From Nitrospirota bacterium (GTDB lineage Bacteria; Nitrospirota; Nitrospiria; SBBL01; SBBA01), in NCBI GenBank assembly GCA_038067655.1, contig JBBTNS010000018.1, forward strand, positions 1 through 58,346: DNA of 58,346 nt. Reading direction: 5' to 3'. Both the position numbers and the translations under genes were made by a program. This document shows positions 1 through 58,346 of the stretch, piece after piece (the stretch's first letter is position 1; every line of letters begins with the position of its first letter). Under the pieces are notes generated by a model. The model made no database searches, was not told the origin of the DNA, and was given only the letters and a program-made list of their open reading frames with translations.

Positions 1-78
1 AATATCCAAGGGGGCTTCCCAGTTTTCTTAAACTCCTATCTCTGTTTTAGGGTTCATTTGGTAGTGACTCTCCTTCTA

Positions 79-146
79 TGTCATTCCGGCAATCTTTAAG
101 CCGGAATCCAGTGGTTTTTAGATTCTGGCTTCCCGATAGAGACATT
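79..146. repeat. REP-like palindromic element, copy A (ATTCCGGC-N9-GCCGGAAT hairpin at 83-107, second arm degenerate)
   Basis: Same unit as 30238-30308 and, inverted, 31474-31552. It abuts the moaE stop and accounts for the N-terminus of spurious ORF 78..452 (MSFRQSLSRNP). Confidence 0.6.
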
Positions 147-149
147 AGG

Positions 150-569
150 TTACGGGCGGTCATGAACCCAAATCTTTCCATCTTGGGTTTCCTCTCGCTT
201 CCAAATCGGCACGGTCTTTTTCAATTCATCAATACACCAGGAGCAAGCATCAAAGGCCGCCTTCCGATGTTCTGCACCTACAACAATCAACACAATGTTC
301 TCTCCGACCTGAATGTTTCCAACACGATGGATCATTGTGACGGCGGCGATATCAAATGTGGTCAGTGCCTTTTCCCGGATTTTCCGCAAGGTCTCTTCTG
401 CCATCTTGGGATAATGCTCAAACGAAAGTGCAGTGACAATCTGCCCTTTTGAGAAATCGCGGGCCGTGCCCAAAAACGTGACGATCCCTCCGATTTTGAG
501 AGAGAGGCCTTTCATCTTGCCGATCTCTTCTTCAATAGAAAAGTCGCCGGATTGAATGCGTATAGACAT
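150..569 (-). CDS. moaE: Molybdopterin synthase catalytic subunit MoaE
   Basis: Translation has MoaE hallmarks (FLGTARDFS..., IHRVG, GAEHRKAAF, PIWKRE). Start moved to MSIRIQ (569) because the longer ORF would overlap moaD. Confidence 0.85.
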   Translation of the reverse strand: MSIRIQSGDFSIEEEIGKMKGLSLKIGGIVTFLGTARDFSKGQIVTALSFEHYPKMAEETLRKIREKALTTFDIAAVTMIHRVGNIQVGENIVLIVVGAEHRKAAFDACSWCIDELKKTVPIWKREETQDGKIWVHDRP

Positions 570-579
570 AATTTTCGGA

Positions 580-834
580 TCAACCGCCGGAAAAGGGTGG
601 CAAAAAAGCAACCTCATCCCCATGTTTTATGACCGTTTCATCATCCACAAATTCTTGATTGATAGCAGTTTGCATATTACCTGTGGACAACACGCCCTTA
701 AGATTTGGGATCGTTTCTTCCAGATGAGAGACCAACTGCTTGAGGGTGTATTCAGAAACAATGTCTAAGGAAAGCGTGTCTGCTCCTGCCCTATCTTTCA
801 ACTGAGCAAAGAACCGTATGGTGACATGATTCAT
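580..834 (-). CDS. moaD: Molybdopterin synthase sulfur-carrier subunit MoaD (ThiS/MoaD ubiquitin-like fold)
   Basis: 84 aa ending in the diagnostic C-terminal GG (LPPFSGG); sits directly upstream of moaE. Confidence 0.85.
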   Translation of the reverse strand: MNHVTIRFFAQLKDRAGADTLSLDIVSEYTLKQLVSHLEETIPNLKGVLSTGNMQTAINQEFVDDETVIKHGDEVAFLPPFSGG

Positions 835-860
835 AAAGCGTTTTTAATTCTCCTCCTTAG

Positions 861-1238
861 TTAAGGAGTCGGAACGCCGACTGCGGGGGGTGGGGTGGTT
901 TGTTCTTTCGCATGAACAGCTTCCAGCCATTTAATAATCTCGTCAATTTCCGCCTCGGAAAGAACAGAGGCAAACGGAGGCATCCGATCTCGACCATTCA
1001 AAACCGTCTTTACAAATTGATCACGTGGAATCGTTTTTCCATCCGTTACAAGCGGCATGGCACGGGATGTTCCCTCGCCAATATCGCCGTGGCAACGATA
1101 GCAGCGGACATCGGAGCGGACAATCCCATGAAAAATCTTCGCGCCGGGATGATCCCCCAATGGAATCGGTTTAGGTTCACAGGCCAAAAGAAGGAACGGG
1201 AGTAAAAGAAAACCGCTTGAAAAGAAAAACCGTTTCAT
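861..1238 (-). CDS. Small secreted or lipoprotein c-type cytochrome
   Basis: Signal peptide with LLLAC lipobox-like cysteine and one CxxCH haem motif (CYRCHG). The last 9 codons lie inside a 38-bp repeat also present at 34243-34280. Confidence 0.75.
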   Translation of the reverse strand: MKRFFFSSGFLLLPFLLLACEPKPIPLGDHPGAKIFHGIVRSDVRCYRCHGDIGEGTSRAMPLVTDGKTIPRDQFVKTVLNGRDRMPPFASVLSEAEIDEIIKWLEAVHAKEQTTPPPAVGVPTP

Positions 1239-1274
1239 ATACCGTACTGTATACTTTTCTGACAGTCCGTTGCA

Positions 1275-1892
1275 ATGAAAACTACCTCTAAAAACCTACC
1301 CATTATTCTCTTCCTGATTTTTTTTAATCTCGTCTTTGTTCGATTTGCCTTATCGGATGATCCCCCCCAAAAGGAACCCTCCAAAATCTATCGGTATGTT
1401 GGGGAAAATAATGTCACAGTCTTTACCGATGATATTAATAAAATTCCGAAAAAATTTCGGAGTCAGGCAAAAGTGCTTGAAGTCAAAGAAAAGAAAGTAG
1501 AGAAACCAAAGAAAAAAATAACACAAGCGATTTCATCCGCAACGCTCAGTGATCCGTTTGTTAGAAATAGTCTCATTTTTATTGTCGTGCTGGTTCTCTT
1601 TTGGCTGATTAAACTTTGGATCAAAAACATGATCTTAAAGCTGATCGCCCGTGTCGCCATTAAGATCGCTCTGGTCGGATTCCTCTATATGGTCGCACAC
1701 CACTGGTTCTTTGCCGAAAAGGAAAGCTCTTTTTTTACCGCTGTAAAAAAATCGGTTGGGCAATACCAGAAGGTTTTACCGTTTCAGAAAGCGACCGAGG
1801 GTGTTCAATCGTATAATAAAAAACAAGAAGAGGAGAAAAAAGCACTCGATGCGATTGAAGCTCAAAAGCCCATTGATAAACGAGGCCGCTAA
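1275..1892 (+). CDS. Membrane protein with DUF4124-like N-terminal domain
   Basis: Signal peptide, then IYRYVGENNVTVFTDDINKIP (DUF4124-like), a Lys-rich linker and two or three hydrophobic helices. Confidence 0.5.
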   Translation: MKTTSKNLPIILFLIFFNLVFVRFALSDDPPQKEPSKIYRYVGENNVTVFTDDINKIPKKFRSQAKVLEVKEKKVEKPKKKITQAISSATLSDPFVRNSLIFIVVLVLFWLIKLWIKNMILKLIARVAIKIALVGFLYMVAHHWFFAEKESSFFTAVKKSVGQYQKVLPFQKATEGVQSYNKKQEEEKKALDAIEAQKPIDKRGR

Positions 1893-1934
1893 AGCAATAC
1901 ATCGCACCGTTCGTGGTGAGCTTGTCGAGCCATA

Positions 1935-4900
1935 TTATAATAAATGACTGCCCTCCAAGAGAAAGTCAAAATCAGATCGAGAAATCAACGTGCCTTTGCC
2001 AGCCTGGGCGGGATCCCCCATGACCGCTTCATACAGCGCAAGCTTTTTTTGTTTTAAGACCATCATTTTTTCTTCAATGGTATGACGCATCAGAATTCGA
2101 GTAATAGAGACTTTTTGCGTCTGCCCAATCCGATGTGCGCGATCGGTGGCCTGATTCTCAACGGCGGGATTCCACCACGGGTCAAGATGAAAGACATACG
2201 ACGCGCGCGTTAAATTCAGCCCCTGTCCGCCCGCCTTTAAGCTAAGCAAAAAAACGGTAGGGTGTTCTCCCCCTTGAAAACGCTGAACCAGCTCCTTTCT
2301 TTTTACTGTTGGGGTTTTCCCATCGAGTCTTAAGAAGGGAATCGCCTGTTTTTTTAACCGCTCCTCTACAATATCCAAAAAAGAGGTAAACTGCGAAAAA
2401 ACCAATGCGCTATGGTTTTCCTCCATCAGTTCCTGTAGCTTTTCAAGCAGGAAATCAATCTTCGGCGAATCTTCTTTTTCTTGGTGGGTCAGTAATCGAG
2501 GCGAAATACAAAGCTGTCTTAGTTTTAAAATGGCGGTTAACGCAATAATACGGGCTTGGGACGCGGTTTTCTGCCGATAGGCTTGGTCTATATTGGATTG
2601 AATCTCAGCAACGGTCTTCTGATAAAGCGACTTTTGTCGTTCGGTGAGTGACAAATAAACATCCGTTTCTGTTTTTTCCGGCAGGTCTTTTAAGACCGCT
2701 TCTTTTGTCCGCCTTAAAACAAATGGCCGGGTTCTCCGAATGAGGGTCTCAAGCATTGGCGATGTCTCAAGATTGATCTGCGACTTAAATAGATCGTATT
2801 CCCCGAGCAGCCCTGGGAGACAAAGATCAATCAGCGAGTAATATTCCCCCAGATGATTTTCCAACGGCGTTCCCGTCATGGTGAGTTTGAAAGACCCCCT
2901 TAATTGGCGGGCGGCACATGTTGTATCCGCCATGATATTTTTAATCGCCTGTGCCTCATCGAAAATAATCACATCGAATTGCACAAATTTCAGTTTTTCA
3001 ATATCACGCCGCATCAAACCGTATGTCGTGATCACGACATCACAGTTGTTAAAGGTCGCATTACGTTCCTTTCCAGTATAAAAATAGAGTTTTAGATTTG
3101 GATAAAAACGAGTCAGCTCCGTCTCCCAATTAAATAACAAACTGGGAGGCAGTACAACCAAGTGCGGCAGCCGCCGACGACTGATCGCGATATTGCTGCT
3201 CCCAGTTTGTGCAGCAGAGAGAGAGAGAAGGGATTGGGGGGCAGGGAGGGCGGGTTTTTCAGCCCCAACGGGGCCGACCCCCTCGGTGTGGCCGTTGCCA
3301 CAAATAATCCCTTCATGAATGCCGCCTAAAAAACTAATCGCCTGAATTGTTTTTCCCAGCCCCATGTCGTCTGCGAGACAGGCGCCAAACCGATGCTGAT
3401 AGAGAAACGCAAGCTGGTCGTATCCCTCTTTTTGGTATGGCCGAAGCTGTGCCGCGAGTTGCTTGGGAAGGGCGGTGGGCTCAATTTGAGTAAAGCGGGT
3501 GAGCTTTTTGACTAAGGTCTCATCTTCGTCTGAAAGTATTACCTTCACCCCTTGATTACGAAGCGCAATCCAATCCAAAATCTGAAGTCTCGGAACCTGA
3601 ACAATCTCTTTTTGACCCCCTTTCTTCTTTGGCATCATTTTGTAAAGGGTGGTCAACGATTTTAATATCTGCTGTGTATTAGAATCGAGAATTTGAACCA
3701 GCCCCCCCGATTCGACGACGCCGCCTTGCTCCAAAAGGCTTCTCCACACAGCCTCGTCTAGAGCCTCCCCGTTGCATCGAATTTCCGGAAGAATCTCAAA
3801 CCAATTCGTCTGTGTTTTTTGATCCCGCTTTGCATTGATTGTAACGTCCCACGAAGCCGTCTTCATGGGTTTATCATTATAAAAAAGAGCGATCTCCTGT
3901 TTGGCCAATGTTGAATAGAGCACGTTGAGGTTGGCATGTAACAATTGAGAATCAATTGTCATCTCATAGTGGCGCTGACTGTCATAAAAGATTGGCGCGC
4001 CGAATTGTTGCAGCGGAATTTGATATAAAAGAGCCTCTTTTGTTTTTTGATTGGAAATCAGATGCCATTGACCCTTATAAAATTGAAGACGAAAGTCCGA
4101 CTCCAAATAGGCTGATGAAAAATGCTTTAGCATCCGCTTTGCGTATGCAAACAATTGCTGCGAATCAAACAGAGCCGTCGGGAGTAAATTGTCTATCTTC
4201 TCGTTCATCTCGGTCTTTGTTTTTATATCGGACAACATTGATAAGAAGAGCGTTATTAAAGGGGCCAGTCTTTTTTTTGCGCGCAAAGCGGACGGAACAG
4301 ATCGCGCCTGATGGAGATAGGTGAAAAACTGGAATGTGGGCGCGTGTGTGGGAACAATTGACTCTCCCAAACAACAGGCGGCGGACAGTCGAACCGATTT
4401 TTTTTGCATGATGCCATATTCATCTTTTTTCGGATGAATCATCAGACAATAGCGATGAGATGATATTTGAATCGGCAATGCGCTGCCTGAAACTTTAAGG
4501 ATGAGATCCTTAATCGAATCAAATGAAAGGGTTTGCCCTTCCTTTAAGGATCGAACCGACAACCGATTTTTTGCGACATTCATTTGGAGCGATAAAAAAT
4601 CTTTCAATGAAACCTGAAAAGAGCCATGCTGTGATCGCCGCTCTTGCTGTGCTGAAAGCTCCCACGAGTTAGGCGTTCGATTGCTTAAATATAAGTCAGA
4701 ACCACTGAATTGTTTTGTATGACTCAATAGAAAAAGCCGAAGCAGATCATCATAAAAATGCCAGCCGGACGAATCATTTACGATCCCTAGCGTTTTATGG
4801 ATCGGATCCGCAACAAAATCGCCAATAAAATGAGCGGACTCTTGCACGGCCTGATTCAATAAACAACGGGGCGAGATTGAAACACGCTCCCCCTCTACAT

Positions 4901-5585
4901 TCATCTCAGTTTGAGATTGATAAATGCGCTCCGGGTCCCATGATAAGTCGATCTCCCCCGTTTTTAACAGCAAGGTGATCGGATAGCTATTTCCCGATTG
5001 CGTTAAGTACAAAAAGAACTGCTCGGAAGGAAATCGCATGCTATAGGAATCAAACAAGGGGAAAAGCACGTGGGGAATTTCCCATCTTGCATAGGCCTTT
5101 TTCTTGTTTTTTCTGATCGACAGGGACGGCGTATGCCCCGTCAGATCCAGAGCGATATCGTATCGATCCCGCTCTGCTCTTCTGACTTTTTCATGAGAAG
5201 GCAATTTTTCATTCAGCAGGGCTTCCGAAAGCCTTTCTAGGCGTGCCGGGTCTTGGTTGGGCATCTTAAATAGATTGGGAGAAAGAAGATTCTTCGTCGT
5301 GAGCAGGACGCAAATCAGATGTTTACAATGAGATTCTCGTGTCCATGCTGGGCAATTGCAGGTGAACTTAAGATGAGTGCCTTCGCAAAAAAGAAGAACC
5401 GAATAAATACTGGATCCTCGTACTTGCACTTGAAGATAATCGTCTTTCCATTCGTATGATAAGACTCGTTCGTCTTCGTAATAGTGAAGTCCTCGTATAA
5501 AGTAATCCTTGGGTGCTATAAAGTAGAGTTCGTTGGGCAGTATTGCTTTTAACTGTTGAAGCAGGCGCTGTTCTTGTTTCGGCAT
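1935..5585 (-). CDS. SWIM zinc-finger / SNF2-family (SF2) helicase, 1216 aa
   Basis: SWIM motif CNCPAWTRESHCKHLICVL near the N-terminus. SNF2 motifs present: LADDMGLGKT, IIFDEAQAIKN, TGTPLENHL, and LSLKAGGQGLNLT...HLDPWWNP...QATDRAHRIGQ. Confidence 0.85.
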   Translation of the reverse strand: MPKQEQRLLQQLKAILPNELYFIAPKDYFIRGLHYYEDERVLSYEWKDDYLQVQVRGSSIYSVLLFCEGTHLKFTCNCPAWTRESHCKHLICVLLTTKNLLSPNLFKMPNQDPARLERLSEALLNEKLPSHEKVRRAERDRYDIALDLTGHTPSLSIRKNKKKAYARWEIPHVLFPLFDSYSMRFPSEQFFLYLTQSGNSYPITLLLKTGEIDLSWDPERIYQSQTEMNVEGERVSISPRCLLNQAVQESAHFIGDFVADPIHKTLGIVNDSSGWHFYDDLLRLFLLSHTKQFSGSDLYLSNRTPNSWELSAQQERRSQHGSFQVSLKDFLSLQMNVAKNRLSVRSLKEGQTLSFDSIKDLILKVSGSALPIQISSHRYCLMIHPKKDEYGIMQKKSVRLSAACCLGESIVPTHAPTFQFFTYLHQARSVPSALRAKKRLAPLITLFLSMLSDIKTKTEMNEKIDNLLPTALFDSQQLFAYAKRMLKHFSSAYLESDFRLQFYKGQWHLISNQKTKEALLYQIPLQQFGAPIFYDSQRHYEMTIDSQLLHANLNVLYSTLAKQEIALFYNDKPMKTASWDVTINAKRDQKTQTNWFEILPEIRCNGEALDEAVWRSLLEQGGVVESGGLVQILDSNTQQILKSLTTLYKMMPKKKGGQKEIVQVPRLQILDWIALRNQGVKVILSDEDETLVKKLTRFTQIEPTALPKQLAAQLRPYQKEGYDQLAFLYQHRFGACLADDMGLGKTIQAISFLGGIHEGIICGNGHTEGVGPVGAEKPALPAPQSLLSLSAAQTGSSNIAISRRRLPHLVVLPPSLLFNWETELTRFYPNLKLYFYTGKERNATFNNCDVVITTYGLMRRDIEKLKFVQFDVIIFDEAQAIKNIMADTTCAARQLRGSFKLTMTGTPLENHLGEYYSLIDLCLPGLLGEYDLFKSQINLETSPMLETLIRRTRPFVLRRTKEAVLKDLPEKTETDVYLSLTERQKSLYQKTVAEIQSNIDQAYRQKTASQARIIALTAILKLRQLCISPRLLTHQEKEDSPKIDFLLEKLQELMEENHSALVFSQFTSFLDIVEERLKKQAIPFLRLDGKTPTVKRKELVQRFQGGEHPTVFLLSLKAGGQGLNLTRASYVFHLDPWWNPAVENQATDRAHRIGQTQKVSITRILMRHTIEEKMMVLKQKKLALYEAVMGDPAQAGKGTLISRSDFDFLLEGSHLL

Positions 5586-5724
5586 AAGAGACTATTCCAT
5601 ACGCAAAGACGTATTATTAAAGGGTGAATCGACAAGTGTAATCCAGATAAAACGACCTGTCAACAATAATGACCGAATGCTTTTTCTGATGTTTTGACCT
5701 TCATCCCCAAACCTTGTATTATTA

Positions 5725-5883
5725 GGGCATGGAGACAAATAACCTATCCAGTCGAGCTGCCAATTCATCCCTGTTTACTGTGTTGCTCGTCGCTTACATA
5801 CCAAAGGGTATGCTCACTCCTCGCGCCTTGCAAACAGGGCGACTCGTTTGCTCTTTGTGTATCGGTTATTTGTTTCCATGCCC
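5725..5883. repeat. 159-bp element with 20-bp terminal inverted repeats (MITE-like or structured RNA)
   Basis: GGGCATGGAGACAAATAACC (5725-5744) pairs with GGTTATTTGTTTCCATGCCC (5864-5883) at 19/20 positions. Internal hairpin CATACC-AAAG-GGTATG. TTA is present on both flanks. Confidence 0.5.
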
Positions 5884-5893
5884 TTAGCCCAAA

Positions 5894-6916
5894 ATGTTAC
5901 GCCTGCTTGATCGCTATATCTTCAAAGAGATTCTTGCTCCCTTTCTGATCGGGATTCTGATCCTCACATTCTTAATCCTGCTCCAACAACTGCTCACACT
6001 GACAGAGTGGGTGGTGGACAAAGGGGTCAGCCTTCTGACCGTCGCTGACATTTTTATAAAGCTGCTCCCCTCTTTCTTCCTTTTAACCACTCCCATGGCG
6101 GCGGCCTTTGCGGCGATCCTCGCGTTTCATCGGCTGTCCTCCGATCGCGAACTCATTGCCCTAAACGCCGCCGGGATCGGTTTTTCCAGAATGCTGATGC
6201 CCGTGATCTGTTTTGCGACTTTTGCAGCCTTGTTGACATTCCTGATGGGAACACTTTCCTCCACATGGGGAACCACCTCACTAAAATCGGCTGGAAAGAA
6301 AATGCTAAAAGAGCGAGTGGGTGTCGGATTAGATGCCGGACGATTTACCGAAATCTTTCCGGGACTGATGATCTACGCCGAGTCCATGCCGGAACCTTCG
6401 AAAATAGAGCAGGTTTTTATTTACGATGGAAGATCGGCCGAACATCCACAAATTATCGCGGCTAAAACTGGCCAATTGATTAATGAGAAAGAGGCGATTG
6501 GTCTGGCACTTCAAAACGGAGCGATTCACCTGCATAAACCCTTGGTGGATCAAACGCTTTCTTTTGATTCATACGTTATAAAAATGCGTGTCCCAGTTCC
6601 TTCTTCTTCTGTCCCGTCTGAAAATAAAGCGCGTCAACAAATGGCACTGCATAAGCAATATGCGTTCGCCGTTGCCGCATTTCTTCTTTGTTTGATGGGC
6701 GCGGCATTGGGCGGCATGGCCGGAAACGGCGGACGGTTCGGCCCGATTGTTGCCGGCATTGGGTTGATCTTGCTTTATTATTCTCTGCAAAATGTCGGAA
6801 CCTATTTCTTCCCTGCAGGCAGTCAGTTTCCAGGAATGGCGGCTTGGATTCCCAACCTGGTTTTAACACCGATTACATTTTTTTTATTATTTCATAGAAA
6901 CGGGAAACGCGTTTAA
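5894..6916 (+). CDS. lptF: LPS export ABC permease LptF (YjgP/YjgQ family)
   Basis: N-terminus MLRLLDRYIFKEILAPF, a multi-pass membrane protein, followed 1 nt later by its paralogue lptG. Confidence 0.8.
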   Translation: MLRLLDRYIFKEILAPFLIGILILTFLILLQQLLTLTEWVVDKGVSLLTVADIFIKLLPSFFLLTTPMAAAFAAILAFHRLSSDRELIALNAAGIGFSRMLMPVICFATFAALLTFLMGTLSSTWGTTSLKSAGKKMLKERVGVGLDAGRFTEIFPGLMIYAESMPEPSKIEQVFIYDGRSAEHPQIIAAKTGQLINEKEAIGLALQNGAIHLHKPLVDQTLSFDSYVIKMRVPVPSSSVPSENKARQQMALHKQYAFAVAAFLLCLMGAALGGMAGNGGRFGPIVAGIGLILLYYSLQNVGTYFFPAGSQFPGMAAWIPNLVLTPITFFLLFHRNGKRV

Positions 6917-6917
6917 G

Positions 6918-8021
6918 ATGGCCTTATTATCCCGATATCTCTTGTCTGAATATTTAAAATGGCTGGCGATCCTTCTGACGACGCTGGTTATGGTCTTTCT
7001 TACGATTGACTCCTTGGACAAGGTGCGTTGGTATATCAAATACAATCCGACTTTCTTATCCGTTCTGGAATATTTTATTTTGAAAGTGCCGAAAATTGTT
7101 TCAGACCTCATGCCCATTGCCCTTTTCTTGGCTTCTTTAGTCACGCTTTTGCTCCTTGCAAAGAATAATGAGATCGTTTCGATGATGAGCGCGGGAATCA
7201 GTATGGTTCGGATCACGATGCCGATTCTAATTGTAGGGGGGGTGGTCAGTGCGATTTTTTTCTTTCTAAATGGGGCATTTATTCCTGCAACTTACAAGCA
7301 AGCGAGGATTGTCCAGCTGGAGAAAATTGAAAATGGGGGGTCGGTGGGAGCAAGAGGGACTTTCGTACAAAATAAAATCTGGCTTCGTGTGAGCCGTCAA
7401 ACCTTGCTTTATGCACAATTGGTAGACACGAAAAAGAACGCGATGTTTGGCGTACATCTTTATTATTTGGGAAATCTCATCCCCATGGAGGCGGAGATTG
7501 AAGCAGCGTCACTTTCTCATGAGATCGGCGGGTGGATTTTGTCTAATGGCGTTCATATCCAATATCAACAGGACGGAACGGTTTCTAAAACGCCATTTGT
7601 GAGAAAAACGGTTCAAATTGAGAAAACACTCCTTGAGATTCAACGGCTGGAGATCAAGCCGGACGAGATGACATACGAGCAATTACGGTTGTACATTGAT
7701 CAACTGAAAAAGGACGGGCTGAATGCCAATCGGTATGAAGTCGGTCTGAATCGAAAATATGCGTTCCCATTTTCAAATTTTGTTTTGGCCATTTTGGGCA
7801 TTCCGATCGCTTTTAAATATATGAACCTGAAACAAGGGGGAATGGCGCGGCCGGTTCTCTTGGGTCTTGGCGTGGTCTTGCTTTACTGGCTTTCTTTCTC
7901 AATTACCTATTCGATGGGAAGACTGGAAACACTTTCTCCCTGGGTCGCGGGATTTGGGCCACACATTGTGTTTTTGGCTTTGGGAATCGTGTTGCTCATC
8001 AACCTGCACCACCACATTTAG
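6918..8021 (+). CDS. lptG: LPS export ABC permease LptG (YjgP/YjgQ family)
   Basis: N-terminus LLSRYLLSEYLKWL, paralogous to the upstream gene, with the typical periplasmic insert between TM3 and TM4. Confidence 0.8.
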   Translation: MALLSRYLLSEYLKWLAILLTTLVMVFLTIDSLDKVRWYIKYNPTFLSVLEYFILKVPKIVSDLMPIALFLASLVTLLLLAKNNEIVSMMSAGISMVRITMPILIVGGVVSAIFFFLNGAFIPATYKQARIVQLEKIENGGSVGARGTFVQNKIWLRVSRQTLLYAQLVDTKKNAMFGVHLYYLGNLIPMEAEIEAASLSHEIGGWILSNGVHIQYQQDGTVSKTPFVRKTVQIEKTLLEIQRLEIKPDEMTYEQLRLYIDQLKKDGLNANRYEVGLNRKYAFPFSNFVLAILGIPIAFKYMNLKQGGMARPVLLGLGVVLLYWLSFSITYSMGRLETLSPWVAGFGPHIVFLALGIVLLINLHHHI

Positions 8022-8641
8022 TGGCCCGGCCACTGCGAGAACGACTGCTCCGCAGTCTTTGTTCATCAACCTACATTGTCATATTGGATTGCAGGGGCAG
8101 ACGACCGGTACGCCATCTGTCGGGACAGCCGCCGCATCGCGCCATCTAAAATGTAACCATAGGGTATATCGTCGGGTCATGTAAAGGGTAGACTTTGTAT
8201 GTTGGTCAGTGTAGAGTTTTATCGTTTCAATGGCCAGTAGCAGTTATTGGGTCTGTTAATTTTCACAAAATAAAGGAGGATTGAAAATGTCAAAGCCAAT
8301 AGGAGGGGCTCTAGCACAATCAGAATTATGACCAATCAATGCTAATTGATAGGCAGACACCTAACAACCGGCGATTGAACGAAGACCCAACAATGAGTGG
8401 GCTGTCTAGTGTGGCGGCGCAAATCCCACCTAGAGATACGGTTACGATTTCCTCAGGTTCTTCTCGTGCAAATAATTTAATGGTGAAGCCTTCTTCTGGA
8501 TTACCAAGCATTGAACGTGGAGAAACCACATTGCACTCTGAAACAAGTTTTTCCCCAGAACAGTCATTTACTTCAAGAAATGGAAAATACACCCTTTCCT
8601 TTCAAAACGGGAGTCTTGGACTCTCCCGAAATGAGAGGAGC

Positions 8642-9934
8642 ATGCCACACATAAAAGGGTTATTGATCATTCTCTTTTTTTATCTAACTGGATGTGGGGG
8701 GGGTACGTTCCAAGTGCCCCTCCCAGAAGAAAACCCTAACAATACAGCCCCAGTCAAAATAGTGGATCGTTCAACTCTCGTATCTGGAGGAGCGGGTTCC
8801 TTTTTGGATCCGATAACCATCACGCATATCAAAGGTTTGGAATATCCTCATTATCCTTCGGTGGCAGCGGATGGGCAGACCGTTATTGTCGCTTGGGATG
8901 CTCGGCTAATAAAACCGGGGAGACCGGGTTTCTTTGTTCGCTCCATAGATGGGGGAAAAACCTTTTCCCCGCCAGTCAGCCTTTTTACAAAGAATACAGA
9001 TGATGTATCTTATGGTAACCCTTCAGTGGCGATAGATGGCCAGAATGTCTTTATGACATGGGCCTATTCGAGGCGGGTTTTTTTATTTTTTTACATTAAC
9101 CGATTATTTCTTTATCGTTCTACAGATGGAGGAGCCACATTTTCTGGACCCGTTAACATTGCGGGTGGTGTGAGGCGTGTCTTTAATACTGCTGTGGCTG
9201 TGGATGGAAAAACTGTTCTTGTGCTCTATACAGGCATAGATCAAAAGAATAATCGGATCCATAGTCCCTTTCTTACCCGCTCTACGAATGGGGGAAAAAG
9301 TTTTTCAAAACCGATCAACCTTTCACCGGATATATTTTCTCCTTACGATCTTTCAGTGGCTATTGATGGACAGACTGTTATTGTGAGTTGGACGCAGGAT
9401 AGGGATTCTCGAGAACCGAGGCGTCTTTGGTTTGCGCGTTCCACAGATGGAGGGGCAACCTTTTCACCACCGGTGAATCTCGCAAGTCATGAGGGATGGT
9501 TTCCTTCTGTAGGTATTTCTGGACAGACCGTTCTTATAACTGGGGACTTTCCTGGGAAAGAGAGAGGGGTATTGCTTGCCCGCTCCATAGATGGAGGAGC
9601 GACCTTTTCAACGCCGGTTGCCATATCAAAGAGAGCTAGCTCTTCTTGGGCACCTTCGATGGCAATAGATGGCCAAACGGTCATTGTAGCATGGGGAGAG
9701 AGAGATAGTTCGTATAAAGATGCGTCTGACATTTGGTTTGTTCTTTCCCATGATGGGGGGGTAATATTTTCCACACCTGTTAACCTCTCCAATATTGACC
9801 ACTCAAAGGCGAATGCTCCTGATGCTTCGAGTCCCTCCGTTGCGCTAGATGGCCAAACGGCTTTTGTGACATGGACAGGTTCCATGGGTAAAAAAGATGG
9901 TCTTTATCTTGCCCGTATCCCGCTTGGGAAGTGA
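8642..9934 (+). CDS. BNR/Asp-box repeat (sialidase-like beta-propeller) lipoprotein
   Basis: Textbook lipoprotein signal MPHIKGLLIILFFYLTGC. About seven Asp-box repeats (SIDGGKTFS, STDGGATFS x2, STNGGKSFS, SIDGGATFS, SHDGGVIFS). The frame stays open upstream to 8339, so the start is uncertain. Confidence 0.7.
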   Translation: MPHIKGLLIILFFYLTGCGGGTFQVPLPEENPNNTAPVKIVDRSTLVSGGAGSFLDPITITHIKGLEYPHYPSVAADGQTVIVAWDARLIKPGRPGFFVRSIDGGKTFSPPVSLFTKNTDDVSYGNPSVAIDGQNVFMTWAYSRRVFLFFYINRLFLYRSTDGGATFSGPVNIAGGVRRVFNTAVAVDGKTVLVLYTGIDQKNNRIHSPFLTRSTNGGKSFSKPINLSPDIFSPYDLSVAIDGQTVIVSWTQDRDSREPRRLWFARSTDGGATFSPPVNLASHEGWFPSVGISGQTVLITGDFPGKERGVLLARSIDGGATFSTPVAISKRASSSWAPSMAIDGQTVIVAWGERDSSYKDASDIWFVLSHDGGVIFSTPVNLSNIDHSKANAPDASSPSVALDGQTAFVTWTGSMGKKDGLYLARIPLGK

Positions 9935-10047
9935 ACGGATTTTCTGGTTTGACTTCCTCCTCCTACAACTAAACGTAGGGTCACCCATTAACAGTTGATG
10001 TCAAGAGGCATTGTGATCGCTGTGACACCATCTATCGGGACAGACGA

Positions 10048-11514
10048 TTACCTTACAATCGCGATGGTGCTGTTTTGGGGGTCGAGGCCGTCTACCGTTG
10101 CGCCAATTTGGGCCATCTCGACGATATATTGAATCACCTCTTGTGTCACTTCTTCTCCCGGAACCAAAAGAGGGATACCGGGCGGATAAACGGTGACAAT
10201 CTCGGCGCTTAACTTGCCCTTCGCCTCAACCAGCGGGATATATTGCAGCTCCCTGAAGAAGGCATCGCGCGGAGAGATATCAGTGGTCTTTCCAAACGGG
10301 GGAGTCCCGATTTGAGCCGAAAACAACGGCGTCTTCCCATGATACTCTTTTGAAATTTCACGTAAGGCATCCACCAGTCGCGCCAGATCGTCCTTCCGAT
10401 CCCCGATACTCACAATCACTAACACATTGATTGGATCGGCCATCTCCACCTGAATATGATATTGGGTATTCAAAATTTGCGAAACCTGATAGCCAGAAAG
10501 ACCCAAATCTTTTACGGTAACAGTCAGCTTGGTCACATCAAAGCCACCCATCTGCGCAAAAAGCGGATTGGAAACAACATTTTGACCAAAACAAAAAATG
10601 CCGGGAATCCGATTTATTTTCGCCCGCGCATCTTCGGCCAGACGAATGGTTCTGTCCAGCAATGTATGTCCCTCGGTCGCCATCTGCATCCGCGCTAAGT
10701 CGAGCGAGGCCATCAAAATATACGAAGGGCTGGTACTTTGCACCAGCTTCAACACCGCAGCCAATGCCGTCATGTCAATTCGGCTTCCTTTTGCATGGAG
10801 CATCGAAGCTTGCGTCATCCCGCCAATAATCTTATGCGTGCTTTGCACGGCCAGATCGGCCCCGGCCTGCATGGCCGAAGGAGGAAGGTTAGGATGAAAA
10901 CTTAAATGCGGGCCATGCGCCTCATCCACCAAAACCGTTAGCCCTTTCTCATGGGCATACGCAATAATTCGCTTAGTATCGGCACAGATGCCGTAATAAT
11001 TGGGCGTGGTCAGCAAAAGGGTCTTCGCCGAGGGATTTGCGTTAATGGCCTTCACCGTTTCATCATAAGTGACGTTTAAGGTCATCTTCAGATTTTCGTC
11101 TACGGAGGGAAGGTAAAAAATTGGCTTTGCCCCGGAAAAGATGAGTCCAGCTAAGACCGACTTATGGGCATTTCGGGCAACCAATACCGAATCGTTTGGG
11201 CTGCACATGGTTAAAACCATCGCATGGTTGCCGCCGGTCGTTCCATTCAACAGAAAAAAGGAGCGATCGGCACCATAAGCCAAAGCGGCCAGCCGCTGGG
11301 CCTCTTTGATCACGCCCTTTGGCTCTTGCAAAGAGTCCACCTCATCTAAGACAGTGAGGTCAATTGAAAATATTTTCGGGCCGACAAATTTGCGAAAACG
11401 GGTTGAGATGCCCTTCCCGCTTTTGTGGCCGGGGGTATGGAAGGAGACCTTTCGGCTTTCGGCCAAGGCCACCATCGCATCAAACAGAGGCGTCTTAAAT
11501 TGCTCTTCGTTCAA
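10048..11514 (-). CDS. PLP-dependent Orn/Lys/Arg decarboxylase family enzyme (likely arginine decarboxylase of the polyamine operon)
   Basis: Family motifs (HTPGHK, STHKIIGGMTQASMLH with the PLP lysine). Lies in an operon with speE and speD. Confidence 0.8.
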   Translation of the reverse strand: MNEEQFKTPLFDAMVALAESRKVSFHTPGHKSGKGISTRFRKFVGPKIFSIDLTVLDEVDSLQEPKGVIKEAQRLAALAYGADRSFFLLNGTTGGNHAMVLTMCSPNDSVLVARNAHKSVLAGLIFSGAKPIFYLPSVDENLKMTLNVTYDETVKAINANPSAKTLLLTTPNYYGICADTKRIIAYAHEKGLTVLVDEAHGPHLSFHPNLPPSAMQAGADLAVQSTHKIIGGMTQASMLHAKGSRIDMTALAAVLKLVQSTSPSYILMASLDLARMQMATEGHTLLDRTIRLAEDARAKINRIPGIFCFGQNVVSNPLFAQMGGFDVTKLTVTVKDLGLSGYQVSQILNTQYHIQVEMADPINVLVIVSIGDRKDDLARLVDALREISKEYHGKTPLFSAQIGTPPFGKTTDISPRDAFFRELQYIPLVEAKGKLSAEIVTVYPPGIPLLVPGEEVTQEVIQYIVEMAQIGATVDGLDPQNSTIAIVR

Positions 11515-11519
11515 CGGGT

Positions 11520-12440
11520 TTAGTTATGAGTAAATAGAGGATGGTTATCCTCAATAATTCTGTCCTGTTTTTCCATCTGGAGCCGAATATGTTTTGGCAG
11601 AAGGAACTGGCCCCGGTGTATGTCCCCGTCATAGTAGAGCAACTCTCCGGTGATTCGCTCTGCAATCTTACGATTGACCTCTTTTGGATCAATCTCTCTT
11701 GGGTCAAACTGTTTTGAGGCGAGCGCGAATCCCCAGGGCAATCCAAACGACGGAATACAGGCCTGATAGCCGGTTACAATCGGAAAGGCTTGTCGAAGTG
11801 TTTGATAAACCGATGTAAAATTCAATAGATTGTTTGCGGAAGTGGTTCCGGCCTGGAGCGAAATGATCCCATCGGGGCTTAACCGATCAGTCACCAGCGT
11901 ATAAAACTCTTTTGTGTAAAGAAGATAGGCTGGGCCTTCTTCCACCGGCTCGGAAATATCAATGATGATAATATCGTATGTCTCGTTTGTCTCCTCCAGA
12001 TAACGCCGCGCGTCCTGATACCGAAGTATGGTGCGCGGATCGTCAAACGCACCCGCATGCCATGCAGGCAGATGGTCTTTGCAAGAGACGACCACTTCCT
12101 CGTCAATATCAACCATGACGGCCTTTTTAACGGAAGGGTAACGGAGAATCTCGCGTAAAGTCGCTCCCTCGCCTCCGCCCACCACAAAAACACTTTGCGG
12201 ATTCGGATGGGTCAACATTGCCGGATGAACGAGTGCCTCGTGGTAGATAAACTCGTCAGCCTCGGAAGACTGCATCTTGCCATCTAAGACCAGGCAACGT
12301 CCGTAACTAAGCGTGTCAATGATTTCCAGTCGTTGAAAAGCGGTCTGCCGGTCGTAGACAATCTTATCAATGCCATGCAGATGCCCCTCGACGGGGGAGA
12401 GGGAATCAAGAAACCATTTGGAGCTCTTCGTCTCGCTCAT
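11520..12440 (-). CDS. speE: Spermidine synthase (polyamine aminopropyltransferase)
   Basis: VFVVGGGEGATLREILRY, MVDIDEEVV, YDIIIIDISEP. Start set at MSETKSS (12440) rather than the longer ORF start at 12485. Confidence 0.85.
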   Translation of the reverse strand: MSETKSSKWFLDSLSPVEGHLHGIDKIVYDRQTAFQRLEIIDTLSYGRCLVLDGKMQSSEADEFIYHEALVHPAMLTHPNPQSVFVVGGGEGATLREILRYPSVKKAVMVDIDEEVVVSCKDHLPAWHAGAFDDPRTILRYQDARRYLEETNETYDIIIIDISEPVEEGPAYLLYTKEFYTLVTDRLSPDGIISLQAGTTSANNLLNFTSVYQTLRQAFPIVTGYQACIPSFGLPWGFALASKQFDPREIDPKEVNRKIAERITGELLYYDGDIHRGQFLLPKHIRLQMEKQDRIIEDNHPLFTHN

Positions 12441-12837
12441 GACAGGCTTCTCCTTTTTCTGGTTTGTGGGGCAATGATATGCCATCCAACCGCAATGTTC
12501 CTCTTTTCACTTCGATCACAGAGGGATTTTTGGACTCAAACTTTTTTGCTAAATAATCAGCGGCAACAGACGGCTGTAATGTTTCCCCGCAAGTGAAGAT
12601 ATCCACTGCGGCATAGCCATATTCCGGCCAGGTATGAATGGAAAGATGAGATTCCGCAATAATGACAACACCACTGACACCATGCGGATTAAATTGATGA
12701 AAATGTGCGCTTAAAACGGTTGCGCGGGCCTCTTTGGCCGCGTCCACCATGAACTTCTCTATCTTTTTGTAATCATCTAACAATGTTGTGTTGCATTCTC
12801 TCAGCTCGACCAACAAGTGCGTCCCTAAAGCTTGCAC
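12406..12837 (-). CDS. speD: S-adenosylmethionine decarboxylase proenzyme (small SpeH/SpeD type)
   Basis: Self-processing site motif ESHLSIHTWPE; GTG start; overlaps the speE start. Confidence 0.85.
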   Translation of the reverse strand: MQALGTHLLVELRECNTTLLDDYKKIEKFMVDAAKEARATVLSAHFHQFNPHGVSGVVIIAESHLSIHTWPEYGYAAVDIFTCGETLQPSVAADYLAKKFESKNPSVIEVKRGTLRLDGISLPHKPEKGEACHERDEELQMVS

Positions 12838-12920
12838 TCTATTTACCCCCTTTCGTTCGATCCGGTGAAACCGGAGTCATTTATTTTCAAAAACGAAATC
12901 CACAGCAAAAATTCGCTAGG

Positions 12921-12953
12921 TTGTTATAATACATTTTGTTTATACTTTGTCAA
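12921..12953 (-). promoter_or_regulatory. Possible sigma70-type promoter of the speD-speE-decarboxylase operon
   Basis: On the minus strand, TTGACA is followed after 17-19 nt by ATTATAAC (best -10 is TATAAC). Lies about 80 nt upstream of the speD GTG. The -10 is weak and there is no experimental support. Confidence 0.35.
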
Positions 12954-12970
12954 GAAAAATTTTTAAAAAT

Positions 12971-13230
12971 TGTCAGTGACAAATAGAGATGGAAGGTTTT
13001 GAGGTACCCTTTTTGAGAAAGGAGGGAAAGTCGGGCGGGACAATTGTGTTCATTTTGAGGGGCGTGTTTTACTGATTCCGAGTCATCCGTATCGTTGTCA
13101 TGACGTGAAAGCGACGGTTCGTGTGTCGCTTTATGGGGATGGGCGAGTGGCTCTTTTTCATGGGCCTCGGAAATGGGTGGAATATGATGAGAAAGGAGGG
13201 GCTGTTTTACAGTGGGAAAAGGCTGCGTAA
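12971..13230 (+). mobile_element. Internally deleted ISNCY-like IS remnant (5' end joined directly to the last 67 transposase codons)
   Basis: 12971-13026 repeats the 5' end seen at 20626-20705. 13027-13230 translates to ...GRDNCVHFEGRVLLIPSHPYRCHDVKATVRVSLYGDGRVALFHGPRKWVEYDEKG..., which resembles ISNCY-family transposase C-termini as I recall them. Confidence 0.6.
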
Positions 13231-13280
13231 ATCCGCTTCGCAGATGAAGTAAATCATATTGGGGATGCCTAACCAGTTAT

Positions 13281-15801
13281 TCACTCCCTCGCCACCACCG
13301 TGTCGTACAACCCGTAATGGGTCAGACCCGGATGGCTATCTATGCCGGCGTAACGGAGCGACGCGTCTTCGTACCGCCGGAACGCGAACACGGCCTGATT
13401 CATCTGCTCGGTGTTGAACACCTTCAGCCGCACAAGCAGGTGGAAGTCCTTCACCGTCAGGCCTGTGACAACGAGGAACAGCTCCGGTTCGAGTTTGGTG
13501 ATGACATCCTGCAACGTGTTTTCGCGGAAGTCGGTCAGGTACATGAACGCGGGAATCCGCGTCGCAAACTTGATCAGCTTCTCTTGAACAAGCTTGCGCT
13601 TTGACTTGTACTCCTTCTCCTCGTCGGTGAGCTGTTTCTTCTGCTTCTCCGTCAGCTCTTTGTCTTTGGCCTTGTTCTTGAGTTCCCTGACCTTCTCGCT
13701 CTTGTTGATGATGGTCTCGATGATGTGGTCGCCCAGCGAGCGCCAGCCCTCGATGCGCTCAACGGCGGCCATCGCTTCGGGGTTGTCGAGGATGCGCCGG
13801 AGCGTGTCGTTGTCCACGTTCACGAGCAGCGCGCTCTCCCACTTGCGAGCCAGCAGCGTGGCCGAGGTGCCCGCCATCGCGATGTCGAGAATGCCGCCTG
13901 CATCAATCTGCGTCATGTTGGCACCGTCGAAGGCCAGCACGGGCAGGAACGACACGAGGTCCTTGACGGCGTTCTCCGGGTTCGGCTCGTTAGGCGACAG
14001 GCCGATTGCGTACTCGGAGAGCTGCCGCAGCGCGCGCGTGGGCGCGAAGTCGAACACGAAGCAGACGGGCTTGAATATCTCCTCTTCGTTCGGGTTGTCA
14101 CCGTTTGGGTTCTTGATGGACCAGGGTGACTGCACGCGGAACGCGGCCTGAAAGTAGGTCTCCGGCGACTTGAGATTGCGCAGCATCAGGATGGATGACC
14201 ACTGCGGCACCGTGACGCCGGTGGTGAGCTTGCCGCAGGAGAGCGTGATGGTCTTGGTCGTAAACCCGCTGCCGATGGCCGTGCGCACGGGTGGCAACGC
14301 ATCCAGTCCGATGCCCGCAGATGCGCCAGCAGCGACGACCACCTCATAGTCGCGCCAGAAGGTGTTGTGCTTCTCGGCCAACAGGTTCGCCATCGCGTGG
14401 CAGGCCGCGACGTTGGGCAGAAACCAGAACGAGTGCTGCAAGTAGGGCAGCAGGCGAACGTCCGAGTGGCCGGGTGCCAGTCTTGAGATACTCCACCGCC
14501 TTGGGCGCATACCCGCCGCGGATGATGTCCAGCCACTTCTGCACATCGCTCTTGTGCTTGAACTGCGCCTTGAGGCCCGTGCCCGATGCCTCGAAAAACG
14601 CGTTGAGATCGAACTCGTCGAACTCCCCCGCGCTCGCTATGGCAACCAGTTCGTCCGGCATCTGGTAGGTCAGCAGGCGCATCTGCGGCAGCGCGCCGTA
14701 GGGGTTCCACTGGCCAAGGTTCTGGGCGGCGAACGCTTCCTTGGCGCGCTGTTCGTCCGTGTACGTCCAGTTGAATATCTGCTCCTCGATGAACTCGCCC
14801 GTGGCCAGAGCCTTGAACGGGGTGCCCGAGAGGTAGAGATACGCCTTGGTCGTGATCGGTAGGAACTGATCCGAGAGCTCCTTCAGGTCTTCATTTACTC
14901 TCTCCAGATTCTTGGCGTATTCGATCTTTACCGCCTCTTCCGCGACTGCATCTTCCTCACCTTCGAACAATTCCTTGGCGGTCTCCCGCCACGCGCCGAA
15001 ATGGTATTCGTCGAACACCACGAGGTCCCACTTCACTTTGTGCAGCCATTCGTTCTTGGGCTTGATGTTCCCCGCCGCATCGCGGCCGAGCAGGTCTTGG
15101 AAGGAGCCGAAATAGACGACCGGCTTCTTGCTGTTGATCTTCGTCGGGTCTCCGTCGGAGTGGCGCGACAGGTACTGCCAGCCGTCGAAGTCCACATGAC
15201 TTTCAATATCCGTCTGCCACGCGTCCTCCACGGCGGGCTTGAAGGTCACCACGAGCACGCGTTTGGCGCCGAGCTTCCGGGCCAACTGATACGCGGTGAA
15301 GGTCTTTCCGAAGCGCATTTTCGCATTCCAGAGAAAGCGCGGGACCGCGTGCATGTCTTCCTTCCAGATGGAGTGGAAGTAGGCGTGGGTCTTGTTCACG
15401 GCGTCGGCTTGCTCGCGGCGCATCACGAACGTCTCGTGATGGGTGCCGGTGAATCGCTGGCCGGTGCGGAGTTCAGTGAGCACGGTTTGCACGTCCGTGA
15501 CCGAGCAGCGCATCCATTCCAGTTCGACGTTCTCGATCCCTTTCCTGACAAGTGCAGCGCGTACGTCGTGGTCACTGAAAATGCTGCCGTTGTCGCGCTC
15601 GGCGGATGCGTCGAGTTCAATGCGAAAGCTCTTGATCGCGGCGGTCTTGAGCTGCTCGGCGACACGCTGCTTCACGTCGCGTGTGGTCTGGCCCACCTTG
15701 AGGAGGCCCGCGTGCGCTTCGTCGGAAATGGAGTAGGCATAAATGCGCGGCCGGGCTTCCGGCTTGGGCGCAAGGATTTCTTCGATGGTGGGCTTGCTCA
15801 T
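13281..15801 (-). pseudogene. T5orf172/GIY-YIG-like nuclease domain fused to a DExH SF2 helicase (about 840 aa), broken by one frameshift near 14475-14485
   Basis: N-terminus IYAYSI...GLLKVGQT; helicase motifs AKMRFGKT, VVFDEYH, LSGTP, GKLTTGVTVPQW, QAAFRVQS. ORFs 14344..15801 and 13281..14546 are consecutive parts in different frames (…AVEYLK / PGHSDVRLLPYLQHSFWF…). Confidence 0.75.
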
Positions 15802-16805
15802 GACGACCTCTCGATGACTTCCCAGTGGCCGGCCTTGTCGGAGCCGATCCGTTTGAGATGGCCCTGTTCACGTAGTGTTTTGAGATGGCGTTCCACGGTT
15901 CGAGTGGTCTTGTTCAGCAGGGTTGCCAACTCCTTGGCTGACAAATGCGGCTGCTGCGCCAGGAATCCCAGAATTTGGCCACTTACACCGACATTTACAC
16001 CGACATCTTCAGGGGTGGTTTCCACGCTCTCCGTCGCCACATCAATGTACTTGTACAGCGAATTGGCTATGGCATCGAGCATAAAACCGATGAACGGACG
16101 GCAATCCAGCGCGCCGGTATGCGAATCCTGCAACGCCTTGTAGTACAGCGCCTGATTGTGGTGAACCAGGGTTTCAACCGGCATCCAGGCAAACAGCGGG
16201 TTCCATCGGGAAAGAATCAGCGTCTGCCACAGCCGCCCGATTCGGCCATTGCCGTCGCGGAAAGGATGGATGTATTCCAGCATGTAGTGGACGGCGGAAC
16301 TCTTGATGAGCGGGTGCGCTTCGGCGGTCTTTCCCCAATCCAGAAGCTGCTCGACCAGGGCGGGGACATCTCCCGCCGGAGAGCCACGGTGCATCACCGT
16401 ACCATCGCCGCTCACGACGGCCACACCGACTGTGCGGAACCGGCCCGACTCTCCGATGAGTGCGTCGGTCAGATGCGCGTGGGCTTTCAGAAGGTCGCTC
16501 ACCGACCAGGGCTCATAGCGGGTCATTTCGTTGTAGGCATGCCACGCGTTCTGCACCTCTTTGATGTCCTTGGGCGGCCCCCAAACCGGTTTGCCGTTGA
16601 TGACATCGGTGACTTGACCCAAAGTGAGCCGGTTTCCTTCAATGGCCGTGGAGGCGTGAATCGAGAGAATGCGGTTGAGTTTGCGCAGATGCAACAGATC
16701 GCCCGACTGCTCCTCGCTGATCTTGACGCGTTCCAGCAGGGTGTGAATGGCGCCGATCTTTTCGTGCCACAGGGGGTCGTCCGTATAAAACTTCTCAAGC
16801 GGCAT
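15798..16805 (-). CDS. Fic/DOC-family protein (class II, with N-terminal inhibitory helix) and C-terminal winged-HTH
   Basis: Catalytic motif HPFRDGNGRIGR; inhibitory motif STAIEGN ((S/T)xxxE(G/N)); C-terminal HTH (SAKELATLLNKTTRTVERHLKTL). Its stop overlaps the helicase ATG (ATGA). Confidence 0.85.
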   Translation of the reverse strand: MPLEKFYTDDPLWHEKIGAIHTLLERVKISEEQSGDLLHLRKLNRILSIHASTAIEGNRLTLGQVTDVINGKPVWGPPKDIKEVQNAWHAYNEMTRYEPWSVSDLLKAHAHLTDALIGESGRFRTVGVAVVSGDGTVMHRGSPAGDVPALVEQLLDWGKTAEAHPLIKSSAVHYMLEYIHPFRDGNGRIGRLWQTLILSRWNPLFAWMPVETLVHHNQALYYKALQDSHTGALDCRPFIGFMLDAIANSLYKYIDVATESVETTPEDVGVNVGVSGQILGFLAQQPHLSAKELATLLNKTTRTVERHLKTLREQGHLKRIGSDKAGHWEVIERSS

Positions 16806-16858
16806 CACGTGCGGACCTCCGGCTTGGGCGCAAGGATTTCTTCGATGGTCTTACTCAT
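16805..16858 (-). other. 17-codon ORF (MSKTIEEILAPKPEVRT) duplicating the N-terminus of the helicase gene
   Basis: 32-bp identity between 16818-16849 and 15758-15789. Has its own ATG and a GAAGGA Shine-Dalgarno-like sequence. Its stop overlaps the Fic ATG (TGATG). Confidence 0.6.
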
Positions 16859-16955
16859 TGCGCTATCCTTCGAGTTCAGTGTGATAAATCTATTACTCAT
16901 TGAGGCTCTTGAAAAGTCGTCGAAACTGGCTCCCCCGCCCCCTAACCCCCCGCCT

Positions 16956-18137
16956 TTAGCGGAACGCCGCTTTTGACGCGTCCGCTGGAAGGCATTGTTG
17001 GGCATCTTTTAGTTTTGTTGCTAACTCGCGGCCTATTTTTTCTGCAAGCAACACAGGAACTGCATTCCCGATTTGGCGCATAGCTTCACTCCATGCACCT
17101 TTAATAACAAAATCATCGGGAAATGTTTGTATCCGTTTGGCCTCAAATGTAGTGAGATATCGAACACTCCCATCGTTGAAGCGGATCATGTTTTCCCCGC
17201 CAGGCACGCCATGCCCACCGGCTTTAATTGTTTTTGACGGCCAATCAAAATCACTGCCTGTATGCCCAGGATATGTGCGTGCACCCTCTCGAAATATGTG
17301 GTCGATTATTTTGTGATCAGACTCCGGGTTGGGTGTATCGGATAAAGCATCCCGTACTGTTTTCCACGGCAGTAACTCGGGTTCAAACATCCCATACTTA
17401 TCTTTAAGCCGAGATATCTTTTCTTTCAGGATCACATCTAAAACAGGCCGTGCTGACTTAGCCACTTTGTGGCGGTCCCAGTATTCGCCCGTTACGTACA
17501 TATCCCAAAGAAGCCTGTCTTCCGAGTGTGTTTCTACGGGAAATGACCAAGACATTTTGAGGTCGGATCGTGCGCCCACGATGACAACCCTCTCCCGGGT
17601 TTGAGGCACCCCAAAATCTGCGGCATTTAATAGCTTGTACTGAACGTTATATTTTTTTCCAATGTAGGAAGATTTTTCAATAGTACGAAGCTTGTCAAGA
17701 TAACTTCCCCAATCTGCATTTTTACCTGGCGCAAAATCCGGATAACTTAGCCTAAGAATGATGTATTCAAAATAGTCAGAAAAAGTCTCACGCAATAGGC
17801 CTTTTACATTTTCAAAAACAAATGCTTTAGGTGTAAGCCGTTCAATTGCGCGTATAGCGTAGGGGAACATGTCTCGGCTATCTTGATGCGCCCTATGCTT
17901 GCCGCCCAATGAAAATGGCTGGCATGGCGGGCCACCCGCAACGATGTCAACTTGCCCAAGGGTGTCTAAATCGAAGTCTTTTATGTCGCCAAAGAAAATT
18001 GGCACCGAGTCAAAATTTTCAGAGAGTGAGGCACAAGCATGCCGATTAAACTCAACGAAGGCTGCATGCTCAAAACCCGCTAACTCCAGGCCTTTAGCCA
18101 ACCCGCCAGCACCTGAAAATATTTCAAGGGTTTTCAT
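16956..18137 (-). CDS. DNA (cytosine-5)-methyltransferase
   Basis: Motifs I FSGAGG, IV GGPPCQPFS, VI ENVKGL, VIII QTRERVVIVG and X GNAVPV. Starts 3 nt after the upstream Eco29kI-family endonuclease gene ends. Confidence 0.9.
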   Translation of the reverse strand: MKTLEIFSGAGGLAKGLELAGFEHAAFVEFNRHACASLSENFDSVPIFFGDIKDFDLDTLGQVDIVAGGPPCQPFSLGGKHRAHQDSRDMFPYAIRAIERLTPKAFVFENVKGLLRETFSDYFEYIILRLSYPDFAPGKNADWGSYLDKLRTIEKSSYIGKKYNVQYKLLNAADFGVPQTRERVVIVGARSDLKMSWSFPVETHSEDRLLWDMYVTGEYWDRHKVAKSARPVLDVILKEKISRLKDKYGMFEPELLPWKTVRDALSDTPNPESDHKIIDHIFREGARTYPGHTGSDFDWPSKTIKAGGHGVPGGENMIRFNDGSVRYLTTFEAKRIQTFPDDFVIKGAWSEAMRQIGNAVPVLLAEKIGRELATKLKDAQQCLPADASKAAFR

Positions 18138-18139
18138 CG

Positions 18140-18781
18140 CTACGACCCCAAGCGCTTTAGATGAAGCCGTATTTTAGAAACGATGGTGCTTTTTTCTGCA
18201 TGCGCTCCATTGCACTTATTCGCCCAAGCTCGGCCTTCGTGGATAACGTCCCAATCTGACTTGGCTTGCTCGTATCGACCGCTCCCGGGGTCGTGATTGC
18301 CAAAGCCATCAACGGCAGTATTCCAAAGCGGTATATTCATCTTAATGAGAGCCGCCTCGATTGTGCTAATCATGTCCGAGCCTACGTCTTCGAAAATGAC
18401 GAAGCGGCACATGAAATCTTCGAGCAGCAGGCCAGCGCCAAGCGTAATGCCCCTGCTGTGCTCTCGAAGGCGGCCAATCAGTTCGCGAGATTGATTTAGT
18501 GCGTTGTCCGACGAGCGAGCTTGACGCCATCCTTTTGGAACAGCCTTGCCCACATAGATGGGGTAACCGTAGGAAAGGCGGTTTAGCTCCGCATATCGTT
18601 TATATAGTGGGTTGCGTCCCGTGTAGTACAGAGCGTACACCCCTGTTCCAAAGAATGATTCCGGCGGTGGAAGTGTGTGAACGGGGGTGCCGTTAAAGAA
18701 TCTGACTGCATCTTTGACCAATTCGTCAAAGGCATCGTTTTTATACACATGCTTACTTCGGTCAAACGCTTGCGGCTTCAT
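18140..18781 (-). CDS. Eco29kI-family (GIY-YIG type) type II restriction endonuclease
   Basis: 213 aa with GVYALYY...YPIYVGKAVPKGWR, matching my recollection of Eco29kI. Paired with a C5 methyltransferase. Specificity (CCGCGG for Eco29kI) is not verifiable here. Confidence 0.7.
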   Translation of the reverse strand: MKPQAFDRSKHVYKNDAFDELVKDAVRFFNGTPVHTLPPPESFFGTGVYALYYTGRNPLYKRYAELNRLSYGYPIYVGKAVPKGWRQARSSDNALNQSRELIGRLREHSRGITLGAGLLLEDFMCRFVIFEDVGSDMISTIEAALIKMNIPLWNTAVDGFGNHDPGSGRYEQAKSDWDVIHEGRAWANKCNGAHAEKSTIVSKIRLHLKRLGS

Positions 18782-18835
18782 ACGGCAGTATTTCCTATCT
18801 CAAATTGGCAGGTATATTTTCTCATAATCTGGCAG

Positions 18836-18961
18836 TCACGTCAAAGTAGACGCCCAACGCGACGTTGGCGCCAGCCAATCCCAGAAGGCCGGGTAGAAGT
18901 CCAGACCGTAGTGCAGGTTCTTCGCGGACATGAACACATTGGTGTCCAGCAGATAGCTCAT
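18836..18961 (-). pseudogene. DUF4411 (PIN-like) protein, truncated after about 30 genuine residues
   Basis: MSYLLDTNVFMSAKNLHYGLDFYPAFWDWL is followed by unrelated residues and a stop. Its ATG overlaps the ImmA stop (ATGA). Full-length family members are about 160 aa. Confidence 0.6.
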
Positions 18962-19853
18962 ACCGTCACCCCCAGCTCGCGGGCCGCTTCGTAGAAGGTG
19001 GCCGTCTTGCGCATGCCCAACATGCGAAAGGCATCCGGGAACGAGGTCAAGCCCTCCAGCGTGCTGACCTTGAACTCGCGCGCCAGCCGCTGTATTTCGT
19101 CCGGAATTGGCGCGTTGCGCTGGTGCGCTGCTCGCAGATCCTCCATGGGCATCAGCAGTTCCGCTGCCACCTGGTTGCACCAGCGTTCTGTTTGCTGCTC
19201 GGGCAGCTCGCCCGCCTGCGTATCCGACACGCCCGTTGCAGCCACAAATGGGCGAGTTCATGCGCCAGCGTGAACATCTGGGCAGCCTTGCTGTCGGCAC
19301 CGTTCAAGAATACCAGCGGCGCAAGGCCGTCCGCCAGTGCGAAGCCGCGAAATTCGTCCACGTCCAGCTTGCGGTGGCTGTTGCTGCCCACCACGGAGCT
19401 GACCATTACCATCACCTCGGCGTCTTCGGCCTTGGCGATTAACTGGCGCAACGCGTCCGTCCATGTGGGCAACTGGCGACGCGCTTCGGTGGACAGGGCT
19501 AGCGTCTCGCGCAGGCTGGCACTGCCGACGAACGCCAAGGCAGGTAAGCCGTGCATGCGGGCATGGTCGCGGTACCAGTCCTGTCGCTGCTGGGTTCAGC
19601 GAGGGCCTCGTCGCGCAGGGTACGGAAGTCTGGCACCGGCAACGCCAGCTCTGGCGGTTGGGGCAGGAAGAAGTAGCCGAAGGCCGTGCGCGTGAGGCGC
19701 GCGAAACATTCCAGTTGCTTGAGCGTGGGCTGGGCCTCTCCGCTGAGCCACAAAGGCCACTTGGCGAAGCGAGCCGCTAGGTCGCCGTCGTTCAAGTGTG
19801 CGCGTTGCGCTGCCCAGCGAAGCACGGGGATGGAAGCTGCTACGGTTGTTCAT
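18958..19853 (-). pseudogene. HTH + ImmA/IrrE (DUF955) zinc metallopeptidase, with at least two internal frameshifts
   Basis: Three consecutive frame segments: LRWAAQRAHLNDGDL...PVPDFRTLRDEAL; QRQDWYRDHARMHGLPALAFVG...FTLAHELAHLWL (HExxH); and AATGVSDTQAGELPEQQTERWCNQVAAELLMP. Frame switches lie near 19600 and 19243. The SD-preceded ATG at 19853 is in yet another frame. Confidence 0.7.
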
Positions 19854-19916
19854 ACCACCCCCTTGGGCAATGTTGCCAGCGCCGTTTGCATCATCCCTGC
19901 GGCCAGCTCGCCCACC

Positions 19917-20528
19917 TACCGGTGGGTAGGCCCTCCTCGGCGTAAAGATATCGTGCTTCGCAAGGTGGGCGAAGAGCGAGCCCTTCGCGCTGAAGGCCGA
20001 TGACTGGGTGAGGGTATCGTAAAGGAAATCACGCCGCTGAAACCGGCCCTTGCCCAGATAGCCCCACTCGGCAAAGGTGATCGGCTGGCCGTCGTGGGTG
20101 CGCATCGTCAGCGCGTTGCCGTGCACGAGGTTCTGCGATAGGACCAAGGATGCCGCGCGATAGAGTTCGGCCGACTCATCCACGATTAGGTATTCCGCAA
20201 AAATCTCCAGCATCTTCGCGCGGCACTCGGCGATGTTGTCCTCCAAGAGCTCAATCCCGTAGGTGCACATTAGAGCGAGAAGGGCGTAGTGTCGCCTTTC
20301 AAAGTCGGACTTCCCGAACTTGAGTTCAACGGCCGCGAGCTTCCGTTGCAGGATGCGAACGAGGAAGTTCCCGCTCCCGCACGCCGGCTCCAGGAAGCGA
20401 GAGTCAATGCGTTCGGTCTCGTCTTTCACAAGATCGAGCATCGCTTCAACCATCCACGCCGGGGTGAAGACCTCCCCGTGGTCGGCGACGCGCTGTTTAG
20501 ACTTGACGTAGTTCATAGGCCGATGCAT
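19917..20528 (-). CDS. N6-adenine DNA methyltransferase-like protein (SAM-binding motif I only); 3' end aberrant
   Basis: HGEVFTPAWMVEAMLDL and FLEPACGSGNFLV resemble Eco57I/N6-MTase N-terminal regions. I see no NPPY-type motif. The ORF has no in-frame stop until 19596, well inside the ImmA pseudogene, and the tail is an Arg/Gly/Ala-rich out-of-frame read. Confidence 0.45.
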
Positions 20529-20625
20529 TTCAGGCGACGCTTCCTTGTTGTCACCGCAGGTTAACCAATTATTGTCTGGACGGTATCAAATTTTGAACGT
20601 GTAATCAATCAAGCCAGCGAGAGGA

Positions 20626-21035
20626 TGTCAGTGACAAATAGAGATGTCCGGTTTCAGAACACATAATCTGGAAGGTTTTGAGGCACCCTTTTTGAGAAAG
20701 GAGGGTGCTGATGAGACCAACAGAACCAAGACAGGAGATTCGGAAGATGAGATTTGAAGAAGCATATGAAGATTGGAAACAAAATCGTTTAACCCAAGAG
20801 GAAGCCGGAAGGATTCTTAGGGTCAGTGATCGGACATTTCGACGTTATTTGATTGGGTATGAAGCCGAGGGATTGGATGGCCTGTTGGATAAGCGTTTAT
20901 CCATAGGATTCGCCCCGGCGTGCGCCGGTCGATGAAGTGATCGCGCTAACGACAATGTATCGGTCGCATCATTTGGGCTGGAACGTAAAACATTTCTATG
21001 GTTTTTACAAGAGAACAGACTTTTGGAAAGTACCT
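20626..21035 (+). mobile_element. ISNCY-like IS remnant: 5' end plus the first ~100 transposase codons (frameshifted, 3'-truncated)
   Basis: The RBS AAGGAGG and ATG at 20711 give MRPTEPRQEIRKMRFEEAYEDWKQNRLTQEEAGRILRVSDRTFRRYLIGYEAEGLDGLLDKRLS. After a frameshift near 20915 it reads RAPVDEVIALTTMYRSHHLGWNVKHFYGFYKR. Homology is lost where gtrA ends (21039). Confidence 0.6.
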
Positions 21036-21038
21036 GAC

Positions 21039-21419
21039 TCATCTAAAAGTGATGTATTTATGCCCAAGGTAATTGGTGATCGCCACGCCCCCTTTGGCCA
21101 GCGCCGAACCCCACAAGTACCACCATCCCAATATTTCGACACTAACAACAATAATCAGGCTATTTAAAACTAAACCGATTGTAAGGATGGAAAAAAAAGA
21201 AAACAATTCTCCGGCACTAATCGCACCCCGACTTTGAAAGGTGATATATTTTTGTAAAAGGTATCCGATCATCCCAACGGATAGAAAAGCCACCGTTGCG
21301 GAGAGGAGAATGCTCAGGTGAATGTATTCCACGAGAGCATACATAAAACTCATATCTAACAGCGCACAAAATCCGCCCACAAATCCAAATTTAAAGAGCT
21401 GTTTTAATTCCCGTCCCAT
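21039..21419 (-). CDS. GtrA-family membrane protein
   Basis: 126 aa with four TM helices and FKFGFVGGFCALLDMSFMYALV; lies downstream of a GT2 polyprenol-phosphate glycosyltransferase. Confidence 0.75.
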   Translation of the reverse strand: MGRELKQLFKFGFVGGFCALLDMSFMYALVEYIHLSILLSATVAFLSVGMIGYLLQKYITFQSRGAISAGELFSFFSILTIGLVLNSLIIVVSVEILGWWYLWGSALAKGGVAITNYLGHKYITFR

Positions 21420-21457
21420 TCCACATACATTTTTGAAAATAATTCAGTTCCCATTCC

Positions 21458-22378
21458 CTATGACTTCCTCCTTTGGATAGAGGAGTAAATCTCATTGAAT
21501 CGATTCTTGATGCTATCCAACACCAATCCAATTCCTATTAAAAGGACACTGGATAAAACAAGACCCACTGAAAGAATGGCCAGAGGAACATGGGTTATGA
21601 ACCGTGTCTCAATAAATTCCAATACCACAACCAGCCCACTGGCTGCTCCAGAGATAAAGAGAAAAGCCGAAGAGACACCAAAAAAGAGAAGCGGCTTGTA
21701 ATCCCTCAAAATCATGAGAATCTCCATGATAACCTTGTATCCATCCTTGATTGTGCTTAACTTGGAAAAACTGCCCTCGGGCCGCTCTCGATAAGGGATC
21801 CCAACCTCTTGGATAACGAGCCCCTTGTTCAAACACTGTAGGGTTAACTCTGTTTCAACCTCAAAGCCTTTTGCCATAATCGTAATGCCATCTATGACTT
21901 TCTTGGACATCACCCTGTACCCCGACATAATATCTTTCAGTGATACACCAAACAACGTATTAACGAGCCATCTCACTAGGCCATTTCCCATAACATGAAG
22001 GGGCCTAAACGCATGTTCCTCATAAACAAGCAGACGATTCCCCACCACCATGTCGGCTTGATCCTCTATGACCGGCTTCAACAAGTCGGTCACGTGTTCT
22101 GCAGGGTAGGTATCATCTCCATCAACCATGACGTAATAATCGGCCTCCACTATTTCGAACATTGATTGAACAACATGGCCCTTGCCTTTTTTCTTTTCTC
22201 GGATAACCACTGCCCCAGAGGCTTTTGCCACCTCTGCTGTCTTGTCGGTACTGTTGTTATCAAAGACATATATTTTTGCCAAGGGGATTGCATTACGAAA
22301 ATCCTTTACAACCTTGCCAACCGTTATTTCTTCATTGAAACAGGGAATCAGAATGGCGATTGTTTTTTCTGGACTCAT
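21458..22378 (-). CDS. Family 2 glycosyltransferase (polyprenol-phosphate sugar synthase, GtrB/DPM1-like)
   Basis: IAILIPCFNEE, FDNNSTDKT and MVDGDDTY (DxD), plus two C-terminal TM helices. Confidence 0.8.
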   Translation of the reverse strand: MSPEKTIAILIPCFNEEITVGKVVKDFRNAIPLAKIYVFDNNSTDKTAEVAKASGAVVIREKKKGKGHVVQSMFEIVEADYYVMVDGDDTYPAEHVTDLLKPVIEDQADMVVGNRLLVYEEHAFRPLHVMGNGLVRWLVNTLFGVSLKDIMSGYRVMSKKVIDGITIMAKGFEVETELTLQCLNKGLVIQEVGIPYRERPEGSFSKLSTIKDGYKVIMEILMILRDYKPLLFFGVSSAFLFISGAASGLVVVLEFIETRFITHVPLAILSVGLVLSSVLLIGIGLVLDSIKNRFNEIYSSIQRRKS

Positions 22379-24033
22379 CTCTGTGTTACCTCATAAATCA
22401 CAATAGATTTCTTTTCAGTTAATCTTCGCATGGTTCCCCCTATTTTTTCAATAAAAGTAGTTGGCAGCAAGTGGTTTTTTTCTATAAAAGAGACGGCCTC
22501 TGCCACAAAAATCATTGACAACCCCGGAGTGAGTTCAATGGTTTCTTTTAGTGCCCAATGCGCTGGCGGATTATGGACTTCGAATGGGTAATCCAGGGCA
22601 GCGCCTTTATGCGGCCTGAAGTATTCTTCTTTGCCGATAATCACCCAGTCCCCTTTTTGAGGATGAAAGGAGATTTCCTTTTTTTCCCATGTTCTGTAAT
22701 TTAGACCCGCGTACGGAATGAATCGGTCTCCCCCCTCTACCCCTAATAGGAACTCAAGAGCCGGTTTTAGCCTGGGATCTGAATAGAATTTTCCGGCCGG
22801 TTGATCAGCAATAAGCGGGACAATCCGTTCAGCGACCGTCGATGTTGTGTTTTTATAGAATTCTTTGCAAAATGCAGCGCTGCCCAGAGACGAAAGCAAA
22901 AGAATAATAACAATAAAGCCCTTCACTGGCTTCTTTAGGCAGAACAAAAACCGGCTGATGACTAAAAGAACGGGAGGATTCATAAACGATAAATACTTCG
23001 CCAGTTTAGGAAGCGGCAAATACTCGGTTAAAGATCCAGATCCAAATTGAAGATAGAGATAAGGGACCAAAAACCATGCGAATAGTCTTAAAGACATTTT
23101 GTGATTGAGAAAAAGATAGACAACAGAAACGACGAAGACATAGAAAAAGAGTCCGGTCTGATGAATCGCAAAAAACATATGCCGAATGTACTGGTTGGGA
23201 AGAGAGACATTTCTTTCGAGTTCTACATGTTTTAACATCGTTTTTACATCCGAACCCACCGCTGTTAACCGATAAAACCAGATGTCCGTATGAACAAAAT
23301 AGAAAATCTGTTCCCCGGCAAAAATAACGGCAAATCCAAAAACAATCAGAGTGTATTCCCAAAGGATTCTCTTGGCCTGCCAACTGTCGATCAGGCCAAA
23401 AATACCAAAAACACCCAATATCAAAATCATGGGCTCTTTTGCCAAATAACCGAAACCAATGGATATTCCACACAACACAAATGCGCCATATCTTTTAACA
23501 AGACCACTCTCTCCAGCATTTTCTTTGGCAATTAAATAAAATAAGAACGAAACCAGTGAGAAAAATTCCAGGACGGGTTCTGGCGTGAGGGTGGTACTCA
23601 CAATCACACTTAAAGGCACAAAAGCGTATAGTAAAGATGCCAGCAAAGCCGTATTTTCATCTCTAAAATATTTGTTTGCACAAAAAAAGATCAGAACAAC
23701 TGAAGCGATGGAACAAAGAAATGGCCACAAAAAAAGTGCAACCTTAGACACACCAAAAACCCACATAAAAAAACTGGCTGGAACAATAATCCCGGTCCGT
23801 AGCGCAAAATGATGAGGGCTAATCCAAGGGGTCCCATTCATTATTCGCATGGCCGTATGGGCATAGCTGAGCTCGTCATTGGTTCCAAGGGGCATAACAA
23901 AAATAAGCCGAATCAAAGCAGCCAGTAAGACCGTCAAGGAAAGAGTGCTCATGGCTTTTTTTGACAAATTGCACTTCGTTGCTAACTCACTCCAGCCGTT
24001 AGAGACTAAGCGGATTATTGAGCTGTTCATCAT
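22375..24033 (-). CDS. ArnT/PMT-like (GT39/GT83-type) polytopic glycosyltransferase
   Basis: Large multi-TM N-terminal region with a soluble C-terminal domain. Overlaps the GT2 gene start. The start codon is uncertain (24033 or 23952; the ORF is open to 24168). Confidence 0.55.
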   Translation of the reverse strand: MMNSSIIRLVSNGWSELATKCNLSKKAMSTLSLTVLLAALIRLIFVMPLGTNDELSYAHTAMRIMNGTPWISPHHFALRTGIIVPASFFMWVFGVSKVALFLWPFLCSIASVVLIFFCANKYFRDENTALLASLLYAFVPLSVIVSTTLTPEPVLEFFSLVSFLFYLIAKENAGESGLVKRYGAFVLCGISIGFGYLAKEPMILILGVFGIFGLIDSWQAKRILWEYTLIVFGFAVIFAGEQIFYFVHTDIWFYRLTAVGSDVKTMLKHVELERNVSLPNQYIRHMFFAIHQTGLFFYVFVVSVVYLFLNHKMSLRLFAWFLVPYLYLQFGSGSLTEYLPLPKLAKYLSFMNPPVLLVISRFLFCLKKPVKGFIVIILLLSSLGSAAFCKEFYKNTTSTVAERIVPLIADQPAGKFYSDPRLKPALEFLLGVEGGDRFIPYAGLNYRTWEKKEISFHPQKGDWVIIGKEEYFRPHKGAALDYPFEVHNPPAHWALKETIELTPGLSMIFVAEAVSFIEKNHLLPTTFIEKIGGTMRRLTEKKSIVIYEVTQR

Positions 24034-24320
24034 CGTATTGGCTTCATGTGGCGTTATGTTGTTGTGTGACCTTTGATAATCAAAAAACGCTGGGTAAGGG
24101 CTTGTAACTGCCTTCCTCCTTCTCGCAATTTTAAGAGCTGTGGAGCGACCCACGGTACCATAAACCATTTAAATTATGCTACTCCCAAAAAACGAGAGAG
24201 CGGCCATTCACGGTAATCGGTATAGACATAAGTGACAGGCCCAATACATTCCCTTTACATCACTCCAAACCCCGTTGTAGAATCAAGATTGATTTAATCC
24301 TATTTAATAAGGAGTAGCGG

Positions 24321-25877
24321 ATGTCAGTTCAAGGAGATCGTTTTCGAAAGCTTTCGGGCACTGTATTTTTATTGCTAATTGGTACTGTTGTTGGAGTCAC
24401 GTTGGTTTCGGAGTTTCGCCTAATGCCAGTTGGAGAAGCGGTAAGCGACTTGGTAAAAGGAAAGAAAGAAGCGGGTTTTTCTGCCAAAGATGATATCCTT
24501 CCGTCTAATCAGATTTTCGTAAAAATTGCGAAGGCGGTGACGCCTGCTGTGGTAAATATCTCTACAACACGCATTATCAAAAGCAGCGGCGGGGGCGGAG
24601 GACAGAATTTCCCCTTTAACGATCCCCTTTTTAGGCGATTTTTTGGAGACGAAGACCCCTTTGGCGGTCACAGAAAAAACGCTCCGCCTCGGCAACGGAA
24701 AGAACAAAGTCTGGGGTCAGGCGTTATTGTATCCTCTGATGGGTTGATTATCACCAACAATCATGTGGTCGAGGGGGCCGATGAGATTAAAGTTTCGTTG
24801 GAAGATAAGCGAGAGTTTAAGGGGAAGGTCGTTGGAAAAGATAAAAAAAGTGATATCGCGGTTATTCGAATTGACGCAACCGACTTAACAACCGTTCCGT
24901 GGAGCGACTCTGACAAGCTGGAGGTGGGAGAATATGTGGTCGCCATTGGAAATCCGTTTGGCTTGAACCAAACGGTGACGATGGGGATTGTCTCGGCCAT
25001 TGGACGTGCCAATGTTGGTATTGCTGATTATGAAGATTTTATACAAACCGATGCCGCGATTAACCCGGGCAATTCTGGGGGCGCGTTGGTGAATATTCGC
25101 GGGGAGTTAGTCGGGATTAACACCGCGATCTTCACGCGAAGCGGCGGTTATATGGGGGTGGGTTTCGCCGTACCCAGCAACATGGTTCGATCCATTATGG
25201 ACTCTCTTGTTGCAACCGGCAAGGTTTCCCGCGGCTGGCTGGGAGTTTCTATTCAAGATATTACCCCCGCATTGGGGAAAGAATTTGGACTCTCTGCAGA
25301 GAATTCCAAAGGATCGCTTGTGACGGATGTCATGCCCGACTCCCCTGCGGCAAAAGCGGGGCTTAAGCGAGGCGATGTCATTCTCTCTTTCATGGGACAC
25401 GAGGTTGACGATGCCAGTCATTTACGCAATCTGGTTGCGCGAGCGTCTGTTTCAAGTCGTGCCTCTTTGAAAATCATGCGGGACAAAAAAGAAAAGGATA
25501 TTACCGTAACACTCTCCGAACAGCCGAAAGAGGTGGCACAAAAGGGGGAAAAGGGGGAGTTTTTTGAGCTCGATCAGGAGCCCGCCGGGCTTTTTGGTTT
25601 TTCCGTACACGATATTTCTCCCGAAATAGCGGAACAGTTTGATCTTTCTCCAAAGGAGAGAGGGGTTGTGATCGTACAGGTAGAGACTGGAAGTCTTGCC
25701 GAAGAGTCGGGGCTTCGGGAGGGGGATATCGTTATGGAAGTGAATAGAAAGGCAGTCTCTGATTTAAAAGGTTACGAAAGACTTTTTTCAAAAATAAAAA
25801 AGGGCGATTCTGTGCTATTTCTTATTAACCGTCAAGGAAATAGATTTTTTATCAATCTCTCTCCAGAAAACGGCTAA
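24321..25877 (+). CDS. htrA: Periplasmic serine endoprotease DegP/DegQ/HtrA with two PDZ domains
   Basis: Catalytic triad contexts TNNHVV, DIAVIRI and GNSGGALVN, followed by two PDZ-like segments. Confidence 0.9.
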   Translation: MSVQGDRFRKLSGTVFLLLIGTVVGVTLVSEFRLMPVGEAVSDLVKGKKEAGFSAKDDILPSNQIFVKIAKAVTPAVVNISTTRIIKSSGGGGGQNFPFNDPLFRRFFGDEDPFGGHRKNAPPRQRKEQSLGSGVIVSSDGLIITNNHVVEGADEIKVSLEDKREFKGKVVGKDKKSDIAVIRIDATDLTTVPWSDSDKLEVGEYVVAIGNPFGLNQTVTMGIVSAIGRANVGIADYEDFIQTDAAINPGNSGGALVNIRGELVGINTAIFTRSGGYMGVGFAVPSNMVRSIMDSLVATGKVSRGWLGVSIQDITPALGKEFGLSAENSKGSLVTDVMPDSPAAKAGLKRGDVILSFMGHEVDDASHLRNLVARASVSSRASLKIMRDKKEKDITVTLSEQPKEVAQKGEKGEFFELDQEPAGLFGFSVHDISPEIAEQFDLSPKERGVVIVQVETGSLAEESGLREGDIVMEVNRKAVSDLKGYERLFSKIKKGDSVLFLINRQGNRFFINLSPENG

Positions 25878-25938
25878 GGCTTCCTTCTGTCTTTTCGTGA
25901 CTTCTTTTTTCGTTCGCTTTTGAGTAGAGGGAAACGAT

Positions 25939-26796
25939 ATGTTGAGTGCCAAAAGAATTTTGTGGGCGCTATTTGGATTCACTGCTGGGCTTTTTGTCAG
26001 CAGCCTCGCCTATTTTGTCATTGATCCGATCTTATTTCCGCTACCGACCACCTCATTTGTCGTCTGGAAGATTTGCTCGCTCTTATTTTTCATCACGCTT
26101 GGAATTGTCTTTGCGTTAAAGATTGAGAAAACGCCTGGCCTTTTGACCTTGCGCCGAGAGATGGGCTGCGAGGGCGCGACGAGCAAGATACTGGATACCA
26201 GTGTCATTATTGATGGACGAATTGCCGACCTTTGTGAGACTGGTTTTTTGGAGGGGACATTTATTATTCCTCAATTTGTTCTGCAGGAGCTGCAATATAT
26301 TGCGGATTCGGGGGAGGTCAGCAAGCGGGTTCGAGGGAAACGCGGCCTCGATATTCTTCACCGCCTTCAGAAGCTTGCAAACTTCGATCTTCGTATTGTG
26401 GATGATGACTTTCCAAATATCCGTGAAGTGGATGCAAAGATTGTTGCGTTGGCAAAACAGATTTCGGCAAAGGTCGTGACCCATGATATGAATCTCAACA
26501 AAGTGGCTACGCTTCAGGGGGTTTTTGTTTTGAATATTAATCAACTATCAAGCGCGTTAAAGCCCGTTGTCCTTCCAGGAGAGGTTCTGAGTGTTTTTAT
26601 TTCAAAGGAGGGGAAAGAGCCATCACAAGGGATCGCTTATATGGAAGATGGCACAATGATTGTGATTGATGATGCCCGAAAATCCATTGGGAAAAGAGTC
26701 GAAGTCTCGGTGACCAGCATGTTACAAAACCCAGGCGGGAGAATGATCTTTGCGAGGATAAAGGGAGAATTACCAGAGCGAAGAACTAGCCTATGA
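25939..26796 (+). CDS. Membrane-anchored PIN + TRAM domain protein (YacL-like)
   Basis: Two N-terminal TM helices, a PIN-like core (ILDTSVIIDGRI...THDMNLNKVA) and a C-terminal TRAM-like GKRVEVSVTSMLQNPGGRMIFARI. Lies upstream of ispD/ispF. Confidence 0.7.
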   Translation: MLSAKRILWALFGFTAGLFVSSLAYFVIDPILFPLPTTSFVVWKICSLLFFITLGIVFALKIEKTPGLLTLRREMGCEGATSKILDTSVIIDGRIADLCETGFLEGTFIIPQFVLQELQYIADSGEVSKRVRGKRGLDILHRLQKLANFDLRIVDDDFPNIREVDAKIVALAKQISAKVVTHDMNLNKVATLQGVFVLNINQLSSALKPVVLPGEVLSVFISKEGKEPSQGIAYMEDGTMIVIDDARKSIGKRVEVSVTSMLQNPGGRMIFARIKGELPERRTSL

Positions 26797-26821
26797 TATA
26801 CAATCTTCCTATATTATTTTA

Positions 26822-27517
26822 ATGACTCATGCGATTATTGTTGCGGCCGGCGCAGGAAAACGGGCGGGCGGTACATTAAAAAAACAATTTGCCTCGATTG
26901 CGGGCGAGATTGTTCTGATTCAAACGCTGGCGGTCTTTCAAGCCTCTGTATTCATTGATACGATTGTTTGCGTTATTGCAAAATGCGATCAAGCCCATTT
27001 TGAAGATTTAATAAAACGCCATCCGATCTCGAAAATAAAAGGGGTTGTTGAAGGGGGCTCGTCCCGTCAGGACTCAACTGCAGCGGGTCTCTTTTTTTTG
27101 GAAAGGCATTATCATCAGACCGATTTTGTTGTGATACACGATGGGGCCAGGCCATTTGTGACAACCAAGCTAATTGAACGGGTGATCAAAGCGGCATCTT
27201 TGTCATGCGGTGCCATTGCCGCGATGCCAATGACCGATACGCTAAAGCAAGTCTCGCCTCGTGGTGAAATTATGCGATCACTTTCACGGGACGAAATTTG
27301 GGGGGCGCAAACCCCTCAGGTTTTCCCGTTGGGATTGCTGTCCGACGCAATTCGAAATGCGAAAGCCGAATGTTTTGTCGGGACAGACGAAGCGGCGCTT
27401 TTTGAGCGGATGGGATATCCGGTCTTGTGTGTCGAAGGAGAGATCGACAATATTAAAATTACCACCGCATCTGATTTTAATCGGGCCGAAAAAATTGCCC
27501 GGGAGCGTTTGATATGA
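26822..27517 (+). CDS. ispD: 2-C-methyl-D-erythritol 4-phosphate cytidylyltransferase
   Basis: AIIVAAGAGKRAGG...KKQF, VIHDGARPF. Overlaps the ispF start. Confidence 0.9.
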   Translation: MTHAIIVAAGAGKRAGGTLKKQFASIAGEIVLIQTLAVFQASVFIDTIVCVIAKCDQAHFEDLIKRHPISKIKGVVEGGSSRQDSTAAGLFFLERHYHQTDFVVIHDGARPFVTTKLIERVIKAASLSCGAIAAMPMTDTLKQVSPRGEIMRSLSRDEIWGAQTPQVFPLGLLSDAIRNAKAECFVGTDEAALFERMGYPVLCVEGEIDNIKITTASDFNRAEKIARERLI

Positions 27518-27999
27518 TGCGTATCGGAATCGGTTATGACATTCACCGTCTAGAGGCGGGACTCCCCTGCCGGTTAGGCGGCGTGACGATTGAGCACGAG
27601 AAAGGGATGGTTGGCTATTCCGACGGCGATCCGTTATTGCACGCCCTATGCGATGCCTTACTCGGAGCAGCGGGTTTGGGCGATATCGGAATTTATTTCC
27701 CTTCAGGCGATCCCAAGTGGAAGGGAATCAACTCGTTGGTACTCTTGAGCGAAGTGTCTCAAATGTTACTATCCAAAAAATGTCATATCGTTAATATAGA
27801 CAGCGTGATTATTGCGGAAAGGCCGAGGGTTTCACCGCATGTCAATGAAATGAAAGAAAATATAAGTCGGTGTTTGAATATTGAATCATCGTGTGTCAAT
27901 ATCAAGGCAACAACTAACGAAGGGATCGGCTTTATCGGGAGAGAAGAAGGAATTGCCGCTCAAGCCGTTTGCATCATTGAGGTGCTGCGCACGGCGTAA
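27514..27999 (+). CDS. ispF: 2-C-methyl-D-erythritol 2,4-cyclodiphosphate synthase
   Basis: [38 protein letters not shown]. The last codons (LRTA-stop) lie in a dispersed repeat. Confidence 0.9.
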
Positions 28000-28018
28000 T
28001 GCTTCGCACGAACGACAG

Positions 28019-28657
28019 ATGCCTAATATAATTAAACTGATCTATGAAGATATTCGGGCTTGCTTTGAGCGAGACCCGGCCGCGCGCAATATTGTTGAAG
28101 TGCTATTGACCTATTCGGGGTTGCACGCGATACTCATCTATCGTGTTTCACATCTTTTGTGGAAGATACGTATTCCCGTCCTCCCCCGGGTTCTTTCTCA
28201 TATTGGTCGTTTTTTGACCGGGATTGAGATTCATCCTGGTGCGACCATTGGACGCTCGTTTTTTATAGATCACGGCATGGGCGTGGTTATTGGAGAGACG
28301 ACCGAGGTTGGCGATCATGTCACCCTTTATCAGAGCGTTACATTGGGTGGAACCGGAAAGGAGACCGGGAAAAGGCATCCTACGATTGGGAATCATGTGG
28401 TGATTGGTGCCGGGGCAAAGGTGCTAGGGGCGCATCATATTGGCGATTATGTTCGGATTGGTGCCAACGCAGTGGTCTTGCGATCTGTGCCAGAACATGC
28501 TACCGTAGTCGGGATTCCGGGTAAGATTTTGAAACGGCCATTGGAAGAGGAGGTGTTGGACCACACCAAGTTGCCCGATCCGACTTCGGAACGTCTAGAA
28601 CAGATGGAAAGAGAATTGGCAGAGCTTAAAAAAGAGTTGTTGGAGCTAAAAAAATGA
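28019..28657 (+). CDS. cysE: Serine O-acetyltransferase
   Basis: [26 protein letters not shown] followed by hexapeptide repeats. Start set at MPNIIKL (28019) rather than the ORF start at 27881, which overlaps ispF. Confidence 0.85.
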
Positions 28658-29025
28658 AGGGAAGCGTTCTTATTGTTGATGATACCGAGTTTTACAGAAA
28701 AGTCTATATGACCAAACTGCTTTCTGCAGGCTATCTCACTCGCGTTGCCACCAATGGGTTAGAAGCACTCAAGTCGATGATGACACAAAAACCGGATTTA
28801 ATTCTTCTTGATCTGGTGATGCCCGAGATGGACGGCTTTAAGGTGCTTCAAGCCGTGCGTGCCTCTCCGGCATTGAATAAAATTCCGGTGATTGTCTTCT
28901 CGTCCAAAGGCGCGCCGGAGGAGATTCAAAAAGCGCTTCAGTCGGGAGCAAACGATTTTTTAATCAAGGCGACAACCACTCCTAATAAGGTGATTGAAAA
29001 GATCGAATCGTATATTAAGAAGTAG
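28654..29025 (+). CDS. Stand-alone CheY-like response-regulator receiver protein
   Basis: [22 protein letters not shown], and the IK of GANDFLIKA. Its start overlaps the cysE stop (ATGA). Confidence 0.85.
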
Positions 29026-29109
29026 GGCTTGTTGTGCCGTCCAAAGAGGGCAATCCCGCGTTGTTACCCTTTCCTCACTGTAGAGATGCCCTAGATAAGG
29101 ACAAGATCA

Positions 29110-29676
29110 ATGAAGACCGCTGTTTTATCCCGCCCTCCCGCCGGTGAGATTATCCTCACGTATGACGATTATGCCGCAATTCCGAATGACGGGAAACGAT
29201 ACGAGATTATCGAAGGAGATATTCTTATGAGTCCCGCGCCAAGACCTAAACATCAAAAAGCAATTGGCAATCTTTACTGGGTTATACGAACTTATCTTGA
29301 AGAGCACCCGATTGGGGAGATATACCTTTCTCCGATTGATGTCATTCTCTCTTACACCAACGTGGTGCAGCCCGACTTGCTTTTTCTTTCTGAAAAGAAA
29401 CGCCATCTTGTCGGTGAACGCGGCATTGAAGGCCCGCCCGATCTGATTGTGGAGGTACTCTCTCCCACAACGGAGAAGACCGATCGAATCACGAAGTCCA
29501 ACCTTTACGCAAAGTTCGGCGTCTCACATTACTGGTTGATTGACCCTGAGACAAAACAATTGGAGATGTTTCGTCTCTTCCGAGGCCATTTTCGTTCGTT
29601 ACCCCCTCCAAAAGGCAAGGTGACCTCCGACCTCTTTGACGGCATCTCCTTTAATCTTGCCGACCTTTTTCGCTAA
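29110..29676 (+). CDS. Uma2-family (DUF820) putative endonuclease
   Basis: RYEIIEGDILMSPAPRPKHQ, DLIVEVLSPTT and YWLIDPE are typical of the Uma2 family. Confidence 0.8.
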   Translation: MKTAVLSRPPAGEIILTYDDYAAIPNDGKRYEIIEGDILMSPAPRPKHQKAIGNLYWVIRTYLEEHPIGEIYLSPIDVILSYTNVVQPDLLFLSEKKRHLVGERGIEGPPDLIVEVLSPTTEKTDRITKSNLYAKFGVSHYWLIDPETKQLEMFRLFRGHFRSLPPPKGKVTSDLFDGISFNLADLFR

Positions 29677-29756
29677 TTCGCCAGATGGGCACCTCTAAAA
29701 ACCGTCGTGAGCGGCACAGGGCGTCAGACCCCATAAATGCAGGAAGGGGAGTCACG

Positions 29757-30133
29757 TGAGCCAAAACCCGATCGCCTTCATGAGCTATGTTCACTTGGAT
29801 GACGAACACGAGAATGGGCGTTTGACACAGCTTCGTGAACGCCTAAGCGGCAGGCTCAATCCACCAAATAGGAGCCCATTTTTTGTCTAGACATTGGGGA
29901 GTCCCTTACCCGGAACCCGAATTTTGGTTCGGCCCGGTTTGTACAAGGAAGGGGTTGTGATTGACAAACCCGTCGAGATTGTCGGCGACGGCGAGTGCGG
30001 TGACATCGTAATCAAAGCGACTGGTAAGGTATTTGGATCGGAGAAGACGGAGGCGGTGTCTTTCAAGAGAATGACCTTCGCGGAAATTCCCGAGGCGCGT
30101 GGGATATTGATCCTGGCTCTGAAGCAAGAGTGA
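29757..30133 (+). pseudogene. Remnant of a TIR-domain / right-handed beta-helix protein
   Basis: VSQNPIAFMSYVHLDDEHENGRLTQLRERLSG (TIR-type N-terminus) runs into a stop. After a gap it reads PGTRILVRPGLYKEGVVIDKPVEIVGDG (beta-helix N-cap type). No intact ORF remains. Confidence 0.4.
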
Positions 30134-30237
30134 AGCGGGCGGGTAACCTCGAATAGGGCCGGAAGGTTTAGAGGGTTGGGAAAGGCTGGCACAACAGATG
30201 CAAAACGAGGGGTAGTGGATCATTTTTAAAAATAATC

Positions 30238-30308
30238 CGCCATTCCGGCGTGCTTCTAGCCGGAATCCACAAATCAAAATCTGGATACCGGCCTCCGCCG
30301 GTATGACA
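30238..30308. repeat. REP-like palindromic element, copy B (two hairpins: ATTCCGGC-N9-GCCGGAAT and ATACCGGC-N4-GCCGGTAT)
   Basis: Hairpin arms at 30242-30266 and 30285-30304. Aligns along its whole length with the reverse complement of 31474-31552. Confidence 0.7.
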
Positions 30309-30385
30309 AATGTAAAAGTACCCACTACCAAAGCGAGACGGGGGAACAAAGCAGTGAAGAGGCGGAGCCTTCAGGTGGTTAACCC

Positions 30386-31435
30386 GTGAGCACATTCTCC
30401 ACACGACTTCTTCACTGGTACCGCAAGAACGGCCGCGACCTCCCGTGGCGAAAAACGACCGACCCGTATACGATATGGGTTTCTGAAATACTCCTACAAC
30501 AAACACAAGTCACAACGGTCATTCCGTATTACCACCGATTTCTTGACCGATTTCCAACCGTTCATGCACTTGCCTTGGCTTCAATAGATGATGTCTTAAA
30601 ATGTTGGCAGGGACTGGGTTATTATGCCCGCGCGCGTCATCTTTCTTTAGCTGCAAAAAAAGTGGTTTGCGAACATAACGGGAAAGTTCCCTCATCTTTT
30701 GATGATCTTGTTTCTCTCCCCGGTATTGGGCGTTCAACGGCTGGCGCCATCCTCAATATTGCCTTTGGACAACGTCACCCGATTTTAGACGGCAACGTCA
30801 AACGGGTATTGTCCCGCTATTTTTGTATTTTAGGCGATCTCAAAGAAAAAAATAATCTTGCGACGCTTTGGCAGCATGCAGAGGCAATTCTCCCCCCAAA
30901 AAATGCCGACTTATTTACACAGGCGATTATGGATTTGGGCGCAACAATCTGCGTTCCAAAATCCCCAAACTGTACCGCCTGTCCTGTTTCTCGCGGGTGT
31001 CTGGCCTATCAAAAGGGGCTTGCCCATAAACTTCCAGAGAAAACGGCTAAAAAGAAAGTACCGCACTACGATTTTATTGCGGCCATTATTTACAGCGGCA
31101 AGAAGGTTCTGATTAAGAAGCGGCCAGAAAAAGGTTTATTGGGCGGATTATGGGAGTTTCCGGGAGGAAAGTTTATTGGGGATGGTGAGATCAATGCGTT
31201 GGTTGAAAAAGAGATTGGGCAGTGTGTTTCTTTATCCCCATTAGACGTTAAAATTCAACACGCATTTACCCACTTTAAGATGACACTGCATCTTTTTTCT
31301 GGTGCGGTCAAAAAAAGAACCGTGTCTGATCCCGCGCTCAAATGGGTTTCGATCTTGGAACTGAGCGATTACGCTTTTTCTGCCGCCCATCAGGCAATTG
31401 TTGTGAGATTGCAAGACGGGGCGGAATATCTATGA
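30386..31435 (+). CDS. mutY: A/G-specific adenine DNA glycosylase
   Basis: LLHWYRKNGRDLPWR..DPYTIWVSEILLQQTQV, an Fe-S cluster Cys motif (CVPKSPNCTACPVSRGC), and a NUDIX-like C-terminal domain. GTG start. Confidence 0.9.
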   Translation: MSTFSTRLLHWYRKNGRDLPWRKTTDPYTIWVSEILLQQTQVTTVIPYYHRFLDRFPTVHALALASIDDVLKCWQGLGYYARARHLSLAAKKVVCEHNGKVPSSFDDLVSLPGIGRSTAGAILNIAFGQRHPILDGNVKRVLSRYFCILGDLKEKNNLATLWQHAEAILPPKNADLFTQAIMDLGATICVPKSPNCTACPVSRGCLAYQKGLAHKLPEKTAKKKVPHYDFIAAIIYSGKKVLIKKRPEKGLLGGLWEFPGGKFIGDGEINALVEKEIGQCVSLSPLDVKIQHAFTHFKMTLHLFSGAVKKRTVSDPALKWVSILELSDYAFSAAHQAIVVRLQDGAEYL

Positions 31436-31473
31436 GGAGATGGCTCAATGGTCGTGGTCGGTCATTTTACATT

Positions 31474-31552
31474 CGTCATACCGGCGAAGGCCGGTATCCA
31501 GAATTTTCAGAAAGGCTGGATTCCGGACAGAGGCATTCCGGAATGACATCTT
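31474..31552. repeat. REP-like palindromic element, copy C (inverted relative to copy B)
   Basis: ATACCGGC-GAAG-GCCGGTAT at 31478-31497 and ATTCCGG...ATTCCGGAAT at 31520-31544. Lies between convergent mutY and atpC, about 10 nt from the atpC stop. Confidence 0.7.
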
Positions 31553-31562
31553 ATTTTTTAAA

Positions 31563-31823
31563 CTAACCCACTCCCTCAATGGTCGTGGTGAGCAGCGTGG
31601 CCTGATTTTGCAAAATATCAAAAAAGCCGGGGCCAATTTTGTAAGATTTCTCCCCTTCAGATGTCGTCATTCTGAATAACCCGGCATCAAGCGTCGCAAT
31701 CAATGGCGCATGATTCATCAGCACCCCAAAAGAGCCTGAAGCCCCAGGCGCGACAAGGGATTCCACTTCACCCTGAAAAAAAACCTCAACAGGCGTAACA
31801 ATTGTCAGGTTAAAAGATGCCAT
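31563..31823 (-). CDS. atpC: F1 ATP synthase epsilon subunit, short form (beta-sandwich domain only)
   Basis: 86 aa beginning NLTIVTPVEVFFQGEVESLVAPGASGSFGVLMNHAPL. Directly downstream of atpD. The C-terminal helical hairpin is absent. Confidence 0.8.
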   Translation of the reverse strand: MASFNLTIVTPVEVFFQGEVESLVAPGASGSFGVLMNHAPLIATLDAGLFRMTTSEGEKSYKIGPGFFDILQNQATLLTTTIEGVG

Positions 31824-31829
31824 TTTGGG

Positions 31830-33245
<1,416 letters not shown>

Positions 33246-33356
33246 TTAATTTTCACTGACGCTAATCCGAGCAAGTCTATTTATTTCTTCCTGTCGTGCA
33301 TCTTTACGCTACAGCGACCAACGGGAGCTGTCCATCCCGTAGGCGGACGGACCGCC

Positions 33357-34220
33357 CTAGCCTCTGAGGGCCTCACCGGCTGTAACAATTTCTAATAGTT
33401 CTTTTGTGATTGCCGCTTGCCGCGCCTTATTCCGAAGCAGTGTTAGATTTTTGATCATCTCTTTCGCGTTGTCGGTTGCATTTTTCATGGCAATCATTCG
33501 AGCGGAATTCTCTGCTGTAAACGCCTCCATTAAAGAGACGTAAATTTTAGAGGCAACATAAGTGGATAATATCCGTGCGAGAATCTCAGCGCCTGTTGGC
33601 TCTAAAAAAGTTTTGCTGTTAGCACACACCTCTCCTGATGGAGGAGAAAGCGGGAGGAGAGTTTGTGAGGCCGGTTTAATCGAAAGGGCCGACTTATAAG
33701 CAGTATAGACCAGATGAATGGCATCAAACCGCTTAGATAGATACGCACCTGTTAGTTGATCGGTAATTTGTGAAATCTTTGCAAAATCGGTTTTCCCTGC
33801 CAAGTCAAGATAGCTCTGAAAAATAGGAACATCTCTCTTTTTGAAATAGTCGTATCCTTTTTTACCGATTAAAATCAGTTCCGCCTTGCTATCTTTCTGT
33901 TTTTCTAGAAATGATTCTGCAAAATGAATAATATTAGCATTGTATGCCCCGCATAAACCCCGATCGGATGTGACGACCACCAACGCAACTGATTGAACCG
34001 TCCGCTGTTCAAAAAACGGATGATGAATTTCCATCCCGGAGTTTTTTAGGTGGGATAAAATTTCCCGTGTTTTTTCAAAATAAGGCTTGGACTGCTGGAA
34101 TTTTTCCAGCGATTTTTTGAGACGAGAGGCGGAAACCATTTGCATGGTCTTGGTAATCTGCTGTGTCTTTTGGGCAGCCCGAATCCGCCCCAACAGACTT
34201 CTGTAATTTAATACAGCCAT
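33357..34220 (-). CDS. atpG: F1 ATP synthase gamma subunit
   Basis: N-terminus RIRAAQKTQQITKTMQMVSASRLKK and C-terminus ITKELLEIVTGAEAL-like. Confidence 0.9.
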   Translation of the reverse strand: MAVLNYRSLLGRIRAAQKTQQITKTMQMVSASRLKKSLEKFQQSKPYFEKTREILSHLKNSGMEIHHPFFEQRTVQSVALVVVTSDRGLCGAYNANIIHFAESFLEKQKDSKAELILIGKKGYDYFKKRDVPIFQSYLDLAGKTDFAKISQITDQLTGAYLSKRFDAIHLVYTAYKSALSIKPASQTLLPLSPPSGEVCANSKTFLEPTGAEILARILSTYVASKIYVSLMEAFTAENSARMIAMKNATDNAKEMIKNLTLLRNKARQAAITKELLEIVTAGEALRG

Positions 34221-34285
34221 AAATGTGCCTCAAACCATCTACCCCCGCAGCCGGCGTTCCGGTCTCCTTAACTAAGGAGGGGAGG

Positions 34286-35803
34286 TTATGCGAAGGATCC
34301 TGCGGTTTCTTGTTTAAATGCCTTCACCGCATCGTCTAGTTTCTTAATCGCCTCGTCGGATAAAACCTTGTCTTGGTCAATAGAGACCGCAATTTCTTTA
34401 TAATGCGTCGCAACTTTTTCCAAGAAGGCCACTTGGAACTTTTTTACCTTATCGGTTGGAACGTCGTCCAAAAAACCCGCTGTCCCGATATAAAGGGCAA
34501 TCACCTGGGCCGAAAGGGACTGGGGTTTATACTGATTTTGCTTTAAGAGCTGAACCATCTTCGCACCACGATTTAACTGTGCCAATGTCGTCTTATCCAA
34601 ATCAGAGCCAAACTGGGCAAACGCGGCCAATTCCCGATATTGTGCGAGATCAAGCCGTAACTTTCCTGCTACCTTTTTCATTGCTTTGGTCTGCGCGTTG
34701 CCGCCCACACGAGAGACCGAAAGGCCGACATTAATTGCTGGACGAACTCCGGAGAAAAACAGCCCCGTCTCCAAATAAATCTGTCCGTCCGTGATGGAGA
34801 TGACGTTCGTTGGAACATAGGCCGATACATCCCCTCCCTGGGTTTCAATAATAGGAAGTGCGGTCATGGAGCCCCCTTTTAATTCGTCGGAGAGTCTCGC
34901 GCTGCGCTCCAAAAGACGAGAATGCAAGAAAAAGACATCCCCCGGATACGCCTCACGGCCCGGAGGCCGCCTTAATAGAAGTGAGAGTTGGCGATAGGCT
35001 TGCGCATGTTTGGAGAGATCATCGTAGATAATGAGGGCATCTCGGCCGGAGTACATAAAATGTTCAGCAATGGCACATCCGGTATAAGGGGCAATATATT
35101 GCATTGAAGCTGCTTCAGAAGCGGATGCCGCGACCACAATGCTGTATTCCATCGCGCCATTTTTCTCCAACGTGGCCACTAGTGCCGCGACATTGGAGGC
35201 CTTTTGTCCCACCGCCACATAGACACAAAAAAGATTTTTCCCCTTTTGATTGATAATCGTATCGAGCGCAATCGCGGTCTTTCCAGTTTGGCGGTCTCCG
35301 ATAATCAACTCACGCTGTCCGCGCCCAATTGGAATCATTGCATCAATGGCCACAATTCCGGTTTGTACGGGAACTTTGACCGGCTGCCGTTCAATCACCC
35401 CCGGAACAGTACCCTCTAGCGGCCGGGATGCCTCGGTTAGGATCGGCCCCTTGCCATCAATCGGACGGCCTAACGCATCCACCACGCGGCCCAGCATCGC
35501 ATCTCCGACGGGGACTTGTGCAATCTTTCCAGTTCGTTTAACAAGGTCACCTTCTTTAATTTTGTGGATTTCGCCAAAGAGAATTGCCCCAACATTATCT
35601 TCTTCCAGATTTAAGATAATGCCCGTCACACCTTCTGGAAAGGTAACCATCTCTCCGGCCATCGCATCGGTCAGCCCGTAGATACGGGCGATGCCGTCTC
35701 CCACCTGTAAAACGGTTCCGATACTTTCGACATGGAGCGATTGCTCATACGCCCCCATTTCTGCTTTTAGAATGGATGTGACTTCTTCTGGTTTTAGCGC
35801 CAT
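34286..35803 (-). CDS. atpA: F1 ATP synthase alpha subunit
   Basis: GDRQTGKT Walker A. Typical alpha-subunit sequence throughout. Confidence 0.95.
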
Positions 35804-36044
35804 GTGTATGACCTCACGATAATTGACGAAAGGGTATTTCTATAGAATAAGCGGCGAATTTTTGCATGAATAGTCTCTATAAGTCAAGAATTTATAATAA
35901 AATTGTGATACCAAAAACAAAATGGACGCTTCCGTTTTACGTCAATAATGAGCGGCCCTTCGCAACACGACCCCAATTGACCGCTCATTACTAAAGCCAT
36001 ATAATAAGGATAACAATATTGAGTCCAAGTGATTTTAGTCAATA

Positions 36045-37241
36045 ATGGGGACAAAAATAAAATTGAACAAAGCATGCACTCCACCACGGATCATGATGAT
36101 TGCGGGAGAGGCCTCCGGAGATCTTCATGGTGGAAACTTAGCCGAAGCCCTCCTACAAATGGATTCCTCGCTTCAGATCGTCGGCATCGGCGGATCAGAA
36201 ATGCGACGCGCCGGGGTGGATGTCCGATTTGATAGCGCACGACTGGGGATCGTCGGATTTTCAGAAGTCATCTCTAAATGGGGGACCATTTGGGAAGGAT
36301 ATCAAACGGCCAAGAAAATTTTACAAGAGGGCTGCGACTTGCTGGTCATTATTGACTTCCCGGACTTTAACTTGCGCGTTGCAAAATTTGCCAAAACACT
36401 CAATATCCCGGTGGTCTATTATATCGGACCGCAGCTTTGGGCCTGGCGGAAAGGCCGGATTAAAACCATTGCTAAACGAGTGGACAAAATGCTGGTTATC
36501 TTCCCTTTTGAAGAGTCGTTTTATCGCAATGCAAATGTTCCTTGTGAGTTTGTGGGACATCCGTTACTCGATGAGGCGGAACGGGTGCTAGAAGCACCCT
36601 TTTCAAAGGATCATTATTTGGGGGAGCTGGGATTAAGTCCGGCAATGGCCACGCTGGGCCTTTTGCCCGGAAGTCGAAAAACAGAAATCGAAAGATTGCT
36701 TCCCGTGATGTTAAAAACAGCAGAACAGCTATCGCAACAGGGAATGCCGTTGCAAATACTCATTCCAATCGCCTCTACGTTATCTCAAGCTTTTGTCGCT
36801 CATTTTACGCGAGAGTGCTCTCTTCCGATTCGATTCGTGATCGGGGAAATCTATTCCGTCTTGCGCGCATCCGATGCGGTGATTGCGGCATCGGGGACCG
36901 TTACGCTGCAGGCCGCCCTCACACAAACACCGATGGTCGTGATTTACAAAATGTCTTATATGACATACAGGCTGGCACGACTGCTCATTGATCTGCCTTC
37001 GGTGAGTCTTGTCAATATTGTTGCAGAAAAAGCAATTGTACCTGAACTGATTCAGGACGAGGCGACACCCGATAAGATCTGTCGCAAAATTAAAACGATT
37101 TTATCCGATCGTGTGCGATATGATAAGATGCGAGACGATTTAGGAGACGTTTCGGAAAAGTTGGGAATAGGAGGCGCTTCCCACAGGGCGGCAGTGGTTA
37201 TTTGCCAGATGCTTCATTCAGATAAGAGTGCCCAAAAATAG
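36045..37241 (+). CDS. lpxB: Lipid-A-disaccharide synthase
   Basis: IMMIAGEASGDLHGGNLAEAL. Sits in a lipid A gene cluster. Confidence 0.85.
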   Translation: MGTKIKLNKACTPPRIMMIAGEASGDLHGGNLAEALLQMDSSLQIVGIGGSEMRRAGVDVRFDSARLGIVGFSEVISKWGTIWEGYQTAKKILQEGCDLLVIIDFPDFNLRVAKFAKTLNIPVVYYIGPQLWAWRKGRIKTIAKRVDKMLVIFPFEESFYRNANVPCEFVGHPLLDEAERVLEAPFSKDHYLGELGLSPAMATLGLLPGSRKTEIERLLPVMLKTAEQLSQQGMPLQILIPIASTLSQAFVAHFTRECSLPIRFVIGEIYSVLRASDAVIAASGTVTLQAALTQTPMVVIYKMSYMTYRLARLLIDLPSVSLVNIVAEKAIVPELIQDEATPDKICRKIKTILSDRVRYDKMRDDLGDVSEKLGIGGASHRAAVVICQMLHSDKSAQK

Positions 37242-37289
37242 AATGAACTTTGTAGTTTGCGCAAAGCGTTACGCCGTCCGAAGGACAAA

Positions 37290-39047
37290 ATGACCCGTTA
37301 TCTTCGATTGCTCTCATACTTAAAGCCATACCGCTTGCTTGTTTTTTTTGCATTTATCTGCGGGGCATTCTTCGCCCTTTTCACCTCGGCCCATGCTTGG
37401 CTGATGCAGCCGTTATTGGACGATCTTTTTATTCAAAAAGATCGAGGGATGCTCATGCTGGTTCCATTGGCAATCATCGTTATTGCCCTCTTGAAGGGCC
37501 TTGCCGCTTATGGACAGAACTACTTATGGCAGCGGATTGGATTAGAAATCGTCAGCGATATTCGAGAGCGGCTCTATAGCCATCTCATCCGTCTGTCGGC
37601 ACAATCGCACGCTCAGTATAAAACGGGGGTGCTCATGTCTTATGTCCTAAACGATGTGGGCCAGCTGCAAATTGCCGTTGCTGTCGTATTTAAACAGCTT
37701 GTTTCCCAGCCGCTCACCTTGGTGGCACTCACCGGTATCATGTTTTATCAAAACGCAAAGCTGGCATTTCTGGCGATTTTTGCCATTCCACTTTTTATCC
37801 TTCCCCTTTCCAAAATTTCCTTGCGGCTTAGAAAAATTGCGGGGTTGGGACAGGAAAAGATAGGTGCCACTTCCGCGCACCTTCAGGAAACGCTCCATGG
37901 TATTCGCGCCGTAAAGACCTTTGGTCAAGAGCCATTTGAGTCGGCTCGGTTTAGAGAAAAAAACCGGGCCTATCTTCATGAAATTCTTCGTGCAAGCAAA
38001 ATTGGAGAGATTGCCCCGCCGCTGATGGAGACAATGAGCGCAACGGGGGTTGCGCTCATTATCGGATACGCCGGCTTTCAGGTGATGAACGGCGCCTTAA
38101 CCACGGGACAGTTCTTCTCGTTCCTGACTGCGACGATCCTGATGTATGCGCCGATAAAGACCTTGGCTGCTGCCAATAATACACTGCAACAATCGCTTGC
38201 GGCGGCTGAACGCATCTTTGCCATCTTGGATGAGAAAAATGAAACGGAAAAAGATTCCGGCACTTTGGTGCTTGGAGTCGCTTCTGGAGAACTTCGACTG
38301 GAGCATGTTTCTTTTTCCTATCAGAATGCTGACGCTCCAGCGCTCTCTGATATTAATTTAACAGTCAATGCGGGGAGCACGATCGCGCTCGTGGGACATA
38401 GCGGCGCTGGGAAAAGTACGCTGGCGAACCTCCTTCCCCGTTTTTTTGAGCCGACCTACGGATCAATTTTACTCGATGGCATTGCTCTCAATAAAATCAA
38501 GTTGGAATCTCTGCGGCGACAAATTGGGATTGTCAGTCAAGAGGTGATTCTTTTTGATGAGACGATTGCATGGAACATCGGCTATGGCAAAAAGGACGCT
38601 TCAATGGAAGAAATTACGCGGGCAGCGGAGGCCGCCTATGCCCATCTTTTTATTTCCAAGATGCAAAATGGCTATCAAACACGCATTGAAAAAGGGGGCG
38701 GCAATCTTTCGGGCGGGGAGCGGCAGCGATTGGCAATTGCCCGCGCCCTCCTGAAAAACGCGCCGATTCTCATTTTAGATGAAGCGACCTCTGCGCTCGA
38801 TTCCGAATCCGAGTTTTTTGTTCAGAAGGCACTGTCGAATCTGATGCATCAGAGGACCACGATTGTGATTGCGCATCGTCTCTCGACCATCTTAAACGCC
38901 GATTGTATTGTGGTACTCGATCAGGGACGTATTGTTGAAATGGGGCGTCATTTCGAATTGATTCAAAAAGAAGGCCCTTATCAAAAAATCTATAAAATGC
39001 AGTGGGGTCCTGCGGACGGCAACACGCTTCGCGCTGCAATGCAGTGA
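37290..39047 (+). CDS. msbA: Lipid A / lipid export ABC transporter MsbA (fused permease-ATPase)
   Basis: Six-TM domain followed by GHSGAGKST, LSGGERQR and ILILDEATSALD. Start set at MTRYLRLLSYLKPY with an AAGGA RBS; the longer TTG ORF start at 37257 lies in a repeat. Confidence 0.85.
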   Translation: MTRYLRLLSYLKPYRLLVFFAFICGAFFALFTSAHAWLMQPLLDDLFIQKDRGMLMLVPLAIIVIALLKGLAAYGQNYLWQRIGLEIVSDIRERLYSHLIRLSAQSHAQYKTGVLMSYVLNDVGQLQIAVAVVFKQLVSQPLTLVALTGIMFYQNAKLAFLAIFAIPLFILPLSKISLRLRKIAGLGQEKIGATSAHLQETLHGIRAVKTFGQEPFESARFREKNRAYLHEILRASKIGEIAPPLMETMSATGVALIIGYAGFQVMNGALTTGQFFSFLTATILMYAPIKTLAAANNTLQQSLAAAERIFAILDEKNETEKDSGTLVLGVASGELRLEHVSFSYQNADAPALSDINLTVNAGSTIALVGHSGAGKSTLANLLPRFFEPTYGSILLDGIALNKIKLESLRRQIGIVSQEVILFDETIAWNIGYGKKDASMEEITRAAEAAYAHLFISKMQNGYQTRIEKGGGNLSGGERQRLAIARALLKNAPILILDEATSALDSESEFFVQKALSNLMHQRTTIVIAHRLSTILNADCIVVLDQGRIVEMGRHFELIQKEGPYQKIYKMQWGPADGNTLRAAMQ

Positions 39048-39050
39048 AAG

Positions 39051-40082
39051 ATGAAGACGGCACTTTCCGGAATATATTTTATTATCTGGTGGCTCTGGGA
39101 TTTTCTTTACGAATACAATATCCTCGTTCCAAAGCAGGTTGCCGCGAAAGTGGTCAGTGTCGGCAATCTCACGGTCGGCGGAACGGGAAAGACTCCGATC
39201 ACGATCTTCCTCGCACGATTTTATCAATCAAAAGGGTATCGCGTCGGCATTGTGAGTCGAGGCTATAAAGGAAATTATCAAGGAAAGGTTGCACTGGTAT
39301 CAGATGGAAAGTCCGTTTTAACATCGTCCGATATTTGTGGTGACGAACCGTATTTAATGGCCAAACGTCTTTCCGGAAAGCTGCGGGAAGCGCAAACGCC
39401 CTCCGCAGGAGCCGCCGCAGGAGTTTGCGTTGCTGTCTCGAAATTACGGCACGATGGATGCCAGATGCTCATTGATAAATTTAACGTGAACCTGATTTTA
39501 CTCGACGACGGATTTCAGCATCGCCGCTTATACCGAGATTTAAACTTACTTCTGATAGACACAACAGAAAAAAATAATGCCCTCCTTCCAAAAGGGCCGA
39601 TGCGAGAAGGATTCCCCGCAGCAAAGCGTGCTGACATTATTATTTTAACGAGAGAAGGGGAAAGCCCTAAGATGCCCGAATCAACAATCCCAGTCCTTCA
39701 TGCCGTTTTTTTGCCGGTTGCGCTCGTTCATCTGAAAACGGGAACATCGTATCCGCTGACGAAGCTTTCAGGGGCATCGGTCTTGGCGTTTTGTGCGATT
39801 GGCAATCCAAATTCTTTTATCAAGATTCTCGCCAATTTAGGCGCAAAAATTGAGGCGTCTATTTTTTTTCGAGATCATTTTCGTTACAGTGTTGCTGAAA
39901 TCAAAGCGATTGGGGAAAAAGCGTTGGCATTTGGTGTAAAATGGATCGTGACTACTGAAAAAGACGCGGTCAAAATAGAATCGCTTTCTTTTCCTGAAAT
40001 TGATCTATTTGTTCTTCAAGTTGATGTCGTGTTTCGAGAACCGTCTGGTTTATGGGAACCTTATTTTCTTTCGACGAAATAA
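39051..40082 (+). CDS. lpxK: Tetraacyldisaccharide 4'-kinase
   Basis: P-loop GNLTVGGTGKTP. Confidence 0.85.
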   Translation: MKTALSGIYFIIWWLWDFLYEYNILVPKQVAAKVVSVGNLTVGGTGKTPITIFLARFYQSKGYRVGIVSRGYKGNYQGKVALVSDGKSVLTSSDICGDEPYLMAKRLSGKLREAQTPSAGAAAGVCVAVSKLRHDGCQMLIDKFNVNLILLDDGFQHRRLYRDLNLLLIDTTEKNNALLPKGPMREGFPAAKRADIIILTREGESPKMPESTIPVLHAVFLPVALVHLKTGTSYPLTKLSGASVLAFCAIGNPNSFIKILANLGAKIEASIFFRDHFRYSVAEIKAIGEKALAFGVKWIVTTEKDAVKIESLSFPEIDLFVLQVDVVFREPSGLWEPYFLSTK

Positions 40083-40119
40083 ACGTCTGAAATAAAAGCA
40101 GCAGAGATTCATCAAGCGA

Positions 40120-41025
40120 ATGCCTAAGTCTATCAGACATAAAATTGAATATCTCTTTGTCTGCCTTTTGGTTGGAGTACTCCGAATGATTCCAATGAGG
40201 CTAGGCATTTCGCTCGGCCGTTTGCTGGGCATCATCCACTATTGGGCGAGCCCAAAACATCGGCATGAGACGATCTCTCATTTGCAAATGGCGTTGGGAA
40301 AAGAAAAATCCGATATCGAATTAAAACGAATCGCTTATGAGTCGTACAAGGGACAAGGGGTCTCACTGGTTGAGGCGATTTATTCGCTGCAGATGGAGTC
40401 GTCGCGTCTCATGGAGTGGATTTCGGTAGAAGGGTTTTCACATTACGTTGAAGCTAAAAAAGAGGGCAAGGGGGTGATTATTCTAACCGCCCACTTGGGG
40501 AATTGGGAGATGATCCCTAAGGTCTTTTTTGCGCACCACTCTCCAATATGCGGAACGGTGCGTCCGCTAGATAATCCCTACTTAAATCGGCTTTCACAAA
40601 ACTGGCGCGAGAAGAATGGGATGATTGTCTTAAACAAATTTTCCGATGCCCCGCGTCTTTTAAAGCTGTTTCGGGAGGGCGAGACGGTTGGTTTTTTATT
40701 GGATCAAAACACACATGAAGAGGATTCGGTCTTTGTTGATTTTTTTGGGCAGGAAGCGGCAACCAACAAGGGCGTCGCTATTTTAGCGTTGCGATCCGGC
40801 GCGCCAGTGATTCCCGTTTTTATGAAGCGGGAAGGAAAGAAGCATCGGATGATTATTGATCCGCCCGTTTCGATTGTGAGGACCAAATCGCATCGTGACG
40901 ACATTTTGAATATAACAGCGCTGTTCACGAAAATTATTGAAAATCATATCCGAGAAGCGCCAGAGCAGTGGCTATGGATTCATCGTCGATGGAAGACCAA
41001 GCGTACTAAAAAAGTTGATGCCTAA
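40120..41025 (+). CDS. Lipid A late acyltransferase (LpxL/HtrB lysophospholipid acyltransferase family)
   Basis: ILTAHLGNWE (HX4D-type region). About 300 aa. Lies in the lipid A cluster. Confidence 0.7.
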   Translation: MPKSIRHKIEYLFVCLLVGVLRMIPMRLGISLGRLLGIIHYWASPKHRHETISHLQMALGKEKSDIELKRIAYESYKGQGVSLVEAIYSLQMESSRLMEWISVEGFSHYVEAKKEGKGVIILTAHLGNWEMIPKVFFAHHSPICGTVRPLDNPYLNRLSQNWREKNGMIVLNKFSDAPRLLKLFREGETVGFLLDQNTHEEDSVFVDFFGQEAATNKGVAILALRSGAPVIPVFMKREGKKHRMIIDPPVSIVRTKSHRDDILNITALFTKIIENHIREAPEQWLWIHRRWKTKRTKKVDA

Positions 41026-42043
41026 CGGATCCCCGAAACATATTTTAGTGCGTGCCCCCAATTGGGTGGGTGATGCCCTGATGATGACCCCGGCCCTTTC
41101 CTGCTTGCGTACGCATTTTGCCGAGGCGACCATCACGCTTTTGGCGAAACCTTCGATCGCAACGATTTTTGATCATCATCCTACAATTGATCGAACGATT
41201 CTTTACGAGACATCCGGAAAACATGCTGGCGTGATTGGGTTTTTGTCCCTTGCTGCCTCTTTGCGAAAAGAAAAATTCGATATGGCAATCCTCATGAAAC
41301 CTGCATTTGAATCAGCCCTTCTCACAGCCTTTGCAAGAATCCCAGTTCGGATTGGCTACGACACGGATTTTCGGAGATTTTTATTGACCAATCCGTTGCC
41401 AGTCAAAACTGCGCCCATTCATCAACGTGATGCCTATTTAGAGATTGCCCGATTTTCCGGAGCGATTTTAGTTTCAAAAGAAATGTCGCTTGTCTTAACG
41501 GAAGAAGAAGTGACGTACGCCAAAGGGGTATTGGAATCGCATTCTATTTCCACTGGCGCGTTGATTATTGGCCTGTTCCCGGGAGCCGCGAAAGGCCCGG
41601 CGAAGCAGTGGCTGCCGGAACGATTCGCACAAGTCGCGGATCATCTCTCAAAAGAGTTTAACGCGAAAATACTGATTTTAGGCGGGCCTTCTGATTTGGC
41701 TCCGGCGACAGCCGTATTAGATAACATGAAATCAAAATCGGGAATTCTCATTTTAGATATTTCGCTTCGAGAGATGATGGCAATCTTGTCATTATGTGAT
41801 TTTTGTATTACGAATGATTCGGGCCCGATTCATCTTGCGGCGGCTTTAGGGGTTCCCCATTTAGGCATTTACGGGCCGCGCCCGCCTGCCTTCTCGTTTC
41901 CAGAGACATCGTTTTCTGAGTACGTTTATCATGCGGTTCTCTGTTCCCCATGCGACTTTCGGGTTTGCCCCATTGGACATGATTGCATGATGGGGGTTTC
42001 TGTTTCCGAGGTGCTTGAAAAAGCAACAAAACTAATAAAGTAA
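41018..42043 (+). CDS. Family 9 glycosyltransferase (LPS heptosyltransferase, WaaF/WaaC-like)
   Basis: ILVRAPNWVGDALMMTPAL and NDSGPIHLAAALG. Start set at MPNGSPKH (41018), overlapping the upstream stop. Confidence 0.75.
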   Translation: MPNGSPKHILVRAPNWVGDALMMTPALSCLRTHFAEATITLLAKPSIATIFDHHPTIDRTILYETSGKHAGVIGFLSLAASLRKEKFDMAILMKPAFESALLTAFARIPVRIGYDTDFRRFLLTNPLPVKTAPIHQRDAYLEIARFSGAILVSKEMSLVLTEEEVTYAKGVLESHSISTGALIIGLFPGAAKGPAKQWLPERFAQVADHLSKEFNAKILILGGPSDLAPATAVLDNMKSKSGILILDISLREMMAILSLCDFCITNDSGPIHLAAALGVPHLGIYGPRPPAFSFPETSFSEYVYHAVLCSPCDFRVCPIGHDCMMGVSVSEVLEKATKLIK

Positions 42044-42056
42044 AGGAAGGAGTGTT

Positions 42057-42251
42057 ATGCTTACTGAAAACTTATTAAAATTATTGGCCTGTCCAAAATG
42101 TAAGGGAAATTTGGTTCATGACGAAAAAGAAAAGGGGTGCGACCCCTGCGAACAGCTAACTTGTTCTGCTTGTTCTCTCGTCTACCCCATAGAAAACGAT
42201 ATTCCAATGCTGGTAATCGAGAGGGCTGTCACGTTCAACCGACTTCGATAG
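42057..42251 (+). CDS. Trm112/YcaR (UPF0434) family small zinc-ribbon-like protein
   Basis: LLACPKCKG...LVYPIENDIPMLV. 64 aa. Confidence 0.8.
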   Translation: MLTENLLKLLACPKCKGNLVHDEKEKGCDPCEQLTCSACSLVYPIENDIPMLVIERAVTFNRLR

Positions 42252-42263
42252 CTGCGCGAAGCG

Positions 42264-42833
42264 TTACGCCGTGCGCAGCACAAAATAATGTTCCCGGTAG
42301 AATTTTAGTTCACGAAGCGATTCGTGAATATCTTCCAGGGCAAGATGCGCCGCTTTTTTCTTTGGCAGCGCAATCCCTTTGGGATACCATCGGGAAACAA
42401 GCTCCTTAACCGTACTCACATCAATATTTCGGTAATGAAGATAATCATAAAATTTGGGCATGTATCGTTCTAAAAAGCGGCGGTCGTGGCCAATGGAGTT
42501 CCCGCAAAGGGGAGAGGTTTTCGCGGGACAGAAACGCAAAATAAATTCAAGCGTTTGCTCCTCGGCAAAGTGCATTGTGATTTGTGAATCAATCATCCTT
42601 TGTAATAACCCAGATTGGGTATGGGTTTTCAAACTCCACGCCTCCATCTTGGCTAAAGTCTCCTCATCGTGATGAATCGCAATGACAGGCCCCTCGGCTA
42701 AAATGTTTAGTTCGCTATCGGTAATGAGTGTGGCAATCTCAACAATCGTATGCGTATTAGGGTCTAATCCGGTCATCTCCAGATCAAGCCAAATCAGATT
42801 TTTTTTATCTTGTAAGGGAAATTGCTTGTTCAT
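42264..42833 (-). CDS. orn: Oligoribonuclease
   Basis: [17 protein letters not shown] exonuclease motif, [11 protein letters not shown], and H-x4-D at the C-terminus. The last codons (LRTA-stop) lie in a dispersed repeat. Confidence 0.9.
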
Positions 42834-44083
42834 TTTTTTACCTCATTGGCTAAAATAATTGCGTCAGAAACCTCGCGCATTGTCTTTCTCATATTCATGC
42901 TTTGTTGTTGAATCGCCCGAAACGCGTCTTCCTCCCCAAGATTCCCCTGCTTCATTAGAATGCCTTTCGCACGATCAACCGCCTTCCGGAGTGCGAGTGT
43001 GTCTTCCATCTCGGACGATTTCTGAAAAAGCGTCGTGTTCTCAATCGCAACCGCAGCTTGATTGGCAACCGCAGACAAAAGATGAACCTCCTCTTCAGAA
43101 TAGGAGTGCAGATGCGCCGTATAACTGTTGATCACACCAATAACACGATCCTTGATCATCATGGGAACTGAGAGCAAAGAAAAAACCGATTCTTTCCGGG
43201 CAATGTCCGGAAACGAATAAATTGGGTCTTCGGCCACATTCAAAACGGCAATCGGCCGCCGTTCCTGTACCACCCTCCCTGAGACTGATTCCCCGATCTT
43301 GATGTTCGGCTTGTTTCGATACCCCTCGCTCAGACTCTGTGTCGCAACAATCTGAAGCTCCCGCTTTTTATGATCCAAAATCATAATCGAGCAAATCTTC
43401 GAGTTCATCATTTTAGCCGTCATCGTGACAATGAGATTCAAAATCTCTTCAATGTAACGGTTTGAGGTAATTGTCCGGCTGACATTCGAAAGAATATCAA
43501 CCTGCATCGCCTTTTTTTTCATTTCTTCATAAAGGCGGGCATTCACAATGGCGCCGCCCACCTGCTGTCCAATCATCGTGAGAAGCGCGATCTCCCCTTC
43601 CGAGTGATGATGCGCTTTTTTATGCTGTACATTAATCACCCCGACAATCTCATTTCGGCTAATCACCGGAATAGACAAAAAGGCATGGTAACGATCTTCA
43701 GGAAGGCGATGAAAAAATTTAAACCTCGGATCGTTGTGCGCATCTTTTGAAATTGCGACCACTGTTCGTTCTTTAGCGACCCAGCCGGTAATCCCCTCCC
43801 CGACCTCCAGCCGAACCATGCCGATTAATTTGGGATGCGGATTTTTAGACGCACGCAAGATCAACTCCTGACAAGAATCATCCAGCAGGAAGATCAAGCA
43901 GGCATCGGCGGAAGATTCTAAAACAACCAGCTCGACAATCTCTTTTAGGACAAGGTCTATATCCAGATAAACGCTGATGAGCCGGGCAATGCGTGAAAGG
44001 AGTGCAATCTCTCTATTTTTTTCAGAAAGCGTCTTTTTGAGTAGAAGAATTTTTTTTGCCGCGGCATCCGTCTTTTGTTTCAT
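42830..44083 (-). CDS. GAF-GAF-ANTAR RNA-binding antiterminator-type regulator
   Basis: Two GAF-like modules followed by a C-terminal ANTAR segment ([38 protein letters not shown]). Start set at MKQKTD (44083); the ORF is open to 44296. Confidence 0.7.
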
Positions 44084-44419
44084 CACGAAGGTCCTAATCA
44101 TACTGGCATTACAGGGGCAGGCCCCAGAGGCGTTTATATCGTAAAGGGAGCAGGATTGTCCAGATTGTGAATGGGGCCGCTCTACCAGATAGGGACTGTC
44201 TGCTGTATTTGGCCTGATGTTTATTGTATGGGTTACGCGATGGCTTGGCGCACACAACACTCGATGTTCCATCCGAATTAAGGATGTCCATACCAATTAG
44301 CGTGAATCGCACCCTTCCCCAATAATAGGGATGGACGTATCTCCATCGGGCTATATTTTGGGTGAATCAATTCGTCCCCTGTTTTTTAATTGACAAATAA
44401 GATAAACTCTCCAGCCATT

Positions 44420-45277
44420 ATGAAAATCATAGACCTATTTTCTGCAGGAAAGCCTCTTTTTTCGTTTGAGTTTTTCCCGCCAAAAACCCCCCAAGGGGTG
44501 ATCCATCTTTTTGAGACCATTTCCCATCTAAAGCCGCTTTCTCCCGCATTTGTTTCAGTGACTTACGGCGCGGGCGGCTCGACGCGGGATTTAACTTTAG
44601 ATCTTGTTCGTAAAATTAAAAATGACCTTCAGATTGAAACGATGGCGCATCTAACCTGTACGAACGCAACATGCGATGAAATCAACGCTGTATTAGATCG
44701 GCTTTGTGAAGACGGCATTGAGAATGTACTGGTCCTCCGGGGGGACCCGCCTAATGGCCAAGCGCTGTTCATTCCGCGTGAGAATGGATTTGCATATGCC
44801 TCGGAGCTCGCCTTCCACATTAGGAAGAAGTTTGATTTTTCGTTGGGAGGAGCGTGTTATCCGGAAGGACACATTGAATGCCGCGATCTTGAAAAAGATT
44901 TAGAGCATCTTAAACGGAAGGTGGATGCCGGTGTTGATTTTATCATTACGCAGCTTTTTTTTGACAACCGCTATTTTTTTGATTTTATCAATCGGGCACG
45001 AAGAATTGGGATTCGCATTCCAATTATTCCGGGAATTATGCCGATTACAAACGTCAATCAGGTCAAGCGGTTTACAAAATTATGCGGGGCAAGCATTCCC
45101 GATGCGCTGCTTTCAGAACTAGAGTCGGTGGAGCAGGATGACAAAGCCGTCGAGCAAGTTGGCATTCTGCATGCTGTCAGGCAATGCAAAGCCCTGCTTT
45201 CTGCGGGCGCGCCTGGCATTCATTTTTATACATTAAATAAGTCGTCGGCAACGCGGGCGATCTTAGATCACCTCTAA
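44420..45277 (+). CDS. metF: 5,10-methylenetetrahydrofolate reductase
   Basis: FSFEFFPPKT, VTYGAGGSTR, and ITQLFFD. Confidence 0.9.
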   Translation: MKIIDLFSAGKPLFSFEFFPPKTPQGVIHLFETISHLKPLSPAFVSVTYGAGGSTRDLTLDLVRKIKNDLQIETMAHLTCTNATCDEINAVLDRLCEDGIENVLVLRGDPPNGQALFIPRENGFAYASELAFHIRKKFDFSLGGACYPEGHIECRDLEKDLEHLKRKVDAGVDFIITQLFFDNRYFFDFINRARRIGIRIPIIPGIMPITNVNQVKRFTKLCGASIPDALLSELESVEQDDKAVEQVGILHAVRQCKALLSAGAPGIHFYTLNKSSATRAILDHL

Positions 45278-45374
45278 GAGGTCCTTTAAATTTGACAGAA
45301 ATGTCTGCGAGTAGTACCCTGATCTTTTGTAGACGAGGGACTCCATCGTCTGCTTTCTATTTTGATAAGGTACA

Positions 45375-46412
45375 TTGAAAGATCGTTTCCTAAAAGCCTG
45401 TCGCCGTGAAGAGGTGGATTGCACACCGATTTGGCTCATGCGCCAAGCCGGACGCTATATGCCCGAATTCCGGAAAGTCAGAGAAAAACATTCTCTGCTG
45501 ACGGTTTGCAAAACGCCCGATCTCGCAACCGAAGTCACACTGCAACCCCTTAAACGGTTCGATTTGGATGCCGCCATTATCTTTGCCGATATTCTCCTTC
45601 CGCTAGAGCCCATGGGGATCAAGCTCGATTTTATCAAGGGAGAGGGGCCAACGATCTTCAACCCCATTTCCAATCAACACGATGTCGAGGTGTTACGCCC
45701 AGTTGACCCCCAATCCGATTTGGGATTTGTGATGAAGGCAATTTCCTCCGTCCGGAAAGAGATCAACATTCCGCTGATTGGCTTTGCCGGCGCGCCCTTT
45801 ACGCTCGCTTCCTATATGATTGAAGGGGGTCATTCCCGAAATTATATTAAAACAAAGAAAATGATGTACGAAGCGCCAGAACTCTGGGCGCTATTGATGG
45901 AAAAACTCACGAAGGTTCTTATAGACTATCTTTGTGCTCAGGCGGATGCCGGTGCCAATACGCTCCAAATTTTTGATAGCTGGATTGGTGCGCTTTCTTA
46001 TCGAGATTATCGCAAATTTATTTTTCCTCACATGAAAGTTCTTTTTGACGGGTTGAAAAAAACGAATGTACCGGTGATTCATTTTGGAACCGGAACGGCC
46101 TCGCTGCTTAAAATACAACGGGAGGCGGGCGGCGATGTGATCGGTTTGGACTGGCGGATTCCGCTGGATGACGGCTGGAAAACAGTGGGTCATGATATTG
46201 CCATACAAGGGAATCTGGATCCGGTCACGCTTTTTGGGCCGATTTCTGAACTTGAAAAGCAGGTGGATGATATCGTCATGCGCGCGGCCAATCGTCCAGG
46301 GCACATCTTTAATTTGGGTCACGGGATTTTACCGGAAACGCCACAAGAGCATGTGGAAGCCTTGATCGAATTCGTCCACAAGAAAACGACTTTGTCCTCG
46401 CGGACGGCGTAA
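45375..46412 (+). CDS. hemE: Uroporphyrinogen decarboxylase
   Basis: PIWLMRQAGRYMPEFR signature. TTG start. The last codons (SRTA-stop) lie in the left copy of a 57-bp direct repeat. Confidence 0.9.
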   Translation: MKDRFLKACRREEVDCTPIWLMRQAGRYMPEFRKVREKHSLLTVCKTPDLATEVTLQPLKRFDLDAAIIFADILLPLEPMGIKLDFIKGEGPTIFNPISNQHDVEVLRPVDPQSDLGFVMKAISSVRKEINIPLIGFAGAPFTLASYMIEGGHSRNYIKTKKMMYEAPELWALLMEKLTKVLIDYLCAQADAGANTLQIFDSWIGALSYRDYRKFIFPHMKVLFDGLKKTNVPVIHFGTGTASLLKIQREAGGDVIGLDWRIPLDDGWKTVGHDIAIQGNLDPVTLFGPISELEKQVDDIVMRAANRPGHIFNLGHGILPETPQEHVEALIEFVHKKTTLSSRTA

Positions 46413-46451
46413 ACGCTTCGCGCAGCAATCGAAAACGGTTGAACACACAAC
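46394..46451 (+). repeat. Left copy of the ~57-bp direct repeat bracketing the yefM-yoeB cassette
   Basis: GTCCTCGCGGACGGCGTAAACGCTTCGCGCAGCAATCGAAAACGGTTGAACACACAAC matches 47016-47072 with about 4 mismatches and 1 indel. Confidence 0.85.
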
Positions 46452-46456
46452 TTTCG

Positions 46457-46489
46457 TTGACAATTTCAAGCACGTACAGTATATTGTAC
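46457..46489 (+). promoter_or_regulatory. Probable yefM-yoeB promoter with an overlapping palindromic operator
   Basis: TTGACA-17 nt-TATATT. The palindrome GTACAgtatatTGTAC (46474-46489) spans the -10. TGTACA-type cores are known for the E. coli yefM-yoeB operator. GGAGG lies 10 nt before the ATG. Confidence 0.6.
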
Positions 46490-46504
46490 GGAGGTGCAAA
46501 TATT

Positions 46505-46762
46505 ATGGACGCAGTTTCCTATTCCGATTTACGGCAAAATCTAAAAACCTATCTGGATCGGGCGTATTTTGACCATGACCCTCTCATTATTACCCGAAAA
46601 AACAGTGAGAATCTCGTTATCCTTTCTATTGATGAATACAATAGTTTGCTTGAAACAAGTTACTTGCTCAGCAGTGAGGCAAACGCAAACCATCTGAGAA
46701 AATCAATTGAACAGCTAAAGAGCAAAAAAGCGGTACGAAGAGAATTGTTAGAGGATGGATAA
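46505..46762 (+). CDS. yefM: Type II antitoxin, Phd/YefM family
   Basis: MDAVSYSDLRQNLKTYLDRAYFDHDPLIITRKNSENLVILSIDEYNSLLET. Overlaps the yoeB start. Confidence 0.9.
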   Translation: MDAVSYSDLRQNLKTYLDRAYFDHDPLIITRKNSENLVILSIDEYNSLLETSYLLSSEANANHLRKSIEQLKSKKAVRRELLEDG

Positions 46763-47015
46763 ACAATTCACGAGCGAAGCTTGGAAAGATTATCTCTACT
46801 GGTTTGATACGGACAAGAAGCAATTAAAGAAGGTTAATGATCTCATCAGGGAGATTGAGAGATCGCCTTTTGAAGGAATTGGAAAGCCGGAGCCACTCAA
46901 ATATAATCTACAAGGGTTTTGGTCGCGGCGGATAGATCACGTGCATCGGGTTGTCTATAAAGTAGAATCAGAAATTGTCTATTTCGTATCATTTCGATAT
47001 CACTACGATAAATAG
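46755..47015 (+). CDS. yoeB: Type II toxin, YoeB/Txe family mRNA interferase
   Basis: FTSEAWKDYLYW...IGKPEPLKYNLQGFWSRRIDHVHRVVYKV...RYHY. Confidence 0.9.
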   Translation: MDKQFTSEAWKDYLYWFDTDKKQLKKVNDLIREIERSPFEGIGKPEPLKYNLQGFWSRRIDHVHRVVYKVESEIVYFVSFRYHYDK

Positions 47016-47072
47016 GTCCTGCGGACGGTGTAAACGCTTCGCGCAGCAATCGAAAACGGCTGAACTCACAAC
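47016..47072 (+). repeat. Right copy of the ~57-bp direct repeat bracketing the yefM-yoeB cassette
   Basis: See 46394-46451. Begins 1 nt after the yoeB stop. Confidence 0.85.
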
Positions 47073-47078
47073 AGGTTT

Positions 47079-47921
47079 TTAGAGGGAGAGTAACATCTCC
47101 CAGAGAACAATCCTAGCCTTCTGAAACGACGAAAGCCGAATGGAACGATCCAAAATATCAAACGGCCGAGCGTCAATCTGGTCTATCAACGCAATATAAA
47201 CCTTTCGCATCAGAGAAAGCGCCAATCTCGCATCGGCATCCACAAGAGACAAGAGCTTTGACGATTCGCGGAATAAAGCACGTATCCGATCCGACTGAAA
47301 TTGCACCAACTTTAAGAAGGCACCATTTTTGACCCTTGCCAGCAAGTCCGCTTCGGAATAACCGCAGGAGGCAATCTCATCAAGCGGCAGATAGATGCGG
47401 CCGCGATCCAAATCCTCCCCGACATCGCGCAAAATATTCGTCAATTGCAATGCGGTAGAAAGGGCCTGTCCATATTCATACGCAACAGGATTACGATATC
47501 CAAAAATCGGCAGAGAAAGATCACGAATCGTTGTCGCCACCTTGTCGCAATAGACCAAAAGCGCTTCATAGGTAGGATACCGATTGATTGTACAATCCAT
47601 CTTGCATCCAGAAATTAATCCTAAAAATCCCTCAATGGGGATTGGATATTTGCAAATGGCATCGGCCAGAGCAATGCTGATCGGATGAGACGGCTCCTGA
47701 CGATAACAGCGGTAAAGCTCATCCTCCCACTCCTTTAAGAGCAGATCAATGGGCTGACTTTGGCGTTCATCAACAATATCGTCCGCGTATCGGCAGAAGG
47801 CATAGACGGCAAAAATCGCCTTTCGTTTAGGCTTCGGCAAGAATCTAAACCCGACAGAAAAATGAGGACCCTGTTTGTTGGCAATGTTCTGACAGTACTG
47901 ATATGCCTCGTCTATGTTCAT
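47079..47921 (-). CDS. Squalene/phytoene synthase family enzyme (HpnC/HpnD/CrtB-like)
   Basis: SFxxAFRFLP-type N-terminus (HFSVGFRFLPKPKRKAIFAVYAFCRYADDIVDE) and a second Asp-rich region (NILRDVGEDLDRGRIYLP). Confidence 0.75.
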   Translation of the reverse strand: MNIDEAYQYCQNIANKQGPHFSVGFRFLPKPKRKAIFAVYAFCRYADDIVDERQSQPIDLLLKEWEDELYRCYRQEPSHPISIALADAICKYPIPIEGFLGLISGCKMDCTINRYPTYEALLVYCDKVATTIRDLSLPIFGYRNPVAYEYGQALSTALQLTNILRDVGEDLDRGRIYLPLDEIASCGYSEADLLARVKNGAFLKLVQFQSDRIRALFRESSKLLSLVDADARLALSLMRKVYIALIDQIDARPFDILDRSIRLSSFQKARIVLWEMLLSL

Positions 47922-47940
47922 TGTGTTACCAATAAAAAAT

Positions 47941-49065
47941 CTAGTCTCTCGTCTTGCCTCTGCACCAATGTTCCGAAAAAGGATGCACGCACTTTTTTTG
48001 CGTCCGCCAAAGCCGCTTCACAATCGGAAGTAGACTGCTCTTCCAAAATGATGCGGCATGCCATTTGGCCAAATAGTTTTTGAAGTCGTGTTGATCCGCC
48101 ATACGGACAAACTGCGACAGCCCAAAATTACCCCCCGATTCATAAAGGGCACGATTCACCAAACTGATGTCCTGAGCCTCCTTCAGTTGCGCCTTCCAAA
48201 GATCGTCATAATTCTTAAACGAAATAAAACTTTCCGCCGCACAAAACCCTGTGAGAACGGCGTAACGGAGGCCAAGTCCAAAAAGATAATCTTGGAATCC
48301 ACCCGCCTCTCCGACATACAGCTTCTGATTGGAAACGGCGGAGGATTTCAAACTAAAATCCATGAAGGAATATCCTGTCTTTGCATCTGTAATTGAAAAG
48401 GGGGCAATCTCTAAAAACCGTGAAAGCGCTGCATCGAAGTGGTGATTCATCTTGGGAAGGTCGCGCGTAATGGCACATCCAAGGGTGGCCTCGCCATCCA
48501 ACACAAAAAGATAAGCATAGCCTCCGGGAGCGATATTTTTATCAAATAACACAAACGTGCAATTTTTTGCATCGGTTAAAAAGGTCATCTCTTTTGCGAG
48601 CGCGTCTGCGCGGGCGGGACCGGTTGCGACGATGTCTACTTCATTTTCAGCGGCACGTCTCCGATAATGAACCGTCACCCCGGCACAAAGCGCCTGATTC
48701 AATAGGCCCTGATCCAAACTGACTTTTTTGTGTGAGGTGTCATTCCCCCGTTTAATCAAGTAGCAAAATGGATCGCGACTTGAAACGCTCTTCGATGCGA
48801 GGCGGTAATCAAACAACGTGGCAGAACGAACAGGCGAGATAAAAAAATTTGTTGCGATGCCAATTTTTTGCAGCATTTCGAGAAAGTCGGTCCCGCCGCT
48901 GCCGTTTTCCAACACTTGAAAATCGCCGATAAATCGCTCGCCCACCGCCTCTCTTTCTTCGAAAATTTCTACGTTGTATCCGGCTTTGGCCAAACAGATT
49001 GCGGCGACAAGTCCAGACGGCCCCGCCCCCGCGATCTTTACTTTTTTTATTTGTTCTTTTAACAT
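47941..49065 (-). CDS. FAD-dependent oxidoreductase (geranylgeranyl-reductase-like)
   Basis: Rossmann motif KIAGAGPSGLVAAICLAKAGYNVEIFE. Lies upstream of the squalene/phytoene synthase gene. Function not resolvable from sequence alone. Confidence 0.6.
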   Translation of the reverse strand: MLKEQIKKVKIAGAGPSGLVAAICLAKAGYNVEIFEEREAVGERFIGDFQVLENGSGGTDFLEMLQKIGIATNFFISPVRSATLFDYRLASKSVSSRDPFCYLIKRGNDTSHKKVSLDQGLLNQALCAGVTVHYRRRAAENEVDIVATGPARADALAKEMTFLTDAKNCTFVLFDKNIAPGGYAYLFVLDGEATLGCAITRDLPKMNHHFDAALSRFLEIAPFSITDAKTGYSFMDFSLKSSAVSNQKLYVGEAGGFQDYLFGLGLRYAVLTGFCAAESFISFKNYDDLWKAQLKEAQDISLVNRALYESGGNFGLSQFVRMADQHDFKNYLAKWHAASFWKSSLLPIVKRLWRTQKKCVHPFSEHWCRGKTRD

Positions 49066-49097
49066 CAGATCATTTAACAGTTTAGAGAATTTTATAG

Positions 49098-49799
49098 GTG
49101 TTTCCTTTATTTATCAACTGGGCGCATAGAGGGGCTTCGGGCCACGCACCAGAAAATACGCTACTCGCATTTGAGAAGGCCGTCGCAATGGGAGCTACTG
49201 GCCTCGAATGCGATGTCCGCGAAAGCCTTGATGGCGTCCCGATTATTTTTCATGATGCGGATTTATCTCGGATCGCAGGGCGACCCGATAAAATCAACAC
49301 TTTAACCTATGCACAAATTCGTAAAATAAATGCAGGTGCCGGAGAGAAAATTCCCACTCTGGCCTCGGTGATAAAACAAACACCTCAAAATTTTCTTTTA
49401 AATCTGGAGATCAAAGCCATTCGCCCGCGTCTTTTATTAGAGTCCATTTATCAACACCAGGCCATTGAGCGGGTTGTCGTCTCTTCGTTTAATGCCCGTG
49501 CCCTTTTTCAAGTCCGATCCCTTGATTCAACAATTAGAATCGGGTATCTTGTTGACAAAGAGGTGAAACCTTCGACCATTGAAAAAGCAAACAAGATGGG
49601 GGCCTTCGCGTTGCATCTTTCTTGGAGGTTGCTTACAAACCGGCTGGTTGCACAGGTTCATCGGGAAGGGTTCCTTCTTTATTCCTATACGGTGGACGAC
49701 GAAGCACAGATGACACGTTTTATTGAAATGGGGGTGGATGGTCTTTTTACAAATCGCCCCGATCGCTTATTTAACTTACAGGATAAGAAAAAATGCTAA
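49098..49799 (+). CDS. Glycerophosphodiester phosphodiesterase family protein
   Basis: HRGASGHAPENTLLAF, ECDVRESLDGVPIIFHD. Confidence 0.8.
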   Translation: MFPLFINWAHRGASGHAPENTLLAFEKAVAMGATGLECDVRESLDGVPIIFHDADLSRIAGRPDKINTLTYAQIRKINAGAGEKIPTLASVIKQTPQNFLLNLEIKAIRPRLLLESIYQHQAIERVVVSSFNARALFQVRSLDSTIRIGYLVDKEVKPSTIEKANKMGAFALHLSWRLLTNRLVAQVHREGFLLYSYTVDDEAQMTRFIEMGVDGLFTNRPDRLFNLQDKKKC

Positions 49800-50461
49800 A
49801 AATAGTTCGAGAATGGACCGTCGAGAAGCCCTGGCTTCTTCGCATTATTATTGGGGCACTTGCCATTACGTTTGTCATCTCGCTGGCATGGGTGGGAGAC
49901 CAAGCCAATGACCATGTAGAGGTTGTGGCTGAAGTGGGCGAAGAGAAAATTTCGATACAGGAGTATCGGCGGGTTTATAAGAATATGTCCCGCTTTTATC
50001 GAAAGCTCTTAAAAGACCAGTTTGACGAAAAAGGATTCCCCAAGCAAGTGATTGATTTGATGGTAGAAGATCGGTTGTGGATTCAGGAGGCCAATCGGAT
50101 GGGACTACAGGCAACCGACTCCGAATTGCAGGAATCCATTTTGAAAATGCCAAGTTTTCAAAAAGATGGAAAATTTAATAGCGAATTTTATAAACGTATT
50201 TTAGCGTCAGAGCGGCTAACCGCAGAAAAATTTGAGGAACAACAGCGTCAAGAGCTAATTGTCGGCAAGGCAAAAAAGATCATTGGCCAGGCAGCCGCCT
50301 TGACCCCTTCTGAGATTTTGGAAATTGAGACAACGAAACCCGCTGATCTCGTCCGAGAGAAAGAGAGTCGTCTCTCTCAAAAGCGGGACAAGGCTTTGCG
50401 TGCCTATACCCTCGCCATGAAGAAAAAGGCAGCAATCTTCATTAATGAGGAACTACTGTAA
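49793..50461 (+). CDS. SurA N-terminal-domain (PpiD-like chaperone module) protein without a PPIase domain
   Basis: N-terminal TM anchor followed by a chaperone-domain-like sequence (ISIQEYRRVYKNMSRFYR...). Confidence 0.5.
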   Translation: MLKIVREWTVEKPWLLRIIIGALAITFVISLAWVGDQANDHVEVVAEVGEEKISIQEYRRVYKNMSRFYRKLLKDQFDEKGFPKQVIDLMVEDRLWIQEANRMGLQATDSELQESILKMPSFQKDGKFNSEFYKRILASERLTAEKFEEQQRQELIVGKAKKIIGQAAALTPSEILEIETTKPADLVREKESRLSQKRDKALRAYTLAMKKKAAIFINEELL

Positions 50462-50513
50462 AGGGCACTCTACCAACAAAAAATTTATTTAAACGGGTTT
50501 CTAAATGATAGGC

Positions 50514-50549
50514 AGCCGGTGGAGAAGACTCTCCACCGGCTATTTTTTT
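50514..50549 (+). terminator. Rho-independent terminator of the + strand operon, overlapping the rpoB stop codon
   Basis: AGCCGGTGGAGA-agac-TCTCCACCGGCT, a 12-bp stem, followed by ATTTTTTT. Confidence 0.75.
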
Positions 50550-53500
50550 ATGACTTGATTAACTCGACATCAAGCCCCAAACTCTGAAGCTCTTTGATCA
50601 AGACGTTGAAAGATTCCGGCAAGCCTGCCTCTAAGAACGGCTCTCCCTTTACAATCGCCTCGTAAATACGAGATCGGCCTGCAACATCGTCGGACTTTAC
50701 CGTCAAGAATTCCTGAAGGGTTGAGGCCGCGCCATACGATTGAAGCGCCCAGACCTCCATCTCTCCAAGTCTTTGTCCTCCAAACTGTGCCTTTCCACCC
50801 AAAGGCTGCTGCGTCACGAGCGAATAAGGTCCGTTTGATCGAGCATGAATCTTGTCATCAACAAGATGGTGCAGTTTGAGCACATACATTTGCCCAACTG
50901 TGACCTCTCCCCGGAACGCCTCGCCTGTTTTCCCATCATAAAGCCGGGTCTGCCCAGAAGAAGGCAGTTTCGCTTCTGCCAACATATACTTGATGTCTTT
51001 TTCTGTCGCACCGTCAAAAACAGGGGTTGCCACAGAAATCCCCAATACCTTTGCCGCCCAACCCAAATGGGTCTCCAATATCTGTCCCACATTCATTCGG
51101 GACGGAACCCCCAAAGGATTAAGAAGAACATCAACCGGCGTACCGTCCGCAAGATAAGGCATATCTTCTTCCGGAAGCACACGGGAGACAACCCCCTTAT
51201 TCCCGTGCCGGCCAGCCATTTTATCACCGACTTGCACCTTACGCTTCATGGCAATAAAGACCTTCACCCACTTAATCACCCCAGGAGGAAGCTCATCCCC
51301 GCGCCGCAACCGTCCGATCTTCTCATCATAGTTCATCTGAAGAATATCAACCTGCTCCTTCATAAAATCTTCAATTTGAACAATCTTTCCCTGCGCATCC
51401 ATGTCGTTTAAAATCAAACCTTTTAAGGCAACATCAGGAAGACAATCCAAAACCTCTTTCGTAATCTCTTTCTTCTTTTTTAAGAGAACCTCTCCTGATT
51501 CACGATCAATCAAATCGGACCCAATGGAGTTACCGACCAAGAACTTACGAATCTTTTTATATTTCTCCTCCTCAATAATTCGAAGTTCATCCTGATGATC
51601 ACGACGTAGCCGAGCCACTTCCTCTACATTTAAACTCTTAGTCAACGGCTCCTTCTCAATGCTTTTGCGTGCAAATATTTTTACATCAACAACAGTTCCT
51701 TCAACCCCAGGAGGCACATACATTGAGGCATCCTTAAAATCGCCTGCCTTCTCTCCAAAAATAGCCCTCAACAACTTCTCTTCAGGGGTAAGATGGGTCT
51801 CCCCTTTCGGAACAATCTTTCCAATCAGAATATCCCCTTGACGAACATAAGCACCAACTCTGACAATTCCAGACTCATCCAGATTGCAAAGTGCCTCTTC
51901 CCCAACGTTAGGGATATCGCAGGTCATCTCTTCTTTACCCAATTTTGTATCGCGGAATTCCAGATCAAACTCCTCAATGTGAATGGAGGTAAATCGATCC
52001 TCTTTAACCAGTCGTTCCGAAAGCAAAATTGCGTCTTCAAAGTTGTACCCTTCCCAAGGCATGAACGCAACGAAAACATTCTGACCCAAGGCCAACTCGC
52101 CCGATTCCATTGCAGGGCCGTCGGCAAGAAAATCCCCCTTCTTGACACGCTGCTTTACAGAAACAAGCGGTTTTTGGTGCAAACAAGTTGATTGATTCGA
52201 TCTCTGAAATTTTAGGAGACGATAGACATCAAAGGCAATCTCCTCGTTATCCACCGCCGATGCCTTTTCTTTACGAGATAGATCCGCCTTAATCACAATC
52301 CGAGATGCGTCGACCGTCTCAACTACGCCATCCCGCTTTGCCAATACGCCATATCCTGAATTACGCGCAACCACCTGCTCCATCCCAGTTCCAACAATGG
52401 GGGCCTCCGCCACAAGCAAGGGCACGGCTTGCCTCTGCATGTTTGAGCCCATCAAGGCACGGTTTGCATCATCATGCTCCAAGAACGGAATGAGCGCAGT
52501 TGCAACACTGACAATCTGCTTCGGAGAAACATCCATATACTGAACATCTGCCGCAGGAACGGTTACAAACTCCCCACCCGACTGCACAGAAACAGAATCA
52601 GCCACAATCATTTTCTTTGCATTCATGGGCGTGTTGGCCTGCGCAATCGCATAACGATCACCATCAATTGCCGAAAGAAACTCCGCAGTATCACTGACAA
52701 CCCCGTTTTCTACTTTACGATAAGGAGACTCAATAAAGCCAAACTCGTTCACCCGGGCATAAGTCGCCAAAGAAGTAATCAATCCGATATTGGGCCCCTC
52801 CGGTGTTTCAATCGGACAGATACGGCCATAATGAGAGGGATGAACGTCACGAACCTCAAACCCTGCGCGATCTCTCGTCAACCCACCCGGTCCCAACGCG
52901 GAAAGTCGCCGCTTATGGGTCAGCTCAGCCAAAGGATTTGTCTGATCCATAAATTGAGACAACTGGCTGCTGCCGAAAAATTCTTTGATGGCCGCAATCA
53001 CCGGCTTTGCATTGATCAAATCATGCGGCAAGGCGGTCTCCAGATTCAGCAAAGACATTCTTTCCTTGATCGTCTTCTCCATCCGAACCAGCCCGACACG
53101 GAACTGATTCTCTAATAGCTCACCCACCGACCGGACACGCCGACTGCCAAGATGATCAATATCGTCAATCTCCCCTTTTCCTCCCTTGAGGTTGACCAAA
53201 TAACGCACGGTCTCTAAGATATCCTCTTGGGTCAGGGTTCTGCAGGTCAAAGGAATATTGACACCTAACTTCTTATTGATCTTTAACCGCCCAACGGGAT
53301 AAAGATCATACCGCTTTGGATTATAAAACAGACTGTCAAATAAGTTTTGCGCCATCTCCATCGTCGGGGTTTCACCGGGACGGATCCGCCGATAAACCTC
53401 GACCATCGCATCATGAGGAGATAACACCTTCTTTGTGGCCAACGTATCACGAATCACTGGAGAGTATTGGGTATTGTCCATATAAAGTAGACCCAGTGTA

Positions 53501-54576
53501 GAAATCCCTGCCGCAACAATATTCGCTAAACTGGCTTCAGTTAAGGCCTGATTTCCTTCAACCAACACCTCACCGGTCGTTGGATTTACGATATCGCTTA
53601 AGACAACACGACCGACAACATTAGATTTTGGATAGGGCACTTCATCCGCGCCCTCCTGTTTCAGCTTTAAAAGTGTCGTTTGTGAAAGACGAACCCCTTC
53701 CTTGACAATGACCTCTTTGTGGCGATCCTTAATCGTGGCAGGAGAAGGAACACCGATATGAATATCAGCACTCAACCTTCTGAAGAAAAGCCCCTCCTCA
53801 ATCCGAATCTCCTCAATCGGATAAAACGCCCTTAAAAGAAGCTCCTCAATTCCATCAGCCTCAACACGGGAATCGCCTACTTTAAAGAAATATTTCTTCT
53901 CTTTCCCGCGAGTTTCCTCATGGGCAAACGCCGCCAAAAGAACAGTAATTGGAAGTTTCCGCCTGCGATCCACCCGCGCGAAAAGAATATCTTTTGAGTC
54001 AAACTCAAAATCAAGCCATGAGCCTCTATACGGAATTATTCTTCCTGAATAAAGCACCTTACCAGAGGCATGGGTCTTCCCCTTATCATGCGAAAAAACA
54101 CAACCAGGGGAACGCTGTAACTGACTCACAACGACACGCTCCGTCCCATTGATAATAAAAGTTCCGGTTTCGGTCATCAGTGGAAGCTCTCCTAAATAGA
54201 CCTCTTGTTCCTTCACATCCCGCGCTTTTTTCGTCTTGCCCTCTTTCTCAAATAGAGTCAGCCGAACCTGTATTTTAAGAGGGACCGCAAACGTCATTCC
54301 TCGCTCAAGACATTCTGTCACCTCATATTTTGGAACACCGGCAGAATAATTAATAAACTCAATCACCGCCATCTCATTATAATCCGAGAGAGGGAAAACG
54401 CTTGTAAAAACAGATTGCAAGCCGATATCTTCACGCGCTTCAGGCGGAACATCACGCTGCCAGAAACGATCATAAGACGCCTTTTGAATTTCAATCAGAT
54501 CAGGAATTTCAACCTTAATAGGACTTTTTGAAAAATCTTTTCTGGAGATGACTTCACCGGTTTTGCTTTTTACCAT
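50548..54576 (-). CDS. rpoB: DNA-directed RNA polymerase beta subunit
   Basis: 1342 aa with typical beta-subunit sequence throughout. Downstream of rplL. Confidence 0.97.
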
Positions 54577-54684
54577 ATTCTTTTTTTCCCTTATGCGAAC
54601 TTCAACTCAAGGAGGAGACAACGAAGCATCAACTCACAACTTGGAAACCCCATCACCCCCCCCCTTTTATTAAAGGAAAGAAAT

Positions 54685-54711
54685 GAACCCCTCTTTTCTA
54701 AAGAGGGGTTC
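54685..54711 (-). terminator. Hairpin attenuator or partial terminator between rplL and rpoB
   Basis: On the minus strand, GAACCCCTCTTT-aga-AAAGAGGGGTTC is followed by ATTTCTTTCCTTT. This is the classical position of the rplL-rpoB attenuator. Confidence 0.55.
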
Positions 54712-54736
54712 GGGGAGTCCTATAAATCGATGGTCT

Positions 54737-55144
54737 TTACTTAACCTCAACCGTGGCGCCAACCTCTTCCAATTTCGCCTTCATGGCTGCGGCTTCTTCC
54801 TTAGTCACCCCGGTCTTTACTGATTTAGGCGCAGCCTCCACCAAATCTTTCGCCTCTTTAAGGCCCAGGCTGGTCAATTCACGCACCACCTTAATCACCT
54901 GAATCTTTTTATCGCCGCCAGCCGCCAAGATCACATCAAAGGCCGTTTTCTCTTCAACAACAGCCGCAGCAGCCCCATCACCGGCACCAGCAGCAGGACC
55001 CGCCGCCATCGCCATTGGTGCTGCCGCCGTCACACCAAAACGATCCTCAACTAGCTTAATCAATTCTGAAAGCTGAAGTACCGGCATCTTCTCGATTGCC
55101 CCAATAATCTGTTCGTTTGTTAATTCCATTTCTGCTGTTGGCAT
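54737..55144 (-). CDS. rplL: 50S ribosomal protein L7/L12
   Basis: Ala-rich hinge and C-terminal domain [12 protein letters not shown]. Confidence 0.95.
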
Positions 55145-55164
55145 TTTCTCTTATCTCCTTTTAT

Positions 55165-55689
55165 TTAGTTATTCTTCTCTTTTGCTTCCACAACTGCCTG
55201 AAGCGTTCTGGCAAATTTACTCAAAATCCCGCCTAACGCGCCCCTTAAACCATAAAGCGGGGACTTCATTCTGACCACTAACTGGCCCAACAAAATCTCT
55301 TTGCTAGGCAACTTTGCTATCTGCTTGAAAGCTGCAAGGTCAACAACCCGATTTTCAACAACACTAACCTTCATCTTGAGCTTTTTTTGCTGCCCAAAGA
55401 GTGTATTCATTGCTTTGACCGGCAGAACGGGATCTCCCGATCCAATGGTCACAGCGACCGGCCCCTTAAAATGAGCAGTCACCTTCTCCAGCACTGTTCC
55501 TTGTGCCGCCCGAATGGCAAGCCGATTCTTAATGACCTTAAATTCTCCTTTGGCTTTGCGAACGGCACTTTTCACTTCTTGGACTTCTGCAACCGTCATT
55601 CCGGAAAAATCAGAAAGCACTGCAACACTCGCGGATTGAAATTTCTCATGTAACCGCTGGACAACAACTTCTTTATCTTTTCGCTTCAT
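55165..55689 (-). CDS. rplJ: 50S ribosomal protein L10
   Basis: Sequence and position between rplA and rplL. Confidence 0.9.
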   Translation of the reverse strand: MKRKDKEVVVQRLHEKFQSASVAVLSDFSGMTVAEVQEVKSAVRKAKGEFKVIKNRLAIRAAQGTVLEKVTAHFKGPVAVTIGSGDPVLPVKAMNTLFGQQKKLKMKVSVVENRVVDLAAFKQIAKLPSKEILLGQLVVRMKSPLYGLRGALGGILSKFARTLQAVVEAKEKNN

Positions 55690-55747
55690 TATTATTCCTT
55701 TTACTAGGTAGGGGGGGCAAACCCGCCTACAATATGTACGCTACCCT

Positions 55748-56440
55748 CTATTTGAGGTGATCCATTCCAGCAATATCCACATGGATACCAGGCCCCATGG
55801 TAGACGAAACGGTAATTCCCCTTAAATATTGCCCCTTGACCGATGCCGGTCGTGCCTTAATAATCGCCTCAATAACCGTCGAGGCATTTTCAAAAAGCTG
55901 CTGTGCAGTGAAAGAAATTCGGCCGATTGAGCCATGAAAGATGCCGGCCTTTTCTACACGATACTCTACCTTTCCCTGTCGCAGATCCTTAATCGCCTTG
56001 GCCACCTCAAACGTAACCGTCCCCATTTTTGGATTAGGCATCAAACCACGCGGTCCCAAAACCTTTCCTAGCTTTCCGACCGTGGCCATCACATCCGGCG
56101 TTGCAACTGCAGTATCAAAATCCATCCAGCCTTTATTGATCTTCTCAATGAGGTCTTCCATCCCCACAAAGTCGGCTCCCGCGTCCCTTGCTTCTTTCTC
56201 TTTCTCTCCTTTTGCAAAAACGACAATACGAACCTTTTTGCCTGTTCCATGCGGCAACGTGGCAGAGCCGCGAACCATCTGATCTGAGTGTCTCGGGTCA
56301 ACCCCTAAACGAACGGCAAGATCAACCGATTCGTTAAATTTGGCCGATCCTGCTTCCTTCACAAGAGAAAATGCCTCCTGCAACGTGTAAGATGGCTTTG
56401 TCACTTTTGCAACTGCAGCCTTATGTCTTTTTCCAATCAT
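55748..56440 (-). CDS. rplA: 50S ribosomal protein L1
   Basis: [24 protein letters not shown]. Confidence 0.95.
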
Positions 56441-56458
56441 GTTTATCCTTTCAATCCC

Positions 56459-56884
56459 CTAGGCCGTAACCTGTACACCCATACTTCGGGCGGTTCCTTC
56501 AATAATCCGCTCTGCCCCCTCAAGACTCACGGCATTTAAATCTGGCATCTTTATTTTTGCAATTTCCCGAATTTGCGCCTTCGTAACCGCTCCAACCTTA
56601 TCTTTATTCGGCGCAGCCGCCCCCTTGGCAATTTTTGCCGCTTTTCTAAGAAGATCAGACGCAGGCGGTGACTTTGTTACAAACGTAAAGGTACGATCCG
56701 TATAAATCGTAATCAAAGCAGGGATAATTGTATCCTCGATCCCTTGTGTTTTTGCATTAAACTGCTTGCAAAAGTCCATAATATTAAGACCATGCTGACC
56801 CAAGGCTGGCCCGATAGGCGGCGCAGGGTTGGCCTTTCCAGCCGGAATCTGAAGCTTGACAGTTGTTTTTATTTCTTTTGCCAT
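56459..56884 (-). CDS. rplK: 50S ribosomal protein L11
   Basis: [23 protein letters not shown]. Confidence 0.95.
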
Positions 56885-57417
56885 TATGACACCTTTTCTA
56901 CCTGAAGAAAGTTTAATTCCACCGGAGTGGAGCGGCCAAAAATAGAGACCATTACCTTAACCTTGCTCTGATCCAGATGAATCTCTCCGACAACACCATT
57001 AAAGCCATAGAACGGCCCGTCGGTAATCCGAACCGAATCCCCGCTTTCAAATTGCGTCTTCTCGCGGGACGGAGATGCTCCCTCATCGACTTGGCTCAAA
57101 AGAAGATCAACTTCTTGTTGAGAAAGAGGCGTTGGCTCCTCCCCGCTTCCCAAAAAACCAGAAACCTTAGGCGTGATCTTCACCATCTGTTGTAACTGAT
57201 CGTCAAGACACATCTCCATTAAGAGGTATCCAGGGAAGAATTTTTTTGTTAAAGTCTGTTTTTTCCCTCCCTTAATCCGAATCACCTCTTCCGTTGGAAC
57301 CAAAATCCGACCCACACGGTTTTCAAGACCCAGAGATTTCACCTTTTCTTCTAGCGCCGTCCGGACTCGATTCTCAAATCCTGAGTAGGCATGAATAACG
57401 TACCAGCTTTTTTCCAT
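56884..57417 (-). CDS. nusG: Transcription termination/antitermination factor NusG
   Basis: [14 protein letters not shown], with a KOW motif at the C-terminus. Confidence 0.95.
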
Positions 57418-57455
57418 CTTTTAGATTACCTAAATTTTCATTGTAGGGGATTTGC

Positions 57456-57598
57456 CCCCTAAAACACCCACCGCAATAGCCGAACGACTAAAGGGGCTCG
57501 CGTCGCCCCCTCCACCGGCAAAGCCGGATGGAGCCTCCCCCTCAACGCTCGCATTCGCTCGCTGGTTTTCTCCCCTAAAACACCCACCGCAATAGCCG
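57456..57598. repeat. 27-bp direct duplication of the secE 3' end flanking an 89-bp hairpin-rich insert
   Basis: CCCCTAAAACACCCACCGCAATAGCCG occurs at 57456-57482 and 57572-57598. The second copy encodes the real secE C-terminus (…LLRWVF-stop). Confidence 0.8.
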
Positions 57599-57775
57599 TA
57601 CCAAAATAGAGTCGGTTGCAGCAAGAAATATCGTAATGACGATTGTTAACACAACAACAACCGTTGTTGATCCAATCACTTCATCCCGAGTAGGATAGGA
57701 GACTTTTAAGACCTCTCCCTTTACCTCCCCGAAGAACTCCTTTACCGACTGAAACCACTTTTTTATCGCTTCCAT
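57575..57775 (-). CDS. secE: Preprotein translocase subunit SecE
   Basis: 66 aa with a single TM helix and KEFFGEVKGEVLKVSYPTRDEV. Position between tRNA-Trp and nusG. Confidence 0.9.
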   Translation of the reverse strand: MEAIKKWFQSVKEFFGEVKGEVLKVSYPTRDEVIGSTTVVVVLTIVITIFLAATDSILVRLLRWVF

Positions 57776-57942
57776 TTATTCAATCACTGCGGGGACATCC
57801 CCTCGCCAAAAACCACAATCAATAAAAAACTGTTTCTAGGCACCCCAACGAGGCATCACACCTTGCAAAGCCTGTTGGTTTTGCTACGCGCCGAAGCCAA
57901 GCTCCTACTTACCATCATTCCACCAAGGGGCGTTTGCCCCCG

Positions 57943-58017
57943 CAGGCCAGGCGGGACTCGAACCCACAGCATGCGGTTTTGGAGACCGCCGTTCTAACCG
58001 GTTGGAACTACTGGCCT
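57943..58017 (-). tRNA. trnW: tRNA-Trp (anticodon CCA)
   Basis: A manual cloverleaf fits: acceptor AGGCCAG/CTGGCCT, D stem GTTC/GAAC, anticodon stem GCGGT/ACCGC with loop CTCCAAA, and T arm GTGGG-TTCGAGT-CCCGC. 75 nt with no encoded CCA. Confidence 0.9.
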
Positions 58018-58022
58018 GTGAA

Positions 58023-58172
58023 TCACTTAACCTCTTTGTGAGGCGTATGTTTTCTACAACGGCGACAGTACTTTTTTAACTCCAAACGCTCTGGATCGTT
58101 CTTCTTATTCTTTGACGTTGCGTAATTTCTCTCTTTACAGTCTGGACAGGCCAACGTAATAATATCTTGCAT
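58023..58172 (-). CDS. rpmG: 50S ribosomal protein L33
   Basis: Hand translation gives [49 protein letters not shown] (49 aa, CxxC...CxxC). Missing from the ORF track because it is shorter than 60 aa. Confidence 0.9.
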
Positions 58173-58253
58173 AATATTTCCCTTCCCCACAGCGACCAAC
58201 AGCAGTCGAAACCCAGACTGCGGAAGCTGTCATTCTCGCTGTCCCACGTTGGG

Positions 58254-58346
58254 ACTATTTAATCACTTTTGAAATTACGCCCGCGCCAACCGTTCGGCCG
58301 CCTTCTCGAATTGCAAAACGCAATCCTTCAGACATCGCAATCGGCA
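58254..58346 (-). CDS. tuf: Elongation factor Tu, C-terminal end (gene truncated by the window edge)
   Basis: Translates to ...PIAMSEGLRFAIREGGRTVGAGVISKVIK-stop. Confidence 0.9.

Follow-up and report, generated by a model that had tools for sequence, protein, structure and literature searches.

One of the closest described counterparts of the operon considered here is DnmA (YeeA)-YeeB-YeeC of Bacillus subtilis and Vibrio crassostreae, which combines a nuclease-less MmeI-like methyltransferase, an SF2 helicase and a T5orf172 protein, and whose B. subtilis copy has been described as a non-functional restriction-modification (R-M) relic (PMC9973331). Other points of comparison are the Type ISP or helicase-fused Type IIG enzymes (PADLOC model PDLC03626, REase_MTase_IIG) and, for a smaller gene pair, the Eco29kI system of the Escherichia coli plasmid pECO29 (NC_001537). 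As regards the movement of such genes, cargo lies between two copies of an insertion sequence (IS) both in compound transposons and in IS26-type pseudo-compound transposons and translocatable units (PMC7986276, PMC8722046).

The DNA examined here, referred to as the window, is a stretch of 58,346 nucleotides forming a single contig of a metagenome-assembled genome (MAG; 55%-complete, 47.6% GC) of a groundwater bacterium of the Nitrospirota. The first-pass annotation had seen in it a defence island delivered in the manner of a composite transposon, between two dead copies of one ISNCY-like element. Foreign DNA, a defence island and decayed same-orientation flanks derived from one ISNCY element are all upheld below, but not the delivery as a compound transposon, for which the outer right repeat, the transposase core and a second unit were not found. 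Delivery by the IS, be it through transposition, cointegration or recombination between IS copies, is plausible; delivery as a compound transposon in particular is improbable.

The GC-rich island and its nested genes

The sharp rise in GC content that had been estimated by eye between the IS copies is borne out by computation, with 59.5% GC at 13281–16950 and 62.1% at 18855–20564, against 47.6% for the genome. In 1-kb windows the genome has a standard deviation of 3% GC, and 19 of the 27 windows reaching at least 56% in the whole MAG fall in the island. Tetranucleotide composition is likewise outlying (distances of 0.47 and 0.54, against a maximum of 0.37 for 3.7-kb windows elsewhere in the MAG). 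GC content is not uniform inside the segment, the Eco29kI cassette at 16951–18854 having 48.0%. The GC-rich DNA is separated from the IS remnants by two AT-rich spacers, one of 38 nt (13243–13280, 37% GC) between the left remnant and the helicase stop codon, and one of 61 nt (20565–20625, 41% GC) between the upstream region of the operon and the right remnant, the latter with a weak minus-strand promoter-like site. Because both adjoining spacers are AT-rich (37–41% GC), the operon may already have been embedded in low-GC DNA by the time the IS copies came into play; searched as donor traces, the spacers gave no match in any retrieved locus or in the MAG.

On its left, the island adjoins the speD-speE-speA operon (SpeD and SpeE identified by NCBIfam), whose sigma-70-like promoter (12926–12953, minus strand; TTGACA-16-TATTAT, 11 of 12 matches) is kept, the left IS remnant beginning 18 nt upstream of its -35 element. 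On its right lies a minus-strand cluster (21039–24168, 42.6% GC) of gtrA, a GT2 glycosyltransferase and a PMT-family glycosyltransferase, with the gtrA stop codon at 21039–21041. A search of 12 relatives found no counterpart of this cluster, which is probably accessory as well. The relatives are 71–76% identical and synteny is lost on both sides of the island: the speD side is conserved up to the promoter only, the neighbour on the htrA side differs from one relative to the next, and an empty site could not be defined from the comparison. The island occupies a variable region, with the conserved speA-speE-speD operon on one side and the accessory gtrA glycosylation cluster on the other; the first-pass annotation had likewise placed it between the speD promoter region and the gtrA cluster.

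Every recognisable gene between the IS copies is on the minus strand and defence-related, as had been claimed. The GC-rich DNA (7.3 kb) is a single horizontally acquired restriction-type phage-defence operon, mostly broken now. Its backbone consists of a split MmeI/Eco57I-type N6-adenine methyltransferase (parts 1 and 2) and a fused T5orf172-SF2 helicase, with ImmA/DUF4411 and Fic embedded. From right to left, methyltransferase part 1 (19917–20528), the MmeI-type N-terminal half, retains residues 1–204 of about 216; the ImmA/IrrE gene (18964–19843; HTH and M78 peptidase) is a pseudogene in three reading frames with an internal deletion; and the PIN-like DUF4411 gene (18869–18961) is reduced to codons 1–31 of about 164. 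The window lacks methyltransferase part 2 (about 530 aa, the target-recognition and Eco57I-type catalytic region), which relatives do have. The Fic/DOC gene (15798–16808), which has a C-terminal winged-helix domain (SoFic-like), is intact. The fused T5orf172 (GIY-YIG-like) and SF2/ResIII helicase gene (13281–15801) is a pseudogene, split by an 11-bp deletion near 14468 into ORFs 14344–15801 and 13281–14546; the former, N-terminal ORF is matched by PF04851 and PF10544, and intact relatives measure 842–866 aa. Upstream of Fic (16812–16849, minus strand) lies a 38-nt duplicate, 95% identical, of the 5' coding end of the helicase gene (15752–15789); the same duplication is seen upstream of embedded genes in other loci.

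Collinear loci with 74–85% nucleotide identity are carried by plasmids and by members of at least six phyla (among them Betaproteobacteria, Caldilineales, Nitrospirota, Spirochaetes and Bacteroidota), the operon GC in these relatives mostly matching that of their flanks, and the operon is also found as a three-gene unit on mobilizable plasmids of Sphingopyxis, Rhizobium and Deinococcus. Operons that match the cargo of the window come from GC-rich Betaproteobacteria, Caldilineales, a 60% GC Nitrospirota MAG and plasmids. With DnmA-YeeB-YeeC (PMC9973331) the operon shares both its domain set, namely an MmeI-type N6-adenine methyltransferase, an SF2 helicase and a T5orf172/GIY-YIG-like domain, and its location on a horizontally acquired island. 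It differs in that this operon type fuses T5orf172 with the helicase, splits the methyltransferase (about 216 and about 530 aa) and embeds accessory genes, and in that the window copy has part 2 deleted and the helicase frameshifted. It also resembles the Type ISP or Type IIG enzymes, the helicase matching positions 155–676 of the 1359 in PDLC03626 and the relatives' methyltransferase part 2 matching positions 1001–1359, whereas the functions are here spread over three polypeptides, and the candidate nuclease is the predicted T5orf172 domain rather than Mrr/PD-(D/E)xK.

The Eco29kI-type R-M cassette (16951–18854, minus strand, 1.9 kb) consists of a C5-methyltransferase (16956–18137; PF00145, 7e-63) and a GIY-YIG endonuclease (18140–18781; PF09517, RE_Eco29kI, 4.5e-70), both intact as full-length ORFs. 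It shares 90.8% nucleotide identity, across exactly 16951–18854, with a cassette in an unrelated environmental 4.6-Mb genome, and its junctions are confirmed by a Logan contig (L042) and an ENA contig (L170). The gene pair is the same as that of pECO29, an endonuclease with a C5 methyltransferase, but nucleotide identity is only about 69% and the copy in the window is nested inside another defence operon, into which it was inserted later. The island is a nested mosaic of at least three acquisitions and not one delivered block, and its only intact genes are Fic and the Eco29kI pair.

The flanking ISNCY remnants

The left remnant (12971–13242, plus strand) comprises the left inverted repeat and ribosome-binding site (12971–13026), C-terminal transposase codons (13027–13230) and 12 nt beyond. 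As had been described, the ribosome-binding site is fused directly to the final 67 transposase codons (13027–13227) and the stop codon. At the protein level, these 67 codons share 87% identity with the C-terminus of L013, a related element that also bears the N-terminus. Similarity ends at 13241/13242, 12 nt past the stop codon, and the right end of about 125 nt, with its inverted repeat, is missing. In the right remnant (20626–21014, plus strand), the left inverted repeat and the ribosome-binding site are followed by transposase codons 1 to about 101, of which codons 1–64 are in frame (20711–20902) and the remainder, ending at 21014, follow a 1-nt insertion near 20905. The hundred or so first codons and the frameshift of the earlier description are thus found; the cut, however, is not exactly at the end of gtrA but 24 nt before its stop codon.

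Both remnants start with an exact copy of the 21-mer TGTCAGTGACAAATAGAGATG (at 12971 and 20626), followed by a 37-nt block that is 97% identical between 12990–13026 and 20669–20705, so that the shared IS ends initially noticed are real. The left remnant lacks 24 nt between the two, a deletion within its left inverted repeat; typing of IS alleles by their left ends was tried and dropped, as this deletion spans variable positions and its placement is ambiguous. Altogether the remnants overlap over 56 nt, 55 of which are identical, and their relationship is not datable because the overlap is only 56 nt. Do the two flanks belong to a common IS? Both align to the single element L013, in the same orientation and with 82–87% protein identity. 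They cover residues 13–98 and 333–393 of an intact 400-aa homologue, the transposase core being missing from both.

With the NF033594 (ISNCY) profile, whose cut-off is 250 bits, a related fragment (L016) scores 256.3 bits and L013 164 bits; of the pieces in the window, the N-terminal one reaches 27.5 bits and the C-terminal one gives no match. The terminal inverted repeats, defined from L013, from a copy in another genome (G005:C284) and from a 212-bp derivative (G011:C7), are imperfect and about 50 nt long (TGTCAGTGACA... and ...TGTCCTCAACA). Only the left one is kept by the window copies, and no right inverted repeat is found anywhere in the window or MAG. The N-terminal HTH, a conserved C-terminal motif and imperfect terminal inverted repeats are shared with the ISNCY family (NCBIfam NF033594). 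Unlike in that family, the copies of this subfamily that were found are all truncated, frameshifted, MITE-like or at contig ends: no intact copy was found in the 55%-complete MAG, in 40 relatives or in 36 other genomes of the order, and the sole intact homologue found is 47% identical.

Decayed stubs of the IS, with 86–92% identity, are present in several genera of the host's order, for example four solo stubs on four contigs of one genome (G001) and further ones in G016, G004 and G011. In the MAG itself, further stubs lie on contigs C48 and C59, with no second copy of the C-terminal part of the left remnant. A metagenome scan for the 21-nt IS end gave no match, an absence that is weak evidence. 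The IS circulates and decays inside the host's own order. Since its GC content (46–49%) is host-like and it is present in that order, while the cargo matches GC-rich lineages, the IS copies were probably not brought with the cargo from its original donor. On C48, a second same-orientation pair of stubs brackets 3.2 kb of toxin-antitoxin genes; as to an empty site there, the kinase gene occurs in one relative only, at a contig end.

Arrival and decay of the island

Are the junctions themselves real? An assembly artefact, in which GC-rich DNA of another organism or locus was joined through the repeated IS sequence, could be suspected in a 55%-complete MAG from a community where the IS is multi-copy, especially as Logan contigs stop within the right remnant (at 20741 and 20957) and a second MAG assembly interrupts the island at 13883, 14513 and 20237–20291. 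This second assembly (L043, L041, L037), Logan contigs and an ENA contig nevertheless reproduce the junctions at 99.9–100% identity, although they may not be independent (the reads may be the same). Both junctions between IS and GC-rich DNA are 100% identical in the second assembly despite its different contig boundaries, the left remnant being identical in L043 (spanning 5671–13883) and the right one in L037 (spanning 20237–31419), and binning assigned its island contig of 57% GC to the host in spite of the unusual composition. In an assembly from well H32, coverage is alike for the island contig (3x) and the gtrA contig (4x). In addition, the deletion junctions of the left remnant, unique and within 270 nt, tie the unique speD flank to GC-rich DNA, and its C-terminal part has no other copy in the MAG. 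An artefact is very improbable.

How, then, did a foreign operon come to lie between two remnants of a host-lineage IS? It may have arrived by plasmid integration, transformation or illegitimate recombination, with ISNCY copies inserting independently into this dispensable, variable region, either earlier or later than the operon, and decaying like the other copies of the lineage. The solo stubs littering the lineage (G001, G016, G004, G011) would fit this coincidence, as would the accessory nature of the gtrA cluster, where synteny breaks in all relatives and where IS insertions are tolerated. It is nevertheless rather unlikely, as both stubs lie within 38–61 nt of the operon and as the mere five stubs in 1.06 Mb include two same-orientation pairs that closely flank accessory cassettes (were placement random, P would be ~5e-4, with a threshold set post hoc). 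The same proximity (38 and 61 nt), the direct orientation, the 55/56 identity in the overlap and the second IS-bracketed accessory segment on C48 could be claimed for a classical compound transposon, that is, two full ISNCY copies and the operon moving as a unit, by means of the outer left and right ends, into the speD-gtrA interval before both copies decayed. That version is improbable: the outer right end is missing, the right copy being cut at codon ~101, and the target-site duplication is unreadable because this end has been deleted; the transposase core is missing from both copies and no intact copy was found in the 55%-complete MAG; and at least four separate later deletions are required. 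Moreover, an IS-cargo-IS unit was not found among 80 related loci, plasmids or the metagenome scan (again weak evidence), and Fic and operon relatives occur without such IS flanks. With an IS of the host lineage and a foreign cargo, the transposon would also have to have formed in this lineage after an earlier acquisition. More speculative is the idea that in this lineage ISNCY itself acts as a gene-capture device, which, in the manner of IS26-type translocatable units or by one-ended capture, would time and again have set accessory cassettes between copies in the same orientation. The defence operon here and the C48 toxin-antitoxin block, each with left-end stubs on both sides, would be its footprints. 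To our knowledge, no translocatable-unit or gene-capture mechanism is described for ISNCY elements, and we regard this idea as highly improbable.

The account tentatively preferred here, to which we would give a little under an even chance as a whole, is that of a foreign defence operon joined through IS recombination or cointegration and followed by decay. IS copies in direct repeat would have bounded the incoming segment and supplied the join. The likely route is that an IS copy carried by the incoming DNA formed a cointegrate, or recombined by homology, with one already resident beside gtrA, which would yield a pseudo-compound structure; a classical compound transposon leaving a GC-rich donor would be less likely. 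Cointegrate formation, or insertion beside an existing copy, leaves two copies of one IS in direct orientation, the arrangement seen here and in IS26-type pseudo-compound transposons (PMC7986276, PMC8722046), from which this locus differs by its IS, which is ISNCY and not IS6/IS26, by the death of both copies and by the missing outer right end. The data hold no sign of joint movement of IS, operon and IS as one unit. An H32 contig (L039) hints at recombination between IS copies, as it appears to carry a different IS allele at the same gtrA junction: it agrees exactly with the window in gtrA, in the 24-nt spacer and in the point at which the IS is truncated, and its IS remnant is about 16% divergent over 20803–20987. 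The Logan contig that stops at 20957 does so where the two IS alleles start to differ. L039 has 4x coverage, and its mosaic may reflect an assembly path that strayed into a different copy of the IS.

What happened to the operon after its arrival is shown by comparison with intact relatives: the Eco29kI cassette was inserted in place of most of the DUF4411 gene and the whole of methyltransferase part 2, after which the helicase lost 11 bp and ImmA became frameshifted. In the IS-joined account, later deletions would have taken the interior and right end of the left IS copy and three quarters of the right one, halting where more loss would harm, a little before gtrA on one side and the speD promoter on the other.

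Defence-DNA turnover in a small genome

The island is of an ordinary, common kind, and offers a clean example of defence-DNA turnover in a groundwater bacterium with a small genome: a restriction-like operon of plasmid type gained across phyla, overwritten by a smaller R-M cassette and largely lost, with IS debris marking the site. The survival of Fic and of the Eco29kI pair suggests which parts are still under selection. If IS copies did mediate the capture, IS26-like behaviour would be extended to another IS family. The locus is one more case of a variable region serving as a graveyard of defence systems, a picture that it leaves unchanged.

Base composition and support for the contig

The host MAG (79 contigs, 1.06 Mb, 55% complete, the window being its contig C18) has a GC content of 47.6% (1-kb windows: mean 47.6%, sd 3%), and two parts of the segment between speD and gtrA stand apart, with 59.5% GC at 13281-16950 and 62.1% at 18855-20564. 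Of the 27 1-kb windows of the entire MAG that reach 56% GC or more, 19 fall within this island, and the tetranucleotide distances of its two GC-rich parts (0.47 and 0.54) compare with a maximum of 0.37 for all other 3.7-kb windows of the MAG. The first-pass annotation was thus correct in describing a GC-rich segment, but not a uniform one, as a middle block (16951-18854) has 48.0% GC, equal to the genome. The spacers separating the operon from the flanking IS remnants are AT-rich (38 nt with 37% GC, and 61 nt with 41%). The neighboring gtrA-GT2-PMT glycosylation cluster (21039-24168) has 42.6% GC, under the genome mean, and no counterpart of it was found among the 12 relatives searched; the entire 12.9-24.2 kb interval, from speD to htrA, looks accessory.

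A second MAG assembly (GCA_964365815.1) has other contig boundaries and the same sequence: three of its contigs, covering window 5671-13883 (L043), 14513-20291 (L041) and 20237-31419 (L037, with one distant mismatch at 29361), are identical to the window, so that both IS-to-GC-rich junctions are reproduced, and the 57% GC island contig was binned there with the host. Parts of the window recur, unchanged or almost so, in contigs from Hainich groundwater assemblies and runs (ERZ1292631 'Hain_H32', ERR3858126, ERR3858122), with a coverage in the H32 assembly of 3x for the island contig and 4x for the gtrA contig. The junctions of the Eco29kI cassette are recovered in a Logan contig (L042, 16820-19397) and in an ENA contig (L170, 16357-18564, 99.95%). 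As these assemblies may share reads, this support represents good evidence for the contig, but not proof.

The defence operon, its relatives and its decay

The genes of the segment are all on the minus strand and defence-related, as had been claimed, and its reading as a defence island was right. The helicase gene, with T5orf172 and ResIII domains, is broken into two ORFs, and is accompanied by a Fic gene that carries a winged-helix domain and by a C5 methyltransferase next to an Eco29kI endonuclease; of DUF4411 only a stub remains, of ImmA/IrrE only fragments, and of an MmeI-type N6 methyltransferase only its N-terminal part. A search of species genomes with the Fic protein recovered 80 loci in many phyla (48-89% protein identity), and, at the nucleotide level, many of them contain a single operon with which window 20535-19900 and 16869-13281 are collinear, the top matches over ~3.6 kb being L063 (85.4%) and L044, a 60% GC Nitrospirota MAG (84.5%). 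The backbone of the intact operon consists of three genes, encoding methyltransferase part 1 (~216 aa), part 2 (531-585 aa, with the Eco57I-type catalytic and recognition region) and the T5orf172-helicase (842-866 aa), among which variable genes are embedded (ImmA with DUF4411, RhuM, DUF1016 or Fic). The helicase and part 2 match separate stretches of one PADLOC model (PDLC03626, helicase-fused Type IIG enzymes), and mobilizable plasmids, among them some from Sphingopyxis, Rhizobium and Deinococcus, carry the bare three-gene unit at ~75% nucleotide identity. In most GC-rich hosts, the GC content of the operon equals that of its flanks; L063 provides a second instance of a 60% GC operon flanked by 38-45% GC DNA. 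The closest described system, the DnmA-YeeB-YeeC cluster, has the same domains as this operon but packages them differently; it is reported to act against some phages in Vibrio crassostreae, and to persist in B. subtilis as a defunct R-M relic (PMC9973331).

In the window, methyltransferase part 1 retains residues 1-204, ImmA is spread across three frames with an internal deletion, 31 of the 164 DUF4411 codons remain, and comparison with six relatives reveals one 11-bp deletion in the helicase, near 14468, while Fic is intact. Methyltransferase part 2 is not present: the Eco29kI cassette sits where it and the DUF4411 C-terminus would be, with limits (16951-18854) set by an unrelated 4.6-Mb genome (49% GC), in which precisely this stretch is matched at 90.8% nucleotide identity. 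This state of decay, together with the Eco29kI replacement and its boundaries, makes the island a nested mosaic, in which the backbone would have come first, followed by the embedded ImmA/DUF4411 and Fic genes, and then by Eco29kI. L170, from ERZ1292631, differs from window 16357-18564 by one base, its methyltransferase being called as 381 aa versus 393, and may represent a variant Eco29kI methyltransferase of well H32.

The first codons of the helicase are duplicated (15752-15789 and 16812-16849) upstream of embedded accessory genes, Fic among them, and such a duplicate recurs in many unrelated loci (L086, L061, L063, L044, L104). Judging from these sequences, the helicase 5' end seems to serve as the entry point of embedded cassettes, being carried or duplicated by them. 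The closest relative of the window Fic (L169, JGI 3300045502 contig; 90% aa, 88% nt) comes only with a ~50-nt helicase-start duplicate, neither a helicase nor a methyltransferase being nearby; hence, the Fic cassette occurs outside the operon too. The own MAG also holds, between pilT and uvrB (C7:7247-8868), an old and wrecked second operon of this type at host GC (43-49%): part 1 is reduced to 40 codons, part 2 to 98 and the helicase to 49 codons of its end, and the wreck contains a REP-associated tyrosine transposase-like ORF (8043-8678).

The flanking ISNCY remnants

The IS ends reported as common to both flanks were recovered, a 21-mer and a 37-nt block being present in the left (12971-13242) and right (20626-21014) remnants. 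Both remnants align to an element of another genus (L013, G016:C107) that carries N- and C-terminal coding parts and both ends: the right one at 90.5% nucleotide identity over 20632-20916 (protein fragment 82% identical), and the left one at 88.1% over 13009-13241 (protein fragment 87% identical). By sequence similarity, they probably belong to the ISNCY family; on the NF033594 model (cut-off 250 bits), a related fragment of 273 aa reaches 256 bits. The right remnant corresponds to residues 13-98 of an intact 400-aa homologue and the left one to residues 333-393, the catalytic core being missing from both. The IS termini (TGTCAGTGACA... and ...TGTCCTCAACA), an imperfect inverted repeat of ~50 nt, were derived from L013, G005:C284 and a 212-bp MITE-like internal-deletion derivative (L153, G011:C7:20365-20576), in which 143 nt of the left end are joined to ~70 nt of the right end.

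The left remnant retains the left end with a 24-nt deletion, and its ribosome-binding site is followed immediately by the final 67 codons, as first described; the remnant terminates 12 nt past the stop codon and thus lacks the right end, an absence that had gone unmentioned. The right remnant consists of the left end and ~101 codons, with a 1-nt insertion near 20905, and its 3' limit (21014) lies 24 nt before the gtrA stop codon. No right end of the ISNCY element was found in the whole MAG.

Three further left-end stubs occur in the own MAG beyond the window. Two of these, in the same orientation (51 nt and ~105 nt), bracket 3.2 kb at C48:20229-23581 (L003, L004), in which two toxin-antitoxin pairs, one of ParE/RelE and one of YefM/YoeB type, accompany a gene for a 437-aa lipoprotein. 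The adjoining CHASE2 histidine-kinase gene draws its ribosome-binding site and the initial codons (MRP...) of its open frame from the longer stub.

Possible routes of arrival

Apart from compositional uniformity and the missing right end of the left copy, the first-pass description was accurate and the finding is real. The composite-transposon mechanism that it proposed is one of three live options, along with IS-mediated recombination and unrelated IS insertions, but is not the best supported, and each of the three routes requires several later deletions. The IS has 46-49% GC, and its copies, nearly all decayed, are found at 86-92% identity in several genera and families of the host order, versus only ~70% for core genes. 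The ISNCY element is host-lineage DNA, and its copies thus did not accompany the operon from a GC-rich donor. Right-hand IS fragments from genomes of different families (L137, G005:C284:23-602, and L013, G016:C107) are 98% identical over 580 nt, which suggests that the IS has moved between lineages very recently, or that IS contigs were cross-binned. As for unrelated insertions, two bracketing pairs among five stubs would be unlikely under random placement (P ~5e-4, with a threshold set after the fact).

A different IS allele at the gtrA junction bears on recombination. A contig from well H32 (L039, ERZ1292631) matches the window exactly from 20988 on, including the IS truncation point, spacer and gtrA, with a single extra difference beyond the IS, in the GT2 gene. 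Within the IS remnant, it has 31 differences across 20803-20987 (~16% divergent), where its frame is open, and a Logan contig of another run ends at 20957, at the edge of this divergent block. Either IS copies recombine at the gtrA locus, or the 4x contig strayed into another IS copy; if real, such recombination would be more consistent with an acquisition in which IS copies underwent homologous exchange or cointegration than with compound transposition in a single step. On the speD side, the deletions halt 18 nt short of the promoter's -35, and on the gtrA side 24 nt short of the gene, a pattern to be expected if selection acted against further loss. Taken together, this is an ordinary kind of genomic island, whose main interest lies in its nested series of decay steps and in the recurrent association of ISNCY with accessory cassettes.

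Follow-up and report, generated by a model that had tools for sequence, protein, structure and literature searches.

The combination of a methyltransferase (MTase), an SF2 helicase and a GIY-YIG/T5orf172 protein was already noted in 2009 and 2013, in YeeA/YeeB/YeeC (PMC2731913) and among relatives of Type ISP restriction–modification (R-M) enzymes (PMC3553950). In 2009 the dnmA-yeeB-yeeC cluster was put forward as a Type I-like R-M system (PMC2731913; PMC9973331); no phage protection or restriction was observed in B. subtilis, and homologues from V. crassostreae reportedly alter phage sensitivity (PMC9973331). [quoted passage not shown] The operon family described here, whose general design is thus not new, is widespread and yet unnamed; it has no dedicated model in PADLOC, NCBIfam or Pfam, and no experimental study of any of its members was found in the literature.

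The stretch of DNA analysed, referred to as the window, comprises 58,346 nucleotides from a Nitrospirota bacterium (GCA_038067655.1 JBBTNS010000018.1:1-58346). It contains an island of high GC content (56–64% vs. ~46% in the flanks) bracketed by a small MTase-like gene (20528->19850) and a T5orf172-helicase fusion gene (15801->13281), both on the minus strand and both frameshifted. These are the broken outer genes of a widespread three-gene R-M-like operon from which the catalytic MTase has been lost, and the copy in the window is a non-functional, dead relic. The island and its borders carry the following features:

12971..13270, plus strand: IS remnant with an internal deletion, at the flank of the island (direct repeats D2 and D5, sequence)
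13281..15801, minus strand: fusion of T5orf172 (GIY-YIG superfamily) and an SF2 DExH helicase, pseudogene (Pfam, alignment with L001 and L002)
15798..16808, minus strand: Fic + winged-HTH gene, intact, at the junction upstream of the helicase (Pfam, PADLOC, colinearity with L021)
16812..16858, minus strand: duplicated helicase 5' end (ATGAGTAAGACCATCGAAGAAATCCTTGCGCCCAAGCCGGAGGTCCG), upstream of Fic (direct repeat D1, 38 nt at 95%)
16870..18867, minus strand: Eco29kI-type R-M cassette, apparently intact (REase 18781-18140, C5 MTase 18137-16956)
18868..18961, minus strand: DUF4411 stub (Pfam DUF4411 positions 1-29 of 159, blastn breakpoint, sequence)
18958..19853, minus strand: ImmA/IrrE (HTH + M78 peptidase) pseudogene (Pfam Peptidase_M78 on two ORF fragments, colinearity)
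19850..20528, minus strand: small MTase-like pseudogene (Pfam, tblastn, nucleotide alignment with L009, L059 and L061)
20626..21040, plus strand: second, truncated IS copy at the other island flank (repeats, Pfam)

The helicase fusion matches Pfam T5orf172 (E 9.5e-7) and ResIII (E 2.4e-7), the latter over the ATPase domain only. The frameshift described in the initial annotation is borne out by two intact plasmid homologues (L001 and L002), relative to which the sole frame-breaking lesion is an 11-nt deletion at 14468/14467, the remaining indels being multiples of three, and the repaired product has 843 aa. The helicase motifs AKMRFGKT, DEYH, SGTP and QAAFRVQS are intact in this copy, and all the motifs previously quoted for both genes were found in the window sequence. 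The window protein shares 88–92% identity with >120 protein clusters. GKT, DEYH, SGT and QxxFRxQ are invariant in the helicase family, and across two clades with 57% identity the helicase motifs are invariant together with the T5orf172 residues Y21, Y23, K35, G37, R41, R46, E49 and E95. AlphaFold models were poor (pLDDT 55 and 49.5), and Foldseek returned only generic SF2/Snf2-like matches with TM-scores <=0.3.

ORF 19596-20528, on the minus strand, matches only the N-terminal parts of the Pfam models MmeI_Mtase (E 6.8e-8) and N6_Mtase (E 1.5e-4), and its homology to relatives is confined to the first ~200 residues (71.5% identity between window 20516->19917 and residues 1-200 of the L001 small MTase in tblastn). 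The lack of a proper stop, correctly recognized before, is caused by a 2-nt deletion at 19917/19916 that shifts the frame 22 codons short of the natural stop; the natural C-terminus VGELAAGMMQTALATLPKGVV, with its stop at 19852-19850, is still legible in another frame. The protein is naturally short (~218 aa) and keeps motif X (GEVFTP) and SAM motif I (FLEPACGSGNF). NPPY/DPPY is present neither in the window gene nor in any of 86 homologues of ~208–218 aa, so that its absence, also reported in the initial annotation, is a trait of the family. Since SAM motif I is kept but NPPY is never present, the small MTase-like protein is, to judge by its sequence, probably non-catalytic.

Of 117 related loci, 90 carry the genes for the small MTase, an Eco57I-family MTase and the T5orf172-helicase in colinear order; among the 72 loci with >4.5 kb upstream of the helicase, 70 do so. 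The suggestion that the two outer genes are partners is therefore upheld by near-obligate colinearity of their homologues; the accompanying suggestion that they had once been adjacent is contradicted, because an Eco57I-family NPPY MTase gene lies between them in those 70 well-flanked loci. This middle gene encodes a protein of ~525 aa in which NPPY is invariant, with a Cys cluster and, at the C-terminus, a hypervariable TRD-like region; the third protein of the intact operon (~845 aa) has T5orf172 at its N-terminus, then an SF2 DExH ATPase and lastly a helical part. Annotated three-gene examples are found in Sphingopyxis, Acuticoccus and Mycolicibacterium plasmids and in a Gemmatimonadetes prophage, and the Pfam content of the relatives is T5orf172 + ResIII, Eco57I, and N-terminal N6_Mtase/MmeI_Mtase. 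Pairwise identity averages 0.79 for the helicase, 0.68 for the small MTase and 0.58 for the Eco57I-family MTase, which falls to 0.30–0.50 over residues ~280-480 with GNPPYQ >90% conserved; a conserved helicase and a variable stretch in this MTase match the pattern of an R-M specificity subunit. The Eco57I-family MTase gene is absent from the whole window.

Three modules had been regarded as insertions between the two genes, and this holds for the Eco29kI-type cassette, the sole window cassette without a counterpart in any related locus compared. With a GC content of 45–52%, this cassette takes up the position of the DUF4411 3' region together with that of the entire Eco57I-family MTase gene. 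It matches Pfam RE_Eco29kI (E 4.5e-70, positions 2-163 of 164) and DNA_methylase (E 7e-63) and, at full length, the PADLOC models REase_II (2-210 of 214) and MTase_II (1-377 of 382). The insertion view does not hold for ImmA/IrrE+DUF4411 and Fic, which are recurrent cassettes at the gene junctions of the operon, the former at the identical junction in L009, L059 and L061 and the latter directly upstream of the helicase in L021 and L024. The window ImmA/IrrE has intact, colinear 383-aa counterparts in L009, L059 and L061; it carries a +1 nt insertion directly past the ATG, further frameshifts and a deletion of ~170-186 nt at 19048/19066, while the DUF4411 stub retains its first ~31 codons and homology to relatives stops at 18868. 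The Fic gene, whose stop codon overlaps the helicase ATG, is colinear with L021 at 84.5% nucleotide identity, contains HPFRDGNGR (HPFxxGNGR motif), and matches Pfam Fic (E 7.7e-19) and PADLOC SoFic (E 3.4e-44, positions 58-341 of 361). The helicase 5'-end repeat also borders cassettes at this junction in L006, L008, L021 (three copies), L024, L036, L058 and L079. RhuM, Fic and DUF1016/YhcG are among the junction cassettes of related operons; members of these families were also described inside Type I R-M operons, between the core genes (PMC9881135).

Outside the island, the first 56 nt of the IS remnant at 12971-13270 recur at 20626-20705, and a pattern search gave 2 matches vs. 0 expected. 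The truncated copy has the same 5' end followed by an HTH transposase N-terminus, its ORF 20705-20935 matching Pfam HTH_28, HTH_29 and HTH_23. The junction between the helicase 3' end and host DNA is confirmed by an independent assembly (L123), in which window 8048-13514 is 100% identical, the match ending at 13514, short of the helicase frameshift at 14468/14467.

The backbone of the island is best read, with reasonable though not high confidence, as a degraded three-gene operon whose intact copies would be a Type ISP-like, ATP-dependent R-M system with a GIY-YIG-type nuclease. The Eco57I-type subunit would read a short, probably asymmetric site and methylate host DNA, possibly complexed with the small pseudo-MTase, and unmodified sites would license the helicase-nuclease for ATP hydrolysis, translocation along dsDNA and cutting by the GIY-YIG-type domain. 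The logic would be that of Type ISP and Type I enzymes, distributed over three polypeptides and with another nuclease fold. Restriction activity, translocation, hemimethylation and a role of the small MTase in intact copies are what we infer from this design, and the role of the pseudo-MTase as partner would be a guess. The ancestor of the window locus may have had the order small-M / ImmA / DUF4411 / Eco57I-M / Fic / helicase and would then have lost the 3' region of DUF4411 along with all of the Eco57I MTase gene, with the Eco29kI R-M cassette in their stead. Frameshifts disrupt the small MTase (-2 nt), ImmA and the helicase-nuclease (-11 nt), and in the window the system does not function. 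The logic of R-M-type toxicity predicts that loss of the protective methylase goes jointly with inactivation of the nuclease-motor. The window is chiefly a case of operon decay: the protective MTase of one R-M system has given way to the cassette of another, and the nuclease-motor is no longer active. If intact copies are an active R-M system, the ATP-dependent restriction enzymes would gain a helicase-driven, GIY-YIG-armed class, bacteria would offer an example of a dead MTase paralogue serving as partner subunit, and many proteins annotated as orphan 'Eco57I-domain' or short 'N-6 DNA methylase' would find an explanation. It is conceivable, although rather doubtful, that the operon is a distinct unnamed ATP-dependent R-M class, equivalent to a Type ISP enzyme split into subunits and armed with a GIY-YIG nuclease, with the dead MTase paralogue as obligatory third subunit and, in addition, an integration platform, with Fic, RhuM, DUF1016, KilA-N, ImmA+DUF4411 and TA toxins caught at the gene junctions; cassette capture would then proceed, at least partly, via a conserved ~38-nt site at the helicase 5' end.

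The family is very common. At least 593 of its loci occur among GTDB species-representative genomes, and E<=1e-30 is reached by >8000 proteins and by 1184 clusters at 50% identity. It spans >15 phyla, with 80–92% protein identity, and is present on phages and plasmids too. Such identity across many phyla implies unusually slow evolution for a defence gene, which was counted against the R-M reading, and it would suit a selfish, self-spreading module (an R-M addiction unit or homing-like element) whose T5orf172-helicase aids insertion or maintenance, defence being a by-product. The common unit runs from the first start codon exactly to the helicase stop, no shared integrase or flanking sequence being found among the related loci compared; helicase 5' ends are duplicated at cassette borders; and T5orf172 is typical of phage homing endonucleases (PMC8263062; PMC10448857). 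Housekeeping genes predominate among the nearest neighbours of 51 genome loci, which does not bear out the enrichment in defence islands for which a check had been proposed; this placement, and that of phage copies between terminase and portal genes, would likewise suit a selfish module. Nevertheless, a hypervariable TRD under diversifying change better suits defence specificity, and selfishness and defence are not mutually exclusive for R-M systems; a mainly selfish module seems quite improbable. That the helicase fusion is a phage replication or recombination module with incidental MTase-like neighbours is scarcely credible, for although some copies reside in prophages or IMG/VR contigs, this idea is contradicted by near-obligate colinearity with two MTase-family genes (70/72 loci), by fusion of helicase and MTase in one Firmicutes polypeptide, and by the position of the phage copies, away from replication genes.

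Exclusion by methylation without cutting, as in BREX, is also unlikely: the Eco57I-type MTase would mark self DNA and the T5orf172-helicase would act as a motor or remodeller blocking replication of unmarked DNA, with T5orf172 as a DNA-binding module only. According to PMC9973331, T5orf172 is for the most part uncharacterised and predicted to bind DNA, and the DnmA motif is not depleted in phage genomes; the top Foldseek matches, of low confidence, are Snf2-type remodellers. However, the Tyr, Arg and Glu of GIY-YIG catalytic type do not vary between clades, ICP1 has T5orf172 domains with nuclease activity (PMC8263062), and no BREX, DISARM or MANTIS accessory proteins, nor PADLOC matches to them, were found.

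An R-M-like system with a GIY-YIG-type nuclease thus remains the preferred reading, and its place among known systems can be specified. The Pfam and PADLOC searches proposed initially matched T5orf172, ResIII, MmeI_Mtase and N6_Mtase and no named PADLOC defence system. The claim that the backbone fits no classical type stands as regards the defining features of Types I, III and ISP; it does not stand in full, because fused relatives match a catalogued model and the design was already in the literature. Type I systems consist of HsdR (PD-ExK + helicase), HsdM and a separate HsdS, whereas no HsdS or HsdR family matches were obtained for the operon and those to MTase_I are weak and N-terminal (E 1e-4 to 1e-3). 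Type III Res has a C-terminal PD-(D/E)xK nuclease with a beta-class Mod, in contrast to the N-terminal GIY-YIG-type nuclease and Eco57I-family MTase of the operon. Classical Type IIG/IIL enzymes (MmeI, Eco57I) need no ATP and combine a PD-ExK nuclease, MTase and TRD in one polypeptide without a helicase; the operon has a helicase, a nuclease that is not PD-ExK and split genes, and shares with them the MTase domain family alone. The PADLOC model REase_MTase_IIG (PDLC03626, 1359 positions, REBASE-derived), whose 'type IIG' label is a catalogue class and not a characterised mechanism, matches the helicase at 180-800 (E 2e-31), from protein residue 156, leaving the window T5orf172 region unaligned with its N-terminal part, and the Eco57I MTase of relatives at 1000-1359 (E 2e-37).

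MANTIS (Gao_RL), one of the methylation-based systems that use a helicase-nuclease effector, likewise has a separate MTase acting at an asymmetric site and an effector with an N-terminal nuclease and SF2 ATPase (bioRxiv 10.64898/2026.09.23.753747), but the operon lacks its DUF499 AAA+ ATPase, DUF3870 and PLD nuclease (no PADLOC matches). By description, the dnmA(yeeA)-yeeB-yeeC cluster, the nearest analogue described so far and one whose lack of restriction in B. subtilis weighs against the R-M reading, is similar in being a three-gene cluster with an N6-adenine MTase of the MmeI/Eco57I kind without its own nuclease, an SF2 helicase and a T5orf172/GIY-YIG protein, and the same three activities co-occur in 90/117 loci of the operon, in a different domain arrangement: T5orf172 is C-terminal in YeeC, a separate protein, and at the helicase N-terminus in the window's clade, and the dnmA cluster has one MmeI-like MTase where the operon has two MTase-family genes, a catalytic Eco57I-type and a short one without NPPY. 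Type ISP enzymes differ in being single polypeptides with an Mrr PD-(D/E)xK nuclease, whereas in the window's clade the MTase gene is split off upstream of the helicase gene, the nuclease is an N-terminal T5orf172/GIY-YIG-type domain without an Mrr match, and there is an extra, universally present small MTase-like gene without NPPY. Moreover, no sequence similarity was detected between the operon proteins and solved structures among PDB chains, those of the Type ISP enzymes LlaGI and LlaBIII included. The operon and Type ISP enzymes share an SF2 helicase-like ATPase with intact motifs, frameshifted in the window. A gamma-class N6-adenine MTase with TRD is present in relatives (Eco57I domain, GNPPYQ, variable C-terminus), the gene being missing from the window. 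In both kinds of system, the MTase/TRD part diversifies and the motor is conserved (PMC4666363 for Type ISP). Fused forms occur only in distant relatives (~33% identity), carried by plasmids of Enterococcus and Lactococcus, which keep the small MTase gene beside a 1446-1452-aa T5orf172-like/helicase/Eco57I-MTase polypeptide matching PDLC03626 at E 1e-44 to 1e-48, and which have the Type ISP set and order of N-terminal nuclease, SF2 ATPase, gamma-class NPPY N6-adenine MTase and variable TRD.

The small methyltransferase-like gene (small M) and the T5orf172-helicase gene (helicase) at the two ends of the island belong to a three-gene operon whose middle gene, encoding an Eco57I-family methyltransferase (Eco57I-M) with the motif FDV(L/I)IGNPPYQ, left no trace in the window by tblastn. 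The island stands out by a GC content of 56-64% within ~13000-20700, against ~46% around it, and the minus strand carries every one of its genes, which are laid out as follows:

20528 and onwards, minus strand: MTase-like ORF (small M); Pfam MmeI_Mtase (E 6.8e-8) and N6_Mtase (E 1.5e-4), N-terminal parts only
18958-19853, minus strand: ImmA/IrrE M78 peptidase gene, fragmented; follows small M in operon order
18868 (end of homology), minus strand: DUF4411 stub of 31 codons, after ImmA
18781-18140, minus strand: Eco29kI-family endonuclease, intact
18137-16956, minus strand: C5 methyltransferase, intact, partner of the Eco29kI-family endonuclease
16858-16812, minus strand: 47-nt copy of the helicase 5' end, upstream of Fic
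16808-15798, minus strand: Fic gene with a winged HTH, intact; PADLOC SoFic model, E 3.4e-44
15801-13281, minus strand: T5orf172 and ResIII helicase gene, split into two ORFs

In megablast searches, the helicase region is the only part of the island that matches plasmids, with ~77% nucleotide identity on Sphingopyxis and Acuticoccus plasmids, and no close DNA match to the island was found in complete E. coli genomes. The same gene trio is present in a Gemmatimonadetes prophage and, at 43% identity, on a Mycolicibacterium plasmid. Intact operons are carried by Sphingopyxis macrogoltabida NZ_CP012704 (about 7962-12738), Rhizobium phaseoli NZ_CP013575, and Deinococcus wulumuqiensis NZ_CP031164. 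Among 117 further loci (the best 80 of at least 593 genome-scan matches, 35 IMG/VR loci, and two from context look-ups), the three genes are colinear in 90, and of the 72 that have over 4.5 kb of sequence ahead of the helicase, all but L043 and L119 have the full set. This colinearity in relatives indicates that the island's two outer genes are genuine partners, as the initial annotation had proposed, but were not neighbours. Its further claim, that the two genes were once adjacent, does not hold, since the third core gene lies between them in relatives. The initial interpretation is thus partly supported: the genes are partners in an R-M-like system that is not a classical type, but this system has three genes, and its catalytic methyltransferase is missing in the window.

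The copy of the operon in the window is a relic. All motifs quoted in the initial annotation are present, and the two defects that it had noticed, a frameshifted helicase and an MTase-like ORF without a proper stop, can be located. Alignment with the two intact plasmid homologues (L001 and L002) places a single frame-breaking change in the helicase, an 11-nt deletion at 14468/14467, all remaining indels being multiples of three, and the repaired protein has 843 aa. In the MTase-like ORF, the stop is lost through a 2-nt deletion (19917/19916) that lies 22 codons ahead of the natural stop at 19852-19850; a different frame still encodes the natural C-terminus. In addition, the ImmA gene has a +1 insertion directly after its ATG, shifts frame at further points, and has lost about 170-186 nt, and the match of DUF4411 to its relatives stops at 18868.

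The whole island lies between two degraded copies of one IS in direct repeat (12971-13026 and 20626-20705), which extend to about 13270 on the left and about 21040 on the right; the left copy has an internal deletion and the right one keeps the N-terminus of an HTH transposase, an arrangement that resembles a composite transposon. The junction between island and host is supported by a second public assembly (GCA_964365815.1, CAYIRR010000086.1), identical to the window over 5.5 kb (8048-13514), whose contig ends within the helicase gene, about 370 nt past this stretch, with the frameshift outside its span.

The initial annotation had regarded the three modules between small M and the helicase as insertions. 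For two of them, relatives tell otherwise, as they are habitual residents of the operon; the description suits only the Eco29kI cassette, which has no counterpart in relatives. More than 300 nt of extra DNA is found at the small-M/Eco57I-M or the Eco57I-M/helicase junction in 20 of the 90 complete loci, with contents identified by Pfam as ImmA/IrrE plus DUF4411, KilA-N, SLFN/AlbA_2 plus HATPase_c_4, RhuM, Fic, and DUF1016/YhcG, together with a weak SIR2-like match; a MazF-like toxin (L008) and a PIN-like toxin (L006) were assigned on visual inspection of ORF sequences. Both gene junctions of the operon are hot spots for accessory genes (loci L006-L113; 18958-19853 and 15798-16808 in the window). 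RhuM, Fic, and DUF1016 are likewise reported from Type I R-M operons, where they lie between core genes (PMC9881135).

A repeat of ~38 nt from the helicase 5' end, present in the window at 15752-15789 and 16812-16849, bounds the extra DNA upstream of the helicase in the window and in seven relatives (L006, L008, L021, L024, L036, L058, and L079). In L021, a Nitrospirota MAG, three copies (7851, 8951, and 10013) lie around two cassettes (RhuM and Fic). In some cassettes an ORF is joined in frame with the repeat, and in the window the Fic stop codon (gene at 15798-16808) overlaps the start of the helicase pseudogene. The repeat looks like a recombination or capture site. Flanking duplications as a general feature of the small-M/Eco57I-M junction were rejected, as duplicated sequence is found there only in L008 and L048, which in L048 is a duplicated Eco57I-M N-terminus.

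Three relatives (L009, L059, and L061) align unbroken with the window from small M through ImmA to the first DUF4411 codons (20548 to 19048 and 19066 to 18868), and L021 aligns unbroken at 84.5% identity from 16869 to 13281, through Fic and the helicase. This last alignment begins just 11 nt upstream of the repeated helicase ATG, on which ground the idea that the window keeps a remnant of RhuM ahead of Fic was rejected. The intervening 18867-16870, which holds the apparently intact Eco29kI-type R-M pair (GIY-YIG endonuclease and C5 methyltransferase) and has a lower GC content of 45-52%, has no match in any relative, and nothing close to the pair turned up in the plasmid or E. coli collections. 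The Eco29kI recognition site is CCGCGG. In the simplest history, the starting state would have been small M, ImmA, DUF4411, Eco57I-M, Fic, and helicase, and the Eco29kI R-M cassette would then have replaced the stretch that starts near DUF4411 codon 31 and ends shortly ahead of the helicase 5' repeat. Loss of a protective methyltransferase together with a frameshifted nuclease-motor would fit the logic of R-M toxicity.

Conservation was assessed from 86-111 homologues per protein. The helicase has a mean pairwise identity of 0.79, with GKT, DEYH, SGTP, and QAAFRVQSP conserved, and in its T5orf172 domain Y21, Y23, K35, G37, T39, R41, R46, E49, E95, and W96 are invariant, including against a Bacteroidaceae clade with 57% identity. 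T5orf172 is a GIY-YIG-superfamily domain whose nuclease function has been demonstrated in phage ICP1 (PMC8263062). Shallow usable alignments left the AlphaFold2 models of the helicase (pLDDT 55) and small M (pLDDT 49.5) too poor; T5orf172 (residues 16-115) is the sole confidently folded domain in the helicase model, with the order beta-beta-alpha-beta-alpha-beta-alpha, and for that model Foldseek returned no more than generic SF2 matches. Eco57I-M has a mean identity of 0.58 and conserves FLDPxTKSGVF, a Cys cluster, and GNPPYQ, while identity falls to 0.30-0.50 across residues ~280-480, as expected for a putative target-recognition region.

Small M, with a natural length of ~214-225 aa and a mean identity of 0.68, has invariant GEVFTP and FLEPACGSGNF motifs, and the absence of NPPY seen in the window extends to all the homologues aligned. 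It is related to the N-terminus of Eco57I-M over motif X and motif I only (hhalign Prob 96%, E 2e-9); its FAEWGY could be an NPPY replacement or a later motif, the extended hhalign alignment being unreliable. Since motif I is kept and NPPY is absent, small M is read as a SAM-binding but probably non-catalytic paralogue, and a role as partner, sensor, or scaffold would be a guess. PDB sequence and profile searches with the helicase, Eco57I-M, the fused protein described below, and a 26-sequence profile gave no match, and for small M the matches were marginal and confined to motif I, in the N-terminal regions of Type I and BseCI methyltransferases.

The helicase has more than 8000 database matches. 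The top 120 clusters at the 90% identity level are 88-92% identical to the window's protein and come from Gemmatimonadota, Chloroflexota, Methylomirabilis, Gammaproteobacteria, and others, and the best 80 of at least 593 genome loci (83-92% identity) cover Acidobacteriota, Planctomycetota, Actinomycetota, Bacillota, Nitrospirota, Verrucomicrobiota, Cyanobacteriota, Bacteroidota, and more. An exhaustive search over clusters at 50% identity gave 4205 with E<=1e-3 and 1184 with E<=1e-30, mostly of ~800-870 aa, with a few of 1077-1464 aa, and aligned from residue ~15-30, so that most of them include T5orf172. A gut Bacteroidaceae clade (proteins P0121-P0240, matching L110 at 10001-12487) has helicases of ~970 aa with T5orf172, MUG113, and ResIII; it is 55-58% identical to the window's clade and includes single 90% clusters of 3710 and 2240 sequences.

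What the loci have in common is the unit between the first start codon and the helicase stop; neither flanking sequence nor a mobility gene is shared. Helicase GC (0.42-0.63) correlates with flank GC (0.41-0.70; r = 0.69). Across L005-L084, the 4.8-kb operon shows 80-92% protein and 80-87% nucleotide identity in more than 15 phyla. The enrichment in defence islands that the initial annotation had put forward as a check is not supported by a crude nearest-neighbour Pfam survey, in which the nearest neighbours are mostly unrelated housekeeping genes. In several viral contigs (L086, L089, L098, L118, and other IMG/VR loci), the operon has the terminase large-subunit gene immediately on one side and the portal gene on the other, and in L003 it is within a prophage, adjoining HTH/M78 repressor-like genes and a HigB-like toxin. 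Two plasmids carry other defence-type genes nearby: an AAA ATPase and S8 peptidase pair, HigBA, and a DUF262 protein in L001 (5031-7890 and 12790-15430), and TIR and HIT proteins and a helicase and DUF1156 pair in L122 (7765-12472).

Plasmid tblastn gave 81 records. Those from Enterococcus, Lactococcus, and Lactobacillus have the helicase homologue as part of a larger polypeptide of 1446-1452 aa, annotated only as 'Eco57I ... domain-containing protein', whose gene is preceded by one for a 230-248-aa 'N-6 DNA methylase'. This fused two-gene form is represented by:

L120, E. faecium NZ_LR135198, 4268-9347
L121, L. lactis pCV56A, 2824-7876

The fused polypeptide of ~1450 aa in both has the order T5orf172-like, helicase, and Eco57I-MTase, and alignment of the E. 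faecium protein with the split helicase begins at residue 5, with retention of the T5orf172-type YxY, KIGxTTRD, R..EQ, and EW motifs. The PADLOC model PDLC03626 'REase_MTase_IIG' matches the fused proteins, the split helicase, and the split methyltransferase. NCBIfam offers no family-level model, with MADS2 and Alw26I sub-threshold only, and no paper was found on the architecture of this family.

Identity with MANTIS/Gao_RL, BREX, DISARM, Hma, or MADS was rejected, since PADLOC gave generic MTase models only; MANTIS/Gao_RL is similar in concept but differs in components. The initial view of an R-M-like system outside the classical types is upheld on both counts, although its general design was noted earlier in the literature; no experimental study of the family was found. 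Morgan et al. (2009) described nuclease-less MmeI homologues with a helicase (YeeB) and a GIY-YIG protein (YeeC) as neighbours, proposing that these form a Type I-like system (PMC2731913), and Sisakova et al. pointed to such a design, GIY-YIG included, among relatives of Type ISP enzymes (PMC3553950). The dnmA-yeeB-yeeC genes gave no defence in B. subtilis, and their V. crassostreae homologues are reported to affect phage sensitivity (PMC9973331). The Type ISP enzymes LlaGI and LlaBIII (PDB 4XQK and 5FFJ) have no detectable sequence similarity to the family. The fused form has the order nuclease, helicase, gamma-MTase, and putative TRD, which is that of Type ISP enzymes (PMC4666363), whereas the family differs from these in its nuclease fold and in an extra small MTase-like gene that is always present.

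Follow-up and report, generated by a model that had tools for sequence, protein, structure and literature searches.

Background

Why should a Fic gene stand between a helicase gene and a free-standing copy of that gene's own first codons, with stop and start codons overlapping at both junctions? This is the question raised by the minus strand of a Nitrospirota contig (the window, that is, the whole stretch of 58,346 nucleotides analysed here). An earlier note, made from the letters alone, had read it as a leader-Fic-helicase chain, translated from the original helicase start signals, and had attributed it either to a cassette-like capture or to recombination between two paralogous loci. Here we ask what the helicase is, how common the arrangement is, and what the duplicated segment might be doing.

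Anatomy of the locus

Repeat finding in the window recovered a direct repeat of 38 nt (95% identical), whose upstream copy lies at 16812..16849 and whose downstream copy, at 15752..15789, is inside the true start of the helicase gene (called R below). Its 32-nt exact core (15758-15789 and 16818-16849) is where the earlier note had placed it, and the alignment that the note proposed extends the homology to about 54 nt from the ATG onward, once a 3-nt indel is allowed. A 26-nt core pattern has two exact matches in the window and none in 100 shuffles, no such repeat being expected by chance in shuffled sequence. Direct reading of the minus strand bears out that the upstream copy is a mini-ORF made of the duplicated R 5' end (16805..16858, the "r" copy or leader), with an ATG at 16858-16856, 17 codons encoding MSKTIEEILAPKPEVRT, and a TGA at 16807-16805. 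The overlaps expected of a coupled chain are present at both junctions: the leader TGA overlaps a GTG at 16808 as well as the ATG at 16805 (GTGATG, hence a GTGA in addition to the TGATG already noticed), and the Fic TGA (15800-15798) overlaps the R ATG (15801-15799) as ATGA, also as previously described. Within the leader, a GGAGG stands 7 nt 5' of the Fic GTG, and a TAA at nt 6-8 marks the site where, in canonical loci, the upstream gene has its stop.

The Fic gene itself (15798..16808, minus strand) encodes 336 aa from the GTG, whose position (16808) is the conserved start in homologues, or 335 aa from the ATG at 16805, the start retained in the NCBI annotation (MEK7747724.1). Its translation has every feature with which it had been credited: a catalytic HxFx(D/E)GNGRxxR motif, here HPFRDGNGRIGR, an inhibitory (S/T)xxxE(G/N) motif, here STAIEGN, located about 140 residues N-terminal to the former in the same chain, and a C-terminal wHTH. 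Pfam Fic matches at 7.7e-19, and the nearest solved structure is 4rgl (4rgl_A, 3e-59), with SoFic entries at about 3e-10. Both motifs are retained in 70/70 full-length Fic homologues. Judging from these motifs, the protein is a class II, autoinhibited AMP-transferase; by analogy with other toxins embedded in restriction-modification (R-M) operons, it would most likely serve as a toxin-type back-up effector.

The helicase as subunit of an M1-M2-R operon

The helicase had been taken for a stand-alone nuclease-helicase defence gene. Gene neighbourhoods indicate instead that it belongs, as the R subunit, to an M1-M2-R operon of restriction-modification-like type that is very widespread. The R protein (about 845 aa) combines an N-terminal T5orf172 nuclease (GIY-YIG-like) with a ResIII/SF2 helicase; it has at least 8000 homologues, and homologues of this length are 83-88% identical across phyla. 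In canonical operons, M1, M2 and R are contiguous and M2 and R overlap by 8 nt, so tightly that the M2 stop is inside R codons 2-3 (ATGAGTAAG), the ribosome-binding site of R is inside M2, and the junction carries the stop/start overlap ATGAGTAA. The duplicated R-start segment also holds, in other words, the stop codon of the upstream gene. M2 of other loci carries GNPPYQ, and of a single PADLOC model (REase_MTase_IIG), one half is matched by R and the other by the M2 C-terminus. From such comparisons the family, which is apparently unstudied, looks extremely widespread and conserved to an unusual degree, and it serves as a hot spot for cargo of the defence kind.

State of the operon in the Nitrospirota contig

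The R gene of the window (13281..15801, minus strand), which the earlier note had treated as whole, is a pseudogene. It is 88-95% identical to its 845-aa homologues and is split, by an 11-nt frameshift deletion at 14467/14468 relative to these homologues, into overlapping ORFs in two frames (14344-15801 and 13281-14546). The expected place of M2 is occupied by a foreign type II R-M system, a pair of minus-strand genes (16956..18781) coding for a C5 cytosine methyltransferase (Dcm, 16956-18137) and an Eco29kI-type restriction endonuclease (18140-18781), with a GC content of 44-52% versus about 60% in the flanking Fic/R and M1 segments. Beyond the pair, on the same strand, come decayed genes (18836..19900), namely a frameshifted IrrE/ImmA-type Peptidase_M78 region and a truncated DUF4411 start, then an M1 remnant (19920..20516, inside ORF 19596-20528). 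This has lost its 3' end, corresponds to residues 1-199 of the operon's first gene (218 aa), and is 79-80% identical to that of locus L003. The window contains neither an M2 homologue nor an intact NPPY methyltransferase beside R, and these M1 residues are all that is left of the methyltransferase genes. The contig is from a metagenome-assembled genome (MAG) with mosaic GC, and the joins to the Eco29kI/Dcm segment are known from the assembly alone.

A 98-nt spacer from the Dcm stop to the leader ATG (16859..16955, minus strand) replaces the M2 3' end of canonical loci. Its features are a G-rich tract, a stretch rich in AT and, 8 nt 5' of the leader ATG, an AAGGA; to the corresponding stretch of L006 it shows a weak resemblance. 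The window yielded no sigma-70-like promoter. The whole 7.65-kb island is bracketed by another direct repeat (12971..13026 and 20626..20705; 37 nt at 97% plus 29 nt at 90%, with an indel between). Since its right copy abuts, on the 5' side, the remnant of an IS481-like HTH ORF (20705-20935, plus strand), this repeat may represent the end of an IS and not a duplicated target.

The host operon is thus dead in this contig, leader and Fic being its sole intact survivors. With M2 missing, no promoter found and R a pseudogene, the leader-Fic-R chain cannot work here as in intact operons, and the "original helicase start signals" invoked in the earlier note no longer lie behind a methyltransferase gene.

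The same layout in other bacteria

The earlier note had suggested searching other genomes for the repeat and its Fic insert, looking for Fic genes beside this helicase family, and asking whether the mini-ORF is conserved. Fic lies between M2 and R, again with a repeat of the R start, in many loci (L003, L006, L007, L024, L026, L033, L034, L044, L045, L049, L062 and others), and the insert-free state is the usual one: M2 abuts R in 61/67 R-anchored metagenome loci and an insert is present in 6/67. Immediately 5' of Fic, 23 loci have a duplicate of the R 5' end, 42-157 nt long. In 19 of them the frame is retained and the leader ORF stops with a TGA overlapping the Fic start, a count that overstates the independent events, because many loci share ancestry; only the seven classes of length and those leaders that derive from foreign sequence can clearly be counted as independent. 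Measured from the leader ATG, the conserved third codon of Fic (Pro) lies at 56, 59, 62, 128, 131, 149 or 179 nt, always in a single frame. Genes other than Fic also occur between M2 and R (YhcG/DUF1016, RhuM, Bro-N, HigBA-like, VapBC-like and IS200-like), each behind an R-start copy, and in L049, L007, L062 and L044 a repeat is present at each cassette boundary. These arrays are short (four cassettes at most were observed).

Pairwise divergences of Fic and R are correlated (rho 0.59). Comparison of these sequences points to the Fic cassette being old, common to several phyla and co-diverging with R, and the recurrence of the layout in many bacteria argues that leader-Fic-R is a conserved design, not a local accident. 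The idea of a cassette-like capture is therefore half right: the insert in the R 5' end is cassette-like, but it was not captured in this genome, where it belongs to a cross-phylum lineage that diverges together with R.

Proposed mechanism

The anatomy of these loci, their conservation and the signs of selection discussed below are observations; of the coupling, the role of Fic and the mode of insertion we speak conditionally. We consider it probable that a promoter-less Fic cassette was placed in the 5' end of R and that the duplicated R start was recruited as a translational leader. As far as the sequences tell, the Fic segment is a promoter-less gene cassette located in the first 50 nt or so of R, and the duplicated R start around it fits the signature of an "insertion with long target duplication". 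The duplication could most simply have arisen from a circle, made of Fic and an R 5' segment, integrating by a single crossover, or from entry of the insert at a widely staggered break. Long direct repeats of host DNA likewise flank solitary or decayed Fic loci, and the island of the window is bracketed by its own; around most intact operons (46/50), no flanking direct repeat was found. In either case the upstream copy would preserve what the junction requires on the M2 side, that is, the M2 stop. It would then have been co-opted as a short leader ORF whose UGA overlaps the Fic start ([A/G]UGA) and which contains a GGAGG, while the Fic UGA, overlapping the R AUG, would continue the chain. Ribosomes would be handed over from M2 to the leader, to Fic and to R by termination-reinitiation, in such a way that Fic is produced from the operon message only and R remains coupled to upstream translation. 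Coupling from leader to Fic to helicase appears to us the best reading, because frame and stop are retained in 19/23 loci across seven leader lengths, together with a GGAGG-type Shine-Dalgarno (SD) motif in the leader. The coupling put forward in the earlier note is thereby supported for the family, although not its source in the Nitrospirota contig, where M2 is gone and R is frameshifted.

Is the duplicate really a leader?

One may object that the duplicated R start is a neutral scar without any role, Fic using its own start signals. The leader peptide is indeed poorly conserved, with 48 synonymous to 47 nonsynonymous changes versus 67:22 in canonical R, which suggests that its amino-acid constraint is relaxed. 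The arrangement is common without being found everywhere: an NTGA is present at the homologous Fic start in 53/73 Fic loci, and an ATG-initiated ORF ending on that start in 41/73, leaving about 40% without one; an SD-like motif precedes the Fic start in 47/73 loci and could allow independent initiation. The leader of L003 is 1 nt out of frame, with its stop 9 nt later, and L024 and L015 deviate too. Nevertheless, we regard this explanation as rather unlikely. A scar would not be expected to keep its frame and stop position over seven leader lengths, including internal deletions down to 5 and 8 codons in which both overlaps are retained. Leaders rebuilt from other starts reach the same TGA: the M1 5' end in L014, host-gene 5' ends in L036 and L018/L028, and a DUF1016 ORF in L023. 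The stop at nt 6-8 is retained only where the upstream gene needs one (22/24 leader copies and 16/16 canonical R starts, against 5/16 R starts that follow Fic). Finally, in alignment, the Glu codon about 10 nt before Fic, at the SD position, is GAG (giving GAGG or GGAGG) in 9/11 short leaders versus 6/32 R copies.

The repeats might instead persist mainly as a recombination device, crossovers between R starts excising or reinserting cassettes as circles, so that Fic is gained, lost and shuffled, with expression as a secondary matter. Several features of the junction would suit this idea. There are arrays of cassettes, of which that of L049 has up to five R-start copies and a duplicated IS200-like unit retaining the last 17 nt or so of Fic. 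Fic remnants and cassette-free canonical junctions both occur, the L036 cassette looks circularly permuted (R nt 1-11 after Fic, the remaining repeat before it), and the leader copy is slightly closer to its own R than to other R genes (permutation p 0.007). On the other hand, the repeats are short, at 38-157 nt, and in many cases diverged, the co-divergence of Fic and R speaks for descent that was mostly linked, circular junctions were not observed, and the conservation of frame and stop position is left unexplained. As the main reason for the persistence of the repeat we find this improbable; it is compatible with the leader explanation and does not exclude it.

A third idea, that the mini-ORF product has a function of its own (for instance as an antitoxin to Fic or as its regulator), is suggested by SoFic, a single-gene anti-phage Fic AMP-transferase with a small antitoxic partner, AS1: in E. 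coli, this 47-aa ORF downstream of SoFic neutralises its toxicity (PMC12249575). An ILAPKP core is often retained in the leaders. However, AS1 lies downstream of its Fic and has no known relation to the leader, whose origins are unrelated (R, M1, host genes, a DUF1016 C-terminus), whose size varies from 5 to 61 codons, sometimes with in-frame fusion to Fic (L011, L046), and whose amino-acid constraint is relaxed, so that we give this idea very little credit. Least credible of all is a local accident, either MAG mis-assembly (the mosaic GC and the rearranged operon could suggest it) or the recombination between paralogous helicase loci once envisaged, for the repeat-Fic-R structure is found in dozens of independent assemblies from different phyla, the window has a single R locus with two repeat copies only, and the repeat is far too short for a read or k-mer-graph bubble to make a 1-kb insert.

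A possible docking site

Returning to the leader explanation, one could go further and suppose that R offers, in its first 50-150 nt or so, a docking site to a cassette system that has no integrase, and that defence and toxin genes travel on circles carrying one R-start copy. The cargo (Fic, YhcG/DUF1016, RhuM, Bro-N, toxin-antitoxin pairs, all promoter-less) would enter any member of the M1-M2-R family, and occasionally the 5' ends of unrelated host genes, by a single crossover; arrays would be built in this way, and the duplicated start region would act as a portable translational adapter for expression. We put this forward tentatively, as a rather unlikely speculation, which, if true, would explain in concrete terms how insertions with long target duplication, long a puzzle, come about.

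Implications

The proposed scheme amounts to a design rule: an extra gene can enter a tightly overlapped, coupled operon without breaking it if the junction is duplicated, the spare copy relaying ribosomes as a leader. Two phenomena previously described separately, the embedding of toxin genes in R-M operons and the insertion with long target duplication, are now linked, and dozens of natural variants offer a data set on the origin of such insertions. There is also a lesson for annotation, as a short ORF that copies the start of a neighbouring gene, like an orphan Fic gene preceded by a leader of this sort, is the footprint of a decayed M1-M2-R operon.

Comparison with known systems

The catalytic and inhibitory motifs and the C-terminal wHTH-like domain are shared by the Fic of the window and SoFic. 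The PADLOC SoFic model matches it at 3.4e-44, a similarity at the family level only. SoFic orthology was rejected, the NCBIfam equivalog NF046030 scoring 51.4 bits against a cut-off of 550. SoFic moreover stands alone, whereas this Fic is embedded in an operon behind a leader.

As for the host operon, DnmA-YeeB-YeeC clusters and the fused helicase-methyltransferase "type IIG/ISP-like" enzymes similarly combine an MmeI/Eco57I-like N6-adenine methyltransferase, an SF2 helicase and a T5orf172/GIY-YIG-like nuclease. The likeness to DnmA-YeeB-YeeC is by domain set alone, nuclease and helicase being fused here in one 845-aa protein with two M genes upstream. The arrays resemble integrons in outline (promoter-less cassettes of one gene each, accumulating head to tail at a single site, upstream expression signals, a repeat at every cassette boundary); however, each repeat is a piece of the 5' coding end of the next gene rather than an attC site, and no integrase is present among the annotated neighbours of the surveyed loci.

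Fic/Doc genes embedded in R-M operons have been described in general terms by Anantharaman et al. (2013, PMC3710099), who proposed such toxins as a further layer of defence, so that the earlier remark that no co-translation of Fic with a GIY-YIG-helicase was known needs qualification. Their examples (PrrC in EcoprrI, Fic/Doc and RhuM in R-M neighbourhoods) are alike in that Fic/Doc- and RhuM-type genes lie between R-M subunit genes, and the cargo found here (Fic, RhuM, toxin-antitoxin pairs, nucleases) is of the same kind. The host differs, being an uncharacterised M1-M2-(T5orf172-helicase) operon rather than type I, and a functional link of Fic to this R-M is putative; the repeat-bounded architecture and the leader coupling are absent from that description.

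Long direct target duplications around inserted R-M genes were already described by Furuta, Abe and Kobayashi (2010, PMC2853133; earlier H. pylori work is cited there). As in their insertions, the direct repeats exceed 30 bp, vary in length (42-157 nt at Fic, 44-184 nt at decayed loci, about 56 nt at the island) and are single-copy at the empty site, as seen in the 61/67 canonical loci with one copy at M2-R. No mobility gene is involved either, the insert being Fic alone (among the other cassettes, the IS200-like gene of L049 is an exception), and gene fusions at the junctions, which they also note, are seen here. The differences are that the insert is an accessory Fic or other toxin or nuclease gene and no R-M pair, that the target is the R 5' end within an operon, that the same site is used repeatedly, giving arrays, and that the duplicate shows signs of selection as a translational leader; none of these four was found in PMC2853133. 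Homologues of both R and M in the insert, a feature of their class, may be recognised in the 7.65-kb island taken as a whole. The Fic insert has neither, and since it is an accessory gene, it represents an extension of this class.

Duplication of the R start and the Fic junctions

Direct reading of the minus strand of the window gives a mini-ORF of 17 codons (MSKTIEEILAPKPEVRT) that opens at an ATG at 16858 and ends on a TGA at 16807-16805. This TGA overlaps both possible starts of the Fic ORF, a GTG at 16808 and an ATG at 16805 (336 or 335 amino acids), and the Fic stop codon (TGA, 15800-15798) overlaps in turn the start codon (ATG, 15801) of the nuclease-helicase ORF, here called R. The mini-ORF and the stop/start overlaps at both Fic junctions had been read from the sequence in an earlier note and are borne out, as are, by Pfam, the Fic domain and the C-terminal wHTH of the protein. 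Repeat finding returns a direct repeat of 38 nt (95%, 15752-15789 and 16812-16849) containing the 32-nt exact core, which the note had placed correctly; the similarity between the upstream copy (r, or the leader) and R begins at the ATG and extends over about 54 nt once a 3-nt indel is allowed. A 26-nt core pattern has exactly two matches in the window and none in 100 shuffles. On this count and on the comparative loci we reject both an assembly artefact and a recombination between two paralogous loci, the latter being one of the two explanations offered in the note, whose observation is confirmed and whose interpretation is supported in part.

Over the leader and Fic start, Rfam gave no match at E<=0.1 and the RNA fold was not better than that of shuffles (z +0.56); no sigma-70-like promoter was found in 15700-17200.

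The R protein and the M1-M2-R operon

Pfam finds T5orf172 (GIY-YIG-like) and ResIII domains downstream of Fic, so that the "helicase gene" of the earlier note is indeed a nuclease-helicase, though a broken one here: a deletion of 11 nt at 14467/14468, scored relative to three comparison loci from other genomes or metagenome contigs (L001, L003, L006), splits it into two ORFs that overlap. At the site of this deletion an unrelated MAG (L026) carries a 1-nt insertion (CCC vs CC), probably a homopolymer error.

At least 8000 proteins are related to R. The top 120 (83-88% identity) are single ORFs of about 845 amino acids and span Gemmatimonadota, Chloroflexota, Planctomycetota, Spirochaetota, Methylomirabilis and Proteobacteria, a conservation and a spread (at least six phyla) that are unusually high for a defence gene. 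NCBIfam has no model for this 845-aa family, which appears to be uncharacterised. In the relatives' genomes R is the final gene of a three-gene unit, after M1 (218 aa, an MTase-like N-terminal piece) and M2 (about 530 aa, an Eco57I-type N6-adenine methyltransferase with GNPPYQ). M2 overlaps R by 8 nt, so that its stop codon TAA falls inside R codons 2-3 (ATGAGTAAG). In PADLOC, R matches one half of a single fused "REase_MTase_IIG" model and the C-terminus of M2 matches the other. M2 directly adjoins R in 61 of the 67 R-anchored metagenome loci with enough upstream sequence and is separated from it by an insert in 6, a rough proportion since the sample took in the 80 best matches out of more than 565.

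Recurrence and descent of the Fic cassette

Fic homologues (65-89% identity) were taken from 80 species-level genomes, and M1/M2 and/or R surround Fic in about one third of the loci (33/85). With a profile built on the first 240 nt of R, the r upstream of Fic is found to be a partial second copy of R, 42-157 nt long, whose start is invariably the R ATG. The note had proposed looking for the same repeat at the junctions in other genomes, and a separate local-alignment test places r next to Fic in 23 distinct loci. In Fic-only loci, 47-124 nt of the R start often remain 3' of the Fic stop (L011, L023, L040, L073, L085); these orphans therefore descend from an operon-embedded state. Pairwise identities are more strongly correlated between Fic and R (rho 0.59) than between Fic and M2 (0.24), which argues that the cassette is old and has for the most part been inherited in linkage with R, the specificity gene M2 being shuffled.

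The window Fic carries both the catalytic and the inhibitory motif of class II AMP-transferases, which all 70 full-length homologues share, and its closest structure is 4rgl. That the protein is an orthologue of SoFic, a single-gene anti-phage Fic AMP-transferase, was considered and rejected. The linker between Fic core and wHTH (about 15960-16010 in the window) consists of tetrapeptide repeats of VNVG/VNVP type (VGVNVGVS in the window, PVNVPVNVPVN in other homologues); their number varies among homologues, which suggests slippage-prone repeat DNA.

Cassettes at the M2-R and M1-M2 junctions

Other genes occupy the place of Fic at the M2-R junction, with an r copy ahead of each. They are a YhcG/DUF1016 nuclease (L019, L023, L062, L142, L143), usually as an in-frame fusion with some 16 codons from the start of R, and found also in L044, after Fic and behind an r of 114 nt; RhuM (L007, L138); a Gp49/HigB-like and HTH_37 pair (L015, L052, L053); an AF2212-like and PIN pair (L106); DUF559 (L006); and, both in L049, a Bro-N protein and two copies of an IS200-like gene. 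The last locus (3139-7268) holds five R-start copies and, between them, four units: two near-identical IS200-like ones, Fic, and a Bro-N gene accompanied by a partial duplicate of itself. The IS200-like units derive from Fic cassettes, since each ends with the last 17 nt or so of Fic, and recombination between the repeats must have built up the array.

The M1-M2 junction commonly takes inserts of 0.5-1.7 kb (for example L016, L019, L024, L044, L062, L093, L120). A duplication of the M2 5' end is not general there, the sole case among the loci compared being L156 (3316-7654), in which a 255-nt copy of this end is followed by genes for a 934-aa PHP/SMC-like AAA protein and a Schlafen/AlbA_2-HATPase protein, and then by intact M2.

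The duplicate as a probable translational leader

Conservation of the mini-ORF is seen in 19 of the 23 loci: frame and stop position are kept, and the ORF from the r ATG terminates on a TGA overlapping the Fic start. This is so even as the 3' parts of the leaders differ, the distance from the leader ATG to the conserved third codon of Fic (Pro) being 56, 59, 62, 128, 131, 149 or 179 nt, and both overlaps survive internal deletions that leave leaders of 8 codons (MSKPESRS, L013) or 5 codons (MNKKP, L019). In two loci (L046, L011) the R start is joined in frame to Fic. Of the 24 r copies, 22 have a stop codon at nt 6-8 of the repeat, as do all 16 canonical R starts; of the 16 R starts that follow Fic only 5 have it, AGT having typically changed to AGC at the upstream-gene stop site. 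In the window this site is ATGAGTAAG in r and ATGAGCAAG in R. The Glu codon about 10 nt before the Fic start is GAG, giving GAGG or GGAGG, in 9 of 11 short leaders, whereas, as read from the alignment, its equivalent is GAG in only 6 of 32 genuine R starts; the window leader has GGAGG 7 nt before the Fic GTG.

The leader peptide itself is not conserved. Synonymous and nonsynonymous changes in the 11-codon core stand at 48:47 in r, against 67:22 in canonical R, and ORFs of foreign origin also end on the Fic start. In L014 such an ORF is the start of M1, in L036 it joins 5 initial codons of a host membrane-protein gene to the remainder of r, in L018 and L028 it takes its first 13 codons from a host TAT-signal gene, and in L023 it is the preceding DUF1016 ORF itself. 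Given the relaxed core, the varied origins and the 5- and 8-codon versions, a function of the peptide was rejected as unlikely. Over all Fic loci, NTGA lies at the homologous Fic start in 53 of 73 and an ATG-initiated ORF ends there in 41 of 73, so the arrangement is common, not universal.

Taking together the frame and stop, the M2-stop, the Shine-Dalgarno, the peptide and the foreign-leader evidence, we favour termination-reinitiation coupling, in which ribosomes would be relayed from M2 to the leader, to Fic and to R. At the level of sequence, the signs of selection for a co-option of the duplicated R start as a translational leader seem clear. Two Fic genes with large internal in-frame deletions (L126, 9054-9230, 58 aa left; L145, 8537-9004, 155 aa left) still overlap the leader at one end and R, through ATGA, at the other, as if the role in the relay outlasted the Fic protein.

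State of the operon in the window

The window is an entire contig (58,346 nt) of a Nitrospirota MAG, and its Fic protein is MEK7747724.1. Upstream of the Fic leader lie, in order, a 98-nt spacer, a C5 methyltransferase gene, an Eco29kI-type endonuclease gene, a DUF4411 start, an IrrE-type region and an M1 remnant. The spacer bears only a weak resemblance (MAFFT) to the DUF1016-cassette 3' end or to L006, with no blastn-short match. The endonuclease and C5 cytosine methyltransferase genes (16956-18781) take the place of M2, so that a type II R-M system sits inside the wreck of another R-M-like operon; transcription of leader and Fic by read-through from them is possible. We considered this pair as a recurrent operon cassette and, having found one further case (L025), in a different position and order, treat it as coincidence. 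Two decayed pieces of defence-island cargo lie within 18836-19900, where they separate M1 from the Eco29kI gene: a frameshifted IrrE/ImmA-type Peptidase_M78 region (HEXXH = LAHELAHLW) and a DUF4411 start truncated to its first 30 codons or so. The L001 queries used to look for them as a recurrent M1-M2 cassette were of a different family. The M1 remnant (20516-19920) covers residues 1-199. As M2 is absent and R is broken, the R-M-like operon is dead in this genome, with only leader and Fic intact.

GC content is about 60% over Fic/R (13000-16900) and again over 19000-20500, 44-52% between them (17000-19000), including the type II pair; the housekeeping genes on either side of the island have about 45-50%. 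The 7.65-kb block from M1 remnant to R pseudogene is bracketed by two direct repeats, one of 37 nt (97%, 12990-13026 and 20669-20705) and one of 29 nt (90%, 12971-12999 and 20626-20654), which an indel separates in the right copy; they fall at the GC-content boundaries of the island. As the right copy adjoins an IS481-like HTH ORF remnant (20705-20935, plus strand), either a long target duplication or the end of an IS could account for the repeat. A 41-aa fragment after R matches solely a hypothetical protein on a Methylosinus plasmid.

That the leader-Fic unit survives the decay of the operon, here and in many other genomes, suggests that it is also of value alone; it could, we infer, be a toxin-type defence or an addiction element.

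Insertion mechanism and comparison with known systems

Fic loci that are solitary or decayed have long direct repeats of host DNA on either side. The repeat length is 184 nt in L056, about 160 in L021, 119 in L018, 102 in L036, 54 in L039 and 44 in L010; L021 also retains a 5' piece of M1 and 53 nt of R. Among intact operons, flanking repeats of 53-78 nt occur in three (L003, L019, L046) and none in 46 of 50. In L036 (5857-7195) and L018 (5849-7178) an orphan Fic lies inside the 5' end of a host gene, and the duplication comprises the host promoter and first codons; the leader ORF, made of the first 5 or 13 codons of that gene and the old leader tail, ends on the Fic GTGA. The R-start remnant of L036 is split, with nt 1-11 after Fic and the remaining r before it, which looks like a circular permutation of a circle opened at this point.

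Two mechanisms would give the Fic/R-start structure with a variable repeat length, namely a circle bearing Fic and a 5' segment of R that integrates by a single crossover, and an insertion at a widely staggered break; the structure fits either and does not tell them apart. The identity of r to its own R is 0.835, against 0.808 to other R genes (permutation p 0.007), a difference that hints at ongoing exchange between the copies.

Fic in R-M operons, coupling by overlapping codons and long target duplications are already known in general terms. A literature search found no description of the M1-M2-R family as a cassette hot spot, of a repeated R-start duplication giving arrays, or of a duplicate co-opted as translational leader. 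Fic/Doc and RhuM in R-M operons have been proposed as an extra, protein-targeting layer of defence, by analogy with PrrC (PMC3710099). The nearest described architecture that we found for M1-M2-R is the DnmA-YeeB-YeeC cluster (PMC9973331). Finally, "insertion with long target duplication" was named by Furuta, Abe and Kobayashi for all R-M types, without mobility genes, with an unexplained mechanism and sometimes creating gene fusions (PMC2853133). The Fic/R-start duplication has the structure of such an insertion; unlike the R-M cases of these authors, the insert is here an accessory gene and the target is the R gene.
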